Below are positions 1-64,000 of a stretch of DNA of 64,000 bases, piece by piece; positions within the stretch are counted from its first letter, which is position 1, and each line of letters opens with the position of its first letter. A program made the translations under genes and the position numbers. The notes beneath the pieces were generated by a model. That model saw only the letters and a list, made by a program, of their open reading frames with translations, did no database searches and was not told the origin of the DNA. Source of the stretch: Escherichia phage BME3. Location of the stretch: sequence record PP239276.1; one strand, written 5' to 3'.

Positions 1-55
1 AACGCGATTTTCAGCGCCCCCCGATTTCTGCCGACCGTCCCCCTCAAATATCAAT

Positions 56-84
56 GAGAATAATTATCATTTGCATTATCATTC
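56..84. repeat. Fur-box-like AT-rich repeat (gagaataattatcatttgcattatcattc)
   Basis: Matches hexamer-repeat pattern of Fur box GATAATGATAATCATTATC at about 14/19; one of several related copies. Confidence 0.4.
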
Positions 85-250
85 AATGACTTATAAGACT
101 TTTGATTATTTTCTGAGCGAAAAAGGTGCTACTCACAACAAAACAGATAAATTCTAAGTAAATCAATGACTTGGCAAGTCTAAACATCTATATACACCTT
201 GCCAAATGAAATGATCCTGCGTGAAATAGTGCTACCCGTGGAAGATAGCT

Positions 251-271
251 GATAATGATTATCATTTGCAT
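251..271. repeat. Fur-box-like repeat (gataatgattatcatttgcat)
   Basis: 16/19 identity to Fur box consensus by eye. Confidence 0.45.
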
Positions 272-660
272 ATTTTCTATACTATAAAACGCCCTAAAAA
301 TCAAGATAATTCTACTTTATTGCGCTTTTAAGAAAGTAGGCTCAACAAATAGGGAGATACATTGCAACAAATAGGGGTAATTTTATCCAACAAATAACAA
401 CAAATAGTAAGTTATATGGGGCAATAGTATGAAAAATCATCTATTCAGATATAAATAATTTTGCGCAATAGTAGTAATATTTTCTTGACAAGAAAGATTT
501 CTTTGTGTTCACATAGCGCCCCCTGGAAGGTGGCGCATTATGATCATCGGTGTCATTATTCACGATGTTTACTATTGCATAGCTCATTATTTAGCTTATA
601 TTATAGCCAATGTTCTAAACATTAGCTAATAATAACGCACCGCAACAATGTAAGGGAATA

Positions 661-793
661 CAATATACCATGTATATTGTTGCGCTTGCAATTGTTGCAA
701 GCTACATAAGCACAAATAATAACTATCGGTGATAGTTATTATGTGGGGTGTGTAGTTGCGTTATTATTAGCCGCCTATGTGTCCGGCATAGGC
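661..793. repeat. Cluster of four inverted repeats in non-coding DNA
   Basis: caatatacc-atg-tatattg (661-679), cttgcaa-ttg-ttgcaag (685-701), aataactatc-ggt-gatagttatt (718-740), gcctatg-tgtccgg-cataggc (773-793). Confidence 0.5.
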
Positions 794-1161
794 TGCTAAT
801 GATACGCTTGCGAATTATATTTCTTGTTATAGTTATTGTATGAAATGATTACTGTATGAAATTGTTATTTAGGTAATAAATAGTAAGGTAAAGATTAGAT
901 CATAAATAGATAGGATATTAATTATTTAGCAATGTTACTAACAATTTAATAGTTACTTTGTGCAACAATTCGATAGATTATAGTTATAGTTTTAAAGGTT
1001 AGATAGATTATAGTTAGCTTAGTAATGATTTACATTGATTATTGTTGTTTAATATAAGGTTATCAATGAGATAGTAACAGTAAGTTATAAATAAAGGTGA
1101 GATAATTAGTTTTAATTTAGTTAGATAACTTATTATTTTATAGATTAGATGGTCATAAGTT

Positions 1162-1236
1162 AAGAATGATTATCATTATTGCATTATGCAGTTTATTGCA
1201 TAAATAATCAGCTATAAATAAGAATGATTATCATTT
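1162..1236. repeat. Two Fur-box-like repeats (aagaatgattatcattattgcat; agaatgattatcattt)
   Basis: Copies at 1162-1184 and 1221-1236 share the GAATGATTATCATT core. Confidence 0.4.
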
Positions 1237-1440
1237 AAGAGGAAAGACAAGAAAAAGGCTGTTTTTGCCAGATAGTTGCATGAAGAAATTAAAAATAAGC
1301 GGTCTAAAACACGCTGTAAGCGCCTTATGATCTTCATGGTATGGTTGTTCATCTGCTCCTTGATTAGCTCGATACCGCGATCTATTCACTTTTTTCGGTG
1401 AACGTTTTTGATAGGTAAAAGCTATCATCTTTATTTAGGT

Positions 1441-1467
1441 AAAAAGAAAGGGCGCTTTGTGCGCCCT
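1441..1467 (-). terminator. Rho-independent terminator after early gene 1483..1866
   Basis: Hairpin agggcgc-tttgt-gcgccct; T-tract follows on minus strand. Confidence 0.5.
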
Positions 1468-1482
1468 GGTGTGAAATGTTAT

Positions 1483-1866
1483 TTACTGATAAGCTGGATC
1501 GTTTGTTATATCAATCCAATGAGTTAAATTAATTTTATTTTTTGCTTTCATTTTCTCGATCAAACGTTCGGCTAATGTTTCTGAACGAATATAAACATAG
1601 TCGCTAAAATCTTGCCCCGTTTCTTCGTCGATCATCTCGCGATATTCAATTTTCCCGATAAACGCATGATTCAGCGCATAAGTTTTACCCGTGTACCAGT
1701 TGTGCAAATGAATCTCACATTTATAATCATCGCTATAACCTTCGGTTGTTCTAACTTCAACCAAGTCGCCTTTGAACACGGATAAGCACCACATAGGATC
1801 ACGATCTACAGCGCCGTTAAAATCTTTACCGTTTACAGTAGCCGCCAGGTTGATGATATTGCTCAT
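1483..1866 (-). CDS. hypothetical early protein (127 aa)
   Basis: ORF track 1483..1941 trimmed to ATG at 1866 preceded by RBS acgagg and a sigma70-like promoter. Confidence 0.6.
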   Translation of the reverse strand: MSNIINLAATVNGKDFNGAVDRDPMWCLSVFKGDLVEVRTTEGYSDDYKCEIHLHNWYTGKTYALNHAFIGKIEYREMIDEETGQDFSDYVYIRSETLAERLIEKMKAKNKINLTHWIDITNDPAYQ

Positions 1867-1912
1867 GGTGATTCCTCGTTTACCGTTTAAAATGATTTGC
1901 CCTACGTGATAA

Positions 1913-1941
1913 ATAATAATGTAAGCGTGATCCGGTGTCAA
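1913..1941 (-). promoter_or_regulatory. sigma70-like early promoter (TTGACA-17-TATTAT)
   Basis: -35 at 1936-1941, -10 at 1913-1918 on minus strand. Confidence 0.5.
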
Positions 1942-2284
1942 TAGGCGAGATTGTAAAGATTTGATAGTTTATTCCTTTGATGTTTTGTTGTTTGATAGGT
2001 GGAAGCTATCAATATATAGCGGGATCTTCCGGTGATTATCTTCCCCTGTCCCCAAGTGCCGCCCGTTCCATAATAATAATCAAAAGCAGAATAAAAGGCA
2101 AGATAAAAAGCAAATTATTTCCTATGTGCTTTAAACGCTCTAAACAGCTTTATAACAGCTTTTTCATCCTGGTAAGGGGATTAATCATTACTACCTTGTT
2201 TAAACGGTTACAATCGGTTTTAGGCTGTTTTACGCCACCTTTACGCCTATTCTTTACGTGTTGTTTCCATCGTGAAAAAAGAAT

Positions 2285-2316
2285 ACAAAAAAGGGCGCTT
2301 AGTGCGCCCCTTTCTT
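2285..2316. terminator. bidirectional hairpin terminator gggcgc-ttagt-gcgccc
   Basis: A-tract upstream and T-tract downstream; lies just after stop of 2327..2716 (-). Confidence 0.5.
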
Positions 2317-2326
2317 TTACCGTGTA

Positions 2327-2716
2327 TTAATATTCGTTATAATACATCGCTAACTTTTCATCAAAAGCCGCTTGACGATCTGCATACTCCCAAAACATTT
2401 CCTGATCCTGCTGGTCATCTTCATCCATCATGTTAAACTGTGCCACTTCCTGGTAAGTGATCGCCATATTATAACGATAGGTGATCTCTTCTGCGATGTT
2501 TTCCGGTAAAGATGATTCTACACTGTCTAACAGCATATTTAACATCATTTCAGCCGCTTTTTCATCATTATCAAAGCAGTAAGCAGACCATGCCGCATGA
2601 TGTTTATTTTTCATCTTTGCAATCAAGCCATTGACTAAAAAAGGCGCTACGTTGTTAACGATACCCTGCAAGGATTGGAATTTTTCAACGTTAGAAACAG
2701 AAACCAGGTTGCGCAT
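2327..2716 (-). CDS. hypothetical acidic early protein (129 aa)
   Basis: ORF track 2327..2776 trimmed to ATG at 2716 (MRNLVSV) downstream of leader hairpin; C-terminus rich in D/E. Confidence 0.6.
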   Translation of the reverse strand: MRNLVSVSNVEKFQSLQGIVNNVAPFLVNGLIAKMKNKHHAAWSAYCFDNDEKAAEMMLNMLLDSVESSLPENIAEEITYRYNMAITYQEVAQFNMMDEDDQQDQEMFWEYADRQAAFDEKLAMYYNEY

Positions 2717-2739
2717 AGTATTTACCTTTTTGATTACCT

Positions 2740-2800
2740 GGCGGGAAACCATTTCCCGCCCTATGTGGTAAATCATACCATATTGGGGATCGGTGTCAAT
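2740..2800 (-). promoter_or_regulatory. early promoter plus leader hairpin module
   Basis: TTGACA (2795-2800), 17 nt spacer, TATGAT (2772-2777), box ttaccacatagg, perfect hairpin ggcgggaaaccatttcccgcc (2740-2760). Confidence 0.6.
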
Positions 2801-2805
2801 ACTTT

Positions 2806-3192
2806 TTATTCAATATAAATCAAATTATCTTCACCAATGTAAGCATGCACCGATGGCATTAATTTAGCTGCATTTGTTAGGCGGTTGGCGGTGTTAGTAG
2901 TGTATATTTCAGGGCGATCCCAAAAACCTATGCCGTGACCGTTACGGGTGAAATGTAAGTCATTCCCGATCTGGTTTGCTGTAGCGCCGTCGCTCATTGC
3001 CTCAGAGATAGCGGCAACATTGGCACTACAAAAGGCGGTCACATCGCTGGTAATACGTTTCAGGGCGCTAGAAGAAAAATCATAATCGTCTAGATTCTCA
3101 ATATATTCCCCATTGTGATCCGTCGCTGGTTCGGCAAAAATAAAGGCTTCTTTATAGCCGTTGATCATTTCGTTAATGATTTCAGTTTTCAT
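2806..3192 (-). CDS. hypothetical early protein (128 aa)
   Basis: ORF track; start overlaps stop of upstream gene (ATGA). Confidence 0.6.
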   Translation of the reverse strand: MKTEIINEMINGYKEAFIFAEPATDHNGEYIENLDDYDFSSSALKRITSDVTAFCSANVAAISEAMSDGATANQIGNDLHFTRNGHGIGFWDRPEIYTTNTANRLTNAAKLMPSVHAYIGEDNLIYIE

Positions 3193-3413
3193 GCTGTACG
3201 CTCGACAATAATAATGGTTTGCGGGATCTCGTTTTCTACTACTAACAAGGCTTTTTTCTGTGTGATAGATATTTTAACACGTTGTAAAGTAGCGGTGAAA
3301 TCTTTCATTTCGTCACGTGGTGTTTTAGTGCAATGCCAGATCTCAGGTTTACCTATTTGCAAGCCGCGTAAAAATTCTGTTTTACCTGTCTTATTCGTGA
3401 TCACTTGTTTCAC
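3189..3413 (-). CDS. hypothetical small early protein (GTG start; alternative GTG at 3404)
   Basis: ORF track; translationally coupled to 2806..3192. Confidence 0.45.
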   Translation of the reverse strand: MKQVITNKTGKTEFLRGLQIGKPEIWHCTKTPRDEMKDFTATLQRVKISITQKKALLVVENEIPQTIIIVERTA

Positions 3414-3414
3414 C

Positions 3415-3519
3415 TTAGCCGATACCGTGGGAAGATAGAATCATGTTAGCCATAGTTGCAATCACTCCAACCGATAACGCCAGGCCCACTATTGCAACCG
3501 TGAAAATTTTCTCTAACAT
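3415..3519 (-). CDS. 34-aa hydrophobic peptide MLEKIFTVAIVGLALSVGVIATMANMILSSHGIG
   Basis: Hand-translated; below the 60-aa ORF-track cutoff; sits behind its own promoter/leader module. Confidence 0.35.
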   Translation of the reverse strand: MLEKIFTVAIVGLALSVGVIATMANMILSSHGIG

Positions 3520-3537
3520 GATGCTACCCTCATTAGT

Positions 3538-3600
3538 GGGCGTTGCCTTATTGCCCCGCCCTATGTGATACATATTATCAGCTTATTAGCCGTTGTCAAT
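3538..3600 (-). promoter_or_regulatory. early promoter plus degenerate leader hairpin
   Basis: TTGACA (3595-3600), TAATAT -10, box gtatcacataggg, hairpin gggcg...cgccc. Confidence 0.5.
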
Positions 3601-3704
3601 CACTTTTTTAAACTTCTTTCAAAGAGAAGATCATCGATCTCAGAAACAATAAGCGTTATCAAAGGAATAATAACCGCCGCGCACATCATGGTAAGAATAA
3701 TCAT
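3600..3704 (-). CDS. 34-aa hydrophobic peptide MIILTMMCAAVIIPLITLIVSEIDDLLFERSLKK
   Basis: Hand-translated; single predicted TM helix; downstream of module 3724-3782. Confidence 0.35.
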   Translation of the reverse strand: MIILTMMCAAVIIPLITLIVSEIDDLLFERSLKK

Positions 3705-3723
3705 TTTAGTTCTCTCTATTCTG

Positions 3724-3782
3724 GCGGGAAACCATTTCCCGCCCTATGTGGTACACTTTACCAGATAACCGCATATTGTCAA
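3724..3782 (-). promoter_or_regulatory. early promoter plus leader hairpin module
   Basis: TTGACA (3777-3782), TAAAGT (3755-3760), box gtaccacataggg, hairpin ggcgggaaaccatttcccgcc (3724-3744). Confidence 0.6.
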
Positions 3783-3783
3783 A

Positions 3784-4053
3784 CTATTTTTTCAAGCTCG
3801 ACCAGTCAAAACACGGGGCGATCTCGTTAAAACTTGTACCCTGTAAAGCACATAATTTTTTAGCAATAGCCGCCGTAACCTGGCGTTGTACGCGCGGATC
3901 TGCTACTGATTGGAGAAAATAGGCGGTTTTATACGTGATCATGCTTTCGCCCGTTTCTTTGTTAATATGATGCACTATTTTAGCTTTATCATCTTTCACC
4001 AGGGTGTAACCGGATTCGATGGCCTTGATTGCAACGTCCAATGATATTTTCAT
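3784..4053 (-). CDS. hypothetical early protein (89 aa)
   Basis: ORF track; leader hairpin ggcgggg-n7-ccccgcc (4074-4094) and RBS aagagg upstream. Confidence 0.6.
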   Translation of the reverse strand: MKISLDVAIKAIESGYTLVKDDKAKIVHHINKETGESMITYKTAYFLQSVADPRVQRQVTAAIAKKLCALQGTSFNEIAPCFDWSSLKK

Positions 4054-4101
4054 GATTTACCTCTTTATTGACGGCGGGGAATACTCCCCCCGCCTTATTA
4101 A

Positions 4102-4272
4102 TTACTCTTCATCGTCGCCGTTATAGTATTCAATGCCGTTTTCATCGGTTACAGTAATGTTAACGCCACCGATAGCAACACGATCACGGGCAAACGTCAT
4201 GGCTTCATTTAAATCTTCAGACCAAAAAATATTGTGACCTTTGCGCGATACGTAAAACATAGTTGGGATCAT
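4102..4272 (-). CDS. hypothetical early protein (56 aa)
   Basis: ORF track 4102..4302 trimmed to ATG at 4272 (MIPTMFYV) after leader hairpin. Confidence 0.5.
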   Translation of the reverse strand: MIPTMFYVSRKGHNIFWSEDLNEAMTFARDRVAIGGVNITVTDENGIEYYNGDDEE

Positions 4273-4293
4273 GATTTGTTTCTCTTCTGTTAT

Positions 4294-4351
4294 GAGCGGC
4301 ACTATTGCCGCCCTATGTGATAAACTTTACTACGTTGTTTGCCTAGTGTCA
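4294..4351 (-). promoter_or_regulatory. early promoter plus leader hairpin module
   Basis: TTGACA (4346-4351), TAAAGT (4324-4329), box ttatcacataggg, hairpin gcggca-atag-tgccgc. Confidence 0.6.
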
Positions 4352-4353
4352 AA

Positions 4354-4638
4354 TTATTTTTTAATGTTTTGCCCTACAAAATTAATCACTTCCTTAAGCT
4401 GTTTCTCAGTCATGATCGTGCCTGGCAATTCTTCTTTGATTTCTTCCGGTAGATAGATATTACCGCGCCAGGTTAATAAACAACCGTTTTGATCTTCACA
4501 GATAGAATAAGAGAAGATCCACTCATTATCATTCTCAAGCTCCCAAAAGCACAAAAAATCTTCTTTCCCCAGGTTTTCAACGGATAAGCATAATCCGCGA
4601 CGTGCTGCATAGTTGGAAAGTGCTTTTGTGATCTTCAT
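4354..4638 (-). CDS. hypothetical early protein (94 aa)
   Basis: ORF track; ATG at 4638 follows leader hairpin and promoter. Confidence 0.6.
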   Translation of the reverse strand: MKITKALSNYAARRGLCLSVENLGKEDFLCFWELENDNEWIFSYSICEDQNGCLLTWRGNIYLPEEIKEELPGTIMTEKQLKEVINFVGQNIKK

Positions 4639-4657
4639 ATCTTATCTCTTCTGTTAA

Positions 4658-4720
4658 GGCGGGGAAACCATTTCCCCGCTCTATGAGATACAATATACTC
4701 CTTATCAGGTGTGCTGTCAA
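4658..4720 (-). promoter_or_regulatory. early promoter plus leader hairpin module
   Basis: TTGACA (4715-4720), 17 nt, TATATT (4692-4697), box gtatctcatagag, hairpin cggggaaaccatttccccg. Confidence 0.6.
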
Positions 4721-5044
4721 TCAATAATCTTCAATATTTTCTACATTGACAAAAGCATGTTTATTTTCTAAGTTTTCGCCGTACCATTGCCCCATGTTGA
4801 TTTCTGCGGTGCGTAACCAGGACATGCCGCGTTCTATCTTTTTGCTCGCAATGTCGATCCGGCTTTTGCATAGTGCTTTAGCTTGCAATGTAAAAACATT
4901 ATTGCCATGTAATGCTTCCAGGTCATCATGTGCAAGGCGATACTCTTTAAAGCCTGATTCTATCATTTCAATCGCATCAAGGAAACGAGCGCGATGATAG
5001 AAAAAATCAGAGTTATCCAAATAAACACCGATCACAGATTTCAT
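4721..5044 (-). CDS. hypothetical early protein (107 aa)
   Basis: ORF track 4721..5104 trimmed to ATG at 5044 (MKSVIG) with RBS aaaaggg. Confidence 0.55.
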   Translation of the reverse strand: MKSVIGVYLDNSDFFYHRARFLDAIEMIESGFKEYRLAHDDLEALHGNNVFTLQAKALCKSRIDIASKKIERGMSWLRTAEINMGQWYGENLENKHAFVNVENIEDY

Positions 5045-5144
5045 AATTTTACCCTTTTGTTTGCGGCCTTTGCCGTTTTCAAGATATAGTTTAAAGCATA
5101 ACAAAAAATTGTCAAGCCTTTAAAGCGTACAACTATAAAACCTA

Positions 5145-5264
5145 TTAAAACACAATGCATAACAACATGGTTATAGTAGCAATACAACATAAAGCCATGC
5201 TTGTTTTCCTTCCTTCCTCGTATGCTGGATTTATTACGCTATATTGTACGGGAATAATTTTCAT
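5145..5264 (-). CDS. possible 39-aa peptide
   Basis: Hand-translated ORF with RBS aagga; weak support. Confidence 0.25.
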   Translation of the reverse strand: MKIIPVQYSVINPAYEEGRKTSMALCCIATITMLLCIVF

Positions 5265-5273
5265 GCTGTTTCC

Positions 5274-5369
5274 TTAATGTCTTAAAACGTGGTTTACAAT
5301 AGAAACAAGTATACAGAAGAAAAAAGATCCTGACAATAAGATCCCGAAAAATAAATGTAAATAGGGCAT
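5274..5369 (-). CDS. 31-aa hydrophobic peptide MPYLHLFFGILLSGSFFFCILVSIVNHVLRH
   Basis: Strong RBS aaggag 7 nt upstream of ATG; hand-translated. Confidence 0.35.
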   Translation of the reverse strand: MPYLHLFFGILLSGSFFFCILVSIVNHVLRH

Positions 5370-5373
5370 GGTT

Positions 5374-5676
5374 TTACTCCTTAAAAAAATCATTGACAAT
5401 TAAACTGATAACGCCCAGCACCAGATCACCAGGTAGCGCCGCGCTTTCGTTGTTGCTTGTTTGCACTTCCTCACTAGTACCAGCATGATAGATCGCATGG
5501 TAAGCAATAGTATAATAACCTTTCGTTATTTCTTTAAGATTAATGATTAGCACGTTATTTGTTTCATCTTGAAACAATTTAGCGGTGATAGTATTGTTTT
5601 CTTTTACACTATCGACTTTTATTGATGGATCATTTACACCAGAAAAAAGAAAAAACGTTTTAGCTATGCCGTTCAT
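5374..5676 (-). CDS. hypothetical early protein (100 aa)
   Basis: ORF track; RBS aaaggaga; promoter upstream. Confidence 0.6.
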   Translation of the reverse strand: MNGIAKTFFLFSGVNDPSIKVDSVKENNTITAKLFQDETNNVLIINLKEITKGYYTIAYHAIYHAGTSEEVQTSNNESAALPGDLVLGVISLIVNDFFKE

Positions 5677-5688
5677 GTAGTTCTCCTT

Positions 5689-5717
5689 TGTTGTGTGTAT
5701 CTTATAACGTGCTTTCT
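5689..5717 (-). promoter_or_regulatory. sigma70-like early promoter (TTGACA-17-TAAGAT)
   Basis: -35 at 5712-5717, -10 at 5689-5694; no leader hairpin. Confidence 0.5.
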
Positions 5718-5723
5718 ATGTTG

Positions 5724-6125
5724 TCAATCTTTTATTTCGGTGCATTTTGCTAGGGTATACGTTGCAAGTGCTGCCACTAGTTTTTCATTGCTACGATCTG
5801 CGGCTGTACTGTGTACTTTTTGAATACTTTTTAACCACGGTGTAAAATTTTGAGTAGTCAGCACACTAGTAATAATTTCACATGGTACATCTTCATTTAA
5901 GCCATTAACAATAGATTTATCTATTTTTGCCGTTAGTTGTGTAACAGCACCATAAGCGATCATGTGTGAATCCTCCATGATTTCATCGGGGATCGCATTA
6001 TTAATAAGCATGACGTTTTCCATTGCATCAACGGCGCTTAATTCTGCTACTGTGGAGGATATCGCCGCGCTAGATGTTCCAACCATGCCAAAAGAGATTA
6101 AACCAGCGATCAATAATTTTTTCAT
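5724..6125 (-). CDS. secreted early protein (134 aa)
   Basis: ORF track trimmed to MKKLLIAGLISFGMVGTSSAA signal-peptide-like N-terminus. Confidence 0.6.
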   Translation of the reverse strand: MKKLLIAGLISFGMVGTSSAAISSTVAELSAVDAMENVMLINNAIPDEIMEDSHMIAYGAVTQLTAKIDKSIVNGLNEDVPCEIITSVLTTQNFTPWLKSIQKVHSTAADRSNEKLVAALATYTLAKCTEIKD

Positions 6126-6133
6126 TTCTTGCC

Positions 6134-6316
6134 TCATATATGTTTTATTGAGATTATATTGTCACTATATACAACGTTTTTCAACGTGTCAATAAAAATC
6201 TTATTGCCTTCAATCCCCAGGATCACGCCGCTAGTTATAAAGCCATATTGATCACGATATCGGGCGCATAACCTTTGCCCCTGGGCTAGTGCCTTGCTTA
6301 TTTCGTCTAATTTCAT
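6134..6316 (-). CDS. hypothetical small protein (60 aa)
   Basis: ORF track; RBS acaggag. Confidence 0.45.
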   Translation of the reverse strand: MKLDEISKALAQGQRLCARYRDQYGFITSGVILGIEGNKIFIDTLKNVVYSDNIISIKHI

Positions 6317-6406
6317 TTTTAAAGCTCCTGTAAAGCTGTCTAACGTGGTTTATAGGCTTATCCTGGCGTTACCATTGCCTATGGGTAACAAGCCTCTATA
6401 TAAGCT

Positions 6407-6433
6407 AAAAGGGCGCTTATTGCGCCCTTTTTT
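6407..6433. terminator. bidirectional hairpin terminator gggcgc-ttat-tgcgccc
   Basis: Flanked by A-tract and T-tract. Confidence 0.5.
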
Positions 6434-6434
6434 G

Positions 6435-6572
6435 TTATTCGTTCCAGTATCTTTTTGTGCTGCGATCTCTTTTTGTTTTGTTCCGCTTGTCGCCTTTTTT
6501 GGTGATCTCTTCGTTCCAATCTTTACGCGCTTTGTTGCGGTTGAATTTTTCGATCTGCTGTGATGCGTTCAT
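6435..6572 (-). CDS. possible 45-aa basic protein
   Basis: Hand-translated (MNASQQIEKFNRNKARKDW...); RBS agagga; ends at terminator. Confidence 0.35.
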   Translation of the reverse strand: MNASQQIEKFNRNKARKDWNEEITKKGDKRNKTKRDRSTKRYWNE

Positions 6573-6587
6573 GTTTCTTCCTCTTAA

Positions 6588-6947
6588 TTACGCCACGTTG
6601 TGCTGTTTTGCCAGGGTTACGATCATGCTTGCAATATATAACCAATAATTTTCCCGCTCACGGGTAACGGTTGTTTCTTTGCTTGTTTCTTTTATGTACT
6701 TCCATTCAATTAATAATTGATCGATCTCGTTATAATTAAAAGCTATATTTATTTCTGACGGTAAACCTTGTAACCAGCTTTTAACAGCTTGTACCATGTT
6801 GTTATTATAACGATCACGATTAGATTGATACCAGTATTCAGAATTAAAACGGCGCATCAGTTCGGTGATTTTTTCTTTTTCGGTTGTAGTACCATCAAAA
6901 GAAATAGCCGACAAAATGTAAGTTTTAATTGCTTTTGCTGATTTCAT
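6588..6947 (-). CDS. hypothetical early protein (119 aa)
   Basis: ORF track; preceded by module 6969-7026. Confidence 0.6.
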   Translation of the reverse strand: MKSAKAIKTYILSAISFDGTTTEKEKITELMRRFNSEYWYQSNRDRYNNNMVQAVKSWLQGLPSEINIAFNYNEIDQLLIEWKYIKETSKETTVTRERENYWLYIASMIVTLAKQHNVA

Positions 6948-6968
6948 AATCTTATCTCTTTATTGATG

Positions 6969-7026
6969 GCGGGAAACCATTTCCCGCCGTTGTTGTCACT
7001 TTACTTATAAATGATGCTACTGTCAA
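6969..7026 (-). promoter_or_regulatory. early promoter plus leader hairpin module
   Basis: TTGACA (7021-7026), 17 nt, TAAAGT (6998-7003), hairpin ggcgggaaaccatttcccgcc (6969-6989). Confidence 0.6.
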
Positions 7027-7033
7027 GCGAATA

Positions 7034-7204
7034 TTATTTATTTTTTAGCGTTAACGTTCCCAGCTTATCAGCGTGACGCAGACCAGGGAAGATCCATTTA
7101 CCTGATTCATCTTTTACCGGGGCTTTAAGCGTAGCGCCCAGGTTGGCGGCGTTAACTTTACGTGCAACGTTGCGAGCGGCTTCACGGGTAGCGAAAGTGA
7201 TCAT
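7034..7204 (-). CDS. possible 56-aa protein
   Basis: Hand-translated; leader hairpin ggcggtgg-n-ccaccgcc and TTGCAA-17-TAAACT promoter upstream. Confidence 0.4.
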   Translation of the reverse strand: MITFATREAARNVARKVNAANLGATLKAPVKDESGKWIFPGLRHADKLGTLTLKNK

Positions 7205-7295
7205 GATGTTTTCCTCTTCTCTTTGTTAGGCGGTGGGCTATTCCACCGCCTTGATGAATACAGTTTACTTTATTTTTGCAGTATTGCAAGCGGTT

Positions 7296-7511
7296 TTATG
7301 AAATAAATGTCAAAGTAAAATCATAATCTTTTGATAGTTTATATTGCACCTTGTTACCGTATATGTCACCTTTACGTAAAGATCCACGGATACCGATAAC
7401 ATCTTTCACATCTTTAAGATTTTTCACGCCTGTAATATCTTTATTAAAATATTCGTCATCTGAAAATAAAACTTGCTTTGCATTTTTTAACAAGGTGCGG
7501 ATATTAGCCAT
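7296..7511 (-). CDS. hypothetical early protein (71 aa)
   Basis: ORF track 7296..7559 trimmed to ATG at 7511 (MANIRTLL). Confidence 0.55.
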   Translation of the reverse strand: MANIRTLLKNAKQVLFSDDEYFNKDITGVKNLKDVKDVIGIRGSLRKGDIYGNKVQYKLSKDYDFTLTFIS

Positions 7512-7532
7512 GATGATTTCTCTTTTAGTTGT

Positions 7533-7590
7533 GAGCGGCACTATTGCCGCCCTATGCATTACATTTTACTGATTTTAGTTATCTTGTCAA
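7533..7590 (-). promoter_or_regulatory. early promoter plus leader hairpin module
   Basis: TTGACA (7585-7590); hairpin family gagcggcactattgccgccc (also at 4294 and 11175). Confidence 0.55.
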
Positions 7591-7598
7591 GATTATTT

Positions 7599-7826
7599 TT
7601 AGTTTAATCCATCCAGGCACAACAAGCGATCAACATTCAGATCGGTTAGGCTAATCGTTGGCACCTGGTAGGATTCGATGTACTCAACGCTCGACCATTG
7701 CCCAAAGTTAGCGACCGCCCAGCTATTCAAGGAGGAGTGAAGATCATCCCCTTTCTTCTCGGTGATAACTGCTACTACCTGGGAGATTCCAACCGTACCG
7801 GATACGCGAACAATAACGATAGCCAT
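7599..7826 (-). CDS. hypothetical early protein (75 aa)
   Basis: ORF track. Confidence 0.55.
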   Translation of the reverse strand: MAIVIVRVSGTVGISQVVAVITEKKGDDLHSSLNSWAVANFGQWSSVEYIESYQVPTISLTDLNVDRLLCLDGLN

Positions 7827-7848
7827 AATTATAACCTTTCTTTGATTT

Positions 7849-7908
7849 GGCGGGAAACCATTTCCCGCCTTATGTGATATATCTTACACTAATTTAAAAC
7901 GTTGTCAA
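7849..7908 (-). promoter_or_regulatory. early promoter plus leader hairpin module
   Basis: TTGACA (7903-7908), TAAGAT, box atatcacataagg, hairpin ggcgggaaaccatttcccgcc (7849-7869). Confidence 0.6.
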
Positions 7909-8003
7909 ATTATTTTCTATTTCTTCCGTAATAGCCCAATTTATGATCTAAGCTAAAACGTTTTGTGAGATAGGTCGAACGATGTTTCATTTTTATGTCT
8001 CCT

Positions 8004-8243
8004 TTACATTCCAACCATAGCGGCACGGATCGCGGTTTTACTGAACTTGAATCCGTCTGGCGTTTTATCTTGATCCATACTTTCAAGAAATAACATCATA
8101 TCCCGCGCTGCGTCATTTTTATTGGTGTTAGCTGCGATAAATTCACGCGCAAGATTATAAAAACCTTCATCGTTGTTGATCCAAAGGCTTACATTCCAAT
8201 GAGTTTTATTTTTGTGACCGTTGTACATTTTAGATTTAGCCAT
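8004..8243 (-). CDS. hypothetical early protein (79 aa)
   Basis: ORF track 8004..8300 trimmed to ATG at 8243 (MAKSKMY) after leader hairpin. Confidence 0.55.
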   Translation of the reverse strand: MAKSKMYNGHKNKTHWNVSLWINNDEGFYNLAREFIAANTNKNDAARDMMLFLESMDQDKTPDGFKFSKTAIRAAMVGM

Positions 8244-8264
8244 GATGTTAATCTCTTTTTCAGT

Positions 8265-8326
8265 GAGGCGGGAACTATTCCCGCTCTCGATGTAAACCAT
8301 TATATAGTAATAAAATACTTTGTCAA
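8265..8326 (-). promoter_or_regulatory. early promoter plus leader hairpin module
   Basis: TTGACA (8321-8326), 16 nt, TATAAT; hairpin gcgggaa-cta-ttcccgc. Confidence 0.6.
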
Positions 8327-8328
8327 TA

Positions 8329-8511
8329 TTATTTTTTGGAAAGTTTACGCATTAATTCTACGCTTTCTTGTGAACGTTTCGCTACCTGGCAAGCTGCATG
8401 GGTAGTGAACATTTTTGTATAGTCTGACGGTTTGCCACCGAACTTAGCGGCACGTTCACGGGCACTTGGAACTAATACTATTTCTTTCTTACAGATAGTG
8501 CATTTAGCCAT
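8329..8511 (-). CDS. hypothetical small protein (60 aa)
   Basis: ORF track. Confidence 0.5.
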   Translation of the reverse strand: MAKCTICKKEIVLVPSARERAAKFGGKPSDYTKMFTTHAACQVAKRSQESVELMRKLSKK

Positions 8512-8530
8512 TTTTATTTCTCTCTTTGTT

Positions 8531-8593
8531 AGGAGGGGAAACCGTTCCCCGTCCTGATGTGATACAGTTTACTCTTTTTATTCGTGCTGTCAA
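8531..8593 (-). promoter_or_regulatory. early promoter plus leader hairpin module
   Basis: TTGACA (8588-8593), TAAACT; hairpin ggggaaaccgttcccc. Confidence 0.55.
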
Positions 8594-8599
8594 TACTTT

Positions 8600-8965
8600 T
8601 TATAAATCTTTTTTACGTTTTACATCGCTTGCATGACTGTATACAGTGATCCCATTGTCACGGCAAAAACGGGAAAGATAAGCATAATTTGAAAACTCTT
8701 TACCTTCCAGGTTGATAACCTTGCTAAACTCTTCCAGGGCGACGGTATCAAAATGATCACCATAACCATATTGAAACGGAACGTTAACGACTTCAATCAG
8801 TTTACCGCCGATCTCAACGTCAACCATCAAAGAGAAATAAGTATTACCATAAGACTTTTGAAACCAGCGACGGGCGCTAATATGTACCGCTTCAATGCTG
8901 GATAGTTCAATTTTAGCAGTGTTAGCCAGGGTAGCATAAGCAGAAACATTGATATTTTTAGCCAT
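8600..8965 (-). CDS. hypothetical early protein (121 aa)
   Basis: ORF track. Confidence 0.6.
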   Translation of the reverse strand: MAKNINVSAYATLANTAKIELSSIEAVHISARRWFQKSYGNTYFSLMVDVEIGGKLIEVVNVPFQYGYGDHFDTVALEEFSKVINLEGKEFSNYAYLSRFCRDNGITVYSHASDVKRKKDL

Positions 8966-9012
8966 AGTCTTTAATCTCTTTTGATTAGTTAGGAGTATTC
9001 CCGATAAAAGTT

Positions 9013-9041
9013 ATTATGCTTGTACTATCGTTCGTTGTCAA
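9013..9041 (-). promoter_or_regulatory. sigma70-like early promoter (TTGACA-17-CATAAT)
   Basis: -35 at 9036-9041, -10 at 9013-9018. Confidence 0.45.
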
Positions 9042-9060
9042 TAGCACAAGACTAAAACTT

Positions 9061-9240
9061 TTAACGATAATCATCATATGCTTTATTGACCTGGCGAATA
9101 TAGCTTTCAAAAGCTAGATCAATAGATTTATATTCACGGATATAATCACCATAGGAAACCACATACATTTCTATAGCTTCCTCATATGCCAGGATGATAG
9201 AATCTAAACCTACGATCTCAGTCTTTGCAATAATAGCCAT
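9061..9240 (-). CDS. possible 59-aa protein
   Basis: Hand-translated (MAIIAKTEIVGLDSIILAYEE...); RBS aaggaa; TTGACA-16-TATAAT promoter at about 9268-9295. Confidence 0.4.
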   Translation of the reverse strand: MAIIAKTEIVGLDSIILAYEEAIEMYVVSYGDYIREYKSIDLAFESYIRQVNKAYDDYR

Positions 9241-9387
9241 GCTTTTATTCCTTAGTAATGTTTCAATCTATATAAGCATTATAGCTTACTGATTTCAGGT
9301 GTCAAGTGATTTTTTATTTCACTTTATGGGGGCGTTGCCCCGCTCTATGTGGTATATATTACGGGGCTTGTTTGCATATGTCAAGCC

Positions 9388-9942
9388 TTACACAATGCAA
9401 TTTTCATAATTTTCTAAGGCTTGTCTTTTTTCCTCTTCCGTTGGCATGTATGGCTGGATCTCTTCCTCTTCCAGGGTAGACATGATTTCTTCCTCTTCCT
9501 CCTGGTCGCCCTGGTCTTCCTCTTGCGCTATGGTAACAAGTTTATTGATCTTCTCCTGGGCTTTAATCAATTTTGCATCTAGCACCATTTTAGCGGTGTT
9601 GTATACCGTCCATGCCATGCGCTTTTCTTCGTATGCCTTATCTAGTGCGGCTAATTTAGCGGGATACTCTTCCAACACCTTAAAAGCCGGATCAATGCTG
9701 TATAAGGGATTATTTTTAGCGTCATCGCTTGGATCTGCGGCGCTTGCAATGTCAGCGTTACCATTCGCCAGCCATCCAGGGCGAACGGATCGTGTCCTGG
9801 TGTTGCCGTTGCTCTTTGCCGCTCGATTTCCTATCTGCTCCCCGCTATACCCTACCATGTGATCGATCATGTCATCTGGTATTATGCGCGGATCATTAGC
9901 ATCATGCTTTACCCAGGACTGGATCACATATTCACGCCCCAT
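9388..9942 (-). CDS. hypothetical early protein with poly-acidic C-terminal region (184 aa)
   Basis: ORF track; EEDQGDQEEEEEIMSTLEEEE stretch. Confidence 0.6.
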   Translation of the reverse strand: MGREYVIQSWVKHDANDPRIIPDDMIDHMVGYSGEQIGNRAAKSNGNTRTRSVRPGWLANGNADIASAADPSDDAKNNPLYSIDPAFKVLEEYPAKLAALDKAYEEKRMAWTVYNTAKMVLDAKLIKAQEKINKLVTIAQEEDQGDQEEEEEIMSTLEEEEIQPYMPTEEEKRQALENYENCIV

Positions 9943-9943
9943 G

Positions 9944-10204
9944 TTAGTTCGCCTCTTCTGTTAGTAGTTTACATACCTTAAACATGCTTGCCGCGTCTTT
10001 TGACGGTAGCCAGCCTATGCGATACACTCCAGGGCCTGGGTTAGTTATATCCGTTAATTGAGCGTTACGATGATTAAAGATAGTGTAACCGCCGCCAGCA
10101 CGGGGATAAACATTATCTTTAAACCTGATAGCGTATCTCGCCAGGTCGAACGTTGTAGCATGTTCAAAAGCGATCACATTATCAAAAACTTTTAGAAAAA
10201 ACAA
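9944..10204 (-). CDS. hypothetical early protein (86 aa, TTG start)
   Basis: ORF track; start codon reads TTG with strong RBS ggagga 5 nt upstream. Confidence 0.5.
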   Translation of the reverse strand: MFFLKVFDNVIAFEHATTFDLARYAIRFKDNVYPRAGGGYTIFNHRNAQLTDITNPGPGVYRIGWLPSKDAASMFKVCKLLTEEAN

Positions 10205-10221
10205 GATTATCCTCCCCAGCG

Positions 10222-10353
10222 TTTAAAGCCCGTTGCACGGTTGTTTTTTAGCTCTCGTTTTAGTCTCTTGCAACGGTTTACAAGTGCAAACCGTGCCGGA
10301 GTCGTAACAGTAGCGCCGTTTTTGGTATGAATACTCATTACATATTGTTTCAT
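10222..10353 (-). CDS. possible 43-aa basic Cys-rich peptide
   Basis: Hand-translated (MKQYVMSIHTKKRRYCYDSGTVCTCKPLQETKTRAKKQPCNGL); follows module 10372-10425. Confidence 0.3.
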
Positions 10354-10371
10354 AAAGTTTTATCCTATGTA

Positions 10372-10425
10372 AGCGGGAACTATTCCCGCTTTAAGATAGC
10401 TTATCAGGTTTTAGTGCAATGTCAA
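10372..10425 (-). promoter_or_regulatory. early promoter plus leader hairpin module
   Basis: TTGACA (10420-10425), 16 nt, TAAGCT; hairpin agcgggaa-ctat-tcccgct. Confidence 0.5.
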
Positions 10426-10431
10426 CCGTTT

Positions 10432-10794
10432 TTATTCGTAAATTTTACCGCTTTCTACCCATACCATAACACGGCGCATGTTATCCCATGCATCTTGTCG
10501 CAGATTTAAGGCATGCAATTCTTCCGTGGTGCTCATGCCTGGCACGGGCTTGCTATATGTTACAAAAAGATCGCCAGCATATTCATAAGCCAGAGTAAGA
10601 TCACATTGAATCATCTTTTTAATCATAGCATTAAGCATCATATTAGCGGCATGTTGATCACGTTTTAGCGGTAGCGTTGCGATCTGTGAGCGATAGCTTT
10701 CGATACGTGCATCCACTGCATCACGCGAAAGATTTTTCACGTCATCGCGGAAAGATACCAGGTTAAACATTATAGTATTGATTTGCTTGCTCAT
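10432..10794 (-). CDS. hypothetical early protein (120 aa)
   Basis: ORF track. Confidence 0.6.
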   Translation of the reverse strand: MSKQINTIMFNLVSFRDDVKNLSRDAVDARIESYRSQIATLPLKRDQHAANMMLNAMIKKMIQCDLTLAYEYAGDLFVTYSKPVPGMSTTEELHALNLRQDAWDNMRRVMVWVESGKIYE

Positions 10795-10817
10795 TGTGTT
10801 ACCCTTTCTTTGATTTG

Positions 10818-10876
10818 GCGGGAAACCATTTCCCGCCTTATGTGGTATATATTACTAAATTATTTTTCAGTGTCAA
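10818..10876 (-). promoter_or_regulatory. early promoter plus leader hairpin module
   Basis: TTGACA (10871-10876); box ataccacataagg; hairpin ggcgggaaaccatttcccgcc (10818-10838). Confidence 0.6.
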
Positions 10877-10879
10877 GTC

Positions 10880-11152
10880 TTAAAGCAAAAACGCTACATC
10901 TTTCGCTTTTAGTGTAGTGTCAATCATGTTCGGGCTTTTATAATCCACAAAGCGCGCGGTTTTTTCAATAGCGAAACCGAGATAATCTTGCTTATTGAAG
11001 TTACATTCTTTTTTAAATGTTTCCCGTGCCACTGTGATCGCTGCGTCCAGGGATAAACGCCCGTCAATGTTGATGTTAGCGAAAGATCCGCCACCGCGCA
11101 TAGGTTTACCAGTGATACCCATTACGATCATTGATGCGCTATATGATGCCAT
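10880..11152 (-). CDS. hypothetical early protein (90 aa)
   Basis: ORF track. Confidence 0.6.
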   Translation of the reverse strand: MASYSASMIVMGITGKPMRGGGSFANINIDGRLSLDAAITVARETFKKECNFNKQDYLGFAIEKTARFVDYKSPNMIDTTLKAKDVAFLL

Positions 11153-11174
11153 GATTATTTCTCTCTTCTGTTAT

Positions 11175-11236
11175 GAGCGGCACTATTGCCGCCCCTCGAC
11201 AAGATGAATACTACGCTACCAGGTGAGGAACGTCAA
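11175..11236 (-). promoter_or_regulatory. outermost early promoter plus leader hairpin
   Basis: TTGACG (11231-11236), 17 nt, TAGTAT (11208-11213), hairpin gagcggcactattgccgccc. Confidence 0.55.
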
Positions 11237-11271
11237 CCATTTTTTTAATCTTTTTTTCATTTCTTTTTTGC

Positions 11272-11300
11272 TTGCTATCTATAAAGGAAACGGCTATTAT
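11272..11300 (+). promoter_or_regulatory. divergent sigma70-like promoter (TTGCTA-17-TATTAT)
   Basis: -35 at 11272-11277, -10 at 11295-11300, upstream of ATG 11348. Confidence 0.45.
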
Positions 11301-11347
11301 CTTTCTACCGCGCCAACCAGGGCGCACATCAAAGAAAGGGCGATACC

Positions 11348-11614
11348 ATGACAAATACTCCTTTACATCTCATGCACTCATTGGGCTGGCAAGGCGGCAC
11401 GGTGCACCAGGTAGCAAGCGCAACGGGCTTAAAGGTTGAAACCGTTCTCAACCTGGGCGATCATAAAGTGGAAGAGATAGAACATTTTGATCCGTTCGCT
11501 GATGGTTATCTATGGGCTTGCAGTGGCGGTGGGGAAAGCAAGATCCCACCAGGGGCGCGGGGCGACATGTATTTTTGGTTAGGTGTCCTATCCTGGCAAG
11601 AAAACAAAAAATAA
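11348..11614 (+). CDS. hypothetical protein (88 aa)
   Basis: ORF track; RBS aaagaaaggg. Confidence 0.55.
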   Translation: MTNTPLHLMHSLGWQGGTVHQVASATGLKVETVLNLGDHKVEEIEHFDPFADGYLWACSGGGESKIPPGARGDMYFWLGVLSWQENKK

Positions 11615-11616
11615 TC

Positions 11617-11645
11617 TTGACAAGCCCAGGGATCGGGCTTATACT
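11617..11645 (+). promoter_or_regulatory. strong sigma70-like promoter (TTGACA-17-TATACT) with no obvious downstream ORF
   Basis: -35 at 11617-11622, -10 at 11640-11645; spacer contains hairpin agccc-n7-gggct. Confidence 0.45.
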
Positions 11646-11875
11646 GTTTTACATACAGAAGAGGAAGCGCCACCCCCACGGCGTAAAGGCGGGGCTAACA
11701 TACCAGGGGGCACTGGTTGGAAGGTTGATCGCCGGTAGCTCGTCTAAAATAAATTTGTAAAGAAATGTAAAGATAAAAATAATCGCTTGCTTTTGTTGTT
11801 GGTTATGCTATTCTTATTGTATGGCGAGGGGACACGGGAGCGCGAGACAAACACCACCCCTGCGCGTTATTCTCT

Positions 11876-11990
11876 AAATGAGAAAAATTCTCATTTGCTA
11901 ATGATTCTCATTCTCTTAGTGAGAATGATTATCACTTACATAATTAAATGATAATGATTCTCATTTACAAATGAGAATGATTATCATCCG
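11876..11990. repeat. Array of Fur-box-like palindromes
   Basis: aatgagaa/ttctcatt, tcattctc-ttagt-gagaatga, tctcattt-aca-aaatgaga; gagaatgattatca core recurs. Confidence 0.5.
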
Positions 11991-12010
11991 CACACCCATA
12001 AAAACACGAA

Positions 12011-12225
12011 ATTGAACTTTTCATTTTTGATTTTTCTACGGAAAAAGGCAAAAAAACTTTAAATAAACTGGGGAATTTTTTAAAAATTGAAGTTTTCATT
12101 TTCAAAATCTGGATAGAAATACATACAAAAACTTTAAATAATTTTGACCAAACTTGAACTTTTCATTTTCAAAATTTGTATCCAAAAATCTGTAAAAACT
12201 TTAAATAATTTTGTCCTTTTTATAA
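12011..12225. repeat. Three imperfect tandem repeats of about 68-75 bp
   Basis: Units start near 12011, 12086, 12153; each has ttgaacttttcattttcaaaat and aaaactttaaataa. Confidence 0.6.
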
Positions 12226-12427
12226 AAATGATTTTACTGTTCTGTTATAAATAGTAGTTAAGAGATAGTATGCCTTTTAAAAACCAGATATCATAATCCA
12301 ACAAACAAATTAAATAATTTATTAACAGAGTACAAAATAATATTTACTCTGAATATATTATTCAGAGGGTGAATTTCCGTACATGAAACCCACACCCCTT
12401 TTTATAAAAATAAAAATTTTCAAAATA

Positions 12428-12979
12428 TCAGGAAATATCAGATTGTGCTTTTAGATAAACAGCAAGGTCTGTATGCCATTTTCCTAAAAGATTTTGTCCT
12501 TTCCAACAGTCCTTATTTTCCACGTCACGATCCCACATCCCCATTTTGATACCATAAATAGAATCATAAGGGCTTGCCTCTACGAACTCCTTATCTGCGT
12601 AGGTTATAAGTTTATTTTTGAGATCTTCATTTTGTGTGTATTTAAGATACAAACCACGTTTGACAATCTTCTCCCGTAAAGAAGTCCAGGTATCTTCATC
12701 ATAATCTTTAACTAATCTGCCTAGTCGCTTATAATATGCTTGTTCTTTTTCTCCTGTATATCTTAGATCTCCGGTTAAAATAGAAGATGCAATACTGTAA
12801 TCATAAAACAAACATGCTTTTCTCCACATCATATATTGTTCCACACAAGTAAATTCAACAGAACTTGTAATAGAATTATTATACTTGGGTGCTAAAGGTT
12901 CAATAAAAGATGATAGATACCAGTTGCTAAATTCATCTTTTGCTGAAAAGAAGAACACATACTTATCAGTAATCCGCAT
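12428..12979 (-). CDS. NADAR-domain (YbiA-like) protein
   Basis: FFFSAKDEFSNWY, CVEQYMMWRKA and GMWD motifs fit NADAR pattern; TAA-ATG coupling to upstream gene. Confidence 0.6.
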   Translation of the reverse strand: MRITDKYVFFFSAKDEFSNWYLSSFIEPLAPKYNNSITSSVEFTCVEQYMMWRKACLFYDYSIASSILTGDLRYTGEKEQAYYKRLGRLVKDYDEDTWTSLREKIVKRGLYLKYTQNEDLKNKLITYADKEFVEASPYDSIYGIKMGMWDRDVENKDCWKGQNLLGKWHTDLAVYLKAQSDIS

Positions 12980-13969
12980 TTACATCTCCTTACTGTATAC
13001 TAATTTGCCACCATATTGTGTAATAATTTTTTGAAGATTTTCCAAATCAGAAACACTTACTGTTTCTGTATAACCGTCTTTCAACTCTCTTTCCGTTAAA
13101 ATACCAGTTTTTAATTTTTTCTTTATAGCTCTTTCAGCAGCCTTACATTGTTTTACTGTGCTAAAATCATATAAACAAATACGCTCCATAGGAAACATAT
13201 TACGGCTATTTTGAATTTTTAATCGTCTATCACTATCTTTAGCTATACCAAACTTAAGAGCAACTATAATATTATCATCCTTAACAATATTAATATATAA
13301 CTGCTGCTGACTATGACCAGCACACATAGGACAACCTCGACCGAGGCTTAATAAATTATGAGCACTCCCTATCTGCTCACCATGCACAAGACAAAGATAT
13401 TTAAACTTACCTATAGAAGAGGGTTTGGTAATCCAATCTACCCAGACATACCCTTTCCCTTCTACTTCCTTTTTTACCCTATAGGTGATCTGGTCTTCTG
13501 TATACCGATAGTTCCCACAACGACACGGAATATACCCTCGTTTAAGGTTATCTCCTTCAGAGTAAAATTTACCATCACAAACACCTGCTTGAACATATTC
13601 ATCATGAGAGCAAACAGGACATTCAACCATCCAGATAATATTCCTACATCCTTTACCCCGTGTTCCTGTGTTAGTGAAGATAGTGCCTTCCTTAAATTCC
13701 CCTGTAGAAAAGAAATCTGCAATATGTTGATCGTCGGACATTGTTTGTGACTTCCTTATATTCTTCCTCCTACATTGTGGACAACCGCTACCACATTTAA
13801 AACTGTTAATACTTGTAGTATCCCATTTATAACCACAATGGCACAACAAATCAAGTTTTGTGTGGACCCCTTTCCATTGTCCCGTCCATCCTAAGATTTG
13901 GATTTGCTTACTCTCTGCTATTGGTATACACTCTTCTTTATATTGTTCCCATGATTTTGGTGCTGCCAT
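12980..13969 (-). CDS. Zn-ribbon-rich protein, possible GIY-YIG-superfamily nuclease-like C-terminus
   Basis: CxxC pairs (GCPQC, CPVC, GCPMC); C-terminal LYINIV...FGIAKDSDRRLKI; RBS aagaggag; function low confidence. Confidence 0.55.
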   Translation of the reverse strand: MAAPKSWEQYKEECIPIAESKQIQILGWTGQWKGVHTKLDLLCHCGYKWDTTSINSFKCGSGCPQCRRKNIRKSQTMSDDQHIADFFSTGEFKEGTIFTNTGTRGKGCRNIIWMVECPVCSHDEYVQAGVCDGKFYSEGDNLKRGYIPCRCGNYRYTEDQITYRVKKEVEGKGYVWVDWITKPSSIGKFKYLCLVHGEQIGSAHNLLSLGRGCPMCAGHSQQQLYINIVKDDNIIVALKFGIAKDSDRRLKIQNSRNMFPMERICLYDFSTVKQCKAAERAIKKKLKTGILTERELKDGYTETVSVSDLENLQKIITQYGGKLVYSKEM

Positions 13970-14006
13970 CTACTACTCCTCTTATTAAATCTGGCATTAA
14001 TGCAAG

Positions 14007-14029
14007 AAAACCCGCCGAAGCGGGTTTTT
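14007..14029. terminator. bidirectional terminator aaaacccgc-cgaa-gcgggtttt
   Basis: Perfect GC stem flanked by A- and T-tracts; follows stop of 14044..15171 (-). Confidence 0.6.
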
Positions 14030-14043
14030 ATTTGCTGGCTTAC

Positions 14044-15171
14044 TTAAAACACACTTGCCAAAGTTGCACCATTGGTGATAGTTGGTTCCAGAACAATACG
14101 GAAAGAATCTTCTGGATCATCACTAAACACAACGATTTTACCGCCTGTGATAAGATCTGCTTTCATTTTTGTCGCATTCAATGGAATTCGAGCATCGCCT
14201 TCATCATCAAAAACCACGTAAGAGCTATTAGCAAGGGCTTCTTTAGAGTCTGCATCACTTGGAGATGACAAGTACACGTCTAGTGTGCACGAACCACCTA
14301 AAAAGATTGCAGGTGTAAAGTTATGCCAACTAGATACCCAGCTAACTTTCTGAAGTTTTCCATTAATAACAACGCTGCTGATATCCCATTTATTACCACC
14401 ACCTAAAGAAACGCCCATCATAGAGATGCATTCTTTAAAGGATAAATCAGGGTAGAAATTAAGTTCTTCTACTATACCTTGGATCACATCAAAGGACAAC
14501 TCTAAACTTACATCCCAAAGTCTTTGGAAATTATCAAAGTGTGCTTTGTTATCCAGGTTTTTATCTAAATAGTCAATCATAGTTTCTAGTGAGATTTTAT
14601 CATAATTAAAATTATAAAACACACGACTAGGACGATTTAAAAAGAATTCAGAGATAAAACCACTGTTTTTAGTCAGAATAAACAGTTTATTACCACTGCC
14701 AGTACCATCTAACAAAGTGAGAAGTGCTTCTTGATCTTGTTTCTTCTCATACACTTTATCAAACTCGTCAAAAATAATCACTGCTTTGTCGGTGATCTTG
14801 CTAATAAGTTCAATGAAATTAGCATCGCTGTAGGCTTGAGTAACCATAATAGTTGGAATACCTTCTTCTACAAGGTCACGACTAATGAGTTTGGCTAACA
14901 TAGTTTTACCACTGCCCTTAGTTCCTGTCAGGAGCAAACCTGTATTTTTACCTTGTGCACTCCGGCGATGGAATGTACGAATAACGTGATTTGCTCGTTT
15001 TTCTGTTTCACCATACAGAACATCCGGTACACCTGTTAGATTACCACGGCTTAAAAAATAATTGCCAAGGGGATCACGACTAACAGTATAGAATCCAGGT
15101 GGAAGATAGTTAGATTCCACGCCCATATCTTTATTTACACTTACAATATCACCATAAATCGTGTATTTCAT
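14044..15171 (-). CDS. classic-clade AAA ATPase (paralog A)
   Basis: Walker A GTKGSGKT, Walker B IIFDEFDK, LLTLLDG, sensor-1-like FILTKN. Confidence 0.7.
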   Translation of the reverse strand: MKYTIYGDIVSVNKDMGVESNYLPPGFYTVSRDPLGNYFLSRGNLTGVPDVLYGETEKRANHVIRTFHRRSAQGKNTGLLLTGTKGSGKTMLAKLISRDLVEEGIPTIMVTQAYSDANFIELISKITDKAVIIFDEFDKVYEKKQDQEALLTLLDGTGSGNKLFILTKNSGFISEFFLNRPSRVFYNFNYDKISLETMIDYLDKNLDNKAHFDNFQRLWDVSLELSFDVIQGIVEELNFYPDLSFKECISMMGVSLGGGNKWDISSVVINGKLQKVSWVSSWHNFTPAIFLGGSCTLDVYLSSPSDADSKEALANSSYVVFDDEGDARIPLNATKMKADLITGGKIVVFSDDPEDSFRIVLEPTITNGATLASVF

Positions 15172-15182
15172 TTTAACCCCTT

Positions 15183-15620
15183 TTATCTTTGTTGAGATGA
15201 ACGAATTAAATCAGCAGCAAATTCAATCAGATACACTTTTGGTGCAATAATAATTTTTAGCCAATCGAAATTCGAAAAGAAAATAATAAATCCTAAAAGG
15301 AAAAAGAAAGCAGAGACAACAAGACCAACAATAGGTAAAGCAGATACTCCACCATAGCGATCTCGTGACCACAGGCATTCTTTATCTTTAATTGCTTTTA
15401 TGAGGTTCCGCACAGCAATAAAAGCAATAAACATAAAGCAAATACCAAAAAATTGCCATAAACCTGCGGATACTGCTTTCCACATTAATAATTGATGGAT
15501 TACTTCTGGAATTTGTTGTTTTCCAAACTCTACAACATCACTCATTGTTTGAATAGTGACGTTAACCATGTTCAGAAGTACATCCGTTGCTTTATCTGCG
15601 ATTGCGTTTGTTTTACTCAT
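15183..15620 (-). CDS. membrane protein (145 aa)
   Basis: ORF track; hydrophobic helices (WQFFGICFMFIAFIAV, ALPIVGLVVSAFFFLLGFIIFF). Confidence 0.6.
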   Translation of the reverse strand: MSKTNAIADKATDVLLNMVNVTIQTMSDVVEFGKQQIPEVIHQLLMWKAVSAGLWQFFGICFMFIAFIAVRNLIKAIKDKECLWSRDRYGGVSALPIVGLVVSAFFFLLGFIIFFSNFDWLKIIIAPKVYLIEFAADLIRSSQQR

Positions 15621-15634
15621 TCTTTATTCCTCAC

Positions 15635-15808
15635 TTACCTTTTAAGGAAACCAATCATAATGAAGAACCACATCCATGCAGGAGAGATAATAAAGCCAAA
15701 GAAACCGCAAATAACCGCTTTCTTAATCTCTTCCAGACAACCCACCAGGAAAAGAACGAGTGAGACTACAATCCAGATAGCCATAAACACTGTAACAAAG
15801 AAACTCAT
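15635..15808 (-). CDS. possible 57-aa membrane peptide
   Basis: Hand-translated (MSFFVTVFMAIWIVVSLVLFLVGC...); RBS gggagaaagg. Confidence 0.35.
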   Translation of the reverse strand: MSFFVTVFMAIWIVVSLVLFLVGCLEEIKKAVICGFFGFIISPAWMWFFIMIGFLKR

Positions 15809-15828
15809 ACCTTTCTCCCATCTGTATT

Positions 15829-16080
15829 TTAAAATTCAATCACCACTTTATCGAGGTGCTCTGCTTCAACTTGATCTAATGTTAACACCTCAACTAAACC
15901 CTTGTCAATACCTAATTTAATAACATCAACATATTGTCCAAACAGATCCTGGATAGATATCTTGTGTTCGACAACAACCACCACTTCATTCCCTTTTGTG
16001 AATTCTCTCCATACACGTCCACATTTGAAAATAAAGTCTGCTTCGTCTTCTGTTATCATTTTAGGTTTGATACTTAACAT
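15829..16080 (-). CDS. hypothetical protein (83 aa)
   Basis: ORF track. Confidence 0.55.
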   Translation of the reverse strand: MLSIKPKMITEDEADFIFKCGRVWREFTKGNEVVVVVEHKISIQDLFGQYVDVIKLGIDKGLVEVLTLDQVEAEHLDKVVIEF

Positions 16081-16631
16081 TATAAAACTCCGTACTCCGG
16101 CTCAAAATCATATTTTTCACAAATCATGTCCCAGCGTTCGTTGCCGAAGCTGCGACCACAAATTGCATCGTAAGCATAATGCTCTGCTAACCATTTTACA
16201 ACAGTGTCTACATCATTATCAAGTGATAATCTGAATTCTTTGCCATAGCGCATACGAAGAACAAATTCATCCCCTTCTTCAAACAAGTGCATATGGCTTT
16301 TTGCATAAGAAGCCAGGTTGAAAAAAGATACCTCTTCCCAGCATTCTTTTTCCACTGCAATCCCGTGATCAACAACTAAAGCACCGATAACGCGATACAT
16401 AATAGGGCTAAACAGTGCGCTTGAGCTAGGCTGCTCTTCAACTATAGACCAACCTGTTCCCTGCCAAATTTCATTTTTGAACCATTGTTCCATGTTATTT
16501 CCTTTTTCGTCTACAAGGGATCGGTTACGCATTTCAAACCATTCCCCTTCGCAAAAGTATTTATGTTTAACACGTTTACCTTTTAACATTGCTTCTTTGG
16601 CTTCTACCCAAGTCAGATCGGTGTTTTGCAT
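16080..16631 (-). CDS. hypothetical protein (183 aa)
   Basis: ORF track 16080..16691 trimmed to ATG at 16631 (MQNTDLTWVEAKEAML) with RBS gaggag. Confidence 0.6.
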   Translation of the reverse strand: MQNTDLTWVEAKEAMLKGKRVKHKYFCEGEWFEMRNRSLVDEKGNNMEQWFKNEIWQGTGWSIVEEQPSSSALFSPIMYRVIGALVVDHGIAVEKECWEEVSFFNLASYAKSHMHLFEEGDEFVLRMRYGKEFRLSLDNDVDTVVKWLAEHYAYDAICGRSFGNERWDMICEKYDFEPEYGVL

Positions 16632-16663
16632 TCGTTTATCTCCTCTCATTTGTGTATGCATTA

Positions 16664-16691
16664 AGATTAGCACAATAAAACAGTATGTCAA
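16664..16691 (-). promoter_or_regulatory. sigma70-like promoter for minus block 16631..12428
   Basis: TTGACA (16686-16691), 16 nt, TAATCT (16664-16669). Confidence 0.45.
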
Positions 16692-16747
16692 TACTTGATC
16701 TGAAATTAGTTTCTGGTACTCTGTGTGTATCGTAACAAAAGAGGTAG

Positions 16748-17041
16748 ATGATGAACATTACTTTAGCAACTAAGAATATTTCTGAAACAATTAACGGTTT
16801 TGGTGTGATTGTAGCCTTGCACGGTAACAATGAGAAATGGTTGGCTTCTTTTGAAGAGGATCGGCAGCACAACATCATTTTAGACGCTCCTATAAAAGTT
16901 ATGCATATTGTTGGTGAAAGCAAAGTGCTCACTTCCTCCCGTTCAAGGGAACAAATTACAAATGAATTAGTAAAACTGCTTGACAATGTTCTTAACATGT
17001 TTGATGATGCTCCCACCAACACAAAACGTGTCTTAATGTGA
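16748..17041 (+). CDS. hypothetical protein (97 aa)
   Basis: ORF track; RBS aaagaggtag. Confidence 0.55.
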   Translation: MMNITLATKNISETINGFGVIVALHGNNEKWLASFEEDRQHNIILDAPIKVMHIVGESKVLTSSRSREQITNELVKLLDNVLNMFDDAPTNTKRVLM

Positions 17042-17053
17042 GAGGAGAACCAA

Positions 17054-17341
17054 ATGTATTATTCACAAGACGAAGTAGCAAACATTAAACTGGCAGTGGG
17101 CGATCTTATTGTGTCACCTAACTACTATTGGGATAACACAGATTTAGTTGAAGTAGTAACCTATGTTGGAGTTGAAGGTATTGTGCTCTACACACTAGGT
17201 GGAGGTGTTGTTGGGGAAATGGAACGTTATACGACAACGAAGAAACTGGTAAGCTCTTATCACATGTTTTTACACCAAGGTTCGGAAGAGTATACAGCTT
17301 TCTTGTTGAAATTAGATGCAGATCGGGAGAAGGCACGATGA
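17054..17341 (+). CDS. hypothetical protein (95 aa)
   Basis: ORF track. Confidence 0.55.
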   Translation: MYYSQDEVANIKLAVGDLIVSPNYYWDNTDLVEVVTYVGVEGIVLYTLGGGVVGEMERYTTTKKLVSSYHMFLHQGSEEYTAFLLKLDADREKAR

Positions 17342-17691
17342 AAATTGTACACGATGAAATTCAATTTGAAGAGAGTGATCTTCTTGATCTGGATGTGACA
17401 CTAAGTAAACTGATCTACAATGCACTTTCTGCGTATCGTGTAAAAGTGATAGCCACAAACAATGTTAAAATTCCTAGTGGGTTACTTCGTCGGATGTACC
17501 CACACGCTAAAGGTGATTATCTACCTTATATGGAAGAACGAGCAGCAGAACACTGGTTAGAAATTCTTGAAAAAATGGAGTCTTCTTTTAAGGACTCAAC
17601 TCCACCAGAAGAAGTTAATGAAAAACAGCGGCAAGATCGTTTAGAAGGTCGCATTTTGTTTGCTAAGTATTTTCATAACCTGTGGATGTAA
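17338..17691 (+). CDS. hypothetical protein (117 aa)
   Basis: ORF track; ATGA overlap with upstream gene. Confidence 0.55.
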   Translation: MKIVHDEIQFEESDLLDLDVTLSKLIYNALSAYRVKVIATNNVKIPSGLLRRMYPHAKGDYLPYMEERAAEHWLEILEKMESSFKDSTPPEEVNEKQRQDRLEGRILFAKYFHNLWM

Positions 17692-17703
17692 CAAGGAGTA
17701 AAG

Positions 17704-17859
17704 ATGGTTATCTACAAAAATAAGTTCACTGGCTGTCTGCGTAAATTTATTGACAAAAAAGGGTATGTTTCTGTTGACAATGGTGTTACGTGGGTGCAGA
17801 ATGGCACTTCAGAACAACTGGTCAAGGCTTTACCTTACTACGAGGAGTTTACAAAATGA
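17704..17859 (+). CDS. possible 51-aa protein
   Basis: Hand-translated; RBS caaggag; ATGA overlap with next gene. Confidence 0.35.
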   Translation: MVIYKNKFTGCLRKFIDKKGYVSVDNGVTWVQNGTSEQLVKALPYYEEFTK

Positions 17860-18056
17860 CAGAATGGGTAAAAGTAGAAGATCCATACGATATCCCACTA
17901 GGTGAGTATGTGGTGGTAATGGAAGATGGTGGAAAGGGGTATTGTGAAGTGCATAAAAGTATGTCTGGTAAGATTATTGTGGTGAACCATCATTTTCACT
18001 TTGATTACCCTCCTATTGTGGCATATATGCCTTTACCTAAATATGAAGGGGATTAA
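17856..18056 (+). CDS. hypothetical protein (66 aa)
   Basis: ORF track 17790..18056 trimmed to ATG at 17856 with RBS aggagtt. Confidence 0.5.
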   Translation: MTEWVKVEDPYDIPLGEYVVVMEDGGKGYCEVHKSMSGKIIVVNHHFHFDYPPIVAYMPLPKYEGD

Positions 18057-18203
18057 ATGTTATTCTTTAGACTTAATATTGCTTTCTGTTTGTTTGCAAA
18101 CATTGCATTCTGGGTATTAGGTAGTGTAAAATTAGGCTACTTCTTTACTGTACTGCAAGCTATTTGTTTAGCTGGTCAAATAATCACTAAGGGGCGAGTA
18201 TGA
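18057..18203 (+). CDS. possible 48-aa membrane peptide
   Basis: Hand-translated (MLFFRLNIAFCLFANIAFWVLGSV...); TAA-ATG and ATGA coupling to neighbours. Confidence 0.4.
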   Translation: MLFFRLNIAFCLFANIAFWVLGSVKLGYFFTVLQAICLAGQIITKGRV

Positions 18204-18628
18204 CACAACAAATCCAAGACAAATTTAATGAACTCTATCCAGCAAGCGAAAGCGGCACTCATAACGTGCGTAAATCGCTCTATAACGTCTTTAAAGCCGG
18301 ATGGGAGGCTTGCCTTCAGGCTCAAGAAGAACCAGCGTCAGGGACGCGTAACGGCTTTTATATCCCGATTGTTGAAAGTGAGGAAGGATGGGGTAGCAAA
18401 CATGATGGTTATATGGTAGGATTCACCATAGAAGATCTTGAAGAACGCCGTAAAGTCTTTGAGGCAGCTAATACAGAAAAGTATGGCTACTATTATGAAC
18501 GACCTGTTCGTTACATTCCTGTTGTGCTTAGTCCTAAAGCTGTTGAAACAATATCTGCAACAGAAAAAGAAAGGACTCGCCATTGTGTATGGTTTGATGA
18601 TATTGACGATTTTCGATTTGGAGAATAA
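18200..18628 (+). CDS. hypothetical protein (142 aa)
   Basis: ORF track. Confidence 0.6.
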   Translation: MTQQIQDKFNELYPASESGTHNVRKSLYNVFKAGWEACLQAQEEPASGTRNGFYIPIVESEEGWGSKHDGYMVGFTIEDLEERRKVFEAANTEKYGYYYERPVRYIPVVLSPKAVETISATEKERTRHCVWFDDIDDFRFGE

Positions 18629-18631
18629 TTT

Positions 18632-18904
18632 ATGAAAAATAAACACCCTTACTATAAACTATTGCATGTACTGCGCCGATTGCGCAATAAACAGATTGAA
18701 GATTTCCGTCACTTCAAACGTGATCGTGTGAATCGTAAGTGGATGGATCATCGTTTCTTCTCTTTAACTGTACGTAAGTTCCGTGAAGAGATTAAGAAGA
18801 CAGACCAGGTAATTGCAGGTGCTAAACGTGCAATCTCTATGTCAAAAATCACAGGTGTAAATCATATGTACGACTTCAAAACAGATTCTGTTGTACCTAT
18901 GTAA
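18632..18904 (+). CDS. hypothetical basic protein (90 aa)
   Basis: ORF track. Confidence 0.55.
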   Translation: MKNKHPYYKLLHVLRRLRNKQIEDFRHFKRDRVNRKWMDHRFFSLTVRKFREEIKKTDQVIAGAKRAISMSKITGVNHMYDFKTDSVVPM

Positions 18905-19068
18905 AAGTATTTTGTAAAGTTTTGTGGAGAGTATTGACTTTTTCAGAAAAACATGCTACCCTAAACCTGAAAGGTGACGAGCGAAGCGAGTTAGTATTCT
19001 CTATAGATATTGTTCCTGTCACTCATGGAGGGGCAGGAACAGAGTATATTACTGTATAGGAGAATACT

Positions 19069-19335
19069 ATGGATGTTACTACACTAAGGTTTATACTTCT
19101 CTTCTTACTTATAGTTATAGGATTAATTGTTATACCCTATCTATATGTCTACATGTTATCTCGTAAGTATGGTTATGATCGTATACCATTTTACTATTTA
19201 ATACCTGTCTTAGTTATCTATCTATTTCTCTTTTGTAGATATTGTCCTGAATTAGTTCCTGAACATTGGAAGTTAGAACCTGTTGAAGTTTACCATTGTG
19301 AATGGAAGACAGAATACAGATCTAACAGTAATTAG
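19069..19335 (+). CDS. membrane protein (88 aa)
   Basis: ORF track; TM-like LRFILLFLLIVIGLIVIPYLYVYML; RBS aggaga. Confidence 0.55.
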   Translation: MDVTTLRFILLFLLIVIGLIVIPYLYVYMLSRKYGYDRIPFYYLIPVLVIYLFLFCRYCPELVPEHWKLEPVEVYHCEWKTEYRSNSN

Positions 19336-19395
19336 TTATTGACTCTATCTACTAAATAATCTAGACTCTATGTAAAATTTACTAAGGAGACTACT

Positions 19396-19560
19396 ATGCA
19401 AAACATTTCTATCACTAAAACAAAAAGATCTGTACCTAAACTTACTCACTCTACATACCCTGTTATCATCCGTAAAGGAAAAGAATGGATTAAAGATGAT
19501 CATGGTGGTTATGTAGAAGTGTCAAAGCTGAAAGAAGCAGAAGTTAACTTTGTACGCTAA
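19396..19560 (+). CDS. possible 54-aa protein
   Basis: Hand-translated; RBS aggaga. Confidence 0.35.
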   Translation: MQNISITKTKRSVPKLTHSTYPVIIRKGKEWIKDDHGGYVEVSKLKEAEVNFVR

Positions 19561-19570
19561 GGAGTAGACT

Positions 19571-19864
19571 ATGACTGAAGAATTTAAGCAATGGTTTGAT
19601 AAAAACTTTCCACCACATATGTGGCCTAACGAAGAAGAACGTCAAGAAGTGATGATCTACACTTGGCTTGCCTGGCGGGATGGTATCCGTAGCAAAGAAG
19701 CCCAGGAAGAGGAACCTATTGCTTACATCTTTAAACATCCAGCAGGTAAGTTGTTTTGGGCTTTAACAGATGAAAGTAATAAAGATCATGATGATGTTAT
19801 TCCTGTATATACCAAGAACAATGTAAAGGATCAATCAGATGACAATGTACAGCATATGGGGTAG
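19571..19864 (+). CDS. hypothetical protein (97 aa)
   Basis: ORF track; RBS aaggag. Confidence 0.55.
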   Translation: MTEEFKQWFDKNFPPHMWPNEEERQEVMIYTWLAWRDGIRSKEAQEEEPIAYIFKHPAGKLFWALTDESNKDHDDVIPVYTKNNVKDQSDDNVQHMG

Positions 19865-20321
19865 AATGGGCGAAGACCATGATTACTATTGCTTGAAAAG
19901 TAATGTTGAACAGGCAGATGTTGATAAAATCATAAAGCACTACCTAAAAACGTGGCGTGAAGTGGAGTTTAGAGAGTTTGCTATCCTCCATAGTCAAGAA
20001 GGAGAAAAGGAGATAGACATGAGTACACTAACTAAAGCAGTACAAACGCATAAAGAATATGAGGAAGCAGTTAAAGATGAAGTAAACCCTACTTCACTGA
20101 CCTTCGAAAACCTTACCCCTTTGTTTTGGTCATATGATGGTAATGAAATTTTTACACATGATACACCAGAGGCTGTTAAAAATTGGGAAGGCTGTTGTAA
20201 TTCCTATGAGGTGTTATATGTCGTAGAAGAAGATGATACGTACATTATGTTCCGCATAGATAACGGTTGTGGTGATCAATGGGACATTGTTCTTTCTAAA
20301 CATTTGCAATTGGGTGGTTAA
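19839..20321 (+). CDS. hypothetical protein (start uncertain, 19839 or 19868)
   Basis: ORF track. Confidence 0.5.
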   Translation: MTMYSIWGRMGEDHDYYCLKSNVEQADVDKIIKHYLKTWREVEFREFAILHSQEGEKEIDMSTLTKAVQTHKEYEEAVKDEVNPTSLTFENLTPLFWSYDGNEIFTHDTPEAVKNWEGCCNSYEVLYVVEEDDTYIMFRIDNGCGDQWDIVLSKHLQLGG

Positions 20322-20322
20322 A

Positions 20323-20685
20323 ATGCTAAAGTACCTGATGATCACTTGGTTATGCTTACTTTCATTTGCGGGACATGCAACAGAGGGTTTTAAACTTGGT
20401 GCTGACGGTACTAAATTCTTTACATATTGGGGTGGGAAAGCCTTATACCAAGAAGAAAAGAATAGCATAGAGTGTACGGTTAGTAAGAAGATTAAATCAG
20501 TAGATCAATATGGGGATGCCTATACTGGTGTAGGTTTTAACTGTGGAAAAGATTTATTTCTATTTGTTAAGAAGTATTTAGATGTTAACCTTGTATTGCT
20601 TATTGTTGTAGATCCTGCTAAGTTTGAAGAGCGTAAAGCATATCGTGCAGATATGTTCTTAGAATATGATGATAAGGAGAAATAA
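20323..20685 (+). CDS. secreted protein (120 aa)
   Basis: ORF track 20269..20685 trimmed to ATG at 20323; signal-peptide-like MLKYLMITWLCLLSFAGHA. Confidence 0.55.
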   Translation: MLKYLMITWLCLLSFAGHATEGFKLGADGTKFFTYWGGKALYQEEKNSIECTVSKKIKSVDQYGDAYTGVGFNCGKDLFLFVKKYLDVNLVLLIVVDPAKFEERKAYRADMFLEYDDKEK

Positions 20686-21036
20686 ATGCTTGATGTAACT
20701 ATTAATGGTGTTAAATATATCCCTTATGTAGAGAAAAGCAATCCTGATGCCCTGGATGTTATGTTTGAGGATTCAGATCTTGGTACTGTCACTGTACGGG
20801 AATATTTCCGACAACTACTCTCTACGTTATGGAGAGAAGAAGAGTGTTTTAATGGTAAACGTCCATTTGGTAACTCATGCTGGCAATTTGATATGATCCG
20901 CGCCTTAATTGAGGCAGGGTATATTGAAGGTACAGTTGTGTACGATGAAGATGGATATCCAGAAGAAACTGACTACGACAGTAAAGAAGCTAATAAATTT
21001 ATACAAGGCTTGATCGCGCAGATGTGTTTGGGTTAA
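20686..21036 (+). CDS. hypothetical protein (116 aa)
   Basis: ORF track. Confidence 0.55.
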   Translation: MLDVTINGVKYIPYVEKSNPDALDVMFEDSDLGTVTVREYFRQLLSTLWREEECFNGKRPFGNSCWQFDMIRALIEAGYIEGTVVYDEDGYPEETDYDSKEANKFIQGLIAQMCLG

Positions 21037-21037
21037 T

Positions 21038-21424
21038 ATGAAAGTATTAAATTTTTACCACTTAGGTAAAGTAATACCTGAAGGTGCAGTGTACATTGGC
21101 AGAGCTATGCCTCATATGGGGTTAAAAGCCTCAAAGTTTGCAAATCCTTTTAAGTTAAAGGATGATGAACCACGAGGATCAACTATACAAAGATATAAAG
21201 AGTGGTTGTGGGAACAAATTCGTTGTGGTAAAATCACTCTTGAGGATTTGTTAGAATTGGAAGGGAAAGACTTAGTTTGCTTCTGCTCACCTCAACCTTG
21301 TCATGGTGATGTGTTGGTAGCAGCGGTTGCTTGGGCTAGAACAGAGTGGGATAAAAGGCATCCTACTTACACAGATGATTATTGGATTTGGGAGGATATT
21401 TATGAAGACTACACAAGAAATTAA
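21038..21424 (+). CDS. hypothetical protein (128 aa)
   Basis: ORF track. Confidence 0.55.
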   Translation: MKVLNFYHLGKVIPEGAVYIGRAMPHMGLKASKFANPFKLKDDEPRGSTIQRYKEWLWEQIRCGKITLEDLLELEGKDLVCFCSPQPCHGDVLVAAVAWARTEWDKRHPTYTDDYWIWEDIYEDYTRN

Positions 21425-21767
21425 CGTATTTGATCTGTCAGGTTTAGATATGGAAAAAGCAACCCTGTATCATCACGATAAAGATAACATTACGTACATC
21501 TACATCGGAGCAGATAAATATAACATTCCTGAAAACTCCCTAGCGGTAATGAAGGAAGGGGATATGCCTTTGCAAGAGAAGATGCTTGGTTTTTCCTTTC
21601 GTCAAGATGTTAAGATGGATGGTGTTATTGCTGTCTTCCAGGTGGACGAGTTTTATATGGTTACTTTTGTCACACCAAATTTCACCAATATCAATGGGGA
21701 AGAGGCAGCAAACGATGTTATTCTTCTAACGTTGGGTAATGCCTTAAAAGATTTAGAAAACGTTTAA
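21402..21767 (+). CDS. hypothetical protein (121 aa)
   Basis: ORF track 21327..21767 trimmed to ATG at 21402 with RBS ggagga. Confidence 0.5.
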   Translation: MKTTQEINVFDLSGLDMEKATLYHHDKDNITYIYIGADKYNIPENSLAVMKEGDMPLQEKMLGFSFRQDVKMDGVIAVFQVDEFYMVTFVTPNFTNINGEEAANDVILLTLGNALKDLENV

Positions 21768-21788
21768 TAAACCAATAAGGAAAATATA

Positions 21789-22304
21789 ATGTTTTTTGAT
21801 GCTCAATCTCCACTTGTTGACTCTGTAAGCAGAGCGGTAATATATCCAGACTTTGATGAAAGAGAAATATGGCTTAAGGAACACCATTATAATCCAGAAA
21901 ATGTCAACTGGTGCAATCTGGATGTTGGTAAGTATTCGCGAGATAAGGGCATCTTGAAATATTATGCTTGCTATACGGTGGATAACATCTATGAATACTA
22001 TGTGTTTCGTAGTTTGATTATCCATCTAAATAAATTGGGTGCTCTAACAGGGGATTCTCAATTCACTCTAGGCCACTATAAACCATTTAAGAAAGGTGGA
22101 GAGCACTTTCCAAGCAATTGGATTATACAAACATTAAAAGATAATTCTCGTGCTAGTGATGTTATCCCGGACAAAAAAGAAAAGTGGACATGGCATGAGC
22201 AAATGGAGTATATTATACAACATATGCCACAACGTGTATTGTATGAGGAAAAGTTGGTCAACCGTTGTGCCGAGTTAATACAAATTGTTAAGGGGTTTTA
22301 CTAG
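21789..22304 (+). CDS. hypothetical protein (171 aa)
   Basis: ORF track. Confidence 0.6.
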   Translation: MFFDAQSPLVDSVSRAVIYPDFDEREIWLKEHHYNPENVNWCNLDVGKYSRDKGILKYYACYTVDNIYEYYVFRSLIIHLNKLGALTGDSQFTLGHYKPFKKGGEHFPSNWIIQTLKDNSRASDVIPDKKEKWTWHEQMEYIIQHMPQRVLYEEKLVNRCAELIQIVKGFY

Positions 22305-22312
22305 GGGGAAAT

Positions 22313-22789
22313 ATGTCTAAACGTTTTGGTCGTAATCAAAAAAGAAAGTTAAATGCGCAACTAGCAGCTTTGCAAAAAGAGGTTAACACTTTACAAAAAA
22401 GTGTTTGTGAACTTAAGGAACAAAACCAACTTGAAAAAGAGTGTATTCAGCTTACACAGGAAGTTATTGGGGAGTATTTCCCTTCACTAATTCCTAAGAA
22501 GGTGGCTCTTAGGGAAAATCTACCTTTTACCTTATCCTTGATGCAAACAAGGGATAGATTCCAAACTGAAACTGATGATTTGATGTTTGCAATGCATCAA
22601 TTACGTGGTTTAGAATATACAGCACAAGTGGATAAACTTCGTAACATGCTATATGTGCGGGTAGAAACACCTAAAGGTGAGACAGTAGCGTTTAATTATA
22701 ATTTCCAACAGCTACCTGATCATATTATTGAACAAATTTTAAAACGAGATTTTGTTCCTATGCTTGTTAAACAAATTAAGAGAGGTTGA
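22313..22789 (+). CDS. hypothetical protein with coiled-coil N-terminus (158 aa)
   Basis: ORF track. Confidence 0.6.
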   Translation: MSKRFGRNQKRKLNAQLAALQKEVNTLQKSVCELKEQNQLEKECIQLTQEVIGEYFPSLIPKKVALRENLPFTLSLMQTRDRFQTETDDLMFAMHQLRGLEYTAQVDKLRNMLYVRVETPKGETVAFNYNFQQLPDHIIEQILKRDFVPMLVKQIKRG

Positions 22790-22790
22790 A

Positions 22791-24527
22791 ATGGCTAAGA
22801 AAGAGTTGAGTTTTACTCCAACAGAAGAGCAAACAGCTATTAAGGAGGCTTTTCCAGATCATCGGTTTTTAACTATCCAAGCTAAATCTGGATCAGGAAA
22901 AACGTCAACACTTTATTTGCTGGCTAACAGTACAGAAGATCGCATTCTTTACTTAGCTTTCAATAAAAGCATGGCAGAAGAAGCACGGCGTAAGATGCCA
23001 CCAAATGTAGAATGCCGTACATTGCATTCCATTTGCTATCAATTCCTGGATCATCGTTTACGTGCAAAACTGTCACGACCAGAAGGACAGTATGTTAACG
23101 TTGCAGGTACAGGTAGCGAGATAGCAAAGAAATTTAAGATTAATAATCTTATTGATAAACGAGGGAAAACACTGTTAACTCGTGCTATGATTGGTTTAAT
23201 GATCAAGCAAACCGTAGGTAAGTTTGAATTTTCGGATGATCCTTTTATCAGCCGTAAACATTTTCCTAGTGTACATCTTGCAGATATTAAAAGAAAAGGT
23301 ATTAACGAACACAAACTAATTACAGAAGTAGTTAAGTATGCAAAACAATTGTGGCGAGAGCGCATCGATCCTAATACAGATACTTTGATGACGCATGACA
23401 CCTATGTAAAATTGTTTGAATTGTCTGGTGCTGATCTTGGTTATGATATTATTTTTGGTGATGAATTCCAAGATGTTAACCCTGCATTCTTGTCTATTCT
23501 GCGAAATGCTAAATCTGCAAAACAAGTAGTAGTGGTGGGTGACGAATATCAGAGCATCTACCAGTTCCGTGGAAGCCAAAATATGATGAAGGAAACATCT
23601 ACATATGGGGCAGAGCTTCCATTAACTGCTTGCTTCCGTTTTGGCCCCAAAGTGGCAAACATTGCCAATATGATTTTAAGCGATAAAGAACCTTTGCGTC
23701 ACCCTTTGGTTGGTAAAGGCTTTGATACTGTAGTAGGTAGCTACAAATCAGATGTTGTAGACTATACAAAACCTTACACTATCATCTTTCGCAAGAATTT
23801 AACCTTGCTTATGGAGGCAATGGATCGTATTGCAGATGGGGAAGAAATTATTATTAACGTAGATACCAGGGATTTTATCTCTATGGTAGATAGTGTTAAT
23901 GCTCTTCGGAGAGGAGATATTGAGAAAGTAAAACATGAAACTGTATTACCTTACGCAGACTGGAATGAATTTGTTGAGTGTGCAGAGGCTGATCCAGATG
24001 CTAAACGCTTGTTAAACATCGTAGTTTCTGGTAAGGCAAACACTATAGCACATACACTTAGAACGCATAGAAATTCTCCTACAGCAAAAGTCACACTAAC
24101 TACAGCACATAAGTCTAAAGGTTTGGAGTGGGATCAGGTTATTGTTGCTAATGATTTTCCTTCCAACTATGATAAAAAGACTGGTGAATGGGTAGGACTG
24201 GAAGAGGCAGAGCGAAACCTGCTGTATGTAGCACATACCCGTTGTGTTAAATGCTTACAATGGAATACAACCGTACAGGAGATTATAGATATCAATCGTG
24301 TTGCAACAGAGAAAGTACCAACAAGCACCACTTTACCGATCAATGGTATTAAACTTGGTGTATTTGGCGCTGGCACATCTCGAAAAGCTGTAGAAAAATT
24401 TGTTGCAGATTCTTTTGATGGTAACTATAATCATGCACAAGCATATGAGAGTTGGCTAGAGGAAGGTGAAGGTGATTTTTTAGGTGAAATAAATCTTTTA
24501 CCAGATATAAATAAACTGGTAAACTAA
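22791..24527 (+). CDS. SF1 DNA helicase, UvrD/RecD-like
   Basis: Walker A AKSGSGKTST, motif II IIFGDEFQD, C-terminal TAHKSKGLEWD; start trimmed to ATG 22791. Confidence 0.75.
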   Translation: MAKKELSFTPTEEQTAIKEAFPDHRFLTIQAKSGSGKTSTLYLLANSTEDRILYLAFNKSMAEEARRKMPPNVECRTLHSICYQFLDHRLRAKLSRPEGQYVNVAGTGSEIAKKFKINNLIDKRGKTLLTRAMIGLMIKQTVGKFEFSDDPFISRKHFPSVHLADIKRKGINEHKLITEVVKYAKQLWRERIDPNTDTLMTHDTYVKLFELSGADLGYDIIFGDEFQDVNPAFLSILRNAKSAKQVVVVGDEYQSIYQFRGSQNMMKETSTYGAELPLTACFRFGPKVANIANMILSDKEPLRHPLVGKGFDTVVGSYKSDVVDYTKPYTIIFRKNLTLLMEAMDRIADGEEIIINVDTRDFISMVDSVNALRRGDIEKVKHETVLPYADWNEFVECAEADPDAKRLLNIVVSGKANTIAHTLRTHRNSPTAKVTLTTAHKSKGLEWDQVIVANDFPSNYDKKTGEWVGLEEAERNLLYVAHTRCVKCLQWNTTVQEIIDINRVATEKVPTSTTLPINGIKLGVFGAGTSRKAVEKFVADSFDGNYNHAQAYESWLEEGEGDFLGEINLLPDINKLVN

Positions 24528-24537
24528 GGGGGTTAAA

Positions 24538-24789
24538 GTGGCAGGGTATCATTTGAAGGAGATTAGCAAAGAGGACTATGGTTCTGTTGCTAAGATTCAA
24601 GAAGAGCTTTATGAACTTCAGGATGCTATTGATCAAGATTGCAAGCTGATGCAACTTATTGAGTTATCAGATATTGTAGGCGCTGTTGAAGGTGTTCTTG
24701 AACAGCATTTTCCTGATATGACGCTTCAAGATTTGATCACTATGTCAAACATTACTAAACGTGCATTCCGCAGCGGAGGTCGATCATGA
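24538..24789 (+). CDS. MazG-like NTP pyrophosphohydrolase (small all-alpha type)
   Basis: IQEELYELQDAI and downstream acidic motif resemble MazG EExxE/ExxD pattern. Confidence 0.4.
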   Translation: MAGYHLKEISKEDYGSVAKIQEELYELQDAIDQDCKLMQLIELSDIVGAVEGVLEQHFPDMTLQDLITMSNITKRAFRSGGRS

Positions 24790-25358
24790 ATGTTGCAGTA
24801 ATAGCTCAAGCTATTGATTACTATGGTCGGTTTGCACAAATGTTGGAAGTTCCATATCTCGTGGATGCTGATATACTGGCGTACACACTACCAGAAAATA
24901 AAGAGGATCGCCCATTAGGGCATCCTAACGGTAAATACTATGTAGCCAGTGCAGAACAATCTTTCCTGCAAATGGAGAAGGATGGTTTTGAATTTGCAGC
25001 AGGTAATCCGTATATGGCACTAACACCATGTTACCGTACAGAAGAAAATTTAGATGATACTCATTTTAATATTTTCTTGAAATTGGAGTTGATTGAGTTC
25101 TACCCTGATGCTACAATTGAAGAGTATGCTAACGCTATGCGCTGTTTCTTCTCTACTTATTATGGAGTTAAAACATATTTAGTACCCACTAATATTGGGG
25201 TTGACGTAGAGGATGAATATGGTTTAGAATTAGGTTCATTCGGTATGAGGGAGTCTCCAAAAGGTCATCCTTATATCTATGCAACAGGTATTGCAGAGCC
25301 TAGGGCTTCACTGGCAATAAACCGTGTTGTAAACAAGACTCAAAGCATTAGCAAATAA
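24786..25358 (+). CDS. hypothetical protein (190 aa)
   Basis: ORF track; no confident motif. Confidence 0.55.
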   Translation: MNVAVIAQAIDYYGRFAQMLEVPYLVDADILAYTLPENKEDRPLGHPNGKYYVASAEQSFLQMEKDGFEFAAGNPYMALTPCYRTEENLDDTHFNIFLKLELIEFYPDATIEEYANAMRCFFSTYYGVKTYLVPTNIGVDVEDEYGLELGSFGMRESPKGHPYIYATGIAEPRASLAINRVVNKTQSISK

Positions 25359-25370
25359 GAGGAGAATAGA

Positions 25371-25805
25371 ATGTCTATTGTGACACAAATGAAAGCAGAT
25401 CGTATCTTAGCACGTACAACCGATAAGGGTGCTTTTGCTTTGTTAACTAATATTATTGGTGAGTTTGACCTTGCTCGTACTCAAAAGGCAAATCTAAACA
25501 AATCAGAAGACGATATTATGATTAACATTGTTAAGATTGGTATTGCACACGCTAAAGAGGAACTAGACTCGCTTAAGAAAGTTAATGCCTCCATTAGCAA
25601 ATGTGAGCGAGCTATGCGTGATATCACCACTCTGGAAAAATATTTGCCAGAAATGCTATCTGAAGATGATCTTCGAGCTATTGCTGAAGAATTTGCCTTG
25701 ACAGGCAAGAAAATGCCAGATATGATGAAACACCTTAAAGCAGAGTATCCGAATCAATATGATGGAAAACTTGCTTCTACCATTGCAAAAGAAATTTTAA
25801 ACTAA
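25371..25805 (+). CDS. GatB/YqeY-domain protein
   Basis: KYLPEMLSEDDLRAIAEEF and C-terminal GKLASTIAKEIL fit YqeY family pattern. Confidence 0.55.
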   Translation: MSIVTQMKADRILARTTDKGAFALLTNIIGEFDLARTQKANLNKSEDDIMINIVKIGIAHAKEELDSLKKVNASISKCERAMRDITTLEKYLPEMLSEDDLRAIAEEFALTGKKMPDMMKHLKAEYPNQYDGKLASTIAKEILN

Positions 25806-25822
25806 TTTAGAAGGAGAACATA

Positions 25823-26773
25823 ATGATTGCATTTTACGCTAATAAACTGGAAGTTAAAAAAGCAGCAGAAGAGATGGGTATCCTGCATATTCTTAACGAA
25901 GCAATTCACAAGAGTTTTGGTTACACAACTGAAGCAGAAATCAATGATCTGATTCACAGTGTTAATGATTTGTTCTTCTACCCTAACTTCCTACAGCAAT
26001 TAGATGGTTGTGGATTTGAATATATGGAGCTTCATCCTGAATATAAATTTATGGAAGTAACACCTGAAGGTTTTCTGGAGATTATTCGTACTGAATATCT
26101 TGCTAAAGAGGATAAAGAAAAAGATATGGCTGAAAAAGTACAACTGACTGTGCATAATACGTGTTTCCTGGATACTGATGCCACGGAAGAAGATATTAGT
26201 TATCTGCTTTCCGTTTGTAATTCTCGTTGTCCACAACCACATTGGAAAAATGCAGATCATTATCTGATGTATTCAACTGAAGAAAACATTACTTTCTTCG
26301 ATGAAAACAGTGGTATTAATGGTGCACATAAGAATTCTCCATATAGGAAAGATCGGTTTGTAGTTGATGTAAAAACATTTACTAAACTGTTTGAGGAGTA
26401 TTATTCAAAAAATGAAAGTAAGACTGAATCTTCACCAAAACCACGTTTTCGCCGACCGCGTAAACCTGTGCCTACTCGTTCTGTAAGCTATGTTCGTATC
26501 ATTTACACTACGCAGCAGGTATATACTCTTAAGAACGTAAGTGCTCTTACTGTACAAGAAGATGCAATTAATATTGTGCGCAATAATGTTATTACAGAGG
26601 GTATTGAGGAAAAGATTATGTCTGTTATCGATCCTAAACTTGTTATGGCAATCATTATTAATGAACCAAAAGGTGTAACAACATTGTTCCGAAATATTCA
26701 TGGCACTTGGGAAACTCAAGTTGACGGTTTGACTTCTGACGGTTGTACACGTATTACCAAAAACCTTGACTAA
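25823..26773 (+). CDS. hypothetical protein (316 aa)
   Basis: ORF track. Confidence 0.6.
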   Translation: MIAFYANKLEVKKAAEEMGILHILNEAIHKSFGYTTEAEINDLIHSVNDLFFYPNFLQQLDGCGFEYMELHPEYKFMEVTPEGFLEIIRTEYLAKEDKEKDMAEKVQLTVHNTCFLDTDATEEDISYLLSVCNSRCPQPHWKNADHYLMYSTEENITFFDENSGINGAHKNSPYRKDRFVVDVKTFTKLFEEYYSKNESKTESSPKPRFRRPRKPVPTRSVSYVRIIYTTQQVYTLKNVSALTVQEDAINIVRNNVITEGIEEKIMSVIDPKLVMAIIINEPKGVTTLFRNIHGTWETQVDGLTSDGCTRITKNLD

Positions 26774-26820
26774 GATCAAGGACAATCTTACGAAAAAGAT
26801 TTAAAATAAAGATCCACCCT

Positions 26821-26848
26821 AAAGCCAGCTTAATGCTGGCTTTTATTT
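26821..26848 (+). terminator. hairpin terminator aaagccagc-ttaat-gctggcttt
   Basis: T-rich tail; between 25823..26773 and nrdD. Confidence 0.5.
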
Positions 26849-26862
26849 TCCACGGAGGATTA

Positions 26863-28662
26863 ATGACCCAAAAACTATATGAGGATGTAATCGGATTCCT
26901 CGAACAAACATCCGAAGAATTTACTCGTGAAAATGCAAACAAACCTGCAATGATTGTTAATACTCACCGAGATTTACTAGCAGGTATCCTAAGCAAGCAC
27001 ATGGCAATGACCCATATTTTACCTGAAGATTTAGCAGAATGGCATAAAAGTGGGTATGGTCACATCCACGATTTAGATTATTTACTCTCACCTTTAACTA
27101 ATTGTTGCCTGGTAAATTACCAAGATATGCTTGAGAATGGTTTCCGTATTGGTAATGCACATATTGAAAAACCAAAATCTATTGGCGTAGCAACTACTGT
27201 CCTAACTCAAATTATTCAAGCAGTAGCTTCTAGCCAATATGGTGGACAAACTTGTGCACATATTGATACTGGGCTTAGTCAATACGTTAAAGCAAGTTTT
27301 AATAAAATATATGCCGATGTTGGCGATTATGATATTGCTATGCGTATGGTAGATAAACAGGTTTACGATGCAATGCAAACTTTAATCTACCAGGTGAACA
27401 CCCTAATGAGTGTAAATGGTCAGTCACCTTTTATAACAATTAGTTTAGGTTTGGATACCTCTGCTTTTGGTAGAATGATCACTAAAAACTACCTAATGGT
27501 GCACAAACAAGGATTAGGAAAAGATAGGGTAACTCCTGTGTTTCCTAAAGTTATCTTCTTCTTAGAAGATGGTGTTAACATGAAAGCTGGCGATCCAAAC
27601 TATGATTTGAAGCAACTGGCAATGGAGTGTTGTGCTGAACGCATTTATCCTGATTTTATCTCTGTACCTTTAAACAAAGAAGTTACAGGATCTTCAGATG
27701 GTCGCGTCACAAGCATGGGTTGCCGTAGTTTCTTGTCATACTATGCAACAGAGCAAGGTGAAAAGTATGATGGTCGTTTCAACTTAGGTGTAGTTTCTTT
27801 AAACTTACCTATCATTGCAGCAGAGTCCCGTGAAAAAGGCATCTTATTTACTGAACTGTTGGAACAACATATGGAGATGGCGTATAAGGCACATATGCTA
27901 CGTGTTAACCGTATCAGACATACCAAAGCATCTCAAAACCCTACATTGTTTATGGAAGGGGCTTTAGCTCGACTAGAAGCTAATGAAGAGATTGGTAAAC
28001 TATTTGAAGGTGGTTATGCCTCTATTAGTATCGGTTATGTAGGTTTAGCAGAAGCTATGGAAATTTTATACCCAAATAACACCAATCCAAAAGCAATGGG
28101 TAAAAACATCCTTCAATATATGAAGGATATCTGTTGCACATTTAAAGAACGTTCTGGTTTAGCTTTTAGTTTGTATGGAACACCAGCAGAATCCTTGTGC
28201 TATAAATTTGCCAAAGCGTTAAATGATCGCTATCCTGGTTCTATTGATCGTGACTACTTGACAAACTCTTTCCATCAACCTGTATGGATGCACACTACCC
28301 CGTTCCAAAAATGGGATTATGAGGAAGGTTTTGCACAAATTAGTAATGGTGGGAACATAGGTTATGTAGAAACACCAAACCTTAAAAATAACTTGCAAGC
28401 ACTGGAAACTCTTGTAGATTATGCCTACAACAAAATTCCTTACTTTGGCGTGAACCAACCTGTAGATCAGTGTTTCAAATGTGGTTTTCATGGTGAATTT
28501 AAGGCAACAGCTAAAGGCTTCGAGTGTCCAAGTTGTGGTAATCATGAAGAAGAATCTATATCTGTGATCAGAAGAGTGTCAGGATACCTTTCTGCCCCTA
28601 ACTCTCGCCCTTATAATAAAGGTAAAATGCAAGAGGTACTAGAAAGGGAGAAACACTTTTGA
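26863..28662 (+). CDS. nrdD: anaerobic ribonucleoside-triphosphate reductase (class III)
   Basis: C-terminal Zn ribbon CFKCGF...CPSCGN and glycyl-radical motif RRVSGYL; start trimmed to ATG 26863 with RBS ggagga. Confidence 0.85.
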   Translation: MTQKLYEDVIGFLEQTSEEFTRENANKPAMIVNTHRDLLAGILSKHMAMTHILPEDLAEWHKSGYGHIHDLDYLLSPLTNCCLVNYQDMLENGFRIGNAHIEKPKSIGVATTVLTQIIQAVASSQYGGQTCAHIDTGLSQYVKASFNKIYADVGDYDIAMRMVDKQVYDAMQTLIYQVNTLMSVNGQSPFITISLGLDTSAFGRMITKNYLMVHKQGLGKDRVTPVFPKVIFFLEDGVNMKAGDPNYDLKQLAMECCAERIYPDFISVPLNKEVTGSSDGRVTSMGCRSFLSYYATEQGEKYDGRFNLGVVSLNLPIIAAESREKGILFTELLEQHMEMAYKAHMLRVNRIRHTKASQNPTLFMEGALARLEANEEIGKLFEGGYASISIGYVGLAEAMEILYPNNTNPKAMGKNILQYMKDICCTFKERSGLAFSLYGTPAESLCYKFAKALNDRYPGSIDRDYLTNSFHQPVWMHTTPFQKWDYEEGFAQISNGGNIGYVETPNLKNNLQALETLVDYAYNKIPYFGVNQPVDQCFKCGFHGEFKATAKGFECPSCGNHEEESISVIRRVSGYLSAPNSRPYNKGKMQEVLEREKHF

Positions 28663-29129
28663 ATTACGCCGGATATGAACCTGTTGACATGCTCAACGGT
28701 GACGGTGTAAGATGCTCTTTGTGGGTGAGCGGTTGTAGCCACGGTTGCCGTGGCTGCTTTAACCAGAAAGCCTGGTCGTATAACTACGGACAAGAGTTCA
28801 CTGCTGAAACATTAGATCTTATCTTGGAAGATTTATCTAGACCTTTCATTAAAGGATTAACAGTTTTAGGTGGTGAACCTCTTGACAAAGAGAACATTGA
28901 CACTGTAGAGTATGTTCTTGAGAAGGTAAGAGATTGTTTTGGAAACAAAAAAGATATTGTCTTATATACAGGATATCTTTTTGAGGAAATTCCAGAAAAA
29001 ATTAAAAAACTGGTTGACATAGTGATAGATGGTAAGTATGATATGAATCAACCAACAACGAAACGTTATAGAGGTTCAGATAATCAACGAATGTGGATTA
29101 AGAAAGACAACATTTGGGAATCTGACTAA
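28659..29129 (+). CDS. nrdG: anaerobic RNR activating protein (radical SAM)
   Basis: N-terminus MNYAGYEPVD..NGDGVRCSLWVSGCSHGCRGC closely mirrors E. coli NrdG; TTG start overlapping nrdD stop. Confidence 0.85.
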   Translation: MNYAGYEPVDMLNGDGVRCSLWVSGCSHGCRGCFNQKAWSYNYGQEFTAETLDLILEDLSRPFIKGLTVLGGEPLDKENIDTVEYVLEKVRDCFGNKKDIVLYTGYLFEEIPEKIKKLVDIVIDGKYDMNQPTTKRYRGSDNQRMWIKKDNIWESD

Positions 29130-29149
29130 ATTAAATAGAGGAGAAAACT

Positions 29150-30310
29150 ATGTTTACAGTATTCGGCAATCAAATCTTCCTGCGTCAGAAGTCTGGTACA
29201 GATATTGAAGAAATTCCAGCAGGAACTTTTGGTGTAGGTGTTACTCAAAGTGGTGAGTTCTTCCTATATCCTAAAAACGATATGGAAGTCCCTTCAGTAA
29301 CATACGGTGATACTGATGATAAATCAGAACGTATTATCAAGACGTTCCTTAGCCGCAAAGGTAAAAACACAGGTGTTCTCCTTGAGGGTACGAAAGGTAG
29401 CGGTAAAACTTTGCAAGCTAAAATGCTGTCTTCTGCTCTTCGTGAAATGGGTATTCCTACTATTTCTATCGGTAGTGCTTTTAATGGTGAAGGCTTTATC
29501 AATTTTATGTCTAAAATCACACAACCTGTGATGATTATGATCGATGAATTTGATAAACTGTATGCTGAAAAAGATGCACAAGATGGTTTGCTTACCCTGC
29601 TGGATGGTGTTGGTGGCTACGACAAGCTGTTTGTATTGACTAAAAATGATGGTTATGTATCAGAATTTTTGCGTAATCGTCCTAGCCGTATTTTCTACAG
29701 CTTTAGCTATAAGAAACTACCTAAAGCTACTATGGATGACTATCTGGCTAAAAATCTGGAGAACAAAGCCTTTTTACCAGATTTTGAAACGCTTTATAAT
29801 CTCTCCGTGGATTTGAACTTTGATATTGTTCAGTCATTAGTAGAAGAACTTAACCGTTACCCTAATGACAAATTCTCTGATGCACTTGCATTGATGGGTA
29901 TCAGTATTACTGAACACCGCTATGCTGCAAAAGAGGTTAAACTTCTGAAAGTTAACGGTGTAGATCGTACAGGAGATGTTTCGTCAGATACCGATATTGA
30001 CGGTATGACAGCACAAGGTTTGTTTAGCGGTAATCGTTATGTTGTAGCTGTAGACCATAAACTAGGTGAAGAGCATCTTCCTGAAATGGAAGGGATTGTT
30101 ACCGTAGAAGATAAAGATGAAGAAGGTGACTACTACTGGGGTGTAGACCGTATCTTGCTAACGTATGATGAAAAACACATTCGTACAATGGGTGGTGACG
30201 GCTATCACTTTATGTTCACCGATGATAAAGGTAACAACATTGAAGTTGTTATTAAAAACAAAGAACGTAAAAACTACACAGAGTATGTGTTTGGTGGTCG
30301 TTCTTACTAA
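29150..30310 (+). CDS. classic-clade AAA ATPase (paralog B)
   Basis: GTKGSGKT, MIDEFDK, LLTLLDG, FVLTKN; collinear with 14044..15171. Confidence 0.7.
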   Translation: MFTVFGNQIFLRQKSGTDIEEIPAGTFGVGVTQSGEFFLYPKNDMEVPSVTYGDTDDKSERIIKTFLSRKGKNTGVLLEGTKGSGKTLQAKMLSSALREMGIPTISIGSAFNGEGFINFMSKITQPVMIMIDEFDKLYAEKDAQDGLLTLLDGVGGYDKLFVLTKNDGYVSEFLRNRPSRIFYSFSYKKLPKATMDDYLAKNLENKAFLPDFETLYNLSVDLNFDIVQSLVEELNRYPNDKFSDALALMGISITEHRYAAKEVKLLKVNGVDRTGDVSSDTDIDGMTAQGLFSGNRYVVAVDHKLGEEHLPEMEGIVTVEDKDEEGDYYWGVDRILLTYDEKHIRTMGGDGYHFMFTDDKGNNIEVVIKNKERKNYTEYVFGGRSY

Positions 30311-30316
30311 GTGATA

Positions 30317-30345
30317 AAAGGAGGCGAAAGCCTCCTTTATTTATA
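30317..30345 (+). terminator. terminator aaaggaggc-gaaa-gcctccttt plus T-tract
   Basis: Follows stop of AAA paralog B. Confidence 0.6.
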
Positions 30346-30356
30346 TGGAGGGTATT

Positions 30357-30548
30357 ATGGATCATTATTTTGTTTTTAAAGATAAAGTTGATACCGCAGG
30401 TGGTCACGTTGCTAAAAATGATCGTGACATTAAAGAAGTATTAGGAGATCTGATTAACATTTTAGAACAAAAAGAGTTGCTTTTAGATAAGGATATTGCT
30501 AGACTTCTTGGTGTGGGGATAAGTGACATACAAAGATTACCATTCTAA
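30357..30548 (+). CDS. small putative HTH protein
   Basis: ORF track trimmed to MDHYFVF; C-terminal DKDIARLLGVGISDIQRL looks HTH-like. Confidence 0.4.
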   Translation: MDHYFVFKDKVDTAGGHVAKNDRDIKEVLGDLINILEQKELLLDKDIARLLGVGISDIQRLPF

Positions 30549-30559
30549 AGGGGAAGAAA

Positions 30560-30715
30560 ATGCTTACAGATGATGAATATAAAGCTATCCAAGAAAAACT
30601 AACGGAGCTTGAAATTCTTGCTGTCAATATTAAAGATCAATCACATGCTGGAAAGTTACTACATCAAGAGATCAATAAAATTAAGCAGATGATATTCTTT
30701 TGGACGGAGGATTAA
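30560..30715 (+). CDS. possible 51-aa protein
   Basis: Hand-translated; RBS aaagggg. Confidence 0.3.
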   Translation: MLTDDEYKAIQEKLTELEILAVNIKDQSHAGKLLHQEINKIKQMIFFWTED

Positions 30716-30717
30716 AA

Positions 30718-31374
30718 ATGACTGTTAAGCATATTTCTTTTGATGTATGGAATACTCTTATTACTGCTAATCCTTTGTATGCAGAAGAACGCAACAAGGT
30801 TATTGCCGAGTATGCCTCTTGTTCTGAGGTAGAAGCAGCTACCGTATATAAAGAGGTAAAAACTCTCCTGGATTTAAAAGCAGAAAAAGGCATTTGTGGA
30901 ACATCTAGAAATGCTTGGGAAACACTTTCTGCTCATTTGAACATTGATCTTGATAAGGTGGATGGGTTAAAAAGAGATTGTTTGGCAATGTTTATAAAAC
31001 ATCCTCCAACGTTGAATCCTGAACTTTGCAAGAAGTTGGAAGAGCTAAGTTCAACCTACTCTTTGAGTATTAAAAGCAATACCAATTTTGTACCTGGCAG
31101 TTTCTTAGCTGTATATTCTGGCTTGACAAAATTACCATTCGATTTTATGCATTTTTCTGATGAGTTTTGCTTGTGTAAACCAGATCCCAGGTTTTTTAAA
31201 CTCTCTTTTGATGAAATGGTAACGTTTGATCTCGCACCAGAGGAGATTTTACACGTTGGAGATAGTTTGATCTATGATGGAAAAGCTGTTGACATAGGGA
31301 TGAAGTTCTGTCATATTATTAATCCAGAAGACTTGTTGGCTAAACTTAAAAAAGAGGAACTTATTAATGCGTAA
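30718..31374 (+). CDS. HAD-superfamily phosphatase
   Basis: N-terminal ISFDVWNTLI matches HAD motif I (DxDxT-type); start trimmed to ATG 30718. Confidence 0.6.
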   Translation: MTVKHISFDVWNTLITANPLYAEERNKVIAEYASCSEVEAATVYKEVKTLLDLKAEKGICGTSRNAWETLSAHLNIDLDKVDGLKRDCLAMFIKHPPTLNPELCKKLEELSSTYSLSIKSNTNFVPGSFLAVYSGLTKLPFDFMHFSDEFCLCKPDPRFFKLSFDEMVTFDLAPEEILHVGDSLIYDGKAVDIGMKFCHIINPEDLLAKLKKEELINA

Positions 31375-32224
31375 TCAAATTCAACATTTTGCTAATACTT
31401 TTACTAACCTGAAGGAAGCAAAATTTAACATTGCAGATTATTCCAAACTGAAGTTTGGTAGTAACCAGGCAGCAAAAAGAATGGGGCGCATTTTGGCTGA
31501 AAGTTTCTTTTCCAAGTATGAAGAACGACTGGTAAATGAAAGTTTTGTTGTTATTCCATCTCCATATAACTATGTGAAAAATGCAGCTACAATGTTATCT
31601 GAACATTTTGCAGATCACCTCAACTACCTAATCTCTATCAAAGGAGGTAAAGCAGTGGAGTGGGATATCGTTCATCGTAAAGTGAGCTATATCAATGATT
31701 ATGGATTTCTTAGCAAAGAAGATCGTAAGGCTTTGATCGATGGTGACACTTTCTCTATCAACCGTGATTTCTGGAGTAATAAAACTCTGATTTTCATTGA
31801 TGATGTTAATATTACAGGAACGCACGAAGAAAAACTTATTGAAATTTTAGACAAAGAAGGTGTTGAAAACGATACGTTTTTCCTGTACTTTGCAAAGTAT
31901 GAAGGTACAGAAGCCAATACCGAAGCTGCACTTAACTTCAACTATATCAATAATCTGGCAGCTTTTATTAAAATGATTAAGCAAGAAACTGATGCTAAAT
32001 GTTTGGTTCGTCCTATTAAGTATCTAATGAGTCAAAGCGAAGTTGATTTTAAAATTGCACTTTCACAACTTCCTTTGTATTATGTAGAACAACTGTTCTT
32101 TGGTTGCCTTGCAGAAGGTTACAATAACATTGAAAAATACAAAGAGAACTTTGATTTCCTACGTCAATTTTTTGAAAGCAATATTATCGACAAATCTAAT
32201 GTTAAAGGGGATTATTATGTCTAA
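31367..32224 (+). CDS. type I phosphoribosyltransferase (PRTase)
   Basis: PRPP-binding motif TLIFIDDVNITGTHEE. Confidence 0.6.
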   Translation: MRNQIQHFANTFTNLKEAKFNIADYSKLKFGSNQAAKRMGRILAESFFSKYEERLVNESFVVIPSPYNYVKNAATMLSEHFADHLNYLISIKGGKAVEWDIVHRKVSYINDYGFLSKEDRKALIDGDTFSINRDFWSNKTLIFIDDVNITGTHEEKLIEILDKEGVENDTFFLYFAKYEGTEANTEAALNFNYINNLAAFIKMIKQETDAKCLVRPIKYLMSQSEVDFKIALSQLPLYYVEQLFFGCLAEGYNNIEKYKENFDFLRQFFESNIIDKSNVKGDYYV

Positions 32225-32933
32225 TAAAGTAATGACTTTCGGAGATCCTATTACCAATATTACAGAAAAAGATTTTGGGCGCGTAGCAACAGATAAAGAT
32301 GGTGTCTTAAGAATTCGTGTACAAGGCATTACAGCACAGGATGAATATGCTGTGTATGTTTCAGGTCTTAACTATATTGATGATCGCATTACACAAAACT
32401 TTGCACTGATCGGTGGTGTAGAGAAAATGTACTGGGAAGATGAAATTGTAACAAGTTATCCAGCAGGTATCATTGAGGTATACGGTGATCTTTTAGCAGC
32501 AGCCGAGAGAGGCGATATAGACGCTATAGCACACTGCTGTAACTGTTTTTGCACTATGGGTAGTGGTATTGCACCAAAAATTAAAAGCAAGTGGCCTGGT
32601 GCGTTTAAAGCAGATTGTGCCACTACACGTGGTGATTATAAAAAATTAGGTACGTTTACCAAATATACAGAAAACAATTTGACAATTTATAATTTATATG
32701 GACAATATGGTTATAGTCGTCGTGAGGAAGGTAAGCGTGACCTGAATTATGAAGCTATCTACAATGCGCTAGATAGTATGGGAGACGATGTTGTATCTTC
32801 AGGCGGTAAAATTGTAGGTTTACCAATGCTTGGTTGTGGTTTGGCTGGAGGTTCTTGGAATATTGTAAAACTTATGATCGAAGAAACTCTAGTAAACAAA
32901 GGTTTAAATGTAATTGTTTACAAACTGAAATAA
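32217..32933 (+). CDS. macro-domain protein (putative ADP-ribose binding/hydrolase)
   Basis: GDIDAIAHCCNCFCTMGSGIA and GLPMLGCGLAGGSW resemble the two macro-domain glycine-rich motifs; start trimmed to ATG 32217. Confidence 0.5.
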   Translation: MSNKVMTFGDPITNITEKDFGRVATDKDGVLRIRVQGITAQDEYAVYVSGLNYIDDRITQNFALIGGVEKMYWEDEIVTSYPAGIIEVYGDLLAAAERGDIDAIAHCCNCFCTMGSGIAPKIKSKWPGAFKADCATTRGDYKKLGTFTKYTENNLTIYNLYGQYGYSRREEGKRDLNYEAIYNALDSMGDDVVSSGGKIVGLPMLGCGLAGGSWNIVKLMIEETLVNKGLNVIVYKLK

Positions 32934-32942
32934 GGAGAAAGT

Positions 32943-33149
32943 ATGGCAGGTGTTTTAGCAGTATTAGGTTGTTTTATTGTTGTGTTCTTGATTGTGTTAA
33001 TCCCTAGTTGGCTACTGCTTTTAGCATACAACTATATGATTGACATTATCGGCTTAGACTGGCATCATGTTCCTGTAACGTTTTGGAGTGTAGTCTGTGT
33101 GACGTTCATTCTTGCGGTACTCCGTGGTATCTTTCAATCTAACAAATAA
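32943..33149 (+). CDS. small membrane protein (68 aa)
   Basis: ORF track; two hydrophobic helices. Confidence 0.5.
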   Translation: MAGVLAVLGCFIVVFLIVLIPSWLLLLAYNYMIDIIGLDWHHVPVTFWSVVCVTFILAVLRGIFQSNK

Positions 33150-33163
33150 GAGAGGATCTTTAT

Positions 33164-33412
33164 ATGCGTAAAGTAAATGTTGAAGTGCTTGAAAAATTTA
33201 TAAACACCCGTGATTGTACTATCGGCAAGGTTTACGAGGCTATTCTCATTGAAGATGGGGATGAAGTTCCTGCCCCGTATCATGCCTTTAACGGTCAGGT
33301 TAGCAAAGTGGAAGGTGGTCTTGCTATTTGCTTTATTGATGATGTAGGTGATGCTGTAGCTTTCCCTATCATTAACAAAGAAGATAAACTTAAAATTACA
33401 GAACTGAACTAG
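33164..33412 (+). CDS. hypothetical protein (82 aa)
   Basis: ORF track. Confidence 0.5.
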   Translation: MRKVNVEVLEKFINTRDCTIGKVYEAILIEDGDEVPAPYHAFNGQVSKVEGGLAICFIDDVGDAVAFPIINKEDKLKITELN

Positions 33413-33489
33413 TTGACTTTCTTTAAAAACAGTTTATAGTATAAGACATAGAGCGGAGGATTGTCCTCCGCATTAAAGAGGAGAAAAGA

Positions 33490-34467
33490 ATGCAACTGGG
33501 TTTCCCAATTATTGATGTGGTTGTTTTAGTGGGTATTTTAGTGTTGTCGATTTGTATTGATTTCTTTGGACACAGAGAAAACAAAGAAATTTCATTTAAA
33601 TCTGCAATTGGTTGGTCAATTTTCTGGATTGGGGTATCATTAGCCTACTATGGTTTTGTATACTTCCAACACGGTGCTGATTTTGCGAGCTTGTTTTTGA
33701 GTGGGTATGTGTTGGAGAAATCTCTTTCTGTAGATAACTTAGTAGTATTTGTGGCAGTATTCGCAAGTTTTGGTATTAAAAGCACACACTTGCAACACAA
33801 GATTCTACTTTGGGGTATTGCAGGTGCGATTGTCTTCCGAGGTGTGTTTGTAGCAGTAGGCACTTACTTGTTGAGTTTGGGCTGGTATGTTAATATCTTC
33901 TTCGGTGCGGTCATCCTTTTCTGTGCAGCTAAAATGGTATTCGCTGGAGATAATGACGCAGAAGTTGATTACTCTAAACACTGGGCTACTCGCATTGTTC
34001 GTAAACTGTTCCCTGTATCTGATCAGATGGATGGCGAGAAGTTCTTCACAATCAAAAATGGTGTTCGTGTAGCAACTCCGGCTCTGGTTTGTGTGTTTGT
34101 AATGGAAATGGTTGACGTAATCTTTGCAGTAGACTCTGTTCCAGCAGTAATTGCAGTGACACAAGAACCTCTGCTTGTATTTTCTTCAATGCTGTGTGCA
34201 ATTTTAGGTTTACGTGCTCTGTTCTTTGTCCTTAGTGTTGCACTGAAATATTTGGTTCATCTGGAGAAAGCAGTTATCGTAGTCCTGGTATTTGTGGGTG
34301 TAAAACTGATGTATCACCCGTTTGCAGAAACTCTGCACGCAAAAGTGAGTTTCCTGCCAGCACACATTGATCCGACGATCAGTATGTATATTGTGTTAGG
34401 TACTCTGGGGCTGGGTGTTATTGCAAGTTTAATCTTCCCTGAAAAAGAAGACCAAGCTGTTGCTTAA
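33490..34467 (+). CDS. terC: TerC-family integral membrane protein
   Basis: Signature EKSLSVDNLVVF and multiple TM helices. Confidence 0.8.
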   Translation: MQLGFPIIDVVVLVGILVLSICIDFFGHRENKEISFKSAIGWSIFWIGVSLAYYGFVYFQHGADFASLFLSGYVLEKSLSVDNLVVFVAVFASFGIKSTHLQHKILLWGIAGAIVFRGVFVAVGTYLLSLGWYVNIFFGAVILFCAAKMVFAGDNDAEVDYSKHWATRIVRKLFPVSDQMDGEKFFTIKNGVRVATPALVCVFVMEMVDVIFAVDSVPAVIAVTQEPLLVFSSMLCAILGLRALFFVLSVALKYLVHLEKAVIVVLVFVGVKLMYHPFAETLHAKVSFLPAHIDPTISMYIVLGTLGLGVIASLIFPEKEDQAVA

Positions 34468-34473
34468 TTCATT

Positions 34474-34495
34474 AAGCCCCTTCGGGGGCTTTGTT
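34474..34495 (+). terminator. hairpin aagcccc-ttcg-ggggctt after terC
   Basis: GC stem with tetraloop; weak T-tract. Confidence 0.45.
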
Positions 34496-34506
34496 GAGGT
34501 GATCTG

Positions 34507-34713
34507 ATGGTGGTTTTACGTGTTCTTTGGATTCTGTTTGAAAATATTTGTTTTGCTCTAGGGTTGTTTTGTTTGATTTTTATCTTGACAACATATATTG
34601 ATAACCATACAATTACTATCAACAGGAACGGAGAACAGATGTATTGTTTCTCTAGGGATTTTAAAAATTGTGTTGAGACTTTAAATGAGAGGGTTACAAA
34701 TGAAAAACATTAA
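34507..34713 (+). CDS. small membrane protein (68 aa)
   Basis: ORF track. Confidence 0.4.
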   Translation: MVVLRVLWILFENICFALGLFCLIFILTTYIDNHTITINRNGEQMYCFSRDFKNCVETLNERVTNEKH

Positions 34714-35290
34714 ATCTTTTATTGTTGCAGTTGTTTTAGGTAGTGCATTGTTGGTAGGTTGTGATGATTCTGAAAATGTACAAAACCAACGTTACCAACA
34801 AACACCAAATCAGATGGTAGATGAACAATATGTAAATCAACCTGCACCTCAAGTTGTTCAAGCAGCACCTGCACAACCTTCAACAGTTGTTGTGCAAGGA
34901 GGCGGTAGTGGTTCTTCTGGCGTAGGTGAGTTTGCTACAGGTATGCTTCTTGGTCATATGTTGAGTGGTAATAGTGGCGGTGGTGGTTATAGGGATGGTG
35001 GTAGCAGCACAACAATTATTAATAACAACGCTGCTCCTACAACTAACAATAAAGCATATACAACACAAAAGCATAGTTTTTATGATAAACAAGGAAATAC
35101 ATATACAACCACTAAACAAAACACAATTAAGCAGCAAAGTGTACAAACGTATTCACGCCCATCAACAACAAAAGTGAATAGTGATTACTCTGCTCGTAAG
35201 TCTTACTCAAGTCCTATTAGCTCTTATAGTAAGTCTTCGAAAAGTTATTCTTCGTCGAAACGTAGTTTTAGTAGCTCACGTCGTCGTTAA
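34700..35290 (+). CDS. lipoprotein with Ser/Tyr-rich C-terminal low-complexity tail
   Basis: MKNIKSFIVAVVLGSALLVGC lipobox; tail SYSSPISSYSKSSKSYSSSKRSFSSSRRR; start trimmed to 34700. Confidence 0.6.
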   Translation: MKNIKSFIVAVVLGSALLVGCDDSENVQNQRYQQTPNQMVDEQYVNQPAPQVVQAAPAQPSTVVVQGGGSGSSGVGEFATGMLLGHMLSGNSGGGGYRDGGSSTTIINNNAAPTTNNKAYTTQKHSFYDKQGNTYTTTKQNTIKQQSVQTYSRPSTTKVNSDYSARKSYSSPISSYSKSSKSYSSSKRSFSSSRRR

Positions 35291-35325
35291 TAATTTAATA
35301 CAGATTAAACAAGAAGGAGAAACAG

Positions 35326-36177
35326 ATGAAACTAGAAGTTGGTAAAGTGTATCGCCTGGAAGGTTGGATCTTTAATCAAGAAATTCTTGAGAAGAATAAA
35401 GATGGTTTTGAGTTTGTTGGTACTACCCAGGAAAGTATGCACGATGATGAATACTGTAAATTCGTTGGTAAAAATACAGGTCAAGAACAATTTTGCTTTA
35501 AGAGCGCAATCGGTGATTATGCTTCTGTAATGCCAACACCAGAAAAAACTCCGAAGCAATATACTGTCTTTGGTGTAAAACTTGAAGAACTTGTAGAACA
35601 CCCACGTTTTGAAGAGTTCAAGGTTGCTGCAATGTGCAAGCATTCTGAAATTAAAATACATAATTTGTTTGATTTAGAAGATCGGTTTGATATCTTTATG
35701 TATGATCGCAGGGAAAAGCATTTTGATGCAACGACTTCAAAATTTGCTGCAACAGAGGATATTAAAATTCTTGATGTTGATACCTTTCTTCAGAATGTAT
35801 CGTTTGTATTCATTCCTAAGTACAAAAAACGTAGTGATCATAAACGTGTGAAAGGAACTCCTCGTAAGAAACGTACTGTAAACAAAGCAACTTTGCACTT
35901 CACTTCTGGTGATAAGTATACTCTCAAAGGGTTTGAAAGTGTTTTGTATGATGCTGGAACGGGTAATATCAAGTTTATCATTAAGGCAACCTACAAAGGT
36001 ACGGTATTACACGAAGAGGCTGTTACACTACCTGTATTCGATATCTCTCGTGTTGAGGTACGGGGTGTTAAAGAGTCCTTCGATCTGGATTTCTTAACCA
36101 CTAATGCTACTGGTTATGTTAATCTGGAAGCAGATGGGGCGTTTATTACTACAAATTATTTAGATATGTTTGTTTAA
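35326..36177 (+). CDS. hypothetical protein (283 aa)
   Basis: ORF track. Confidence 0.6.
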   Translation: MKLEVGKVYRLEGWIFNQEILEKNKDGFEFVGTTQESMHDDEYCKFVGKNTGQEQFCFKSAIGDYASVMPTPEKTPKQYTVFGVKLEELVEHPRFEEFKVAAMCKHSEIKIHNLFDLEDRFDIFMYDRREKHFDATTSKFAATEDIKILDVDTFLQNVSFVFIPKYKKRSDHKRVKGTPRKKRTVNKATLHFTSGDKYTLKGFESVLYDAGTGNIKFIIKATYKGTVLHEEAVTLPVFDISRVEVRGVKESFDLDFLTTNATGYVNLEADGAFITTNYLDMFV

Positions 36178-36245
36178 TACTTAATTTGTGTTATGATGGT
36201 GGTACAGAGGTATCACCATCTACTAAAGAATATGGAGGAAATTGA

Positions 36246-37349
36246 ATGTCCAGTCCTTTTATCAGTGCCGTAAAAAGCAAACCGTCTGAAATGAGTGTAT
36301 TCACGGCAACAACAGAAAAAAGTAAGTCTTTGTTTGCTCCAAGTGCTATGGATGCAAGCCCTGTATATGCACCTGCTGTTGCACGACCTGTACAAATGCT
36401 GCCTCCAATGTCTCGTGAAGAGATTGAACAGGTTGGTGCTGATGCAGGACTTACTCTTCGTAACCTTAATGCTGAAGTGCTTAAACACCAGCGTTCATCT
36501 CAGGGAGATGAAATGAGTGAACGTTTAACTGCACTTATTAAGCAAGCAAAGCAACTTGATCCTAATTCTATTAAACAATCTAAAGGTTTAGGTAAGTTAG
36601 TTAAGAAAGTATTAGGTATGAAAGAAGATTTGTTTGGAGAATTTGACACCATCAATAATCGTATTGAAGGTTTGGTAAAGACACTCCAAACAGACTTGAA
36701 AAAAGAAGAAGATTCTTTACGATATCTGCAACGTTTAGAAGAGGCTATTGCAAAATATGCTCTTAGCTTAAACAGAGATATAGAGCTTCTAACAGCTACG
36801 TATGAAAAAGAAGAAGTTCGCCTTAATACACTACCTGAAAATGAAGTAGAAGAGCGTCAACGTACTCGTGATACTATGGATCTGCTTGAAATTCGTATTG
36901 CAGACCTGAAAGCATTACGTTTACTCTGTGTTCAGATGGGGCCACGTGTACAAAGTATGCAGAAAGTATCTGCAAGTTTGATGCGATCAGCACGTAACAT
37001 TGTGAATAATGTTATCCCTGCTTACTCTGCAAACTTTTCTATGTATATTGAAAGTCTACGCCAGAAGAAAGCAGCCGATACACAGAACAATGTACTGAAT
37101 GAATTTAATGCTGCTATTGCAATGGGTAGTGATCTGGCTGCACAAAACCAAATTGAAGCTACACAACTTGCTAATCGTCAAGTATTGGATATTGAAACAC
37201 TACGTCGCGATCAAGAAAACTTAGTTAAAATGTTGGAAGAAACTAACCGAATCAACACTGAAGCCCGTGCTGCTCGTATTGATTACATCCAAGAAGTGCA
37301 ATCTCTTGAAGATGGTATGATTCAAACTGTTAAACGTGGTCTACTTTAA
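36246..37349 (+). CDS. TelA-like toxic-anion-resistance family protein (tentative)
   Basis: 367 aa, long alpha-helical/coiled-coil; size and Ter context fit TelA/KlaB; motif support weak. Confidence 0.4.
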   Translation: MSSPFISAVKSKPSEMSVFTATTEKSKSLFAPSAMDASPVYAPAVARPVQMLPPMSREEIEQVGADAGLTLRNLNAEVLKHQRSSQGDEMSERLTALIKQAKQLDPNSIKQSKGLGKLVKKVLGMKEDLFGEFDTINNRIEGLVKTLQTDLKKEEDSLRYLQRLEEAIAKYALSLNRDIELLTATYEKEEVRLNTLPENEVEERQRTRDTMDLLEIRIADLKALRLLCVQMGPRVQSMQKVSASLMRSARNIVNNVIPAYSANFSMYIESLRQKKAADTQNNVLNEFNAAIAMGSDLAAQNQIEATQLANRQVLDIETLRRDQENLVKMLEETNRINTEARAARIDYIQEVQSLEDGMIQTVKRGLL

Positions 37350-37362
37350 GGAGAAATATATT

Positions 37363-37569
37363 ATGAATATTAAAATTTACAAACTGTCTGGTTCTATGAT
37401 TGCTGTCCAGTACGACAATGAAGATCGTTATGTTCTCCTCCAGGATGCTTGGTTAGATGATCCTAATGTATTCACTGTCCTGCGAGAACTACGTTCTGTC
37501 TATACCTATTCTTCTAAAGATGGTTTTGATAGTTCAACGATGGAATTGGTAAAAGAGGAGAATGTGTAA
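37363..37569 (+). CDS. hypothetical small protein
   Basis: ORF track trimmed to ATG 37363 with RBS aggaga. Confidence 0.5.
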   Translation: MNIKIYKLSGSMIAVQYDNEDRYVLLQDAWLDDPNVFTVLRELRSVYTYSSKDGFDSSTMELVKEENV

Positions 37570-37769
37570 TGAGTAAAGATATTCACTTAACTCGTGAAGA
37601 GTTACAAACCATTATGGAAGATGCTTTCATTGATGGTTGGAAACAAGGTCAAGAGTCAGATTGGTATGATGCCGAAGATTTTTTGTATTATCATATGACT
37701 GCACCTGTAGACGAGCAAACACACTCTGAAACAACTTTGGCTTTAATTGATCTTAAGGCTGGTGTATAA
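37569..37769 (+). CDS. hypothetical small acidic protein
   Basis: ORF track; ATGA coupling. Confidence 0.5.
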   Translation: MSKDIHLTREELQTIMEDAFIDGWKQGQESDWYDAEDFLYYHMTAPVDEQTHSETTLALIDLKAGV

Positions 37770-38332
37770 TGGGGTGTTTTAGTTTCTTGTGCAAAGAGTC
37801 TGGTAATGCTGCTCTTTCTACCTCTTTCGATGGCTCTCCTTGCTACCTATTTCTTTTGAAAGGTGGTAAAGTTGTTGAAGAGATGTATGGCAATTATGAT
37901 AGCTATGGTAGTGTTTTCTCTAACGAAGAAGATAAACATGGCAATCGTAAAAGATTCAAGTGGTCTATGCCTTGGGAAGAAGTTTGTAATTTGATGTTCT
38001 CTTCCGATCCTGGGGATGGTATCGCTATGATATTAGAAGAGCACTTTACAGGTGAGATCCCAACAGAAAGATCTGAAGAAGACCCTAACCAGGGCTGGGG
38101 TGATGGAGAAGAAGATCCAGATTGCTTCTTCAGTATTGAAAATAATAAATTTAAACGTGTTGACAATCCTTACCACAAAGTGCATAATACTTGCATTGAG
38201 ACAGAAGAAGACTCAAAGCTAGAAATTGAAGATGATTTAGTTGTAACTATCTCTTTAAACGAGTTACAAAAGATCACCAGAGAGGCTTTCTACTTAGGCT
38301 TGAGAGCAGGTAAAGGAGAAGACAGTGCTTAA
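37769..38332 (+). CDS. hypothetical acidic protein (187 aa)
   Basis: ORF track. Confidence 0.55.
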   Translation: MGCFSFLCKESGNAALSTSFDGSPCYLFLLKGGKVVEEMYGNYDSYGSVFSNEEDKHGNRKRFKWSMPWEEVCNLMFSSDPGDGIAMILEEHFTGEIPTERSEEDPNQGWGDGEEDPDCFFSIENNKFKRVDNPYHKVHNTCIETEEDSKLEIEDDLVVTISLNELQKITREAFYLGLRAGKGEDSA

Positions 38333-38594
38333 ATTTAATATCAAAGACGACAAATCAGATGAACCTAAATGTTTTGGAGAACTTGACGCAGGTGATACAT
38401 TCGTATATTATGTTGCCTATCAAGATGCTGGTTTAGATACGTTCAGAAACTTAGTGTTTATTAAGATTAATACAAACCAAGCAATGTGTCTGAACGGTTC
38501 ACAAAGAGGTCAACTTAACTGTATCTTATATGATACAGAAGTGGTAGAAGTGGATTTAGAAGTTACTAACATTACAGTCAGAAAGGAGAAATAA
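38325..38594 (+). CDS. hypothetical protein (GTG start)
   Basis: ORF track; RBS aggaga 5 nt upstream of GTG. Confidence 0.45.
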   Translation: MLKFNIKDDKSDEPKCFGELDAGDTFVYYVAYQDAGLDTFRNLVFIKINTNQAMCLNGSQRGQLNCILYDTEVVEVDLEVTNITVRKEK

Positions 38595-38595
38595 T

Positions 38596-39390
38596 ATGTC
38601 CAATAAAATCAGTCTTAAAAAACGTCAAGAAACTCTTACTGTATCTCTGCGTAAGAAAAAGATTAACGATGTTGTTCTTCGTGTCGGTAGCGCCTTAGAT
38701 ATTTCGGGCAGTATGTGTGAACTGTATCGTGATGGCACTGTTAGTGATTTTGTAGGTAAACTGCTGCCGTTTGGTATGAAGTTTGATGATAATGCACAGA
38801 TTGACATGTGGGCTTTCAATAGTTCTTCTTTTGAACTGCCTCCTGCAACGGCTGATGTGTATGATGATTATGTCGGCTCTTGCATGTCTAATGTTTGCAT
38901 CAACGGTGGTACAGCCTATGCTCCAGTAATGCAAGAGATCTATGATACATACTTCGGTAGTGTACCTATGAAAAATATTACACGCGAAGTCGTTGAGTAT
39001 GAAGAAGTTCCGGCTAAAGGTTTCCTTGCTAAACTAACTGGTAAAAAAGAACTTGTAGAAGTAACACGTACTATTGTAGAACAGGTTGTAGATACTGATG
39101 CACAAGTTGATCGTACTCCTGCAATGATTTTCTTCCAAACTGATGGGGAGAACATGGATACTTCAGCAGTACGTAGCTTACTGAACAAACACCGCAACAC
39201 GCCTGTTTACTGGTTTATGGTCGGTGTAGGTAATGCAAACTTTAAATTCCTGAAAGACTTGGCAAAAGAATACGATAATGTTGATTTTATCGGTATTGCA
39301 GATTTGTCCTTGTCTGATGAAGAACTTTACGATAAACTGTTATCCGAAGAGTTTGGTGAGTGGGTTAAAAAATTCGGAGCAAAAGCGTAA
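38596..39390 (+). CDS. von Willebrand factor A (vWA) protein, TerY-like
   Basis: MIDAS residues DISGSM ... TAY ... QTDGEN; N-terminus ISLKK resembles TerD N-terminus. Confidence 0.7.
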   Translation: MSNKISLKKRQETLTVSLRKKKINDVVLRVGSALDISGSMCELYRDGTVSDFVGKLLPFGMKFDDNAQIDMWAFNSSSFELPPATADVYDDYVGSCMSNVCINGGTAYAPVMQEIYDTYFGSVPMKNITREVVEYEEVPAKGFLAKLTGKKELVEVTRTIVEQVVDTDAQVDRTPAMIFFQTDGENMDTSAVRSLLNKHRNTPVYWFMVGVGNANFKFLKDLAKEYDNVDFIGIADLSLSDEELYDKLLSEEFGEWVKKFGAKA

Positions 39391-39462
39391 AAAACGCTTG
39401 ACTTTGTAGAAAAGATTAGTAAAATAGACAACGTAAATTAACAACAAAGGAGATAATAAATT

Positions 39463-40059
39463 ATGACTCAGAAAATTTCCCTGAAAAAAGGTTCTAGCGA
39501 AAAAATTTCTCTGAAAAAGATCGCACCAGCACTGAAACGCATTCGCCTGGAATTCTCTTGGAAATCTAACGAAAAACTGGATCTGGATGTTAGTGCTCTG
39601 ATTTGCCGACACAATGCATCTGGTCTGCCGGAACTGTTGTCTCCTCGTCACCTGGTGTGCTACGCGCAGAAATTTGATCCTGAACGTTCTACTTTTGCAG
39701 GTGAAGATGTTCGTGATGGTGTAGGGCAGATGGAACAGATTGATGTTACACTGGATAATATCTCTGCTGAAGCACAGGAAATTGCATTCGTAATTACTAT
39801 TGATGATGAAACGGGTAAGAAACGCCTTGGTCACGCTACCGAAGGTTTCCTTAAAATCTTCGATGATGAACGTAATGTTGAACTGCTGGACTTTGACTTC
39901 TTGGCCCCAGAACTTGCAGGTAACACCATTTGCCACGTTGCCTCCCTGGTGCGGGAAGATAGCGAATGGAAACTGAAAGCATATGGTGTAGGTAAAGCTG
40001 GGCTTGACATTTACGATGTAGTTAAAGCGTTTGGCGCTGGCGACGATTGGTTCGAGTAA
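39463..40059 (+). CDS. terD: TerD-domain protein
   Basis: Matches E. coli TerD across length: ISLKK, DLDVSALIC, AGEDVRDG, IAFVITIDD, SEWKLKAYGVG. Confidence 0.85.
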   Translation: MTQKISLKKGSSEKISLKKIAPALKRIRLEFSWKSNEKLDLDVSALICRHNASGLPELLSPRHLVCYAQKFDPERSTFAGEDVRDGVGQMEQIDVTLDNISAEAQEIAFVITIDDETGKKRLGHATEGFLKIFDDERNVELLDFDFLAPELAGNTICHVASLVREDSEWKLKAYGVGKAGLDIYDVVKAFGAGDDWFE

Positions 40060-40079
40060 TAAGTCAAGTAATAAATCAT

Positions 40080-40100
40080 AGCGCCCTTCGGGGCGCATAT
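40080..40100 (+). terminator. hairpin agcgccc-ttcg-gggcgc after terD
   Basis: GC stem; A/T-rich tail. Confidence 0.45.
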
Positions 40101-40123
40101 TTAAAATAAAAGAGGAGAAAACA

Positions 40124-40726
40124 ATGAGTATTACTTTAGAAGGTCAAAAACTTATTCGCAGCGGCAATTTTCTTGTAGATATTGACAACAATGAAGATTA
40201 TGCTTTAGAAGTTAGTGATGTGCTGTTTGATGCTTTGCAGTCTGGTTTCAATTTTGAAGTTTATGAAGTAATCCGTGGAACTAAACTCAGAGAAACCCTT
40301 GGATCATCTAGTGATGTTTATTCGGCAATCTGGCAATATTTCGGGTTAATGGATGGTAAGACATATCTTACTGATAGTTATTCTGAAGATGTTGTTTATC
40401 TTGATATGGAAGAGTTTCGTCGTCTGTTCAAAAGTGAAGAAAATGAAGAAGAGGGTGAACTTTTTGAAGGAATTACTCTCGAAGGTAATGTTGAAATTGT
40501 GTATAAAGCAGGAAAAACATTCCACTTACGTGAAAACGGTAAAGCAAAAGTTGATTTTGTAAACAAGACAGTGACAACTGAACATAATTATCTTAAAGAT
40601 GGTCAACCAGCTTTTGAACGTGTAAAAATTAAATTTAAAGTGTTATCTGCACTAGTCACGGATCAAGAACGTATTGATTTTGTAGAAGATGGTGTAGTAA
40701 CTCATACAAAGGTTTACAATATCTAA
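40124..40726 (+). CDS. hypothetical protein (200 aa)
   Basis: ORF track; RBS agaggag. Confidence 0.6.
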   Translation: MSITLEGQKLIRSGNFLVDIDNNEDYALEVSDVLFDALQSGFNFEVYEVIRGTKLRETLGSSSDVYSAIWQYFGLMDGKTYLTDSYSEDVVYLDMEEFRRLFKSEENEEEGELFEGITLEGNVEIVYKAGKTFHLRENGKAKVDFVNKTVTTEHNYLKDGQPAFERVKIKFKVLSALVTDQERIDFVEDGVVTHTKVYNI

Positions 40727-40818
40727 CAGAGTGTAAGAGGGGGATAGTCCCCCTCCACTTGCAAAATAGCCTCTTCTGTGTTACAATAAAAGTTCGTTTA
40801 ACAAAATAGGAGGCAAGT

Positions 40819-41328
40819 TTGTCAATAAAAACCTTTGTCGCAATTGCGTTACTATCCTTAACTGCTTTTACATTTACACCTGTTGTGGCGCAAGCCGAAG
40901 CTGCAAACGTAAAAACTGCTAAAGTAGTTCACAAGTGTACAAAGCGTGATAGTAAAGAAAATCTATTAGCTTGTGCAATCTATGCAGAAAGTCGTAATCA
41001 AGGAAAGCGCGGTATGTCTGCTGTTGGTAATGTAGTATTGAACAGGGCAAGAGATTCATATTTCCCTGATACTATAAAAGAAGTTTTGTTTCAAAAAGGA
41101 CAATTCTCTTACACGAAGACATTCAACGTTATGGAACACGATAAGTGGAAGGAAGCTAAGGCTATAGCAGAACGTCTACTTTATCTCGAAAACCATTTTC
41201 CAGAATTACGAATTGCATTAGATATTACAAAAGGAGCATTATACTTTAAAAAATCTACAATAAAAGCACACTGGGAAAAAGATATGGTTCTAGTGTACCG
41301 CTACAAAGAACATCAATTCTATCGCTAA
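40819..41328 (+). CDS. SleB/CwlJ-like cell-wall hydrolase with signal peptide
   Basis: AIYAESRNQG...VVLNRARDSYFPDTIKEVLFQKGQFS matches Hydrolase_2 pattern; TTG start after RBS aggagg. Confidence 0.7.
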   Translation: MSIKTFVAIALLSLTAFTFTPVVAQAEAANVKTAKVVHKCTKRDSKENLLACAIYAESRNQGKRGMSAVGNVVLNRARDSYFPDTIKEVLFQKGQFSYTKTFNVMEHDKWKEAKAIAERLLYLENHFPELRIALDITKGALYFKKSTIKAHWEKDMVLVYRYKEHQFYR

Positions 41329-41338
41329 GGAGATATAG

Positions 41339-41617
41339 ATGAAAGATGGCGTTATCGTTGCAAGTTATCTTGTTATTGGTCTTACAGAAGAGGATGTACA
41401 TTACATTAGGAAACATTTAGAACAGTTTGCAATGATGTTCATCGAAGACGAAGACAATGTGGATGTTTATTCAATTGAAATGATCAATGATAACGTCTAT
41501 CCTTGTATAGCTTTACGAGTCGATGAAGATGTTTGGGAACGTTTTTCACGTAGTCACGATAATGTTGAATGTTCTATGGTTATGTCACAAAACAACATAC
41601 TGGGAGTGTTACACTGA
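41339..41617 (+). CDS. hypothetical protein (92 aa)
   Basis: ORF track. Confidence 0.5.
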   Translation: MKDGVIVASYLVIGLTEEDVHYIRKHLEQFAMMFIEDEDNVDVYSIEMINDNVYPCIALRVDEDVWERFSRSHDNVECSMVMSQNNILGVLH

Positions 41618-41847
41618 TGGCTGATGTTATTGAAGTTAACTTTAAAACAAAAAAGAAAGTTGATAAGTATACAATCTTAAAAAATATTTGCGTTGTGTGC
41701 TTTAATTCTGTAATATATGACTCACGTAAGGGCGAAAATGAAAATGAACCTTACATCCAGATTTCTAAAGGTAAAGGGCAGTGTATCTGCAAAAACTGTG
41801 CTGTAGCAATTAAGGAGGTTGTAGATGAAAACCATTGGGATCAATGA
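41617..41847 (+). CDS. small CxxC zinc-ribbon-like protein
   Basis: ORF track 41569..41847 trimmed to ATG 41617 (TGATG overlap); CVVCF and CICKNC. Confidence 0.45.
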   Translation: MADVIEVNFKTKKKVDKYTILKNICVVCFNSVIYDSRKGENENEPYIQISKGKGQCICKNCAVAIKEVVDENHWDQ

Positions 41848-42019
41848 TACTGGTGAAGTTGTAAAATCTTGGGATGATCTTAGTGGTATCCCTACAGATA
41901 AACTGATTAAACTGCGTGATGTTTGTCGTGATCATCTTAATGAAACATATAAAGAGTATATGGAAGCACGAGATCACAGTTTAGCTATCCAAATGGAACT
42001 CGCAAAACGTAATCAATAG
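41825..42019 (+). CDS. hypothetical protein (64 aa)
   Basis: ORF track; RBS ggagg. Confidence 0.45.
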   Translation: MKTIGINDTGEVVKSWDDLSGIPTDKLIKLRDVCRDHLNETYKEYMEARDHSLAIQMELAKRNQ

Positions 42020-42076
42020 GTAAAACCATTTGGACTTTTTAGTCTAAAAATGCTAAAGTAATAATACGGAGGGAGT

Positions 42077-42640
42077 ATGATATTTCACATAACTCCCTAT
42101 CTTTCTGGAGATATTGGAAAAGGTATCAATGACACAATAAGTGTCTTACCAGAAGATAGTTGGATTTGCCTAAGAGACATTGATACAATGTTTCTTCTTC
42201 CAGAACAACCTGCTTGGTTGGAATCAATAGTCCGTTCAAATCCTGATTTTGATGTTCTTGGTGCATCTTGTAATAGGTTGGGATCAACATATCAATTATT
42301 TAATAATGAAAGAAGTGAAGATCCAAATATATTACACCACATTGAGATTGCAAAAAGAGCACATCTAGAATGGGGGAACTCAATAGAGGAAGTACCTACA
42401 GATGCTATCTTAGCAGGATTCTTTCTTCTCTTTCGTAAGAGTCTGTGGAATGAAATCCCTTTTGAGGAAAGATCAATACAGTTTGATATAATTTTCTCTA
42501 AAGCATTACACGCTAACAATAAAAGGCTAGGTTTACTACGTGGGTTATATTTATTTCACACATACCGTTTAGGTAATGATGATCCTAGAAAAGCTGTTTC
42601 ACACCTTTTACATTGTCAAGACATGAATAAAATTATTTAA
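42077..42640 (+). CDS. putative GT-A-fold glycosyltransferase-like protein
   Basis: RDID (DxD-like) near N-terminus; weak. Confidence 0.35.
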   Translation: MIFHITPYLSGDIGKGINDTISVLPEDSWICLRDIDTMFLLPEQPAWLESIVRSNPDFDVLGASCNRLGSTYQLFNNERSEDPNILHHIEIAKRAHLEWGNSIEEVPTDAILAGFFLLFRKSLWNEIPFEERSIQFDIIFSKALHANNKRLGLLRGLYLFHTYRLGNDDPRKAVSHLLHCQDMNKII

Positions 42641-42649
42641 GGAGTTATT

Positions 42650-43336
42650 TTGGAAAATACAAAAATTGGTGTTGGTGTTATTACTGTAGGTAAGCGTCCT
42701 CTTAAAGATTATCTTGTGACTGATCCTAATGCTACTTTTGTTGTACAGTATGATCGGGAACGAAAAGGTGTTGCATATGCCCGTAATGAACTGATGAAAA
42801 AGTTTTATGATGAAGGGTATGATTACTGGTTTATCTTTGATGATGATTGCTATCCGGTTGTGCCAGGTTGGGAAACATATTTTGTAAAACAGGCTAAGGA
42901 AAATGGCTGGGATTTCTTTGGTATGCCTGAATACTTTAAAGATAAAGTAAAAGGTATTGAAGGTGAAGTGGTTATTTGGGAACTAGGCATGTGCCAGTTT
43001 GGTATGTATTCCCGTGCAGTTATTGAGAAAGCTGGCTATTTCCGTTCATACACCCACGGTTACGGATATGAAGATGCAGAGTGGATTCAGCGTGTTCCAC
43101 TGGCAGGTTTGAACCGAGGTATTCACGGCGTACCATGTCCTATTCGAATTATGGCGTTTATCCATCCTGACGATGTGTTTGGAGATAATCCTTTACCTTT
43201 TGCGAATCTGTCAAAAGAAGAGAAAGAACAGGGGATTGGTGTAAACTGGGAACAATATAAACAATCACTGGAGGATCTTCGCAATGGTAAAACTTTTATC
43301 TCTTATGAGGAGGCTCAAAAATATGGTAAATCCTAA
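42650..43336 (+). CDS. putative GT-A-fold glycosyltransferase
   Basis: WFIFDDDCYP DxD motif after a predicted Rossmann-like N-terminus. Confidence 0.5.
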   Translation: MENTKIGVGVITVGKRPLKDYLVTDPNATFVVQYDRERKGVAYARNELMKKFYDEGYDYWFIFDDDCYPVVPGWETYFVKQAKENGWDFFGMPEYFKDKVKGIEGEVVIWELGMCQFGMYSRAVIEKAGYFRSYTHGYGYEDAEWIQRVPLAGLNRGIHGVPCPIRIMAFIHPDDVFGDNPLPFANLSKEEKEQGIGVNWEQYKQSLEDLRNGKTFISYEEAQKYGKS

Positions 43337-44297
43337 TACTCCTGTACTTAAGTGTGATAATAAGTTAGGCAGTGGTTGTGATTACCATCGTATTGTAATG
43401 CCATTTGCGGGAAATACGTTTAAGCCTAAGAAAGACGTTTTAGTTTTTAATAGAGTGTATTCTCGTGGATCAGACGAAGTTAAACGCCTGAAGGCACAAG
43501 GTGTTAAGATTATTGTAGACTTAGATGATTTTTATTCACTTAACCCTGAACATTATATGGCTGGCGTATTTAGTAATCACTCAAAGACTATTGTAGAGAT
43601 GATTAAGTTAGCAGATGTTGTTACTGTGACAACAGAATACCTAGCTTACAAAATTCGTCATTTAAACCGTAATGTTGTCGTTATTAGAAACGCACTGCCT
43701 TACGACGAAGGTCAATTTACTTTGACAAAAGACCGTTATTCTGACACGCCTATTATTTGGGCTGGAGGGGCGAGCCATGAGCCTGACTTATCTCTTGTGG
43801 CTAATACATTTGATGATACACTATTGACAATTGCAGGGTATGAAGTGTATCCTTCTGCACCTGTTGGAAATAATAGTCAGTATCTAACTACTGCGGAGTG
43901 GGTTAAAGTCAAACGTAAAATTCCAAATGCACAGTATAAACCAGCTATTAAAAATTTAGGTGAGTATATGTCTGTGTATGACGGTCACAGTATTGCAATT
44001 GCTCCTCTGGTAGATAACGACTTCAACAACTGTAAAAGTAATTTGAAGATTTTGGAAGCAGGTGCAAAGGGTCTTCCTATTATCTGTTCTCCTGTGCTGC
44101 CGTACTTCAATCCGGTAGATGCAAAGGCTGTTATCTATGCAGATTCTAAAGCATCTTGGCATTATGAAGTTGTCAAGCTAATGAGGAACCCTAGATACAC
44201 AGAAGATCGTGGTATGATGCTTGCAGAACACGTTCGTCTTAATTATAATCTTGCAGATGCCAATGAACTGCGTCGTCAAGTTATTGAAAGTCTTTAA
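43323..44297 (+). CDS. putative GT-B-fold glycosyltransferase (paralog 1)
   Basis: C-terminal KSNLKILEAGAKGLPIICSP sugar-nucleotide-binding-like motif; collinear with 44309..45253. Confidence 0.45.
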   Translation: MVNPNTPVLKCDNKLGSGCDYHRIVMPFAGNTFKPKKDVLVFNRVYSRGSDEVKRLKAQGVKIIVDLDDFYSLNPEHYMAGVFSNHSKTIVEMIKLADVVTVTTEYLAYKIRHLNRNVVVIRNALPYDEGQFTLTKDRYSDTPIIWAGGASHEPDLSLVANTFDDTLLTIAGYEVYPSAPVGNNSQYLTTAEWVKVKRKIPNAQYKPAIKNLGEYMSVYDGHSIAIAPLVDNDFNNCKSNLKILEAGAKGLPIICSPVLPYFNPVDAKAVIYADSKASWHYEVVKLMRNPRYTEDRGMMLAEHVRLNYNLADANELRRQVIESL

Positions 44298-44308
44298 TAA
44301 GGAGCGAT

Positions 44309-45253
44309 ATGCCTAATATTATTCTTGACACACGCGGAAATGAAAAGTATAGTGTATGTGATTTTCATAGAATCATTTTGCCATATAAACGCAAGCTGAC
44401 CATTAATCCTAAGCATAATATTTTTGTGTTCAATGGAGTACCAACACGTGGGAAGCCAGGTTTCCTGGCTCTTAAACAACTTGGGTTTAAATTGGTAATG
44501 GATCTGGATGATTCTTTAATTATTCCTGAAGGGCATATGCTTGAAGGATTATTTGAAAATCAAATCCGAGATGACCTAAAATGGTTCCTTGAAAGAAGCG
44601 ATCTTGTAACTACAACAACTCCAGCATTAAAGGTTGAATTAAGCCAATACAATGATAATGTACATATTGTGCCTAACGGACTACCTTTTGATGAAGGACA
44701 GTTTGTTCTTACGAAAGATCGTTATTCTAAAAGTCCACTGGTTTGGGCGGGAAGTGAAACACATAAACATGATTTAGCTATTCTTCCTAGTTTTGGTAAA
44801 GATTTAACTTTATGTGGATTTCGTAGAGATCACGAAGAGTTAAGTAGTGCTCAATGGTTGCAAATTAAAGAAGATATTCAACCAGATTGTGTTTATGAAG
44901 GTATTCGTCCTTATGAGTGTTATATGGAAGCATACGATGGTCATCAAATCTCTATAGCTCCATTAGTAAATAATCATTTTAATAATGCCAAAAGTAATTT
45001 AAAAATTCTTGAAGCTGGTGCTAAAGGTTTGCCACTCGTTTGTTCACCACGAGAGAACTACTATACTGAAGAATTTAAAGATCTAATCTTCTTTGCTGAT
45101 TCAGTTAAAGAGTGGAAAGATATTGTAGAATACTTAATCGAATCTCCTGATGTTTGTATTGAGAAAGGATTGGCTCTTGCTAAGTATGTAAGAGATAACT
45201 ACAATATTGATGATTTAAATGAAACCCGCAGACTGCTTATCGAGGATTTATAA
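44309..45253 (+). CDS. putative GT-B-fold glycosyltransferase (paralog 2)
   Basis: KSNLKILEAGAKGLPLVCSP; shared CDxHRI(V/I) N-terminus with paralog 1. Confidence 0.45.
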   Translation: MPNIILDTRGNEKYSVCDFHRIILPYKRKLTINPKHNIFVFNGVPTRGKPGFLALKQLGFKLVMDLDDSLIIPEGHMLEGLFENQIRDDLKWFLERSDLVTTTTPALKVELSQYNDNVHIVPNGLPFDEGQFVLTKDRYSKSPLVWAGSETHKHDLAILPSFGKDLTLCGFRRDHEELSSAQWLQIKEDIQPDCVYEGIRPYECYMEAYDGHQISIAPLVNNHFNNAKSNLKILEAGAKGLPLVCSPRENYYTEEFKDLIFFADSVKEWKDIVEYLIESPDVCIEKGLALAKYVRDNYNIDDLNETRRLLIEDL

Positions 45254-45522
45254 TGAACACTTTTGATTTTGAGTATAAACAAGATAATAAAGAACCTATT
45301 ATTGTTGAAGTAGATTACTATTATGAAGAACCTAATCCTTTCTCACGAGAAAGTGATTGGGATTATTATGGTGGTCTTATTGTTGATGGTATTAGATTTT
45401 ATTCTGGTACAAAAGAACTTTTTGATATAGATATTTCCCCATCGGAAATTGTTTACCAATTTAAGAAACATATGGAAGATTTGGAAATGCAATATATTAT
45501 GGAGACAAACGAATCATTTTAG
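45253..45522 (+). CDS. hypothetical protein (89 aa)
   Basis: ORF track. Confidence 0.5.
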   Translation: MNTFDFEYKQDNKEPIIVEVDYYYEEPNPFSRESDWDYYGGLIVDGIRFYSGTKELFDIDISPSEIVYQFKKHMEDLEMQYIMETNESF

Positions 45523-45534
45523 TAGGAGAATCAT

Positions 45535-47307
45535 GTGTCTTATGTTGTAAATAAATATGGGTATAACATTGATCTAAGTCAAGAAGGACATACTGGGTGT
45601 CCTCGTTGTATGAAAGGAGGGCGTGATCGATCACAAAACAATTTGATGGTATATGGCTTAGATGCCGATGAAGACCATCGAGGCGCACATTGTTTTTCTT
45701 GTGGCTTTACTATCCCTGATCAAAAATGGTTAAATGCACACGGCGAAGAAATTGAAGAGGAGGATATCTTGGGTAGTGAGTTTAATCCAGAAGTACATGA
45801 TAAACTAAAAGCCAGCACTGGGACTAATCCAAAAGGTTATCGCGGTATTCGTGAAGATATCTCTAAGCCTTTCGGTGTACGCTATATGTACGATGAAGCT
45901 ACTGGCGAAGTAATTTCAACACTATACCCTACAACTAAAGATTACAATATTGCTGGGTATAAACAACGTATCGATCCAAAAGATTTTTCGCATCCTATCG
46001 GTGAAACAGGAAAGGATTGTGATCTTTTTGGGGAGTTTAAATATCGTAACCACAGCGGTACTATTCTAATCGTTGGTGGTGAACACGATATGCTGGCTGC
46101 AACACAGATGCTAAAAGATTATAACAAGGGTGGTAAATATCCTGTTCCTGCTGTAGTATCTGGTACTTGTGGCGAAACATCTCTGCATAAGCAGCTTCAA
46201 CATCGTTATAAATTCTTAGATCAATTTAAAAAGATTGTTCTGTGTATGGATAATGATGAAGCTGGACGTGCAGCAGTTGAGAAATGTGTTAAAATCTTAC
46301 CACGTAATAAAGTTTACGTGATGGAACTAACGGATGTTAAAGATCCTAACCAGGCACTAGTAGAAGGAAAAATTGATCACTTTCTTGATCGCTTTTTCAA
46401 AGCTAAACTGTACACACCTGCTGGTGTTTATGCTTCTAACGTACTGTATGAAGCAGCCTTGGAATGTCTGGAAGCTAAAATGATTACTCTTCCTCCATTC
46501 ATGCGTGTTGCTTCTAATATGTTAGGTGGAGGCTTGGTAGAAGAAGAAATTACTGTTATACTTGCAAAAACAAGTATTGGTAAGACACTGTTGGTTAACG
46601 AGATTACGAAACACATTATTCTTGCACACCCAGAACATACTCTTGGTATTTTATCTTTGGAGGCAACGTATAAGAAGTATTCTCGTAACTTACTGTCTTC
46701 ATTCTTGCACATCCCTCTTCACCGTAAAACAAAAGAAGAGAAGGAAAAGATTTTAAAAGATAATGAAGAAAAGATTCGTGATTTTTACGAACGGGAAGAT
46801 GGAACACCACGTTTCTATGTTTGTGATGATCGTGGAGCTAACGTAGATGTGATTAAAGAGAAGGTTCTGGAAATGATTATTTATTTCGGAGTAACCATTC
46901 TTGTTATCGACCCTTATTCTGACTTGCTTTCTGGTATGGACGTGTCACAACAAGAGGAACTTGCGACGTGGCTCAAACGCATTATGAAAGAGTACGCAAT
47001 CACCATTGTTGTAATTTCACACGTTAAAAAGTCTTCTAACAATAGTAATGAACATATTGTAGAAGATGATGCAATGGGTAGTAGCTTCCTTGCTAAAGGT
47101 GCTGGTATCACAATTGCGCTGGAGCGTGATAAACAAGCTGAAGATCCTATGGAACGTAACCGCACATATTGCTACATCCTAAAGAACCGTGAGTTCTCAG
47201 AGACTGGTGCAGCAGGTAGTTTCTTCTATGAGATTAAAACAGCGACACTTCACGATTACGATCAATACACAAGTAACCCAGAGAATATTCCTGATGGTTC
47301 TTATTAA
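45535..47307 (+). CDS. bifunctional DNA primase-helicase (T7 gp4-like)
   Basis: Zn-binding CPRC/CFSCG, TOPRIM (EHD, DNDEAG), DnaB-like Walker A KTSIGKT; GTG start with RBS aggaga. Confidence 0.8.
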   Translation: MSYVVNKYGYNIDLSQEGHTGCPRCMKGGRDRSQNNLMVYGLDADEDHRGAHCFSCGFTIPDQKWLNAHGEEIEEEDILGSEFNPEVHDKLKASTGTNPKGYRGIREDISKPFGVRYMYDEATGEVISTLYPTTKDYNIAGYKQRIDPKDFSHPIGETGKDCDLFGEFKYRNHSGTILIVGGEHDMLAATQMLKDYNKGGKYPVPAVVSGTCGETSLHKQLQHRYKFLDQFKKIVLCMDNDEAGRAAVEKCVKILPRNKVYVMELTDVKDPNQALVEGKIDHFLDRFFKAKLYTPAGVYASNVLYEAALECLEAKMITLPPFMRVASNMLGGGLVEEEITVILAKTSIGKTLLVNEITKHIILAHPEHTLGILSLEATYKKYSRNLLSSFLHIPLHRKTKEEKEKILKDNEEKIRDFYEREDGTPRFYVCDDRGANVDVIKEKVLEMIIYFGVTILVIDPYSDLLSGMDVSQQEELATWLKRIMKEYAITIVVISHVKKSSNNSNEHIVEDDAMGSSFLAKGAGITIALERDKQAEDPMERNRTYCYILKNREFSETGAAGSFFYEIKTATLHDYDQYTSNPENIPDGSY

Positions 47308-47317
47308 GGAGAGAAAT

Positions 47318-47713
47318 ATGAAAGACAACGAAAATATCCTCTATGGTGTAGCCCCTTCTGCGTTAGGGTATGATTATACAAAAACTGTTGCTAAGTTTAA
47401 ATTTCAAGATGGATCGGAGTTAGAACCATACGGTTATGCTTATGGTGAACATTTGTGGTTTGAGGATGGTTGTCTATACCTTCTCATTCAAACTACCAGT
47501 GGTTTTGTGGGAGAGCTTGTAGATCGTATGCTGAAAAATGTTAGTGATAAAGTTGTTCTTGATATCGCTAGTAAGGATGAAAACATTAATAACATTGTTT
47601 CCACTTTTAGTGGCTTAACAGGGACAGTTAAAATTGACCGTGTAGGCTTGAGAAATACCAATGGTGTCCCTAATTGCCTTATTAAAGTACAATTAAGTGC
47701 TGACAATAAATAA
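47318..47713 (+). CDS. hypothetical protein (131 aa)
   Basis: ORF track 47189..47713 trimmed to ATG 47318 with RBS aaggagag. Confidence 0.5.
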   Translation: MKDNENILYGVAPSALGYDYTKTVAKFKFQDGSELEPYGYAYGEHLWFEDGCLYLLIQTTSGFVGELVDRMLKNVSDKVVLDIASKDENINNIVSTFSGLTGTVKIDRVGLRNTNGVPNCLIKVQLSADNK

Positions 47714-47717
47714 CAAG

Positions 47718-47740
47718 AAGGGGCGAAAGCCCCTTTACAA
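47718..47740 (+). terminator. hairpin aaggggc-gaaa-gcccctt
   Basis: GC stem with GAAA loop; weak T tail. Confidence 0.4.
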
Positions 47741-47803
47741 AACAATTAATTTATGGTACAGTATTAACAAATTAAGACTTTAGAAATATTTTAAGGAGGG
47801 AGA

Positions 47804-50383
47804 ATGGGAGCTTTTACTTTCGACATTGAAAGTAACAACTTGCTTAATGACGAAAGTGTAGATTACTTGGCAAGTCCATATCGTTTAAAAGATAGTTTTG
47901 CAATGCACTGTATTGTGTGCGAAAGTCATGATACTGGAGAGATTATTGCTTTCCATGATGGTGATAAATATCTTTTCGATGGTCGTCCGTATGTTGAGAC
48001 TGACGGAAAGTATGAATACCGACTGGAGGAATATGAGCATTTAGAATATACCCATTTCCCTCTTAAAGATTTTCCTGATTTTGTAAATGGAACAGGTAAA
48101 TTTAAAGGTAATTCAAACTATAAAATTACCAAAGTAGTTGGACACAACATCATTAACTTCGACTTACTGGCAATTAAATTATTTTTTAAACTCAACTACA
48201 GTATTAAGTACAATACTTGGGGTAATAGTAACATTGAAATTTGTGATACTATGATCTTAAGTAAGACACTAAACCCTGATCGCTTCGGTGGTCATAGTCT
48301 GGCAGAGTTATCTAAGAAAGCTGGAGGGGATGTTAAAATTGATTTCAGAAAAAACATTCCTGAAACTGAAAGATTTAGAACATTTGCAGCAGATATGCTG
48401 TATTACTGTATTTACGATAACAAAGCTAACACCGCAGTGTTCCGTTATCTGATGGAAGAATGGGGTGATTATAGTAAGTGGTCTGAACCATTTAACTTAG
48501 AACAACGTGTAGCTGATATTATTACACGTCAAGAGCACCGTGGCTTTGCTTTCAATATGAAACAAGCAGAAGATAATATTCGTGATCTGGATGCTCGAAT
48601 GGAAGCATGTCGTTTAGAGGCAGAACCTGTACTACCTCCTAAACCTGCTACTAAAGGTTATTTGAAATCATTCATTCCACCTAAACTACAGTTTAAAAAG
48701 AATGGTGAACCTTCAAGTAACATGATAAAGTTTGCAGAGAAACATTCTGGTGAACTTGTACAAAAAGAAGATGGTTGGTGGTTATTTGCTTTAGGTAAAG
48801 AATTCAAACTCCCTATTCCAGCAGAAGAACCTATTTGTGATCCTACAGTACCTGCTACTTTAGACGACACTACACATATTAAAAACTGGTTAGTTGGTTT
48901 AGGTTGGAGTCCATCTGAATATAAAGATAAAGATATCACTCTTAAATCTGGCACTAAGATTAAGAAAGATGAAGCACAAATGGAGAAAGCTATTCGTGAC
49001 TATGTTGATCAAACATTAGCATCTAACTTCTGCCAGGATAGATGTGATCATCTGGAGTGCACACCAGAAACTTTGGAATGGAAACTAAGAGATCGTATTG
49101 CTAAAGCTAAAGGTCGTGGTGTTAAAGTGCTTACTAACCCTTCCTTTACAAAAGGGCAAGAGAAAGATATTTGTCCTAACTTGGAAGCACTAGGTGAAAA
49201 GTTTCCTTATGCTACGCAGATTGTGCAATATCTTACGTATAAACATCGTAGAAACTCTATTCTAGGTGGTGGTGCTGATTGGGAAGAAGATGAAGAGGAT
49301 TACGATAAAGGTTATCTGGCGGCAGTAAGGGCTGATGGTCGTATACCAACTCCTGCTGCAACGTGTGATGCAGCTACGTCTCGTATGAAACATAGGTTAG
49401 TAGCAAATATCCCACGTGTAACATCTCTGTACGGATATGAAATGCGTAACTTATTTGGTGTAGAAGTTCCAAAATACTTCCAGATTGGTTATGACTTCGA
49501 TTCTCTTGAAGCAAAAATAGAATCACACTACTGTTGGCGGTACGAGCAGGAGCCACACGAATATTGTAATGCTCTATTGTTGGAAAAACCTAATGATGTT
49601 CATACAATGATGGCTCGACGTATTTCTGACACTATTGGTCGTAAGTTTGAACGAAGCCCTGCTAAATCTGTTAAGTATGGTATTACCTATGGTGCTCAAG
49701 CTGCAAAAGTAGCAAAAACTATTGGTAGTGATATGTATACAGGACAGCTTGTATACGATGCTTTCTGGGAAGCTGCAAAACCTCTTGCGCTTCTTAAAGA
49801 ACGTCTGCATGATTTTTGGGTTAAAACAGGTAAGAAATACATTCTTGGTATTGATGGTAGAAAAGTACCTACACGATCTGCACACGCAATACTTAACTCT
49901 CTGTTCCAGAGTGGTGGTGTTATTTGTGCAAAAAGAGCAATGGTTATCTACGACGATCTTATCGAAGAAGAAGGATTAGCTGTTGACTTTTTTGTTGATG
50001 ACTGGAAAAATAAGTCATTCGTTCAACAAATGATTGCATATCACGATGAAGCACAGCTTGAAGTAACTCGTGATCTGGTGCATTTTAAATGGTTCTCTAA
50101 AGAATCTTTAGGTTGGACTCAAGTTGATGATCCAGAAGAACAAAAGAAAATTGATAAAGAATGTTTGGATAAAGTTAACGCCTGGAAAGAAGAGGAAGAG
50201 AAACGTACTGGCAAGATTTGGGCTAACGTACATGAATCTCCTAAAGGTGGTTGGTTTACAGCCTACAGTCGTGCTGGAGAATTAGCATCTATTGCTGTTA
50301 ATAAAGCTGGTGAGTATTACAATCTTAATGTACCTCTCACTGCTGGTTACGATGTTGGTAACTCATGGGCTAGTTGTCACTGA
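47804..50383 (+). CDS. family A DNA polymerase with 3'-5' exonuclease domain
   Basis: Exo I FTFDIESNNL, motif B KSVKYGITYGAQ, motif C IAYHDEAQLEV; RBS aaggaggg. Confidence 0.9.
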   Translation: MGAFTFDIESNNLLNDESVDYLASPYRLKDSFAMHCIVCESHDTGEIIAFHDGDKYLFDGRPYVETDGKYEYRLEEYEHLEYTHFPLKDFPDFVNGTGKFKGNSNYKITKVVGHNIINFDLLAIKLFFKLNYSIKYNTWGNSNIEICDTMILSKTLNPDRFGGHSLAELSKKAGGDVKIDFRKNIPETERFRTFAADMLYYCIYDNKANTAVFRYLMEEWGDYSKWSEPFNLEQRVADIITRQEHRGFAFNMKQAEDNIRDLDARMEACRLEAEPVLPPKPATKGYLKSFIPPKLQFKKNGEPSSNMIKFAEKHSGELVQKEDGWWLFALGKEFKLPIPAEEPICDPTVPATLDDTTHIKNWLVGLGWSPSEYKDKDITLKSGTKIKKDEAQMEKAIRDYVDQTLASNFCQDRCDHLECTPETLEWKLRDRIAKAKGRGVKVLTNPSFTKGQEKDICPNLEALGEKFPYATQIVQYLTYKHRRNSILGGGADWEEDEEDYDKGYLAAVRADGRIPTPAATCDAATSRMKHRLVANIPRVTSLYGYEMRNLFGVEVPKYFQIGYDFDSLEAKIESHYCWRYEQEPHEYCNALLLEKPNDVHTMMARRISDTIGRKFERSPAKSVKYGITYGAQAAKVAKTIGSDMYTGQLVYDAFWEAAKPLALLKERLHDFWVKTGKKYILGIDGRKVPTRSAHAILNSLFQSGGVICAKRAMVIYDDLIEEEGLAVDFFVDDWKNKSFVQQMIAYHDEAQLEVTRDLVHFKWFSKESLGWTQVDDPEEQKKIDKECLDKVNAWKEEEEKRTGKIWANVHESPKGGWFTAYSRAGELASIAVNKAGEYYNLNVPLTAGYDVGNSWASCH

Positions 50384-50520
50384 CATCTCTTTGATTTTAA
50401 AGGAGTTTTTATGTGGGACAATCTGTTATTGCCAAGGTTGTTCCACACTTTTAAACCATTTCATAATTAGATGTTTGAACATCTAGAATAACGCAAAGAC
50501 CATAAGAGATAGGAGAAAAT

Positions 50521-51114
50521 ATGAATATTGAAGATCAAAAAGTACGAGCTTTAGAAGTATTACGTATGTGCCAACTGGTAGATCCGTTTGCAATTGTAGC
50601 TGGCGGCGCTGTACGTGACTGGCGATTAGAGAAACCTGCGCAAGATATTGATATTTACTTGCGTATGCCTAACCACAATACACTCGTACTAGTAGAGAAA
50701 TTTTTGATGTTGGGTGTTGGTGCACGTAATGTTAAACAACTTACTAAGCAAACAGAACACACTTATGCCGAACTACCACATTTGAAATGGGTATTTGAAG
50801 CATACTATAAAGACCTTAAATTTAATTTTATGATCATGGAAGAGGGTGTACGCAGTGAAATCGTATGGAACTTTGACGTAGCTATTTGCCTGTGTTACTG
50901 GGATGGTCAAAATTATGTATATCATCCAGATTTTGAATTTGCACTGAAAACTAATATTTGTACTATTAATCACCGATACACAGGTAAAGAAGCACACGTC
51001 CGTAAAATGGCAGAACGTTTCCCTATGTTCCGCTTTGTAAAAGACGTTTTCATTCCCAAAGAACCCGAAGTACGTACACTGGATTCATTTAACAACGAAG
51101 AATTTAAGATTTAA
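50521..51114 (+). CDS. minimal nucleotidyltransferase of CCA-adding/poly(A) polymerase head-domain type
   Basis: VAGGAVRD followed by DIDIY, as in class II CCA-adding enzymes; only about 197 aa. Confidence 0.55.
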   Translation: MNIEDQKVRALEVLRMCQLVDPFAIVAGGAVRDWRLEKPAQDIDIYLRMPNHNTLVLVEKFLMLGVGARNVKQLTKQTEHTYAELPHLKWVFEAYYKDLKFNFMIMEEGVRSEIVWNFDVAICLCYWDGQNYVYHPDFEFALKTNICTINHRYTGKEAHVRKMAERFPMFRFVKDVFIPKEPEVRTLDSFNNEEFKI

Positions 51115-51157
51115 GTGTTGACAAACATTATAATTATGTGTTATTATGAGGACTTGA

Positions 51158-51556
51158 ATGACAGATAATCGTTCTAAAATCTTAGTCGAGACGTTCTATA
51201 GTAGAGAAACTAATCGTCTTGAGTTAACTAAAAAAGATGTTGAACCTCAAGATAATACCTTTTTTATTCAAATACTATGTCTCTTTGGTGGATACAACCG
51301 TTTAACAGTGAGAGTAGAAGACAAAGAGATATCTGAAACCACTATCACAAAACGTGAACTAATGCTATTACAGGACACAATACGAGATGTTTTGGATAAT
51401 CCTGGAAAAGCAAAAGTAATTAACCTTGGTGGAGAAAAGATACAAATTCTCCATTTTGAAAGTGGTGAAATAGGATTTGGTATTGGTCTTGGTAAATACC
51501 TGTTGGAAGAAACTGACGCTACTCTTTTACGAGAGTTTTGTGTTAAAGTAATGTAA
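51158..51556 (+). CDS. hypothetical protein (132 aa)
   Basis: ORF track. Confidence 0.55.
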   Translation: MTDNRSKILVETFYSRETNRLELTKKDVEPQDNTFFIQILCLFGGYNRLTVRVEDKEISETTITKRELMLLQDTIRDVLDNPGKAKVINLGGEKIQILHFESGEIGFGIGLGKYLLEETDATLLREFCVKVM

Positions 51557-51572
51557 TTATAGAGGAGAATTT

Positions 51573-52520
51573 ATGCCAGTAATTAATTCTGAAATCGACC
51601 GCCGTACTAAAAAAGAAGCATTCTGGGCTGAAGGTATTGTCGAATATGTCAAACTAGATAAGTTTGATGAAATGAAAGTCTCTTATATTAAGGTTGCAGG
51701 TCAACCAGATAAGAAAATTGAATCAACTCACAAAGCATCTCTGCTTATTAAAGAGAAAGGTGCTAGTGCTGATGATAAAGGTGTTTGGGTTAGCCTAGGT
51801 GAAGTTAAACTGCATCCAGAACATGAAAACCTGCAAGTTAAAGATGGTGACAAGTGGGTTACTATCGAAAAAGGTGTAGAACTAACTATGGATGTTAAAC
51901 CTTCTGAATGGAATGGCAAAACATACTACAATTCCTCTAAAGGTAAAATCACTATTCTTTCAACAGAAGGTGTTCAGCAAGCACAATCTTCTTCAAAAGG
52001 TGGAAATAAGCCATCTAATAACGAAGGTAGCAAGCCTAACTACAAAAAACGTGATACCGTAGGGATTGAAACAGGACACGCTGTAAATGGCGCTCTGGAG
52101 CTTCTACGTGCTGGTGTGAAAGGTGATGCTTTCGACTTGGCTGGTGTGGTACAATCTGCAACTGTTACTCTGAAAGCAGAAATTGCTAAAGATCGTGGTG
52201 TTGATGTGACTGATTATGATCTTGGTGCTTCAGTTGGACACGCAATTCTTAACGCTTGTCGTGATCATACAGGTAAGACTGTAACTGCAGAAGAGATTAT
52301 TGAAGCTGCTCGTGAAGTTCTTGCTTTGTCTGATAAAGTAGCTGCTGCTATCCGTGGAATGTCTACCCCAGTACAAGAAGTTAAGAAAGAAACTAAAAAA
52401 GTAGAGAAGAAAGAGCCAGCACCGAAAGAACCAGAACCTGTTGTTCAAGATTTCGATGATGATATCCCATTTGCTCCTATTGGTTTGCAGTATGGTCGAA
52501 ACTTCCTGCACTGTTTCTAA
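51573..52520 (+). CDS. single-stranded DNA-binding protein (putative)
   Basis: C-terminal tail DFDDDIPF mirrors bacterial SSB interaction tip; flexible G/S/K-rich linker; RBS agaggag. Confidence 0.55.
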   Translation: MPVINSEIDRRTKKEAFWAEGIVEYVKLDKFDEMKVSYIKVAGQPDKKIESTHKASLLIKEKGASADDKGVWVSLGEVKLHPEHENLQVKDGDKWVTIEKGVELTMDVKPSEWNGKTYYNSSKGKITILSTEGVQQAQSSSKGGNKPSNNEGSKPNYKKRDTVGIETGHAVNGALELLRAGVKGDAFDLAGVVQSATVTLKAEIAKDRGVDVTDYDLGASVGHAILNACRDHTGKTVTAEEIIEAAREVLALSDKVAAAIRGMSTPVQEVKKETKKVEKKEPAPKEPEPVVQDFDDDIPFAPIGLQYGRNFLHCF

Positions 52521-52542
52521 TAGTTAAATATTGTGTGAATAT

Positions 52543-52569
52543 AAGGAGCCTAACGGCTCCTTTTCTTTG
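52543..52569 (+). terminator. terminator aaggagcc-taac-ggctcctt plus T-tract
   Basis: Follows SSB stop. Confidence 0.55.
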
Positions 52570-52580
52570 AAGGAGATATA

Positions 52581-53312
52581 ATGAGCGAATTTGTAAACAA
52601 CACCGCATTAAACTACCTGCAAACCCTCGAAAGCAATAGTGTAGATTTGATTCTTACTGACCCACCATATGCTATTTCTCGTGACACAAATTTTCAGTCT
52701 GGAGAGCCTACTGGAAAAGATACGGATAGATTCCGTGTATCTTACAACTTTGGTGATTGGGATGTTGTAGATATTCCTTACTTTAAAGAAGTATTCAAAG
52801 AAGCCTACAGGGTGCTTAGAAAAGGTGGTACTTGCATAGTTTGGTATGATATCTGGAAGATCCAGGAGCTACGTGAAATCCTTGAACCGCTTGGTTTTCG
52901 TATGTTCCGTACTATTGAATGGATTAAAACAAACCCTGTACCCATCAACAGTGGTGTTAACTACCTTAGTAACGCTAAAGAAATGGCTATTGTTTGTGTT
53001 AAAGGTTCTAAGCCAACCTTCAATGCTTCCTACCATAAGGGTGTGTTTGAGTATCCTATCTATCAAGGAGCAGATCGTTTTCATCCAACACAAAAACACT
53101 TGACTTTGTTTTGTGACCTTATTAATATACACACCAACGAAGGAGATGTAGTCTTAGACTTCTTCTCTGGAAGTGCAACAACACAAGTTGCGGCACTTTT
53201 AACAGGTAGAGAATACTTAGGCTGCGAAGCCGATGTAAATATTTTTAAGCAAGCGGAGGAACGACTAAATGAGTACACTGAACAGCAAAATCACCCTGAA
53301 AGCACTGATTAA
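52581..53312 (+). CDS. beta-class DNA methyltransferase (N6-adenine or N4-cytosine), orphan
   Basis: Motif IV DPPY near N-terminus, motif I FFSGSATT near C-terminus; no adjacent restriction enzyme. Confidence 0.8.
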   Translation: MSEFVNNTALNYLQTLESNSVDLILTDPPYAISRDTNFQSGEPTGKDTDRFRVSYNFGDWDVVDIPYFKEVFKEAYRVLRKGGTCIVWYDIWKIQELREILEPLGFRMFRTIEWIKTNPVPINSGVNYLSNAKEMAIVCVKGSKPTFNASYHKGVFEYPIYQGADRFHPTQKHLTLFCDLINIHTNEGDVVLDFFSGSATTQVAALLTGREYLGCEADVNIFKQAEERLNEYTEQQNHPESTD

Positions 53313-53700
53313 CAATGGTATGAACCTGGACTCTGGTCTGTCTCCAAAGATTTCTATGGCACGACTGGAACAAGTTACTGGTCTTCGTCAAGTAAGTAAT
53401 GGCGGGAAGATTATTCGTGATGACGCTGTACCTTTTAATAAATTTCAGATTGAACGTCATTACGATCCTGTAACTGCAAGTCTCACTGGTGTAACTTTCT
53501 CAGGTTATCGTACTGCTGGATACCAACGTAAGGTTGTAGCTGAACGTATTAAGAGTCGCAAACAGAAAATTGCAACATTGAAGAAACTGGTAGAGAAAGA
53601 TGTTTCAGAACTTCTTAACCTGTATGAAACTCTTGAAACAAAAGGTGAAGATCATAAACTCTTTTCTAAAGAAGATGTAAGCGTAATTTTCACTGATTAA
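53269..53700 (+). CDS. hypothetical protein (143 aa)
   Basis: ORF track; RBS ggagga; overlaps MTase 3' end. Confidence 0.5.
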   Translation: MSTLNSKITLKALINNGMNLDSGLSPKISMARLEQVTGLRQVSNGGKIIRDDAVPFNKFQIERHYDPVTASLTGVTFSGYRTAGYQRKVVAERIKSRKQKIATLKKLVEKDVSELLNLYETLETKGEDHKLFSKEDVSVIFTD

Positions 53701-53708
53701 GATAAAAG

Positions 53709-53734
53709 AAAAGGAGCCTAATGGCTCCTTTTTT
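53709..53734. terminator. bidirectional terminator aaaaggagcc-taat-ggctcctttttt
   Basis: Sits between convergent genes 53269..53700 (+) and 53736..56555 (-). Confidence 0.65.
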
Positions 53735-53735
53735 A

Positions 53736-56555
53736 TTAGTCGTAATATTTCAAACCTGTAATAAAGACTGATCCCCAATCGTACAAGCTGGAGTAGTTTA
53801 TTGTCCAAGTAGATGCCGTACCAGAGAATACGTCACGAACAACGTCGCCGTTGGAATAGTAAACATCCACACCAGTATGTCCGTTCCTTGGTATAGTGAA
53901 GGATACTCCTCCTAAATTTCCAGGATATGTGCAGACATAAGGCGATCCAGCTTTTGATGTTTCTCCTGTAGAAGCACCTTCAAGCTGTGGCAACCAAACT
54001 GCAAGGTTACTAGTACCATCTCCAGCGAAAATCTCCGCACCAGTTGCATCCAAGGCAATTATTTCAAAACTTATGGAGGACTGTTTGGCTATCCCTGTTT
54101 TATGCAGAATAGCACGATACCAACCGTTGCCCATAGATATAATATTAGCTTCACTTCCTGTGAATGTACCTGCTGCTAAATCAAAAGTACCCTCATTAAC
54201 TTCAGTTCCTGCTTTTAATCTTAGTTTGGCCTTAGTAATCCCGTTCGCTTTCAAGAAAACAGAGGCAGACCAGTTACGTCCGGCAGATATGTTGTACGCG
54301 TTAGTATATGTCGCAGTTAAGATATGACTACCAGAGGTTGTAGTCGGAGTTAATTTGAATACATTAGCAGTGGTTCCAGCCGGAGAGTTATCAGATGAAG
54401 CTGCAACAGTTAAGTTGGTCTTTACCCACGGGCTTGCGCTTGTTAAGGCGTTGTTGACAAAAATTTGTGTAGCTGTGTTAGCTGTTACACGTCTACCTAC
54501 AGGGGTAGTGCCAACATACTCCAACGGAGCAACCAAGGTGTTAGTGGCTACAAGTGTATCTCCAGAAGCACGAGCAAAAGAGTTCCCACCATTAACCTTA
54601 ACATCTGATGGAAGAGTTTCTTGTGTCAAATCATAGTCCATCACGACAGGTTTATCTTCTACTTTTCCTGCTGTAACGCTAACATTAAAACGTACTAAAG
54701 GAGATAACACATCATTTGCTTCGTCATAATATGCAACATCAAATATCGTAGTACCTGCTGCAAAACCATATTGTTCTACTTGATCTGCATAGGTAAACGT
54801 ATAACTGTTCGTATTAAGCGTTTGTTCAGTTAATACAGATGCTGTTAAGACGTTAATATTACGGAAGTAGTGTTTACTATAACCTTGAGCATCCCATGCT
54901 AAAATTGTATCTTGATTAGACTGGGAAGTAGCTGTTGCTCCAGTTGGAACAGCCATATCAACCCAAACAGGTGATGTTGATGTTAAGTCTGTACCGTCTG
55001 CTGCTGATTTAGCAAGTTTTGTAGCTGCTGTTTGGTATACAGAAGAAATATAATGGATACGACCATCAATACCTTCTTCATAAACATAACCACTGTAGCG
55101 TTCAGCACCATCCACCCAAGAACCAATGATAACATCATCACGTGCCGTAGAGATGGCTCTTTGTACATTTCTGTATTTCTGCCAATCCACACCATTAACT
55201 TCTACACCATATAGATAAGAACGTCCTAGGATCTGCCAAACAATTTTTGCTTGAGAAGCAGGAACTATTGTACGCATCTTATCAAAGATAGCTATCGTAG
55301 CATCATGGTAACGTGTAGTGTTACTGTATCTACCTGCAACAGTCGAAGATGCTGATACAGCATCATTTTCACCTTGTCCCCAAATAATCGCTTTAACCTT
55401 ACTTGCATAAGGTGTGACTTTAGTGATAAAGTTAGTTAAGCATGGCCCATCTGCTGTATTATCCAGATCATACCAGTAGTTGTCTGGTGTACCTGTTCCA
55501 GCTTTATCATCTGCATATTTATCTGCTGCTGATGATCCAGAAGCTGTATTTAACGGGAGAACTTCAGCATTTGCTAAACCACGTTGCGTAGCATATGCAT
55601 TACGGGCTGTTGTGCTACTCATTGCTGCTTTATTTGCACCAGATAGTTCTGTAAAGTGTGCATTTACGTTATCTTGTCCAGCAAAGACAATAACTTCTTT
55701 AATGAATGAATCATCTGTAGCTATTGAGTTATTAAAGATAACGGGTGCTGCTTTGGTGCTCTTAACGCTAATTTTAAGGTATGTTGGAGCAAACCCATAA
55801 AGAGGAATAGAGTCAGAGATATCAAAGTAAGCGTAAGTATTCGTGGTTGTTGTAGTCCACTGGACACTGTTATTACTTAAATCTAATACTTCTACAGTAT
55901 AAGTATCACCATCTAGCGGATCAGCTACATCCCAAGCAACACGAATGTCTCCATAGCTGTTTGCCACGGCTGTTACATTAGAAATAACAGGAATAGCATT
56001 AACACCTAAATAAGAACTATCAGAGGCCACCACTGTTCCTTGATAAGTTGCAGTACAACCTATACGGCAACTGCCATCTTTAAGAGCAGTTATTAATCCT
56101 GTAGGGCTTACAGTAGCTACTTCTGGATCTGTTGTGGTGTACGTAATTACCATGTCTGGAAGGTCTTTAGCACCTTCTGGACTGATTGTAGCAACCAATT
56201 GTTGAGTAGTTCCTGCATCCATAGCAGACAGACTTTCAGTGTACACACTTAATTCTGAAGCATAGCCACCAGATTGATCAGTTAAGACAGCACCTAAATT
56301 ATTTTTAGCTGTCATTATTGCATCAAAACCGCCTTCAGCAACAAACTCCATCATACCATTATTATCTATAACCATTTTGGTATTATCTGAAGATGAAAAA
56401 GCTATATCAAATAACGCACCATCTTCTGGTGAAACTGTGTATGTCAGTTGCTTTTTACTACCAACTATTGCAATACCAATAGAGGAAGTGGTTATAGATG
56501 TAGCTGTTACTACTGAAGCTGATGTTGTTGACATAAATAAAGGAATAGGATACAT
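53736..56555 (-). CDS. tail fibre/spike with Ig-like domains and putative SGNH/esterase-like domain
   Basis: 939 aa; Big_2-like segments (DPEVATVSPTGLITALKDGSCRI); VIVFAGQDNVNAHF recalls GQSN esterase motif; RBS aaggag. Confidence 0.65.
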   Translation of the reverse strand: MYPIPLFMSTTSASVVTATSITTSSIGIAIVGSKKQLTYTVSPEDGALFDIAFSSSDNTKMVIDNNGMMEFVAEGGFDAIMTAKNNLGAVLTDQSGGYASELSVYTESLSAMDAGTTQQLVATISPEGAKDLPDMVITYTTTDPEVATVSPTGLITALKDGSCRIGCTATYQGTVVASDSSYLGVNAIPVISNVTAVANSYGDIRVAWDVADPLDGDTYTVEVLDLSNNSVQWTTTTTNTYAYFDISDSIPLYGFAPTYLKISVKSTKAAPVIFNNSIATDDSFIKEVIVFAGQDNVNAHFTELSGANKAAMSSTTARNAYATQRGLANAEVLPLNTASGSSAADKYADDKAGTGTPDNYWYDLDNTADGPCLTNFITKVTPYASKVKAIIWGQGENDAVSASSTVAGRYSNTTRYHDATIAIFDKMRTIVPASQAKIVWQILGRSYLYGVEVNGVDWQKYRNVQRAISTARDDVIIGSWVDGAERYSGYVYEEGIDGRIHYISSVYQTAATKLAKSAADGTDLTSTSPVWVDMAVPTGATATSQSNQDTILAWDAQGYSKHYFRNINVLTASVLTEQTLNTNSYTFTYADQVEQYGFAAGTTIFDVAYYDEANDVLSPLVRFNVSVTAGKVEDKPVVMDYDLTQETLPSDVKVNGGNSFARASGDTLVATNTLVAPLEYVGTTPVGRRVTANTATQIFVNNALTSASPWVKTNLTVAASSDNSPAGTTANVFKLTPTTTSGSHILTATYTNAYNISAGRNWSASVFLKANGITKAKLRLKAGTEVNEGTFDLAAGTFTGSEANIISMGNGWYRAILHKTGIAKQSSISFEIIALDATGAEIFAGDGTSNLAVWLPQLEGASTGETSKAGSPYVCTYPGNLGGVSFTIPRNGHTGVDVYYSNGDVVRDVFSGTASTWTINYSSLYDWGSVFITGLKYYD

Positions 56556-56573
56556 TTAATCTCCTTAAATAAT

Positions 56574-56591
56574 AAGCCCCCGAAGGGGCTT
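56574..56591 (-). terminator. hairpin aagcccc-cgaa-ggggctt between tail-fibre genes
   Basis: T-rich tail on minus strand. Confidence 0.45.
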
Positions 56592-56594
56592 TGA

Positions 56595-58556
56595 TTATGT
56601 GCGTTTAGCAACAATAGCATCCACGTAATCGCCAACACCACAATATGTTAGTTGTAGTATTGTTACTCCGTTAGGATCTGTATTAATATCACTAGAACCA
56701 ATTACTTTGTAAGATGGATCTAAAGTAACAGTACGACCTCCAGTGGCATCTTGGATAAGATAAACTATTGCAGAGAATGGTTTAGGTTTTGTACTATCTT
56801 CGACACCAGGCCATGCTTTTATAGTAGCGTTACCAGTAAGATTCAACACATTCATGTTATGTGTTCCTGGAGGTGTCCAGTCTCCTGTAACAGAATTGTT
56901 GGTATATGCTGTAACCTCTATAAAATTAGTTGTTACTTTTGTTGGAACTATATCTTGACCATCTACAGAACTAGTGAGTTCTTCCCATGCTCCATCTTTA
57001 CGAGCATAAGTCTTACCATCACTAGGTGCATCTGTGATACTAGGTAGTGTACCTTGAGAAGTCCAGACAGTTGCAGATGTTTTTAAGAACACCTCGCCCG
57101 TGGAGATATTAAAGGCATAATCACCTTGTTTACCATCACTAGAGATTGGATCTGTTGTTTTAACAATCCAAGTTGCACCGTCTGTACCGTTAGTACCAGC
57201 GTCACCTTTTTCACCCTTATCACCTTTCAAACTACCCATATCTACATATTCAGCAGTTTGAGTTTGTTCATCATAGGTGTAAATGTAAAGATGACCTGTA
57301 TCTTCCGTCAGATAAGCATCACCGTAATTAGCTGTAGGGGGAAGTGCACTTGCAGACGCAACGTGTCCTTTTGCAGTGATTGGAGTACCAGCTAAACGAC
57401 CAACATTTGTCCACTCTGTGGCTCCTTGCAACCAGACCCAAAGTTCATTATTGATCAGATAACCATCACCCTCTTCTCCAGTTTGTGGTAGTTCAGAAGT
57501 GCTAGTCAGAATGTCAATAATGGTCAACCCTGCACCAGTTGGCCCCGTCAAGCCTTGTATACCCTGTTCACCTTGATCACCCTTGTCTCCCTTATCACCT
57601 TTTTCTCCTTTCAGAGAGGCAATATATTCGTCAATAGTACCAACGTTACCAGCATTTAACCAGACTTGATAAGCTGAATCACCAGTGTTACCCTTATCTC
57701 CTTTGTCGCCTTTATCTCCTTTTGGCCCCACTATAGCGCCCATATTGATCCATTCTACACCGTTTGACACGTATAGATATGTACCAATACTCCATGCTTG
57801 AGATGTGTTTCCATGAGATGCAGAAGGAAGATCTGAAACGGAATTAGCTGCGCCTTGGTAATCAAAACCATTAGCATTGTTACCTGGCACACCTTGTGGC
57901 CCCTCTGGGCCAGGCTCCCCTTTATCACCTTTAATTGAGGCAAGATAATCTAGTTCTGTACCTTGGTTTCCTGCTGCAAGCCATACTTCATAAGCAGATT
58001 TACCTTCTGGCCCCTGTGAGTTTACTTTTCTCCAAGCAGTACCATCCCAAGCATACATATTCTCGCCTACAATCCATGCATCTCCTGCATTGTTTCCAGT
58101 TGTAGGTAATTGGTTGGTATTAGATAGCGTCCCTAGTAGCTTTAATGGAGCACCTGGATCACCTTTTAAAGAAGCCAACCACTGTGTCTCAGTGCCTTGG
58201 AAACCATTGTCTACGGCAATCTGGTAAGCTGATTTACCAGCTTCTGGGATGGATTCTCTAAGATCTTCAATTTCAGCTTCAATAGCATCTAATTCTGATT
58301 CTATTTGAGCAATGTCATCTGCATTACCCACATTTTTCCAAGCTGTATCTGAAATCCCTCCAGTAGATGTAGGAGTAGAGTTAGCAGGTACAACTTTAGG
58401 TAGAGAACCTTTCCACTGATAGTAGTTACCGTCAGCTTCAAAGAGCAATGCTTCACGAGCATCTCTTAAGGTAAAACCACTTGCAAAACTTCTACGCTTT
58501 CTATAGCGAGACTCTACCATGTCTGCAATGGCACTATTTGGACGTGTTAAAATCAC
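56595..58556 (-). CDS. tail fibre protein with collagen-like Gly-X-Y repeats
   Basis: GPKGDKGDKGDKGNTGD, KGEKGDKGDKGDQGEQGIQG; threefold repeat SAYQ(V/I)...G(F/N)xGTE...(L/I)ASLKG. Confidence 0.75.
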   Translation of the reverse strand: MILTRPNSAIADMVESRYRKRRSFASGFTLRDAREALLFEADGNYYQWKGSLPKVVPANSTPTSTGGISDTAWKNVGNADDIAQIESELDAIEAEIEDLRESIPEAGKSAYQIAVDNGFQGTETQWLASLKGDPGAPLKLLGTLSNTNQLPTTGNNAGDAWIVGENMYAWDGTAWRKVNSQGPEGKSAYEVWLAAGNQGTELDYLASIKGDKGEPGPEGPQGVPGNNANGFDYQGAANSVSDLPSASHGNTSQAWSIGTYLYVSNGVEWINMGAIVGPKGDKGDKGDKGNTGDSAYQVWLNAGNVGTIDEYIASLKGEKGDKGDKGDQGEQGIQGLTGPTGAGLTIIDILTSTSELPQTGEEGDGYLINNELWVWLQGATEWTNVGRLAGTPITAKGHVASASALPPTANYGDAYLTEDTGHLYIYTYDEQTQTAEYVDMGSLKGDKGEKGDAGTNGTDGATWIVKTTDPISSDGKQGDYAFNISTGEVFLKTSATVWTSQGTLPSITDAPSDGKTYARKDGAWEELTSSVDGQDIVPTKVTTNFIEVTAYTNNSVTGDWTPPGTHNMNVLNLTGNATIKAWPGVEDSTKPKPFSAIVYLIQDATGGRTVTLDPSYKVIGSSDINTDPNGVTILQLTYCGVGDYVDAIVAKRT

Positions 58557-58574
58557 TTTACTACTCCTTTTATA

Positions 58575-58593
58575 AAGGGGCTTTCGCCCCTTT
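58575..58593. terminator. hairpin aaggggc-tttc-gcccctt
   Basis: Between 58597..61011 and 56595..58556. Confidence 0.4.
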
Positions 58594-58596
58594 TAA

Positions 58597-61011
58597 TTAA
58601 GCATTATTGACAGTAACAAAAGTAACAGGGTTCAGAGCTTTAATTTTTGTATTCTCTGCTGTAGGTGTTACAATTGGATCTGCAATATCTATTGTGTACA
58701 AACTATTTGTCACATATGTAGCACGTGCTATAGTTGTCACAAGATCGCCGCCATTTGCACCTGCACCTGGAATAACAATCTTAGTACCTGCTGCTTTAGC
58801 GTAGCCATTACTAGCCCAGTTTAAAGCATTAGACTGTAGATAGGTTTGACCTGTAACAGTTGCTTTTATTTTCTCATTATCACTAAAGAAAGCACCACCT
58901 GCTGTAACAACGTGTTTTTTACCGCTTGCACAATGAATAACTGTTCCAGTAGGGAAGTCACGCCCACCTGGGAATTCATCATAATCTGTAAAATATTGTT
59001 CAGAAATAGTGGTTAAGACTGGCCCACGATGACCTGTACCATCAACAGCAGTTGGAACACCAAAGTTATTTCCAACCTGATCGCAACGATCCGTGTAGAT
59101 TTTAGCAAAAGAAACTGTTGTTTTATCTCCGCTAAGTGCTGTACATCCTACCCACTTCATATAAGTGAATTGGCTGCGAGTATAGAAACCGCCACCACTT
59201 CCTTCTCCGCTTCCGTGTTGACCAATAAAGTCAATACTACGGCAACGAATATTATTAAAAGTAGAGCTAGATGGTAGCCCACGCCATTTAAAATCATTAC
59301 AATTGATGTTACTAACAATTGTAGAGTTTTCCCAGGCGTCTGATCCAGCCGTTGCAATCTCAATCGAAGATTCTGGAATATCCAAATTCTTAATTGTAAA
59401 GTTAATTGGTGGCCCCGCATATCTTCCACCGTTAACACCCCAGTCAATAAAGACCATGCGTGTTGAAACAGACGGATCATTAAGCAGATAACCAGTTAAA
59501 CCATCAACTTCAAAGTCTTGGCATCCGTATAATGCAACACCACAAGTAGTTAAACCTGTACCTGTTGAAACTGCTGTGTTAGGATAAACTTCGTTATCAC
59601 GTATTGTGAAGTTTTTACCCATTTCAACGTGTAGACATTGACGGCAATTGTAAACTCTATTTCCAACGATACTGAAGTTACGTACATATTGTGAATCAGG
59701 AGCATCAACACCATATGGGCCACTACCTGCTACACCAATACCAATACCCCAGTTTGCACCTTGTCCAGAAGCATCTACGTTAGCAATGTGGTTATTCTCG
59801 ATGATCAAACCTTCAGTGTAGTGTCTTTGAACTACGTTAAGTTCAATAGCATCACCTTTGATATCGTGAATGTAGTTGTTAGAGTAACGCCCATAGGTCA
59901 TTACTTCTCCAGTACCTTGTTGCAGGATCGCATATTTACAACCATACATCTCGTTGTAACTGAAGTCCAACGTACCTTCACTTGTCATTGCTTGCATTAA
60001 GAATGCTGCTGTAGATGTTGCGTTGGAGAAGATATTACGATAGAATCGGCAATCACCACCTAACATCTTAACATAACATTTTTCAAAGCGAACGTTTTCA
60101 ATCCAACAGGACACAGTAGAAATCATTGTTCCACCGTTACCAGTGAATGTACCACCATACCAACGAATACCAGACATAGCAATTGAGCTTGTGAATCTAT
60201 AATTCTTATCTGCACGTACTTGAATGTTATTCGTGTTAGCGAAAGTAATGGTTTTTAGAATTGCTTGAGTATCATCGGTAACTCCATCACCAATTGCACC
60301 AAACTGCTCAGGCGTTACAAAGTATTGAGCTTGTAACAGGTTGCCTCCAGATGGAAGACCAACCATTGCTGCACCAGTAGTAGATGACAAAAGGTTTTTC
60401 TCTACGTAAGAAGTAGAGGCTGTTGTTTTACCAATAAAAGCAAACAATTTGTTAGGTAGACCAGTAGACGGATCTAAACCTAATGGTTCTGCCAGAATAA
60501 TTTTACTATCTTTAATAGTAAATGCTTCACCCTGAATCTGAATTACACCGTTAATGGTGACAATAGCATTATCAAAGATATAAGGAGGACTGATTTCTGT
60601 TTCATATCCTGTAGCACCTTTAAAATACCAAGGATACACATCTGAAGCTAACTGTTCAGTTTTAAGAGCGTACAGAGTCCAGTTACTGTCTCCTACAGGT
60701 GTACCCTGCATAGGTACAGGGTTCGCAGTAGTGGCAGATGGGGCATAGTAGTACCCACTCAAGATACCGTTTTCAAAATAACGTAACTGGTTAAATACAG
60801 TTTCAGTTGATCCTGCTGACCAAGCAACAGGACTCTTAAAGAAGAAGTTATCAACAAGTGCTTTACGCAGTGTAGGTATTAAACCTGTTTCGGTTTCTAC
60901 AGTTGCTGTAGCATCCCCGTTAATAACATCATGCATCTGGTTAGACGAGAATATAACCAGATCAACACCTTGTTCTAGTGTCGTAGCAGGATATGTTGGA
61001 AAATTCGCCAT
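58597..61011 (-). CDS. tailspike with pectate-lyase-like beta-helix (putative polysaccharide depolymerase)
   Basis: FGAIGDGVTDDTQAI motif typical of Pectate_lyase_3 tailspikes; 804 aa. Confidence 0.8.
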   Translation of the reverse strand: MANFPTYPATTLEQGVDLVIFSSNQMHDVINGDATATVETETGLIPTLRKALVDNFFFKSPVAWSAGSTETVFNQLRYFENGILSGYYYAPSATTANPVPMQGTPVGDSNWTLYALKTEQLASDVYPWYFKGATGYETEISPPYIFDNAIVTINGVIQIQGEAFTIKDSKIILAEPLGLDPSTGLPNKLFAFIGKTTASTSYVEKNLLSSTTGAAMVGLPSGGNLLQAQYFVTPEQFGAIGDGVTDDTQAILKTITFANTNNIQVRADKNYRFTSSIAMSGIRWYGGTFTGNGGTMISTVSCWIENVRFEKCYVKMLGGDCRFYRNIFSNATSTAAFLMQAMTSEGTLDFSYNEMYGCKYAILQQGTGEVMTYGRYSNNYIHDIKGDAIELNVVQRHYTEGLIIENNHIANVDASGQGANWGIGIGVAGSGPYGVDAPDSQYVRNFSIVGNRVYNCRQCLHVEMGKNFTIRDNEVYPNTAVSTGTGLTTCGVALYGCQDFEVDGLTGYLLNDPSVSTRMVFIDWGVNGGRYAGPPINFTIKNLDIPESSIEIATAGSDAWENSTIVSNINCNDFKWRGLPSSSTFNNIRCRSIDFIGQHGSGEGSGGGFYTRSQFTYMKWVGCTALSGDKTTVSFAKIYTDRCDQVGNNFGVPTAVDGTGHRGPVLTTISEQYFTDYDEFPGGRDFPTGTVIHCASGKKHVVTAGGAFFSDNEKIKATVTGQTYLQSNALNWASNGYAKAAGTKIVIPGAGANGGDLVTTIARATYVTNSLYTIDIADPIVTPTAENTKIKALNPVTFVTVNNA

Positions 61012-61352
61012 TAATTTTTGTCCTTACTTTGTGTGCGCTTCGTAATCTCCTCTAGCATTAATTGAACAGGAGCATTTTTTAAATCCATTATTTTTTCAAT
61101 CTTCTGTTCTAAGGCAGTATTATTTGCCATTAATGTAGAGTTGATCTGGTTAAGCATTTGCGCAAGTTCTGCTTTGGTAGCATAAGTGGATTCAACAAAC
61201 ACCAACTTCTTTTCTAGTTCGCGGTATTTGTCTTCCATTTTATCCAAATCACTTGCTATATCATCTATCTTCTGTTTGAAGACCACCCAGATTACGCCAA
61301 TAAGAGGGATAATCGCCTCTTTAGCGATATCCCATACTTCTGTTAGCTCCAT
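61011..61352 (-). CDS. small membrane/coiled-coil protein
   Basis: ORF track; TM-like IIPLIGVIWVVF then coiled coil. Confidence 0.5.
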   Translation of the reverse strand: MELTEVWDIAKEAIIPLIGVIWVVFKQKIDDIASDLDKMEDKYRELEKKLVFVESTYATKAELAQMLNQINSTLMANNTALEQKIEKIMDLKNAPVQLMLEEITKRTQSKDKN

Positions 61353-61361
61353 ACATTACCT

Positions 61362-61913
61362 CTATTTCTTAGGTCTTGTAGGCCAAGTTATATTAGGTGC
61401 ATCTTCAACGTTAATTTGAATTAATGTTGCACGATAGAGTTTAACTTTTCCTAACCAATCTTTTTGTTCTTCAGATAAACCTTGTAATTCCTCTAAATCT
61501 TGAATCGCAGACACTTGATTCGTAGCCCAAGTTAACTCCTTTTCTAACTTAAGAGTAGCATCTTCAATAGCAAGATTATTGTGAGGAACAAATTTACCTT
61601 CAACATATTGCCAAGAGCCAATATTACTTTCATCTTCTATTTTATCTGGTACATTATATGTAACTAAAATAGATTGTCCGGCAGGGAAATAGGTAGTAAC
61701 ATCTTTAGTAGCACCACGTACAATATTATTATCATCTAAGGTAATAAAATAAGCGTCGGGATATTCAGCCATCAAGGTTTTTTGAAGTTGATACCAATCA
61801 TTACCATCCTTGTCTTGCAAAAAACCACCGCCAACAGAAAGATAAAGAATGTTTTCCTCTGTTAATTCCGGTTCGTACAATTCAAAACCTGTAAAAATAA
61901 CATCTTTTTTCAT
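61362..61913 (-). CDS. tail fibre assembly chaperone (Tfa-like)
   Basis: C-terminal WLGKVKLYRATLIQINVEDAPNITWPTRP resembles Caudo_TAP signature. Confidence 0.55.
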   Translation of the reverse strand: MKKDVIFTGFELYEPELTEENILYLSVGGGFLQDKDGNDWYQLQKTLMAEYPDAYFITLDDNNIVRGATKDVTTYFPAGQSILVTYNVPDKIEDESNIGSWQYVEGKFVPHNNLAIEDATLKLEKELTWATNQVSAIQDLEELQGLSEEQKDWLGKVKLYRATLIQINVEDAPNITWPTRPKK

Positions 61914-61922
61914 AGACTCTCC

Positions 61923-62906
61923 TTATGAAACGTTGGTTACTGTTATCCAGCTACCATTAATATAATATTGTAGCGGGGCTGACCAATACCAAGCACCACG
62001 AAGTTCTTTCTTATCACCAAAGCCCCAACCTGTGATCACGTGACCAGCATAGAAACGAGACTCAGACACACCAGCTTGGATACGTGCTCCTAGACGGATA
62101 GCAGACACAACAGAAGAAACTCTATTGTTAATGTTATTAATTTGGCCTTGCAAGTTGCTATTAACGTTGTTAATATTATTTTGCAGTGTGCTTTGCAATG
62201 AGTTTAGTCTTGAGTTAAGATAATCTAATCTTACAAGAGCATTACCATTACCAGTATCTTGACCAGAATTAGAACGAGGGTTGTCTATTAAAACATAACC
62301 TGCATCATACAAACGGACTCCACAAGATGTTCCTCCAGTAGATGGATTTATTCTATAAATATAGAGTTGACCACCTGCACCTGGTTCAGAAGACATATTG
62401 CCTACTGTTTGTCCGTTATAGTTTCTAAAAAATAATGTTGCAGGATCTGTAGCACCTGTACCACAAGTGTAAATATCACCTGCATAGATAGCACCACCAT
62501 TATCACGCTTAACAAGGACATTTCCTACAACTTGGTTTGATGTTGCGTCTGTAATGTTAGCTGATAAGTGATTATGACTATTATCTACGACTTGAATAGA
62601 TAATGTTACAGCAGCATTACCATTCCATGTAACTTCACCTGTAGCATCACCTGCCATTGTAATTTTAGTACCGACTATAGGAAGATATGTAGTAGGCAAT
62701 GTTGGGAAGAATTCATCTTGCATATAGCGAATCCAAGACCCAATATTGTTTAAGATCCAGTTCATTTCTTCACAAGTCATAATCTGACCAAAATCCATAC
62801 CAACATTACGGATGGTTTCTTTTGGTCTAATCTTGTTTGTGTTTCCCGTTCCTGGGAGGGTTACTGTTTGTGTCGCCCAGTCAGGGTAGTATTGTGGCTT
62901 TGCCAT
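61923..62906 (-). CDS. tail fibre-like protein (third fibre/short fibre)
   Basis: Asn-rich coiled repeat NNINNVNSNLQGQINNINNRV; sits directly upstream of Tfa-like gene. Confidence 0.55.
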   Translation of the reverse strand: MAKPQYYPDWATQTVTLPGTGNTNKIRPKETIRNVGMDFGQIMTCEEMNWILNNIGSWIRYMQDEFFPTLPTTYLPIVGTKITMAGDATGEVTWNGNAAVTLSIQVVDNSHNHLSANITDATSNQVVGNVLVKRDNGGAIYAGDIYTCGTGATDPATLFFRNYNGQTVGNMSSEPGAGGQLYIYRINPSTGGTSCGVRLYDAGYVLIDNPRSNSGQDTGNGNALVRLDYLNSRLNSLQSTLQNNINNVNSNLQGQINNINNRVSSVVSAIRLGARIQAGVSESRFYAGHVITGWGFGDKKELRGAWYWSAPLQYYINGSWITVTNVS

Positions 62907-62919
62907 TAAGGGTAACTCC

Positions 62920-63549
62920 TTATTCTATTTGAGCTATCAGCATAGTCATTCGCCCTGTATCATCTCCTTCAGCCTCTGTGTAAAGAGAACCTAAACCACC
63001 TATACCATGAGGTGGCTTTGTGGCATAATAGGAAGTGAAACCAAAGGCTGCACCCGCTTTCGCACCTAAGCGATAACTGCTTAGGATCGGGAAAACGTTA
63101 AGTAACTGTGCTACTGCCTGATCGGATTGTAGACACAAATTATAAAAGAATACGTCGAATGTTTTATTTAATCCAACGTATGTATTGATCGTTTCTTTTT
63201 CTGTTCCTGTAAAACGAGCGAACATATCAATGATATCATCTCGCGTACCAGAAGACGCAACACGATAAGCCCTGATTTTTAATATTGTACGATACTCTTC
63301 ATCCGTAGCACCATTTCTCTCCATCCCCATCTCTTCACCAATAAGATCTAAATACTTACCAGTTGCAGTAGAGATTAAGCGGTGTTTGGCAAGATAGATC
63401 ATTGCCTGATCTATCTTTTGTTTTTCGCTAGAAATGATATAGAGTAGTTTGACAATGTTCGGAGAAGATTTAAAATCTTCAATCAGTAGGTCTTTAACAT
63501 CTTCATTGATACTATCCCACGTTGTCACATGGTCAACACTCACTGCCAT
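62920..63549 (-). CDS. putative tail/baseplate protein
   Basis: ORF track; position in structural module. Confidence 0.5.
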   Translation of the reverse strand: MAVSVDHVTTWDSINEDVKDLLIEDFKSSPNIVKLLYIISSEKQKIDQAMIYLAKHRLISTATGKYLDLIGEEMGMERNGATDEEYRTILKIRAYRVASSGTRDDIIDMFARFTGTEKETINTYVGLNKTFDVFFYNLCLQSDQAVAQLLNVFPILSSYRLGAKAGAAFGFTSYYATKPPHGIGGLGSLYTEAEGDDTGRMTMLIAQIE

Positions 63550-63551
63550 TT

Positions 63552-64000
63552 TTAGACTCCGTACTCGTAGGAAATATTATCAAGGTCAAAGGATGGTACA
63601 ACATTGTACGCTGGAGTGATATCTCCCTCATTATATTTACTGTCATCCTCAGTATTAAGTTTAACATAAACACGGAGAGAAGTCAAGCGTCCGAATGCAA
63701 GTGCAGAATAAATTACACCTTTTATCTGGTCGTTAGTTACTGTTGACCCTAATTCAAAATAAGCCTGTAAGTTTGCAAGAGCAGAAACAATATTTTCCCT
63801 TTCTGTTGTACTTAACACACTACCATTACCAGTTTGATATACCAGTTTAAGTGAGTATTCCGCATTATCACCAGGAGAAAAACGAATTACTTCTTGACCA
63901 CCATCTTCTGTTATGATAGTAATTGCTGTCGTACCATAAGTTAAGGTGTTAATAGGCTTAGTATTATAAATAACCTGTGCAACTTCTTCTGCTGTACCAC
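63552..64000 (-). CDS. structural protein, partial (5' end beyond window)
   Basis: Frame of ORF 63552..63818 stays open to position 64000; listed M is an internal GTG. Confidence 0.5.
   Translation of the reverse strand, partial: GTAEEVAQVIYNTKPINTLTYGTTAITIITEDGGQEVIRFSPGDNAEYSLKLVYQTGNGSVLSTTERENIVSALANLQAYFELGSTVTNDQIKGVIYSALAFGRLTSLRVYVKLNTEDDSKYNEGDITPAYNVVPSFDLDNISYEYGV

Follow-up and report, generated by a model that had tools for sequence, protein, structure and literature searches.

According to our analysis, the element repeated at the start of the window (the whole 64,000-nucleotide stretch of Escherichia phage BME3 DNA analyzed here) is a near-consensus Fur box. On sequence grounds this identity is solid, and host Fur very likely binds the phage copies. 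The best explanation, which we favor with moderate confidence, is that the boxes are high-affinity operators for host Fur, acting in cis on neighboring host-type promoters, so that early transcription would follow the iron status of the cell. Fur is among the best-studied bacterial regulators, and the reading of the repeats as Fur boxes, proposed in the initial annotation of this DNA, was supported by every sequence test run on them (match quality, specificity, link to a regulon, and conservation).

The window represents the end of the genome of a phi92-like myovirus (Justusliebigvirus, Stephanstirmvirinae). Its positions 1–1500 matched 71 phage records, all of them from the phi92 group and with 90–97% identity, and showed 93% identity to the right end of phi92 in reverse complement. 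In the curated phi92 record, a 343-bp direct terminal repeat is annotated at the right end and at the left end. Because the window aligns to this right end, its positions 1–343 (no strand) were assigned to the direct terminal repeat, which holds Fur boxes 1 and 2 and whose boundary fits the start sequence of phi92. The last gene before the right-end repeat of phi92 is gp248, encoding a Gp30.8-like protein; positions 344–1480 of the window are non-coding DNA downstream of the last gene, the terminator of which lies at 1467–1449 on the minus strand. The second copy of the repeat in phi92 precedes gp001 by ~350 bp, and gp001 opens a series of 36 small genes on one strand (gp001–036). The same junction was present in a circularly permuted relative.

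The surrounding DNA has a G+C content of 24.8–32.6%. It had been described as a leader region with no convincing ORF in 1.2 kb, and the latter statement holds: positions 1–1480 contain only ORFs of 65 aa or less, and the phi92 record annotates none. The region is indeed non-coding, but the name leader fits it less well than a description as the 343-bp direct terminal repeat together with the non-coding DNA next to it. In Phapecoctavirus, a Shine-Dalgarno-like AAGAGG and a 30-codon ORF follow box 4; this small ORF was rejected as a gene, as it is not conserved in the window. No tRNAs were detected by ARAGORN within the 64-kb window, and an Rfam scan of positions 1–14000 (E ≤ 1) returned three sub-threshold chance matches only, none of them at either of the two box clusters described below.

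As 16-mers, the copies of the element in the first cluster occupy positions 56–71 (GAGAATAATTATCATT), 251–266 (GATAATGATTATCATT, exact), 1162–1177 and 1220–1235 (AAGAATGATTATCATT each). The first three lie where the initial annotation had placed them, whereas the fourth, given there as 1221–1236, was off by one. A better register for the motif is the 7-1-7 inverted repeat TGATAAT-N-ATTATCA; the center base varies among the copies (G, C, or A), being the unconstrained position of this motif, and the odd A of copy 1 is accounted for as the free center position. In this register, none of the boxes is assigned a strand. Box 1 (55–69; TGAGAATAATTATCA) matches the consensus at 13/14 positions. Box 2 (250–264; TGATAATGATTATCA) is a perfect 14/14 match and reaches 17/19 against the 19-bp box, with a secondary site (11/14) at 256–270, 6 bp further on. 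Box 3 (1161–1175; TAAGAATGATTATCA) scores 12/14 and 16/19 and is overlapped by a site shifted by +6 bp at 1167–1181, and box 4 (1219–1233; TAAGAATGATTATCA) scores 12/14. The earlier estimate of about 16 of 19 positions for the fit between the best copy and the E. coli Fur box was reproduced exactly against GATAATGATAATCATTATC, and the value rises to 17/19 when the center of the palindrome is scored as A/T. In the virion DNA, a box lies 55–90 bp from the tip at each physical end.

The sites are strongly clustered. The repeat pattern originally reported, with two or fewer mismatches allowed, gave 13 strand-hits in 64 kb vs. 0.21 expected. Within positions 1–1240, four sites at ≥12/14 were found, whereas 0.08 would be expected when this AT-rich stretch is itself shuffled with its dinucleotides preserved; none of 2000 shuffles reached four. 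A second, denser array of five tandem boxes, absent from the initial list, is located at 11879–11986; for positions 11850–12000, four sites at ≥12/14 compare with 0.017 expected from shuffles. Eight of the nine sites at this level in the whole window fall within the two clusters. A score of 15/19 is reached by seven sites in the window, three in the region of cluster 1 and four in the 110-bp array near 11.9 kb. Each unique genome carries nine sites, plus two in the second copy of the repeat.

The quality of the phage boxes exceeds that of known host sites. They score 12–14 of 14 in the 7-1-7 register and 14–17 of 19 against the consensus GATAATGATWATCATTATC, whereas the best sites of 11 K-12 Fur promoter regions (fepA-fes, entS, entC, fhuA, ryhB, fur, tonB, exbB, fecI, fecA, and cirA) score 9–13 of 14 (median 11) and 12–16 of 19 (median 14). 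The consensus sequences of Fur and the other regulators, like the choice of benchmark promoters, were taken from established literature (de Lorenzo, 1987; Escolar, 1998; Baichoo and Helmann, 2002) rather than a curated matrix. When the consensus sequences of 12 E. coli regulators were compared, Fur provided the best fit, with a mean match of 0.90 vs. ≤0.75 for the eleven others; Zur, ArgR, LexA, MntR, NrdR, CRP, FNR, ArcA, DnaA, and IHF were all rejected as clearly worse. Overlapping sites shifted by 6 bp and a free center base are hallmarks of Fur operators. The hexamer periodicity was found at boxes 2 and 3, with shifted sites starting at 256 and 1167, and the arrays of other phages contain units such as TGATAATGATAATCATTCTCA.

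The link to iron metabolism was examined in bacterial genomes. The exact extended phage element, AATGAGAAT(G/C)ATTATCATT, is present in more than 120 bacterial genomes from many phyla. Iron-uptake and iron-homeostasis types dominate among the ORFs within 350 bp downstream of the exact 19-mer: the 126 ORFs starting within this distance include 10 TonB-dependent receptors, four Fur genes, FeoA/FeoB, and TonB, as well as periplasmic siderophore- or iron-binding proteins, SitA/ZnuA-like and EfeO-like proteins, ferritin, and rubrerythrin. The classical E. coli Fur box of the aerobactin iucA operator and the ent/fep promoters shows the same 19-bp palindrome or 7-1-7 repeat and the same 6-bp periodicity, and the phage core TGAGAAT-C/G-ATTATCA is also that of the iucA site. 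The phage copies differ from the classical boxes in lying in non-coding DNA of a virulent phage with no iron gene nearby, in being closer to the consensus than the host sites, and in mostly not covering a −35/−10 pair.

Comparison with the genome ends of related phages, which had been suggested as a check, revealed that the boxes are present and conserved in position, so the motif is not absent from relatives. Box 1 is identical in seven genomes from two genera, and box 3 lies inside a 114-bp block (1156–1269) that is identical in three Justusliebigvirus genomes. In the whole 148-kb genome of the relative alia, 11 sites reach ≥12/14; the two clusters account for eight, the other three are scattered singles, and no further Fur-box cluster was found in it. 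In phage 536P1, which belongs to a different genus (Phapecoctavirus), the sites again fall in the two homologous regions. Although the window and the terminal region of 536P1 share only ~50% identity, boxes 1, 2, and 4 are retained: box 1 is identical, box 2 matches at 13/15 positions, and the homologue of box 4, TGATAATGGTTATCA (13/14), has three base differences, by which it approaches the consensus. Across seven genomes, the boxes are retained though their distances to an internal anchor shift through insertions and deletions, and their spacing is nearly constant (179–195 bp between boxes 1 and 2, 58–60 bp between boxes 3 and 4). Judged by these alignments, the boxes are under positional selection. 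An IMG/VR scan for more relatives, anchored on the terminal region, added three loci only.

The second array belongs to a conserved module at 11.6–12.2 kb. Its five boxes, with no strand assigned, occupy 11879–11893 (11/14), 11896–11910 (12/14), and 11920–11934, 11949–11963, and 11972–11986 (13/14 each), with center-to-center spacings of 17, 24, 29, and 23 bp. The module begins with the strong promoter-like P1 (11617–11645, plus strand; TTGACA-17-TATACT, an 11/12 consensus match), which heads a conserved non-coding segment of ~130 nt kept across rV5-like phages; covariation in this segment (16 pairs, one compensatory) was uninformative, the sequence being too conserved. It is followed by the promoter-like P2 (11787–11814, plus strand; TTGCTT-16-TATTCT, read from the sequence), a 64-nt G+C-rich leader able to form a hairpin, and the first Fur box, which begins 64 nt after the −10 hexamer of P2. 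Beyond the boxes are a third promoter-like site and iteron-like repeats, in the window three iteron- or promoter-like direct repeats of ~70 bp at 12009–12229 (plus strand). These repeats, unlike the Fur boxes, are lineage-specific, other lineages having different repeats in the same place. In 13 lineages of the rV5-like superfamily, the hosts of which include Cronobacter, Klebsiella, and Raoultella, P2, the leader, and the first box align in register. The first box is followed by 0 to 4 additional boxes, and several lineages keep one or two boxes only. A primary site that is fixed, combined with auxiliary sites that vary, points to an operator acting in cis more than to a pure decoy.

The promoters near the boxes are all predictions. 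Within the terminal repeat, between boxes 1 and 2, a consensus scan pointed to a sigma-70-like promoter at 177–205 on the minus strand (TTGGCA-17-TAGACT; TTGACA-17-TAGACT in the phi92 counterpart). It is directed at the opposite end of the genome and the first early operon there (gp001 onward); in phi92, gp001–036 lie downstream. Box 2 is ~90 bp upstream and box 1 ~100 bp downstream of this predicted promoter, and array 2 lies at ~+57 from the predicted P2 and upstream of the third promoter-like site. Box 4 alone overlaps a promoter-like element: by eye, it covers a weak −10-like hexamer 18 bp after TTGCAT (1196–1201). Promoter positions in cluster 1 cannot be fixed by such scans, because in AT-rich DNA they find no more than shuffles do (seven in positions 1–1600 vs. 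11 expected); all promoters are consensus guesses.

The operator explanation that we favor can be outlined as follows. In iron-replete cells, Fe2+-Fur dimers would occupy the boxes, which occupy fixed places in two promoter-rich non-coding control regions. Since the boxes lie at ~+57 from P2 and at ~+100 and −90 from the terminal-repeat promoter, Fur could act as a roadblock or a repressor of the neighboring host-type promoters. Alternatively, Fur may act as an insulator that keeps H-NS off DNA with 25–32% G+C, as at ftnA. By either route, some of the early transcription of the phage would depend on the iron status of its host. The soaking up of Fur by the multiplying genomes would be a side effect or an additional function. 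The location of the boxes other than box 4, downstream or upstream of the predicted promoters, speaks against a classical repressor position. The reason why a lytic phage should slow its early transcription in iron-replete cells is not obvious, and the near-consensus strength and the many-site arrays would fit a decoy as well as an operator.

The closest analogy for the insulator route is ftnA. In a review, extended upstream Fur sites are described at which Fe2+-Fur displaces H-NS (anti-silencing) with no RNA polymerase contact (Nandal et al., 2010, as reviewed in PMC3788343). The phage regions would share with ftnA several Fur sites upstream of or beside promoters, here predicted ones, in AT-rich DNA prone to H-NS binding, and the tandem predicted Fur sites in 25–32% G+C DNA beside predicted promoters would correspond to an anti-H-NS layout. 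However, the ftnA sites are weak (none at ≥10/14 in ~320 bp upstream), whereas the phage sites are near-perfect.

The same element is not restricted to phi92-like phages. A blastn search with the array alone matched 358 phage records. In T5-like phages, the element forms an array in a large non-coding repeat region of the terminal repeats, between paired DnaA boxes and 'tgtgcaaatccgac' repeats. The Klebsiella jumbo phage Muenster (RaK2-like) carries five copies ~0.8–1.1 kb from the left end, within its annotated terminal repeat; one of them lies 63 nt after a predicted TTGACT-16-TATAAT promoter, with the same spacing as that from P2 to the first box, and the motifs 'atag(a)cggg(g)ag' and 'ccggagac' recur in both the Muenster leader and the rV5-like leaders. 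An exact-match scan of IMG/VR yielded at least 120 loci with G+C contents from 21% to 56%. Among the matches listed, at least 25 loci pack ≥3 sites into 300 bp, and in some there are 5–11 boxes, 25–45 bp apart, inside G+C-rich DNA. When blastn was used to find hosts for the uncultured array-bearing contigs, it gave distant phage matches (Vibrio, Alteromonas, Pseudoalteromonas, and Edwardsiella) or nothing; two loci are distant kin of phages of these genera and have their arrays near terminase genes. The binder common to all array-bearing phages would most simply be a conserved host protein, because the same element occurs in unrelated phage families and in contigs of very different base composition.

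This distribution points, tentatively, to a broader reading. The Fur-box arrays may be a device that large virulent phages infecting Enterobacterales have in common (phi92-/rV5-like phages, T5-like phages in their injection-stop region, and RaK2-like jumbo phages), perhaps spread by horizontal exchange and also present in many uncultured phages of other Proteobacteria. It would recruit or sequester the host iron regulator, either acting as a naturally occurring sponge for Fur or bringing Fur as a host factor into a complex at an origin or for DNA entry. Large lytic phages would thus probably use or soak up the host iron regulator. T5 is among the oldest phage models, and the region of its terminal repeats that bears the array (repeat region 3) resembles the phi92-like regions in having a Fur-like array in conserved non-coding DNA rich in host-factor sites and direct repeats, there beside paired DnaA boxes. 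It differs in that the phi92-like phage is not known for two-step injection and in that the flanking repeats are unrelated. The T5 region has been discussed as an injection stop signal in a preprint that treats DnaA boxes and unnamed palindromes, not Fur (Davison, preprint 10.1101/866236).

Four other explanations of the boxes were weighed. The one that survives best, though we consider it unlikely as the main function, is that the boxes mainly titrate Fur as the phage genomes multiply, so that the host Fur regulon (iron uptake, iron sparing by RyhB) would be derepressed and iron would become available for phage enzymes such as ribonucleotide reductase. Titration of Fur was, like a coupling to host iron status, among the options raised in the initial annotation. 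Phage DNA reaches a high copy number in lytic growth, the cellular pool of Fur is ~5,000–10,000 molecules, and by rough arithmetic ~11 sites on each of 100–200 genomes, at 2–4 monomers per site, would be of the order of that pool. The phage sites are stronger matches to the consensus than the host's own, their number per genome is that expected of a decoy with many strong sites, and multi-site arrays recur across many unrelated phages. A precedent is the Fur titration assay, in which multicopy Fur boxes derepress Fur-controlled genes; like it, the phage would place boxes of predicted high affinity on a replicon that reaches a high copy number, but the assay exploits a cloning artefact and is not a natural strategy. 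Against titration as the main purpose stands the conservation of box positions relative to promoters and the genome end over long evolutionary distances, which a pure decoy does not need, as well as the lineages that have only one or two boxes at array 2. The effect would also come late in infection. T5 destroys host DNA within minutes of infection, and derepression of host genes would therefore be useless to it.

Somewhat less likely again is a mainly architectural role, in which Fur, or Fur in competition with H-NS, would shape a nucleoprotein complex for the initiation of replication, the processing or packaging of terminal repeats, or DNA entry, transcription control not being the main purpose. 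This would agree with the arrays at or near the genome ends or in the terminal repeats of phi92-like, T5-like, and RaK2-like phages, with those near terminase genes in two uncultured contigs, and with the box close to the tip at each physical end of the virion DNA. The layout of array 2, with promoters before it and lineage-specific iteron-like repeats after it, is origin-like, and the T5-like array adjoins the paired DnaA boxes of the injection-stop region. However, Fur is not known to take part in replication, packaging, or injection, and the link to genome ends may merely follow from the placement of long non-coding regions.

Operators for a phage-encoded DNA-binding protein with a specificity resembling that of Fur are improbable, and of the three options offered initially this one fared worst. 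Palindromic repeats in early control regions are typical phage operators, and most ORFs of these phages have no known function. Nevertheless, the element is common to unrelated phage families with different gene sets and to contigs of very different composition, its exact sequence marks iron genes in bacteria, and a Fur homologue appears not to be encoded: a tblastn search with the E. coli Fur protein, run on two full relatives and on the window, yielded no match below E = 6. The neighboring ORFs lack DNA-binding domains; a Pfam analysis of six window ORFs flanking both clusters and of the 'DNA binding protein' of Cronobacter phage CR9 revealed GP30.8, NADAR, CapR/T5orf172, and pyrimidine-dimer glycosylase domains and no sequence-specific regulator. 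Finally, an origin of the repeats by chance or composition, as AT-rich, −10-like sequences without specific function, might be considered given the surrounding 25–32% G+C and the resemblance of Fur boxes to −10 hexamers, but it is very improbable and effectively refuted by the shuffles, by the retention of boxes while their flanks diverge, and by positional conservation across two genera and 13 lineages.

Fur boxes as such, and single boxes on temperate phages, are known. In temperate lambdoid phages they control cargo genes, e.g., sitABCD (PMC6969025). These boxes, like that of the stx1 promoter, resemble the present ones in tying phage DNA to the host Fur regulon, but there, in lysogens, a single operator sits at the promoter of an iron-related or toxin cargo gene, whereas here arrays lie in the non-coding control regions of virulent phages. 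Full-text literature searches on Fur boxes in phages revealed no description of such arrays in virulent phage genomes or their non-coding control regions, and those on phi92/rV5 promoters, T5 and Fur, titration, ftnA/H-NS, and infection and the Fur regulon returned only cargo-gene boxes on lambdoid phages and general Fur reviews.

If Fur binds, lytic infection by therapeutically relevant groups (phi92/rV5-like, T5-like, and Klebsiella jumbo phages) would be tied to the iron status of the host, which differs sharply between laboratory broth and infected tissue. Fur would also be a candidate ligand for the unexplained palindromes of the T5 injection-stop region, and the arrays would represent a natural transcription-factor decoy or insulator on a virus. 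Should the reading as a shared device be true, it would add a virus-host interface through a global metal regulator, for which no description was found. The stretch corresponding to array 2 is already marked in the record of phage muut, where it is annotated merely as 'repeat_region.'

A second array of Fur boxes (predicted sites for the host Fur), comprising five boxes and denser than the first cluster, is located at window 11879-11986; it was not among the repeats listed in the initial annotation. The 0.8-kb intergenic region that houses it is bordered by a small plus-strand ORF (11348-11614) on one side and by a minus-strand NADAR gene (12428-12979) on the other. Just outside this region, the NADAR-domain gene is adjoined by a minus-strand gene (12980-13969) whose 329-aa product carries a CapR homology domain along with a weak T5orf172 domain.

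Upstream of the second array, the stretch 11617-11878 carries two promoter-like sites in tandem, P1 (11617-11645) and P2 (11787-11814), both on the plus strand, as well as a ~130-nt segment (cgccaccccacggcgtaaaggcggggctaac...gatcgccggtagctcg...tttgtaaagaaatgtaaaga) and a hairpin-prone 64-nt leader. The segment and the leader have kept 70–85% identity from Stephanstirmvirinae to Vequintavirinae. Nothing matching the conserved segment was found in Rfam; furthermore, the covariation analysis of the ~130-nt segment revealed one compensatory change in 16 pairs, the conservation being too high for this test to inform. This conserved segment may represent part of an origin or a phage non-coding RNA that has not yet been named. 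Immediately after the array, three ~70-bp direct repeats (TTGAACTTTTCATTTTCAAAAT...AAAAACTTTAAATAA; 12009-12229) look like iterons or promoters, and the same place in other rV5-like lineages is occupied by different repeats, e.g., cgatcgagacccc / gagaatacg.

Non-coding elements were also revealed around the first cluster. Between Fur boxes 2 (250-264) and 3 (1161-1175), a conserved, heavily base-paired element lies on the plus strand at ~598-806, with a consensus fold of -70 kcal/mol and 78 pairs, several of which are G-U pairs that hold only on this strand. Compensatory changes between Justusliebigvirus and Phapecoctavirus, two phi92-related genera, were found in 9 of the 78 pairs, but the evidence for the fold is weak, since only two independent lineages were compared. 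Either a non-coding RNA or a DNA cruciform could account for the element. Fur box 4 (1219-1233) is followed by a Shine-Dalgarno-like AAGAGG, with a short ORF after it only in Phapecoctavirus. Downstream of the terminator of gp248, the last phi92 gene before the terminal repeat, a non-coding block (1284-1435) that includes the hairpin TGATAGgtaaaagCTATCA is nearly identical across three Justusliebigvirus genomes and partially conserved in Phapecoctavirus. In the terminal region, four "Campylobacter phage" records (MG065639.1, MG065645.1, MG065656.1, and MG065689.1) show 95.6% identity to the E. coli phage group of BME3, and their C. jejuni host labels look doubtful.

Arrays of the same Fur-like element are present in the T5-like phages Gostya9 (NC_047979.1, ~7350-7610; L003 1340-1610) and BF23 (OR083247.1, ~9100-9250; L142 1420-1570), inside the terminal-repeat region carrying the injection stop signal and directly beside paired DnaA boxes. 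No mention of Fur was found in the accessible T5 literature. The Klebsiella jumbo phage Muenster has five boxes (MT708547.1, ~785-1180; L004 1222-1620), none farther than about 1.1 kb from the genome end; one of them lies 63 nt downstream of a predicted TTGACT-16-TATAAT promoter. Short motifs of the leader between this promoter and its box recur in the P2 leader of rV5-like phages, a hint that the module is common to both groups or was exchanged between them. Among uncultured viral contigs from IMG/VR, nine with 21–54% G+C (L008, L015, L016, L027, L030, L054, L056, L064, and L107) bear arrays of 4–11 near-perfect boxes at 25–45 bp spacing. Some of these arrays form AT-rich islands within G+C-rich DNA, and those of L008 and L056 lie 1.4–2.1 kb or less from the matched terminase region.

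Follow-up and report, generated by a model that had tools for sequence, protein, structure and literature searches.

A PeSL-like promoter-hairpin cassette repeated along the early region of a phi92-like phage

In the early region of this phage, we found the same portable expression cassette at nearly all of the small genes that lack a known function: a strong host-type promoter, a GC-rich stem-loop and a short leader ahead of the start codon. The cassette type is already known from T4-like myoviruses, where it is called promoter-early stem-loop or PeSL (Arbiol et al. 2010, PMC2839356; Comeau et al. 2014, PMC4122927), and the phi92-like version is a new variant. On balance we favor its interpretation as a PeSL-like early-gene cassette in which the hairpin is transcribed at the 5' end of the mRNA, stabilizes that mRNA and insulates the ribosome-binding site (RBS), with the repeated tracts providing homology for recombination.

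The window (the whole 64,000-nt stretch of DNA that was analyzed) comes from a phi92-like myovirus of the genus Justusliebigvirus, is 95–97% identical to Justusliebigvirus phages and belongs to the subfamily Stephanstirmvirinae, which is not T4-like. A systematic scan recovered 15 promoter-plus-hairpin units on the minus strand between 1900 and 11240 (Table 1), where an earlier note on this DNA had counted at least 13. From 5' to 3', the units consist of an A-tract, TTGACA, a spacer of 16–17 nt, TAnnnT, a C-A step, the GC-rich stem-loop, a leader with a Shine-Dalgarno sequence and ATG. The pattern TTGACA-16/17-TAnnnT is present in 13 of the 15, the other two having TTGACG and TTGCAA, and the 25 nt upstream of the -35 have an A-tract consensus and are 73% A+T compared to 60% region-wide. 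Counted from the -10, the hairpin begins at +10 to +12 in most units, and an unstructured, A-rich leader of 17–23 nt carrying the Shine-Dalgarno sequence connects its 3' end to the ATG. The 15 units are packed into 9.3 kb of small ORFs, with only one further unit in the other 51 kb, and all ten of the ORFs tested fell into PHROG families of unknown function. One hairpin (4073-4094) has no promoter. Separately, six strong promoters of the same region (9305, 9041, 6192, 5727, 5115 and 1941) have no hairpin, an observation that counts against the favored interpretation.

Table 1 Cassettes, partial cassettes and intrinsic terminators in the window; for cassettes 1 to 15 the higher coordinate is the start of the -35 element.
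Feature	Position	Strand	Elements	Remarks
Cassette 1	11150..11236	-	TTGACG-17-TAGTAT, hairpin 11175-11194 (GGGCGGCAATAGTGCCGCTC), leader, ATG 11152	Variant promoter; join at hairpin 5' edge
Cassette 2	10792..10876	-	TTGACA-16-TAATAT, CACATAAG, hairpin 10817-10837, ATG 10794	
Cassette 3	10351..10425	-	TTGACA-16-TAAGCT, hairpin 10371-10391, ATG 10353	Hairpin start only 7 nt past -10; CATAGG 3' of hairpin
Cassette 4	9306..9384	-	TTGACA-17-TAATAT, CACATAGA, short hairpin 9329-9341 (GGGGCAACGCCCC)	Stem only 5 bp
Second promoter after cassette 4	9278-9305	-	Promoter, then ATG 9240	Hairpin-less
Cassette 5	8509..8593	-	TTGACA-16-TAAACT, hairpin 8531-8555, ATG 8511	Gene missing in ESCO8 and alia
Cassette 6	8241..8326	-	TTGACA-16-TATAAT, hairpin 8265-8288, ATG 8243	
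Cassette 7	7824..7908	-	TTGACA-16-TAAGAT, CACATAAG, hairpin 7849-7869, ATG 7826	42-nt identical tract in common with cassette 2
Cassette 8	7509..7590	-	TTGACA-16-TAAAAT, hairpin 7533-7552, ATG 7511	
Cassette 9	7202..7289	-	TTGCAA-16-TAAACT, hairpin 7228-7251 (GGCGGTGG...CCACCGCC), ATG 7204	
Cassette 10	6945..7026	-	TTGACA-17-TAAAGT, hairpin 6968-6988, ATG 6947	
Cassette 11	4636..4720	-	TTGACA-17-TATATT, hairpin 4657-4682, ATG 4638	
Cassette 12	4270..4352	-	TTGACA-17-TAAAGT, CACATAGG, hairpin 4294-4313, ATG 4272	Hairpin type swapped in alia and PHB05
Half cassette	4051..4100	-	Hairpin 4073-4094, leader, ATG 4053	Promoter-less; directly 3' of the upstream gene's stop codon; kept in relatives
Cassette 13	3702..3782	-	TTGACA-16-TAAAGT, CACATAGG, hairpin 3723-3743, ATG 3704	Gene missing in ESCO8, muut and alia
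Cassette 14	3517..3599	-	TTGACA-16-TAATAT, CACATAGG, hairpin 3538-3561, ATG 3519	
Cassette 15	2714..2799	-	TTGACA-16-TATGAT, CACATAGG, hairpin 2740-2760, ATG 2716	
Half cassette	1864..1941	-	TTGACA-17-TATTAT, CACGTAGG	Hairpin-less; diverges from ESCO8 and muut (both with hairpin) exactly at the 5' arm
Same design, outside the flagged region	33413..33492	+	TTGACT-16-TATAGT, CATAGA, hairpin 33453-33471 (GCGGAGGATTGTCCTCCGC), ATG 33490	Gene encodes a membrane protein of PHROG family 7180
Intrinsic terminator, for contrast	2287..2315	-	Hairpin + T-run	
Further intrinsic terminator	1449-1467	-	Hairpin + T-run	
Further intrinsic terminator	6407-6431	both	Hairpin + T-run	

Several hairpins recur letter for letter. 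The 21-mer GGCGGGAAACCATTTCCCGCC, described earlier as five identical copies, occurs five times exactly (plus strand, 2740, 3723, 6968, 7849 and 10817), although three of the positions first given (3724, 6969 and 10818) needed correction by 1 nt; from 100 shuffles, no copy is expected by chance. Three copies of GAGCGGCACTATTGCCGCCC (4294, 7533 and 11175) and two of GCGGGAACTATTCCCGC (8268 and 10373) are likewise present as claimed. The conserved box proposed between promoter and hairpin survives only in part: the 8-mer CACATAGG is exact in only four units and within one mismatch in three more, and with one mismatch allowed it is not enriched across the window (46 found versus 42.6 expected), but its C-A core is constant, lying 7–8 nt past the -10 in 11 of 15 units. 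The order of box before hairpin breaks down in the unit at 10425, and the hairpins are not uniformly perfect, as several have a bulge or a G·U pair.

Hairpin energies range from -13 to -19 kcal/mol on stems of 6–10 bp; only 4.6% of 32-nt windows on the same strand reach -8.5 kcal/mol. RNA folding across the copies, suggested in the earlier note as a check, gave predicted 5' UTRs composed of a 5'-terminal hairpin and an open leader (z-scores -1.7 to -4.2). Across 39 distinct hairpins, paired cells amounted to 91.4% compared to 82.6% in shuffles, with 0 of 500 shuffles reaching the observed value, statistics that are inflated because the alignment rests on predicted folds and its rows share ancestry. 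Changes on both sides were found at five stem pairs in this set; pair 5 occurs as G-C (n = 23), C-G (n = 10), A-U (n = 1) and U-A (n = 1), and G·U forms the outer pair in 11 rows. Of 62 hairpins, 47 folded more stably as the sense strand than as the antisense strand. Together, the compensatory stem changes and the sense-strand G·U pairs favor a structure that is paired in the sense transcript. Substitutions are concentrated in the loops, which are of at least nine kinds and 3–6 nt long (UGG, UAG, AUAG, CAC, UGU, AAC, CUA, UUG and AAUAGC), and the GCGG...CCGC core varies from 14 to 22 nt. Structure rather than sequence is what is conserved, apart from the four GCGG/CCGC base pairs at the base of the stem, which are nearly invariant to a degree that pairing alone is insufficient to explain.

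That near-invariance, the recurrence of a central AAT(A/G)G(T)T motif, the location of the element at +5 to +25 of many promoters and its absence from 5,426 E. coli genomes, which indicates that it is phage-specific, would all fit a recognition site through which a trans-acting factor controls the early transcripts jointly. Candidates for such a factor are an early-shutoff repressor or roadblock, a nut/boxB-like antitermination factor, an RNA-binding protein and a 5'-end-modifying enzyme. We consider this explanation unlikely, since the varied loops and core lengths cannot be reconciled with a dimeric operator of fixed spacing or with a binder that reads the loop, such as N on boxB, the two-sided changes point to pairing and not to sequence read-out, and gene conversion among the copies can account for the invariance. 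The analysis turned up no candidate factor, and no Rfam family matched at the gathering score anywhere in the window. On the same grounds, the dedicated layer of control or factor-binding site put forward earlier was not borne out. Two specific candidates were rejected: a nut/boxB antitermination site, by the number of different loops, and a dimeric repressor operator, by the span of the core. Lambdoid nut sites (boxA-boxB) lie just 3' of early promoters and have a conserved boxB loop that is read by N. The present element resembles them in combining a short conserved box with a small hairpin in the 5' portion of early transcripts, but its loops vary freely, its copies number in the dozens, and it is not known to have an N-like factor.

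The hairpins were also described earlier as lying downstream of the -10 without U-tracts, and hence as 5'-end structures rather than terminators. Both the position, at a fixed distance from the -10, and the missing U-tracts were confirmed, and they support the same prediction. On the sense strand, the terminator scan flagged no promoter-proximal hairpin as a terminator; none is followed by a T-run and the tails are A-rich, whereas the three intrinsic terminators of the region do carry T-runs. An intrinsic terminator was rejected as a candidate on this lack of a sense-strand U-tract and the A-rich tails; the resemblance lies in a GC-rich intergenic hairpin, here placed 3' of a promoter and not 3' of a gene end. 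More generally, the hairpins might attenuate or terminate transcription that runs on from the preceding cassette. Because each cassette follows immediately on the gene before it, read-through RNA includes the hairpin; the promoter-less hairpin is located between two genes. A terminator role has been proposed and reporter-tested for T4-like PeSL stem-loops, one of which lowered lacZ expression to the same extent as rrnB T1 (PMC2839356), but the position of the hairpin and the missing U-tract argue against it here. Attenuation is rather unlikely for two further reasons: a cassette with a strong terminator at +5 to +25 would end its own transcription prematurely, and termination has no need of a fixed distance from the -10.

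Under the favored interpretation, host RNA polymerase would most likely start at the C-A step 7–8 nt past the -10, which forms the core of the 'CACATAG box'. Each mRNA would fold over its first ~25 nt into a GC-rich stem-loop of 8–10 bp, 3–6 nt from the 5' end, with the open, A-rich leader of 17–23 nt and its Shine-Dalgarno sequence coming next. The stem-loop would most likely hinder RppH- and RNase E-mediated decay that depends on the 5' end, in the manner of the ompA and papA hairpins, and would isolate the RBS from upstream sequence in both primary transcripts and read-through from the preceding cassette. In the DNA, the shared box-hairpin-leader tracts of 22–42 nt provide homology through which recombination deletes, inserts or swaps gene cassettes among related phages. 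The analysis shows how the units are built and spaced, that U-tracts are missing, that stems covary, that three genera keep the design and that promoters and genes are reassorted at the cassettes; we infer transcription start, mRNA stabilization and RBS insulation, and the cassette probably steadies early mRNAs. The predicted start site matters for this analogy: a start at the A 8 nt past the -10 would leave a 5' tail of 3–4 nt, and a start at the A 6 nt past it a tail of 5–6 nt. Work by Emory and coauthors in 1992 reportedly placed the limit of ompA-type protection at 2–4 unpaired nucleotides, which the longer tail would exceed. Moreover, promoter-less hairpins, represented here by 4073-4094 and by several in phage ESCO13, indicate that the hairpin is not strictly an element of primary 5' ends.

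The leader of T7 gene 10 also has a 5' stem-loop. Stem-loops in the 5' UTRs of ompA and papA are described as stabilizers of E. coli mRNA (Emory, Bouvet and Belasco 1992, as cited in PMC3997798, refs 92-95). The cassette would share with these leaders a stable hairpin a few nucleotides from the 5' end and an open, efficiently translated leader, with structure mattering more than sequence. It differs in that a single genome repeats it on >15 genes and it moves as a unit with its promoter, and in that both the 5' overhang (3–6 nt) and the stabilization are predictions.

The same design is present in the Phapecoctavirus ESCO13 and the rV5-like phage NHEP1 and is conserved across three genera. Among four close relatives, promoters recognizable by their identical, unique spacers stand before different hairpin/leader/gene units in different phages, and the same genes also occur on different promoters. 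Seventeen of 24 synteny breakpoint clusters fell inside cassettes ±10 nt, which occupy 22% of the region (P = 5e-7), an enrichment that is partly expected because cassettes make up nearly all intergenic DNA and breaks within genes are selected against. Identical tracts of 21–42 nt between cassettes are confined to the box, hairpin and leader, and the spacers are unique. Hairpin types have been swapped at orthologous sites, and one orthologous loop is exactly inverted. Comparatively, these patterns show a role of the cassettes in recombination.

Identical tracts in otherwise unrelated cassettes, together with the swapped hairpins and the inverted loop, are also what a functionless repeat would leave behind, spread and homogenized by recombination and gene conversion between promoters and tolerated in 5' UTRs. 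This is improbable, given that pairing is kept through two-sided changes while substitutions fall mostly in loops, that the hairpin is fixed in position relative to both the -10 and the ATG, and that phages of two subfamilies keep the design although their stems differ. Alternatively, a structure-specific recombinase could act on the hairpins to move gene cassettes, as with integron attC, an idea raised by the PeSL authors for T4-like phages (PMC2839356). Genes are indeed gained and lost as hairpin-bounded units, and some joins fall exactly at the hairpin edge. Nonetheless, joins are scattered over the spacer or -10, the box, the hairpin 5' edge, the hairpin interior and positions 3' of it, a pattern expected from homologous recombination and not from a fixed crossover point, which makes this explanation highly improbable. 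An attC-like site was rejected, as the joins have no single conserved crossover point.

Relative to T4-like PeSL elements, the phi92-like cassette is an analogue and not a descendant. Both combine a near-consensus sigma-70 early promoter with AT-rich upstream sequence, an adjacent GC-rich stem-loop, a Shine-Dalgarno sequence and a start codon, and both are present in many copies within a hyperplastic region whose small genes have no known function. In both, the motifs delimit the indels and replacements that set close relatives apart, with chimeric motifs where the junctions fall; degraded 'half' elements are present, and each lineage has its own stem-loop consensus (GCGGGAA...TTCCCGC here versus Gn...Cn in PeSLs). 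In T4-like phages, PeSL motifs that lie side by side recombine to give mini-circles that are encapsidated. The lineages are different, however, being Stephanstirmvirinae and Vequintavirinae here. In addition, the stem-loops of phi1/RB49 lie mostly between or over the -35 and -10, with the most downstream subclass ending before the start site, whereas here the stem-loop is fixed 3' of the predicted start and would therefore become the 5' end of the mRNA that the cassette produces.

A dedicated phage-encoded factor might read the GCGG/CCGC stem base together with the box, whether an RNA- or DNA-binding protein that turns all early transcripts on or off jointly or marks their 5' ends, or a structure-specific recombinase that mobilizes the gene cassettes. 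We regard this as rather improbable; if true, the cassettes would together form a coordinated regulon or behave like an integron, beyond passive stabilizing hairpins. The best reading of the repeated 22–42-nt tracts is that they act as recombination junctions that would shuffle genes of unknown function, and the cassettes mark where related phages differ in gene content.

The flagged 9.3 kb of the window (1900-11240) aligns as a mosaic, at 95-97% identity, with Escherichia phages such as ESCO8, KKE7M, muut and alia, all members of the genus Justusliebigvirus (phi92-like) in the subfamily Stephanstirmvirinae. It carries ~25 small ORFs on the minus strand, and all ten ORFs scanned fell into PHROG families of unknown function. 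A tRNA scan of the window found no tRNA. Searching the minus strand for TTGACA-like and TAnnnT hexamers and folding the next 32 nt yielded 15 promoter-plus-hairpin units (2714-11236, each named by the start of its -35), in line with an earlier note, made from the sequence alone, that had counted at least 13 copies of this architecture. Hairpin energies ranged from -13 to -19 kcal/mol; 4.6% of minus-strand 32-nt windows, the hairpins themselves counted in, reached -8.5 kcal/mol. Six strong promoters in the same scan had no hairpin.

Stems began 10-12 nt past the -10 in most units, as in 40 of the 62 different hairpin segments that the window and relatives yielded together, and a gap of 17-23 nt separated their ends from the ATG. 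The 25-nt stretch preceding the -35 was 73% A+T compared with 60% region-wide, with an A-tract consensus. One 21-mer, GGCGGGAAACCATTTCCCGCC, occurred exactly five times (2740, 3723, 6968, 7849 and 10817), where none is expected by chance, and the other two repeated hairpin sequences that had been reported were also present (a 20-mer three times and a 17-mer core twice). The box CACATAGG was exact in four units but less uniform than first claimed, and, taken alone as an 8-mer and allowing one mismatch, it was not enriched across the whole window. The constant element was a C-A step at nucleotides 7-8 after the -10 (11 of 15 units). A pyrimidine-purine step at such a distance from the -10 is the start-site context preferred by E. 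coli RNA polymerase.

Tandem consensus promoters 79 bp apart (9278-9384) precede a single 59-aa ORF; box and short hairpin accompany the upstream promoter and are both missing from the downstream one (TTGACA-16-TATAAT). The GC hairpin at 28737-28755 has a TTGACA-18-TAAGAT match in front but lies inside a 156-aa ORF, the translation of which appears to carry a cysteine-cluster motif (CxxxCxxC), and was judged a coding coincidence. At 40737-40755, a GC hairpin without a T-run (GAGGGGGATAGTCCCCCTC) follows a stop codon, with a + strand promoter-like site (TTGCAA-17-TACAAT) just downstream. This site was left uncounted because its hairpin stands ahead of the promoter-like site, the reverse of the order in early cassettes.

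Cassette-related features and canonical terminators of the window.
Feature	Position	Strand	Remark
Promoter-less hairpin	4073-4094	minus	the only such hairpin in the scan
Further unit	33413	+	precedes a membrane protein gene (PHROG family 7180)
Canonical terminator	2315-2287		with T-run, same region as the cassettes
Canonical terminator	1467-1449		with T-run, same region as the cassettes
Canonical terminator	6431-6407		with T-run, same region as the cassettes

We folded 5' UTRs from their predicted start, an A 8 nt past the -10, to 12 nt beyond the ATG. In each, 3-4 nt preceded the hairpin, which puts it at the 5' end as in the earlier note, and in every fold the leader and Shine-Dalgarno sequence were unpaired (z-scores -1.7 to -4.2). 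In 47 of 62 hairpins, G·U pairs gave the sense strand the more stable fold of the two strands. Covariation was assessed in 39 distinct hairpins from the window, four Justusliebigvirus relatives, ESCO13 (Phapecoctavirus) and NHEP1 (an rV5-like Vequintavirus); a MAFFT alignment misplaced the 3' arms, so we used an N-padded, fold-guided alignment, which is biased towards structure. Paired cells amounted to 91.4% compared with 82.6% in shuffled data, and none of 500 shuffles was as high, figures to be read with the alignment's derivation from folds and the kinship of the sequences by descent and gene conversion in mind. Both sides had changed at five pairs, with G-C, C-G, A-U and U-A all occurring at pair 5. 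Such compensatory changes and the fixed geometry disfavour a neutral repeat. The four basal pairs (GCGG/CCGC) were invariant, as might be expected if a trans-acting factor bound the element, but core length (14-22 nt) and loops (UGG, UAG, AUAG, CAC, UGU, AAC, CUA, UUG and AAUAGC) varied, which argues against such a binder and disfavours the phage or host factor site that had been proposed. No Rfam family matched anywhere in the window at gathering thresholds.

The lack of U-tracts that had been noted held throughout: no promoter-proximal hairpin had a sense-strand T-run, and the tails were A-rich. Two things argue against an attenuator: the U-tract is missing, and the hairpin lies within the cassette's own transcript, where strong termination (+5 to +25) would cut short the RNA of its own gene. 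The cassettes match the promoter-early stem-loop (PeSL) cassettes of T4-like phages, which combine a strong sigma-70 early promoter, AT-rich upstream DNA and a GC-rich stem-loop, are concentrated in hyperplastic regions among genes of unknown function, mediate modular shuffling, and are known with 'half' elements and a lineage-specific stem consensus (PMC2839356; PMC4122927). In phi1 and RB49, the stem-loop mostly lies over or between the promoter hexamers and is taken as a terminator of upstream transcription (PMC2839356; PMC4122927), whereas in the present cassettes it has a fixed place downstream of the predicted start site and lacks a U-tract, so that the mRNA of the cassette itself would carry it at the 5' end. 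According to studies cited in PMC3997798, 5'-terminal stem-loops of ompA and papA guard against RppH- and RNase E-dependent decay. With the hairpin predicted to lie at the mRNA 5' end, protection of this type is the most economical mechanism that we can infer: the stem-loop would slow RppH- and RNase E-dependent decay of cassette mRNA and would insulate the open, A-rich ribosome-binding region against upstream context. In read-through RNA and at the promoter-less hairpin, the same structure could protect processed ends.

Using blastn of window positions 1-13000 against four relatives, we located 17 of 24 breakpoint clusters inside cassettes ±10 nt (22% of the region; P = 5e-7). Almost all of the intergenic DNA belongs to cassettes, however, and breakpoints would also gather there if selection did no more than keep genes intact. 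Three further clusters lay within 16 nt of a cassette. Units were split into promoter, hairpin, and leader plus gene, with promoters told apart by their unique spacers. Among phages, one promoter (P3, P6, P10 or P18) stood before different hairpin, leader and gene units, and one gene (L0, L4, L5 or L11) stood behind different promoters. Joins fell at several places: the hairpin 5' edge in units 11236 and 1941, and elsewhere the -10 or spacer, the box, or directly past the hairpin. These scattered crossover points disfavour an attC-like recombination site, and the join pattern fits homologous recombination rather than a fixed site. The longest identical tracts between cassettes of the window (22-42 nt) covered only box, hairpin and leader; the spacers had nothing in common. 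At unit 4352, the hairpin type was exchanged at an orthologous site. At 10371-10391, the hairpin centre was exactly inverted relative to its ESCO8 orthologue (minus strand, AGCGGGAATAGTTCCCGCT versus AGCGGGAACTATTCCCGCT), which suggests inversion or strand switching in the palindrome.

The early region also differs in methylation sites. Comparing positions 1-13000 with 13001-64000, we counted 53 Dcm sites (CCWGG) in the former against ~10 expected, with CCAGG the most over-represented 5-mer (z = 11.7), and 95 Dam sites (GATC) against 36 expected. CTWGG and CCWAG were depleted (9 versus 30 expected), as Vsr very-short-patch repair would predict. The remainder of the window had no CCWGG signal and GATC only ~1.5-fold above expectation, and the contrast was repeated for the early regions of ESCO8, alia, ESCO13, NHEP1 and PVP-SE1. 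The enrichment may stem from frequent heteroduplex repair where recombination is common, or methylation sites may have been selected for.

A stretch of ~1.2 kb (11240-12430) separates the early array from genes for an endonuclease and an ATPase, with just one annotated small ORF on the + strand (11348-11614, PHROG family 19316). It has two GC-rich hairpins (11309-11326 and 11670-11692), both kept in relatives, and tandem repeats of 29 bp (×2.1, 11920-11981) and 67 bp (×2, 12083-12213), and may be a regulatory or origin-like region. Downstream of the terminator at 2287-2315, a 385-bp stretch without annotated gene (1942-2326) holds short tandem repeats of 12 bp (×2.7, 2082-2113) and 11 bp (×3.5, 2128-2162).

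Units of the same design numbered ~20 within 10 kb of ESCO13 and ~5 in NHEP1. PVP-SE1 (Seunavirus) had a single clear cassette in the 100 kb scanned, and the design is therefore not universal in Vequintavirinae. A pattern scan of IMG/VR recovered the boxed form in only five contigs (97-153 kb), consistent with membership in this phage group. Box plus hairpin matched nothing in 5,426 E. coli genomes, and a host origin was rejected on this ground. NHEP1 carries a second repeated element, TTATTTTTA-GATGGCC-TTGACTCCAG-GGCCATC-AATAAAG-TAAACT (4121-4144, 4743-4766, 5073-5096 and 8449-8472), which had no copy in the window. Its stem-loop surrounds the -35 hexamer of a promoter-like site, the commonest T4-like PeSL arrangement.

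Our literature search, outside of which lay the phi92 and PVP-SE1 genome papers, found no account of promoter-proximal hairpins in phi92-, phAPEC8- or rV5-like phages, and no transcriptomics of these genera. Such hairpins go unmentioned in the rV5 paper and its promoter and terminator tables, which end a few nucleotides past the -10. Neither of the underlying principles, stabilization by a 5' hairpin and recombination at regulatory motifs that are repeated, is new. A kind of cassette that synthetic biologists design by hand occurs here in nature: compact, independent of context, and made up of a UP-like tract, a consensus promoter, a 5' hairpin and an open ribosome-binding site for gene expression. 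Phages of these three groups are commonly isolated and used in therapeutic cocktails, and their early genes are nearly all of unknown function with unannotated regulation. For these genes, the cassettes define promoters precisely, together with probable start sites and the start codons, and they offer a concrete, testable cause of the early region's mosaic gene content. They also widen the PeSL concept past T4-like phages, to a form in which the stem-loop is predicted to be part of the mRNA.

Follow-up and report, generated by a model that had tools for sequence, protein, structure and literature searches.

Predicted one-helix membrane micro-protein genes in a small-gene block of a phi92-like Escherichia coli phage

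The window (the whole stretch of 64,000 nucleotides that was analysed) is DNA of a phi92-like E. coli myovirus of the genus Justusliebigvirus. Our best joint reading of a group of very small ORFs in it, to which we assign a probability of about 0.6, is that they are genuine genes for one-helix membrane peptides, carried on cassettes that resemble the PeSL units of T4-type phages, and that the peptides act as accessory inner-membrane factors. Sequence comparison firmly points to p1, p2 and p7 being genuine translated phage genes: their ORFs are unbroken, purifying selection acts on the stated frame, and all three are members of PHROG families common to other phage groups. The fourth ORF, p3, is probably a genuine translated gene as well, and the four predicted peptides, each with one helix, span 31-39 residues. 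In relatives these genes are already listed as "hypothetical" or "membrane" proteins.

A sequence-only reading of this DNA had placed small ORFs at 3415..3519 and 3600..3704 (34 aa each) and at 5274..5369 (31 aa). These coordinates are correct, and all three ORFs lie on the minus strand. The features discussed below are the following:

3189..3404, minus strand: 71-aa gene (phrog_5988), the AAGGTG Shine-Dalgarno (SD) sequence of which overlaps the p1 stop codon
3415..3519, minus strand: p1, gene for a predicted 34-aa single-pass membrane micro-protein (phrog_14631; rV5 gp168 / FV3_00160 family)
3538..3561, minus strand: GC-rich leader hairpin of p1 (-16.8 kcal/mol, z -3.3), part of the repeated CACATAGGGCGG module
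3572..3599, minus strand: sigma-70-type promoter of the p1 operon, TTGACA-16-TAATAT with a TG extended -10
3600..3704, minus strand: p2, gene for a predicted 34-aa membrane micro-protein (phrog_7482), the sole ORF of its promoter-hairpin cassette
3723..3743, minus strand: leader hairpin of p2, GGGCGGGAAATGGTTTCCCGCC (-15.4 kcal/mol, z -4.3)
3755..3782, minus strand: promoter of p2, TTGACA-16-TAAAGT with a TG extended -10
5145..5264, minus strand: p7, gene for a predicted 39-aa, C-terminally anchored membrane micro-protein (phrog_10979, "membrane protein")
5274..5369, minus strand: p3, probable gene for a 31-aa membrane micro-protein, Justusliebigvirus only, between the Phi92_gp240 homologue and p7
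5374..5676, minus strand: 100-aa Phi92_gp240 homologue (phrog_10737), first gene of the gp240-p3-p7 transcription unit
5699..5727, minus strand: sigma-70-type promoter of the gp240-p3-p7 unit, TTGACA-17-TAAGAT
15635..15808, minus strand: Phi92_gp219, 57 aa with two hydrophobic segments (phrog_22950; already annotated)
18057..18203, plus strand: Phi92_gp211, 48-aa hydrophobic protein (phrog_27111; already annotated)

Membrane character and conservation of the peptides

The hydrophobic one-helix character that had been proposed for p1, p2 and p3 was borne out by KD19, the Kyte-Doolittle mean over a 19-residue window. All three reach at least 2.37 (p1 exactly 2.37). The window contains 347 six-frame ORFs of 30-60 aa, of which only about 3-8% attain this level. 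Together with p7 they cover a KD19 range of 2.31-2.83 and have a negative summed Hessa free energy; each has one transmembrane-like hydrophobic segment of about 17-25 residues. Since an open frame of at least 31 codons follows 32% of all ATGs in the window (the genome has 38% GC), an open hydrophobic ORF is not significant in itself, and 22% of the six-frame ORFs of 30-60 aa have a KD19 of at least 1.6; p1 and p2 stand above chance because they are strongly conserved. In this genome a strong SD followed by an ATG is a very good predictor of a gene: the window has 24 AAGGAG-N5-9-ATG sites, and 21 of them begin an ORF of 30 codons or more. The ribosome-binding sites earlier read off the sequence were all recovered, i.e. 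GAGGG for p1 (7 nt ahead of the ATG), a weak GAGAGA for p2 and AAGGAG for p3, again 7 nt ahead of the ATG.

The comparative work was based on GenBank phage records, as scans of IMG/VR and JGI metagenome contigs, anchored on the flanking genes, yielded only a handful of close relatives. The peptide p1 (MLEKIFTVAIVGLALSVGVIATMANMILSSHGIG) is encoded by the first cistron of an operon that continues with the 71-aa gene and a 128-aa gene. By tblastn it was found at full length in 228 phage records of Justusliebigvirus, Phapecoctavirus and the Vequintavirinae, with 50-97% identity and a query coverage of 80% or more in every record. The length is 34 aa at every distinct matching locus (25 rows, 16 distinct ORF sequences), also where the upstream DNA is unrelated (rV5-type context), and the phrog_14631 HMM matches p1 over profile positions 1-34 of 34 (E 7.7e-22). 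The pN/pS ratio is 0.34 in frame versus 0.88 and 2.15 off-frame, with a third-position excess of changes. The C-terminus ATM(A/S)NMILS(S/F)(H/N)GIG is conserved with A24S, S30F and H31N as the only substitutions, and its invariant positions carry synonymous codon changes. The conserved block, ATMxNMILSSxGIG, is contiguous and is predicted to span the tail together with the helix in its outer half, where an Asn would be embedded in the membrane; a periodicity test gave no pattern of conservation on one helical face. The N-terminal Lys residues suggest an N-in/C-out topology. A 52-aa version of p1 starting from the ATG at 3573 was rejected, as this ATG lies within the -10 element of the promoter (TAATAT), has no SD and yields an extension that is not conserved.

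The distribution of p2 (MIILTMMCAAVIIPLITLIVSEIDDLLFERSLKK) is of another kind. It is present in about 10 genomes of the genus and 100% identical in 10 Justusliebigvirus records, and homologues are found across unrelated phage subfamilies, namely in Mooglevirus ESh21, in Avunavirus (Av-05_0034) and in Seuratvirus (Seurat gp69, SD04 and VogelGryff). The core IL.MM..V..P...L.VSE(I/V).D is common to p2 and these homologues, four genera in all. The phrog_7482 HMM matches p2 at E 6.5e-10 (profile positions 7-39 of 46), and pN/pS is 0.48 in frame versus about 1 off-frame. Conservation peaks at a periodicity of 100 degrees (permutation p about 0.009, with about 4 independent lineages). In p2 one helical face and the juxtamembrane SEIDD motif thus seem to be kept, which suggests helix-helix packing, and the basic C-terminal tails of the homologues would place the peptide N-out/C-in. 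When 1.84 billion representatives were searched exhaustively with p2 by phmmer, the only hit was p2 itself, a single 34-aa query being too weak. No DNA match to 3400..3780 was found in complete E. coli genomes, so that at this sensitivity there is no host or prophage copy.

The ORF of p3 (MPYLHLFFGILLSGSFFFCILVSIVNHVLRH) starts 4 nt past the stop of the 100-aa Phi92_gp240 homologue, its stop overlaps the SD of p7, and the ORF thus fills the gap between the two genes exactly; its initiation region is predicted to be unstructured. It is intact in 19 of 19 loci, identity among the 55 records being 95.9% or higher throughout. The five variable sites (two synonymous, three conservative, i.e. S/T, I/M and R/K) represent too little divergence for a selection test. 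A homologue outside the genus was not found, and Pfam and PHROG hold no family for it (best phrog_14968, E 0.38). In Phapecoctavirus the p3 slot is occupied by a promoter module, not by an ORF. Conservation in related phages, the lack of which had been named as part of what would refute the proposed genes, is clear for p1 and p2, whereas for p3 it extends within the genus only.

The micro-gene p7 (5264..5145) was missed by the sequence-only reading and is better supported. With tblastn it was matched in 166 phage records, among them those of 52-kb Salmonella Rosemountvirus phages, where it is annotated as "membrane protein", and is matched by the phrog_10979 HMM over profile positions 6-39 of 39 (E 2e-9). 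Its length is 39-41 aa across three phage groups, it is deleted in ZCKP1, and its pN/pS is 0.48 in frame, the off-frame values for p1, p2 and p7 ranging from 0.88 to 2.15 and all three showing the third-position excess. Invariant are V6, Y8, V10, N12-P13-A14 and E17-G18 (VxYxVxNPAxxEG), with several codons varying synonymously. It is this soluble motif that is conserved and not the helix, which is probably just an anchor; p7 may thus be described as a C-terminal anchor that carries an N-terminal motif of 22 residues. In their build the three conserved peptides look different, with a block and tail in p1, a helical face in p2 and a soluble motif in p7.

We do not accept as a gene another ORF of this region, p6 (5190..5041, 49 aa): it overlaps the 3' end of p7 and a promoter at 5115..5088, it has no PHROG, and in L003, L055 and L068 an insertion of 1 nt breaks its frame. 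It is annotated in AMO3598 and JohannJBalmer. The "similar peptides" reported at 15635..15808 and 18057..18203 turned out to be Phi92_gp219 and Phi92_gp211, which have two hydrophobic segments each and are unrelated in sequence to p1-p3.

Promoter-hairpin cassettes

The units of the small-gene block are driven by sigma-70-type promoters, in agreement with the initial reading. The suggestion that the small ORFs often have their own promoter and leader module holds for p1 and p2, both with a TTGACA promoter and a leader hairpin, and does not hold for p3, which has no promoter of its own. The TTGACA hexamers are perfect, several promoters having an extended -10. The CACATAGGGCGG motif occurs in 10 copies in the window (nine on the minus strand) versus 1.6 expected, and nine minus-strand promoter and hairpin modules lie within 2799-10876, in which the hairpin GGGCGGGAAATGGTTTCCCGCC recurs. 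The hairpins have no T-run, and in one record they are annotated as terminators; the initiation regions are open beside these stable hairpins. No Rfam covariance model matched 2700..5800 at E <=1.

Gene order may reflect a gain and loss of whole units. It is p1, p2, a 195-nt gene and a 270-nt gene in AMO3598, p1, p2 and the 270-nt gene in the window, p1, a 225-nt gene and the 270-nt gene in alia, and p1 and the 270-nt gene in ukendt; p2 and the 195/225-nt gene are hence present or absent as entire cassettes among these four. A precedent is provided by the PeSL (promoter-early stem-loop) cassettes of T4-type phages (PMC2839356), which likewise combine a repeated consensus sigma-70 promoter, an AT-rich upstream region, a stem-loop with a G-run and a C-run, an SD and a small ORFan, and which also cluster in a plastic region where whole units differ between close relatives. 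In contrast to the PeSLs described by Arbiol et al. (2010) and Comeau et al. (2014), the lineage here is Stephanstirmvirinae/Vequintavirinae and not Tevenvirinae, and the hairpin is always downstream of the -10, an arrangement that corresponds to one of the five PeSL subclasses. The cassettes suggest that PeSL-like modular shuffling may take place outside the T4 group too.

Possible roles and alternative explanations

Homology gives no direct lead to function, and none of the results favours host division, transport or cell-envelope defence, the targets named in the sequence-only reading. In Pfam-A and NCBIfam no match at E <=1 was obtained for any peptide, be it to a holin, toxin, lysis or superinfection-exclusion family or to another characterised protein, and the PHROG function labels are empty. 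The nine neighbouring genes belong to PHROGs of unknown function or to none, with sub-threshold Pfam noise only, and for the 128-aa and 71-aa genes every homologue is labelled "hypothetical". The AlphaFold model of the 128-aa protein is confident (pLDDT 88.9) and had no match among PDB folds (best E 1.1); for the 71-aa protein the confidence of the model is low (pLDDT 67). A signal peptide is predicted for Phi92_gp239, which lies just upstream, and this provides an envelope context. A transcriptome or ribosome-profiling study of these phage genera was not found in the literature.

Our best guess, by analogy, is that the peptides are accessory inner-membrane host-interaction factors. The micro-genes lie in a hyperplastic small-gene block, the units of which each combine a consensus sigma-70 promoter with a GC-rich stem-loop, an SD and a small ORF and are probably gained and lost as a whole between relatives, in the manner of T4-type PeSLs. 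Host RNA polymerase would transcribe the micro-genes early, and the peptides would insert into the inner membrane, where, as dispensable factors, they might associate with an inner-membrane protein of the host (or of the phage) and alter its activity, resulting for instance in superinfection exclusion or in the block of a membrane-associated defence or transport function. The bacterial regulators AcrZ, MgrB, MgtS, SgrT and KdpF, as well as the phage exclusion proteins T4 Imm and Sp and HK97 gp15, have 30-100 residues and one or two helices and exert their effect through binding to a larger inner-membrane protein. The AcrZ/MgrB-type regulators, T4 Imm/Sp and HK97 gp15 share no sequence similarity with p1-p3 or p7, so the comparison is one of analogy only. 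A more specific proposal, which we put forward tentatively and consider somewhat doubtful, is that p1, p2 and p7 represent three mechanistically distinct families, each of which would neutralise a specific host inner-membrane target, perhaps the DNA-entry route of rival phages or a membrane-bound defence or abortive-infection effector, with p1 near-core in more than 220 rV5/phi92-like phages and p2 mobile between unrelated coliphage subfamilies on its self-contained cassette.

The peptides could instead damage the membrane, oligomerising to depolarise or permeabilise the inner membrane for host shut-off, as type I toxins, holins and single-gene lysis proteins do. Their size, single helix and motifs of small or polar residues (for p1 the Gly/Ser/Ala spacing and Asn25, for p3 Gly/Ser) would fit self-association, and strong promoters precede the genes. 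We nevertheless regard such a role as unlikely: Pfam, NCBIfam and the PHROGs gave no holin, toxin or lysis family, the accessory block lies far from any lysis cassette, p7 conserves its soluble part instead of its helix, and a depolarising peptide made early and strongly would presumably be a disadvantage to a 145-kb phage, which depends on an energised host. A function as leader or upstream ORFs, in which translation of p1 (and p3) would couple ribosomes to the 71-aa gene or p7 and the peptide itself would be unimportant, seems very unlikely to us. The gene arrangement is compatible with it, as the TAA stop of p1 sits within the AAGGTG SD of the GTG-initiated 71-aa gene, the pair is syntenic in Justusliebigvirus, Phapecoctavirus and Vequintavirus, and p3 runs into the SD of p7. 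However, the p1 peptide is itself under selection, as its C-terminal block is kept while the codons of invariant residues vary synonymously, and the pair is broken both in UPEC06, where p1 has no 71-aa gene behind it, and in L052, where the 71-aa gene occurs without p1. Moreover, coupling does not need a transmembrane helix, and the p2 cassette has no downstream partner.

Finally, the ORFs, mainly p3, might be chance products of T-rich regulatory DNA that yield no functional peptide. For p1, p2 and p7 this is excluded by the frame-specific purifying selection and the conservation across genera and families. For p3, the abundance of open and hydrophobic frames given above would agree with it, as would a promoter-like TTGTCA-17-TATACT inside the ORF (5336..5308, 10/12 match), the absence of homologues outside the genus and of a PHROG, and the promoter and hairpin in the same slot of ukendt; the neighbouring annotated p6, with its promoter overlap and broken frame, is such an artefact. 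Against it stand the optimal AAGGAG-N7-ATG, of a type that nearly always starts an ORF in the window, the exact fit from just past one stop to the SD of the next gene, and amino-acid changes that are all conservative. On balance we consider a chance origin quite improbable, and retain the reading of all four as genes for accessory inner-membrane peptides. If these indeed bind defined host membrane proteins, they would be very small and easy to synthesise, and could serve to probe or inhibit envelope functions of E. coli. A well-defined candidate is p1, with 34 residues, a nearly invariant 14-residue block and a presence in more than 200 therapeutic-type coliphages.

Annotation in relatives

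The description of the small ORFs as unannotated proved wrong in general. The p1 homologue rV5 gp168/ORF173 was listed in 2013 as "membrane protein, 1 TMD" on the basis of TMHMM/Phobius (PMC3606486 Table S3), and p1 is annotated in rV5, FV3_00160, UPEC06, AMO3598 and many others. Likewise, p2 is annotated in ETEC-TG, pEC-M2929-1AR.1 and AMO3598, and p3 in the BASEL phages PaulScherrer and JohannJBalmer (bas60_0131, bas62_0126), while p7 homologues are labelled "membrane protein" by RefSeq and Pharokka. The micro-genes are missing from the phi92 reference and from about half of the records; p1, p3 and p7 are the ones omitted in about half of the public genomes, while the spurious overlapping p6 is annotated in some. 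The practical yield is this annotation point.

The closest families differ from the window genes in several respects. The rV5 gp168 / FV3_00160 proteins share with p1 the 34-residue core, the ATM(A/S)NMILSS(H/N)GIG C-terminus and the position ahead of the 71-aa gene, but in rV5 a longer 46-aa start is annotated, the N-terminal half of the rV5 type reads MKQKLIDA... versus MLEKIFTV... in the window, and no promoter and hairpin module precedes the gene. The phrog_7482 members (Seurat gp69, Av-05_0034 and ESh21 URY12627) have in common with p2 a helix at the N-terminus, with Pro in its centre, and an acidic juxtamembrane motif. The shortest member is p2 (34 aa versus 39-61 aa), which does not have the long basic tail seen in Seuratvirus and has its own promoter cassette in the window. 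The phrog_10979 members (phAPEC8_004, ukendt_73 and Rosemountvirus SPLA11_25) resemble p7 in length, in the VxYxVxNPAxxEG motif and in the C-terminal hydrophobic anchor, with only 42-50% identity and a PHROG label that is a prediction. In Phapecoctavirus p7 has its own promoter module, whereas in the window it follows p3.

Hydrophobic small ORFs of the early block

Positions 3000..5800 share 93-98% identity with some 50 E. coli myoviruses of Justusliebigvirus, a phi92-like genus of the Stephanstirmvirinae, with partial matches to Phapecoctavirus and Vequintavirinae, and the genes run on the minus strand throughout from about 2300 to 11000. The three hydrophobic micro-protein ORFs of the sequence-only reading (p1, p2 and p3) lie where that reading had placed them, all on the minus strand, and its observation is confirmed, and it is extended by a fourth, p7 (MKIIPVQYSVINPAYEEGRKTSMALCCIATITMLLCIVF), absent from its list.

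3519..3415, minus strand: p1, 34 aa
3704..3600, minus strand: p2, 34 aa
5369..5274, minus strand: p3, 31 aa
5264..5145, minus strand: p7, 39 aa, C-terminally anchored membrane micro-gene (phrog_10979) directly 3' of p3
5190..5041, minus strand: p6, 49-aa ORF, CDS in AMO3598 and JohannJBalmer (bas62_0127)
2806..3192, minus strand: 128-aa protein, third gene of the p1 operon (phrog_1915)
15635..15808: Phi92_gp219, already annotated, own PHROG, two hydrophobic segments
18057..18203: Phi92_gp211, already annotated, own PHROG, two hydrophobic segments

A hydrophobic segment that fits the predicted helix is present in p1, p2 and p3, each with a mean Kyte-Doolittle value over 19 residues of at least 2.37. 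Of the 347 ORFs of this size class (six frames, 30-60 aa) in the window, they thus rank in roughly the top 3-8%. Since 32% of the ATGs in the window open at least 31 codons, openness and hydrophobicity are weak evidence alone, and the case therefore depends on comparison with relatives. The interpretation was right in part. All three ORFs have a Shine-Dalgarno sequence (SD) of their own, but the promoter and hairpin leader belong to p1 and p2 only, p3 following the gp240 gene. "Unannotated" holds for only part of the records, the phi92 reference among them; elsewhere the genes are already listed as hypothetical or membrane proteins. The two further "similar peptides" proved to be the annotated Phi92_gp219 and Phi92_gp211.

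Coding status of p1, p2, p7 and p3

By tblastn, p1 was found in 228 phage records (50-97% identity, at least 80% query coverage in all 228), including rV5, FV3, phAPEC8-like and phi92-like phages. Among 16 distinct nucleotide versions the variable sites at codon positions 1, 2 and 3 number 17, 9 and 23, and pN/pS is 0.34 in frame versus 0.88 and 2.15 off-frame. A C-terminal block, ATM(A/S)NMILS(S/F)(H/N)GIG, is nearly invariant, with synonymous changes inside it at codons 22, 25, 27, 28, 33 and 34. In rV5-type phages the upstream DNA is unrelated and the N-terminal half different (MKQKLIDA...), with length and hydrophobicity retained. With phrog_14631 the match is full-length (E 7.7e-22). The peptide is annotated as FV3_00160, as rV5 gp168/ORF173, listed as "membrane protein, 1 TMD" in the 2013 rV5 paper (PMC3606486), and as a CDS in UPEC06 and AMO3598. 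A 52-aa version given by an ORF finder was rejected: its start falls in the -10 hexamer of the promoter and the extension is not conserved. Both N-terminal types occur within Vequintavirus, MLEKIFTV... in FV3 (L047) and the other in rV5 (L060); the downstream 71-aa gene is still 90-93% identical between them, and there seems to be a mosaic junction within the 34-codon gene (codons 1-19 against 20-34).

In 10 Justusliebigvirus records p2 is present with 100% identity; the remaining records of the genus lack it. It matches phrog_7482 (E 6.5e-10). Alignments with annotated proteins, from Mooglevirus ESh21 (39 aa), Avunavirus (Av-05_0034, 45 aa) and Seuratvirus (Seurat gp69/SD04/VogelGryff, 52-61 aa), show the common core IL.MM..V..P...L.VSE(I/V).D. 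In-frame pN/pS is 0.48, compared with about 1 in the other frames. Along the helix, conservation is strongest at a periodicity of 100 degrees (index 2.75, permutation p ~0.009, with only about four independent lineages), which indicates that one helix face is conserved. The longer homologues carry basic tails, which point to an N-out/C-in topology.

The p7 gene occurs in 166 phage records, including Phapecoctavirus (ukendt_73, phAPEC8_004) and 52-kb Rosemountvirus phages of Salmonella, in which the gene carries the annotation "membrane protein". It matches phrog_10979 with E 2e-9. Residues V6, Y8, V10, N12-P13-A14 and E17-G18 (VxYxVxNPAxxEG) are invariant, several of their codons varying synonymously; the C-terminal helix varies freely. 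In Klebsiella phage ZCKP1 p7 has been lost by deletion and is therefore dispensable. The ORF p6 is probably spurious: it overlaps the 3' end of p7 and a promoter (5115..5088), has no PHROG, and is frameshifted by a 1-nt insertion at ~5102 in three loci (L003, L055, L068).

That the ORFs arose by chance is viable only for p3, which is restricted to Justusliebigvirus (in the 55 records that carry the region, identity is never below 95.9%) and was assigned no family in a PHROG profile search. Against coding count a 10/12 promoter match inside it and the promoter-hairpin module that fills the equivalent slot in Phapecoctavirus. On the other side, its ATG follows AAGGAG at the optimal spacing of 7 nt, lies 4 nt past the stop of the Phi92_gp240 homologue and has an unstructured initiation region; of the 24 AAGGAG-type start sites in the window, 21 lead into ORFs of 30 codons or more, and 18 of those ORFs have at least 60. 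The ORF fills the gap between two genes exactly, is annotated in BASEL phages (bas60_0131, bas62_0126) and pEC-M2929-1AR.1, and is intact in 19 loci; variation there (two synonymous and three conservative changes, S13T, I20M and R30K) is consistent with coding, although five sites carry no statistical power. On balance we consider p3 rather likely to be a gene. In a collection of proteins clustered at 90% identity, the p3 variants (31 aa) fall together with unrelated 100-aa Phi92_gp240 homologues; this is an artefact, which could mask p3 in family-based surveys.

Promoter-hairpin cassettes

Nine minus-strand modules were identified between 2756 and 10876, with TTGACA at 10876, 9384, 7908, 7590, 4720, 4352, 3782, 3599 and 2799. 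Each consists of an AT-rich stretch, TTGACA-16/17-TAnnnT, a CACATAGGGCGG...CCGCC hairpin, an SD and an ATG, and the hairpin GGGCGGGAAATGGTTTCCCGCC recurs unchanged in several of them. The promoters of p1 (3599..3572) and p2 (3782..3755) have a perfect TTGACA and a TG-extended -10, followed by stable GC hairpins (-16.8 kcal/mol, z -3.3, and -15.4 kcal/mol, z -4.3, respectively) and an SD. No Rfam family matched in 2700..5800.

The layout of promoter, stem-loop and small ORF fits the PeSL cassettes of T4-type phages, although BME3 belongs to a non-T4 lineage. Those cassettes combine a consensus early promoter with a poly-G/poly-C stem-loop, are concentrated in hyperplastic regions and mediate modular shuffling of small ORFans (PMC2839356; PMC4122927). 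The unit of p2 measures 183 nt from one TTGACA to the next and contains no other ORF. The gene order is p1, p2, 195-nt, 270-nt in AMO3598, p1, p2, 270-nt in the window, p1, 225-nt, 270-nt in alia and p1, 270-nt in ukendt, so whole cassettes appear to have been gained or lost; close relatives differ by p2 and by the 195/225-nt gene. For the corresponding part of rV5, "88 mainly small ORFs" were described, and 33 sigma-70-type promoters were reported for that phage (PMC3606486).

4073..4094: GC hairpin GGCGGGGAATACTCCCCCCGCC between the 56-aa and 89-aa genes, without adjacent promoter; terminator-like score on the plus strand
7910..7990, minus strand: 26-aa basic ORF MKHRSTYLTKRFSLDHKLGYYGRNRK with AAGGAG SD, immediately 5' of the promoter at 7908

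The latter may be a further micro-gene. Other gap-filling small ORFs, not hydrophobic, lie at 10353..10207 (48 aa) and 9240..9061 (59 aa).

Possible function of the micro-proteins

Pfam and NCBIfam searches gave no matches to the peptides, library searches assigned them no function, and library and homologue searches gave none for any neighbouring gene. A literature search for transcriptome or translation studies of these phage genera turned up none. The 128-aa protein has a confident, mostly helical AlphaFold model (pLDDT 88.9, pTM 0.83) without a match among PDB folds (best E 1.1); many unrelated IMG/VR contigs carry homologues of it (31-40% identity). The sole contextual clue, a hint of envelope flavour, is the predicted signal peptide of Phi92_gp239, encoded just upstream of gp240, p3 and p7. 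The model was therefore built on peptide design and analogy.

In the best-supported model the peptides would be early-expressed, dispensable micro-proteins of the inner membrane, each binding a larger membrane protein through a different surface: for p2 one helical face and the SEIDD motif, for p1 the outer helix half and tail, including a membrane-embedded Asn, and for p7 the anchored soluble motif. One rival is that the ORFs are leaders serving for coupling only. The 71-aa gene (phrog_5988; 3189..3404, minus strand) does have the p1 stop inside its SD, and it forms a syntenic pair with p1 in three genera; the pair is separable, UPEC06 and L052 each carrying one without the other. A second rival is non-specific membrane damage by the peptides. 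All in all, they are reasonable candidates for functional work, above all p1 and p2.

Some matching records (MG0656xx, OR584014, OP562383, PP583539) are labelled as Campylobacter, Pseudomonas, Acinetobacter or Listeria phages, and their DNA or peptide matches are typical of E. coli/Salmonella phages; these host labels look doubtful. One example is the pair A145 and A150, labelled "Campylobacter" phages, with about 94% identity to this region.
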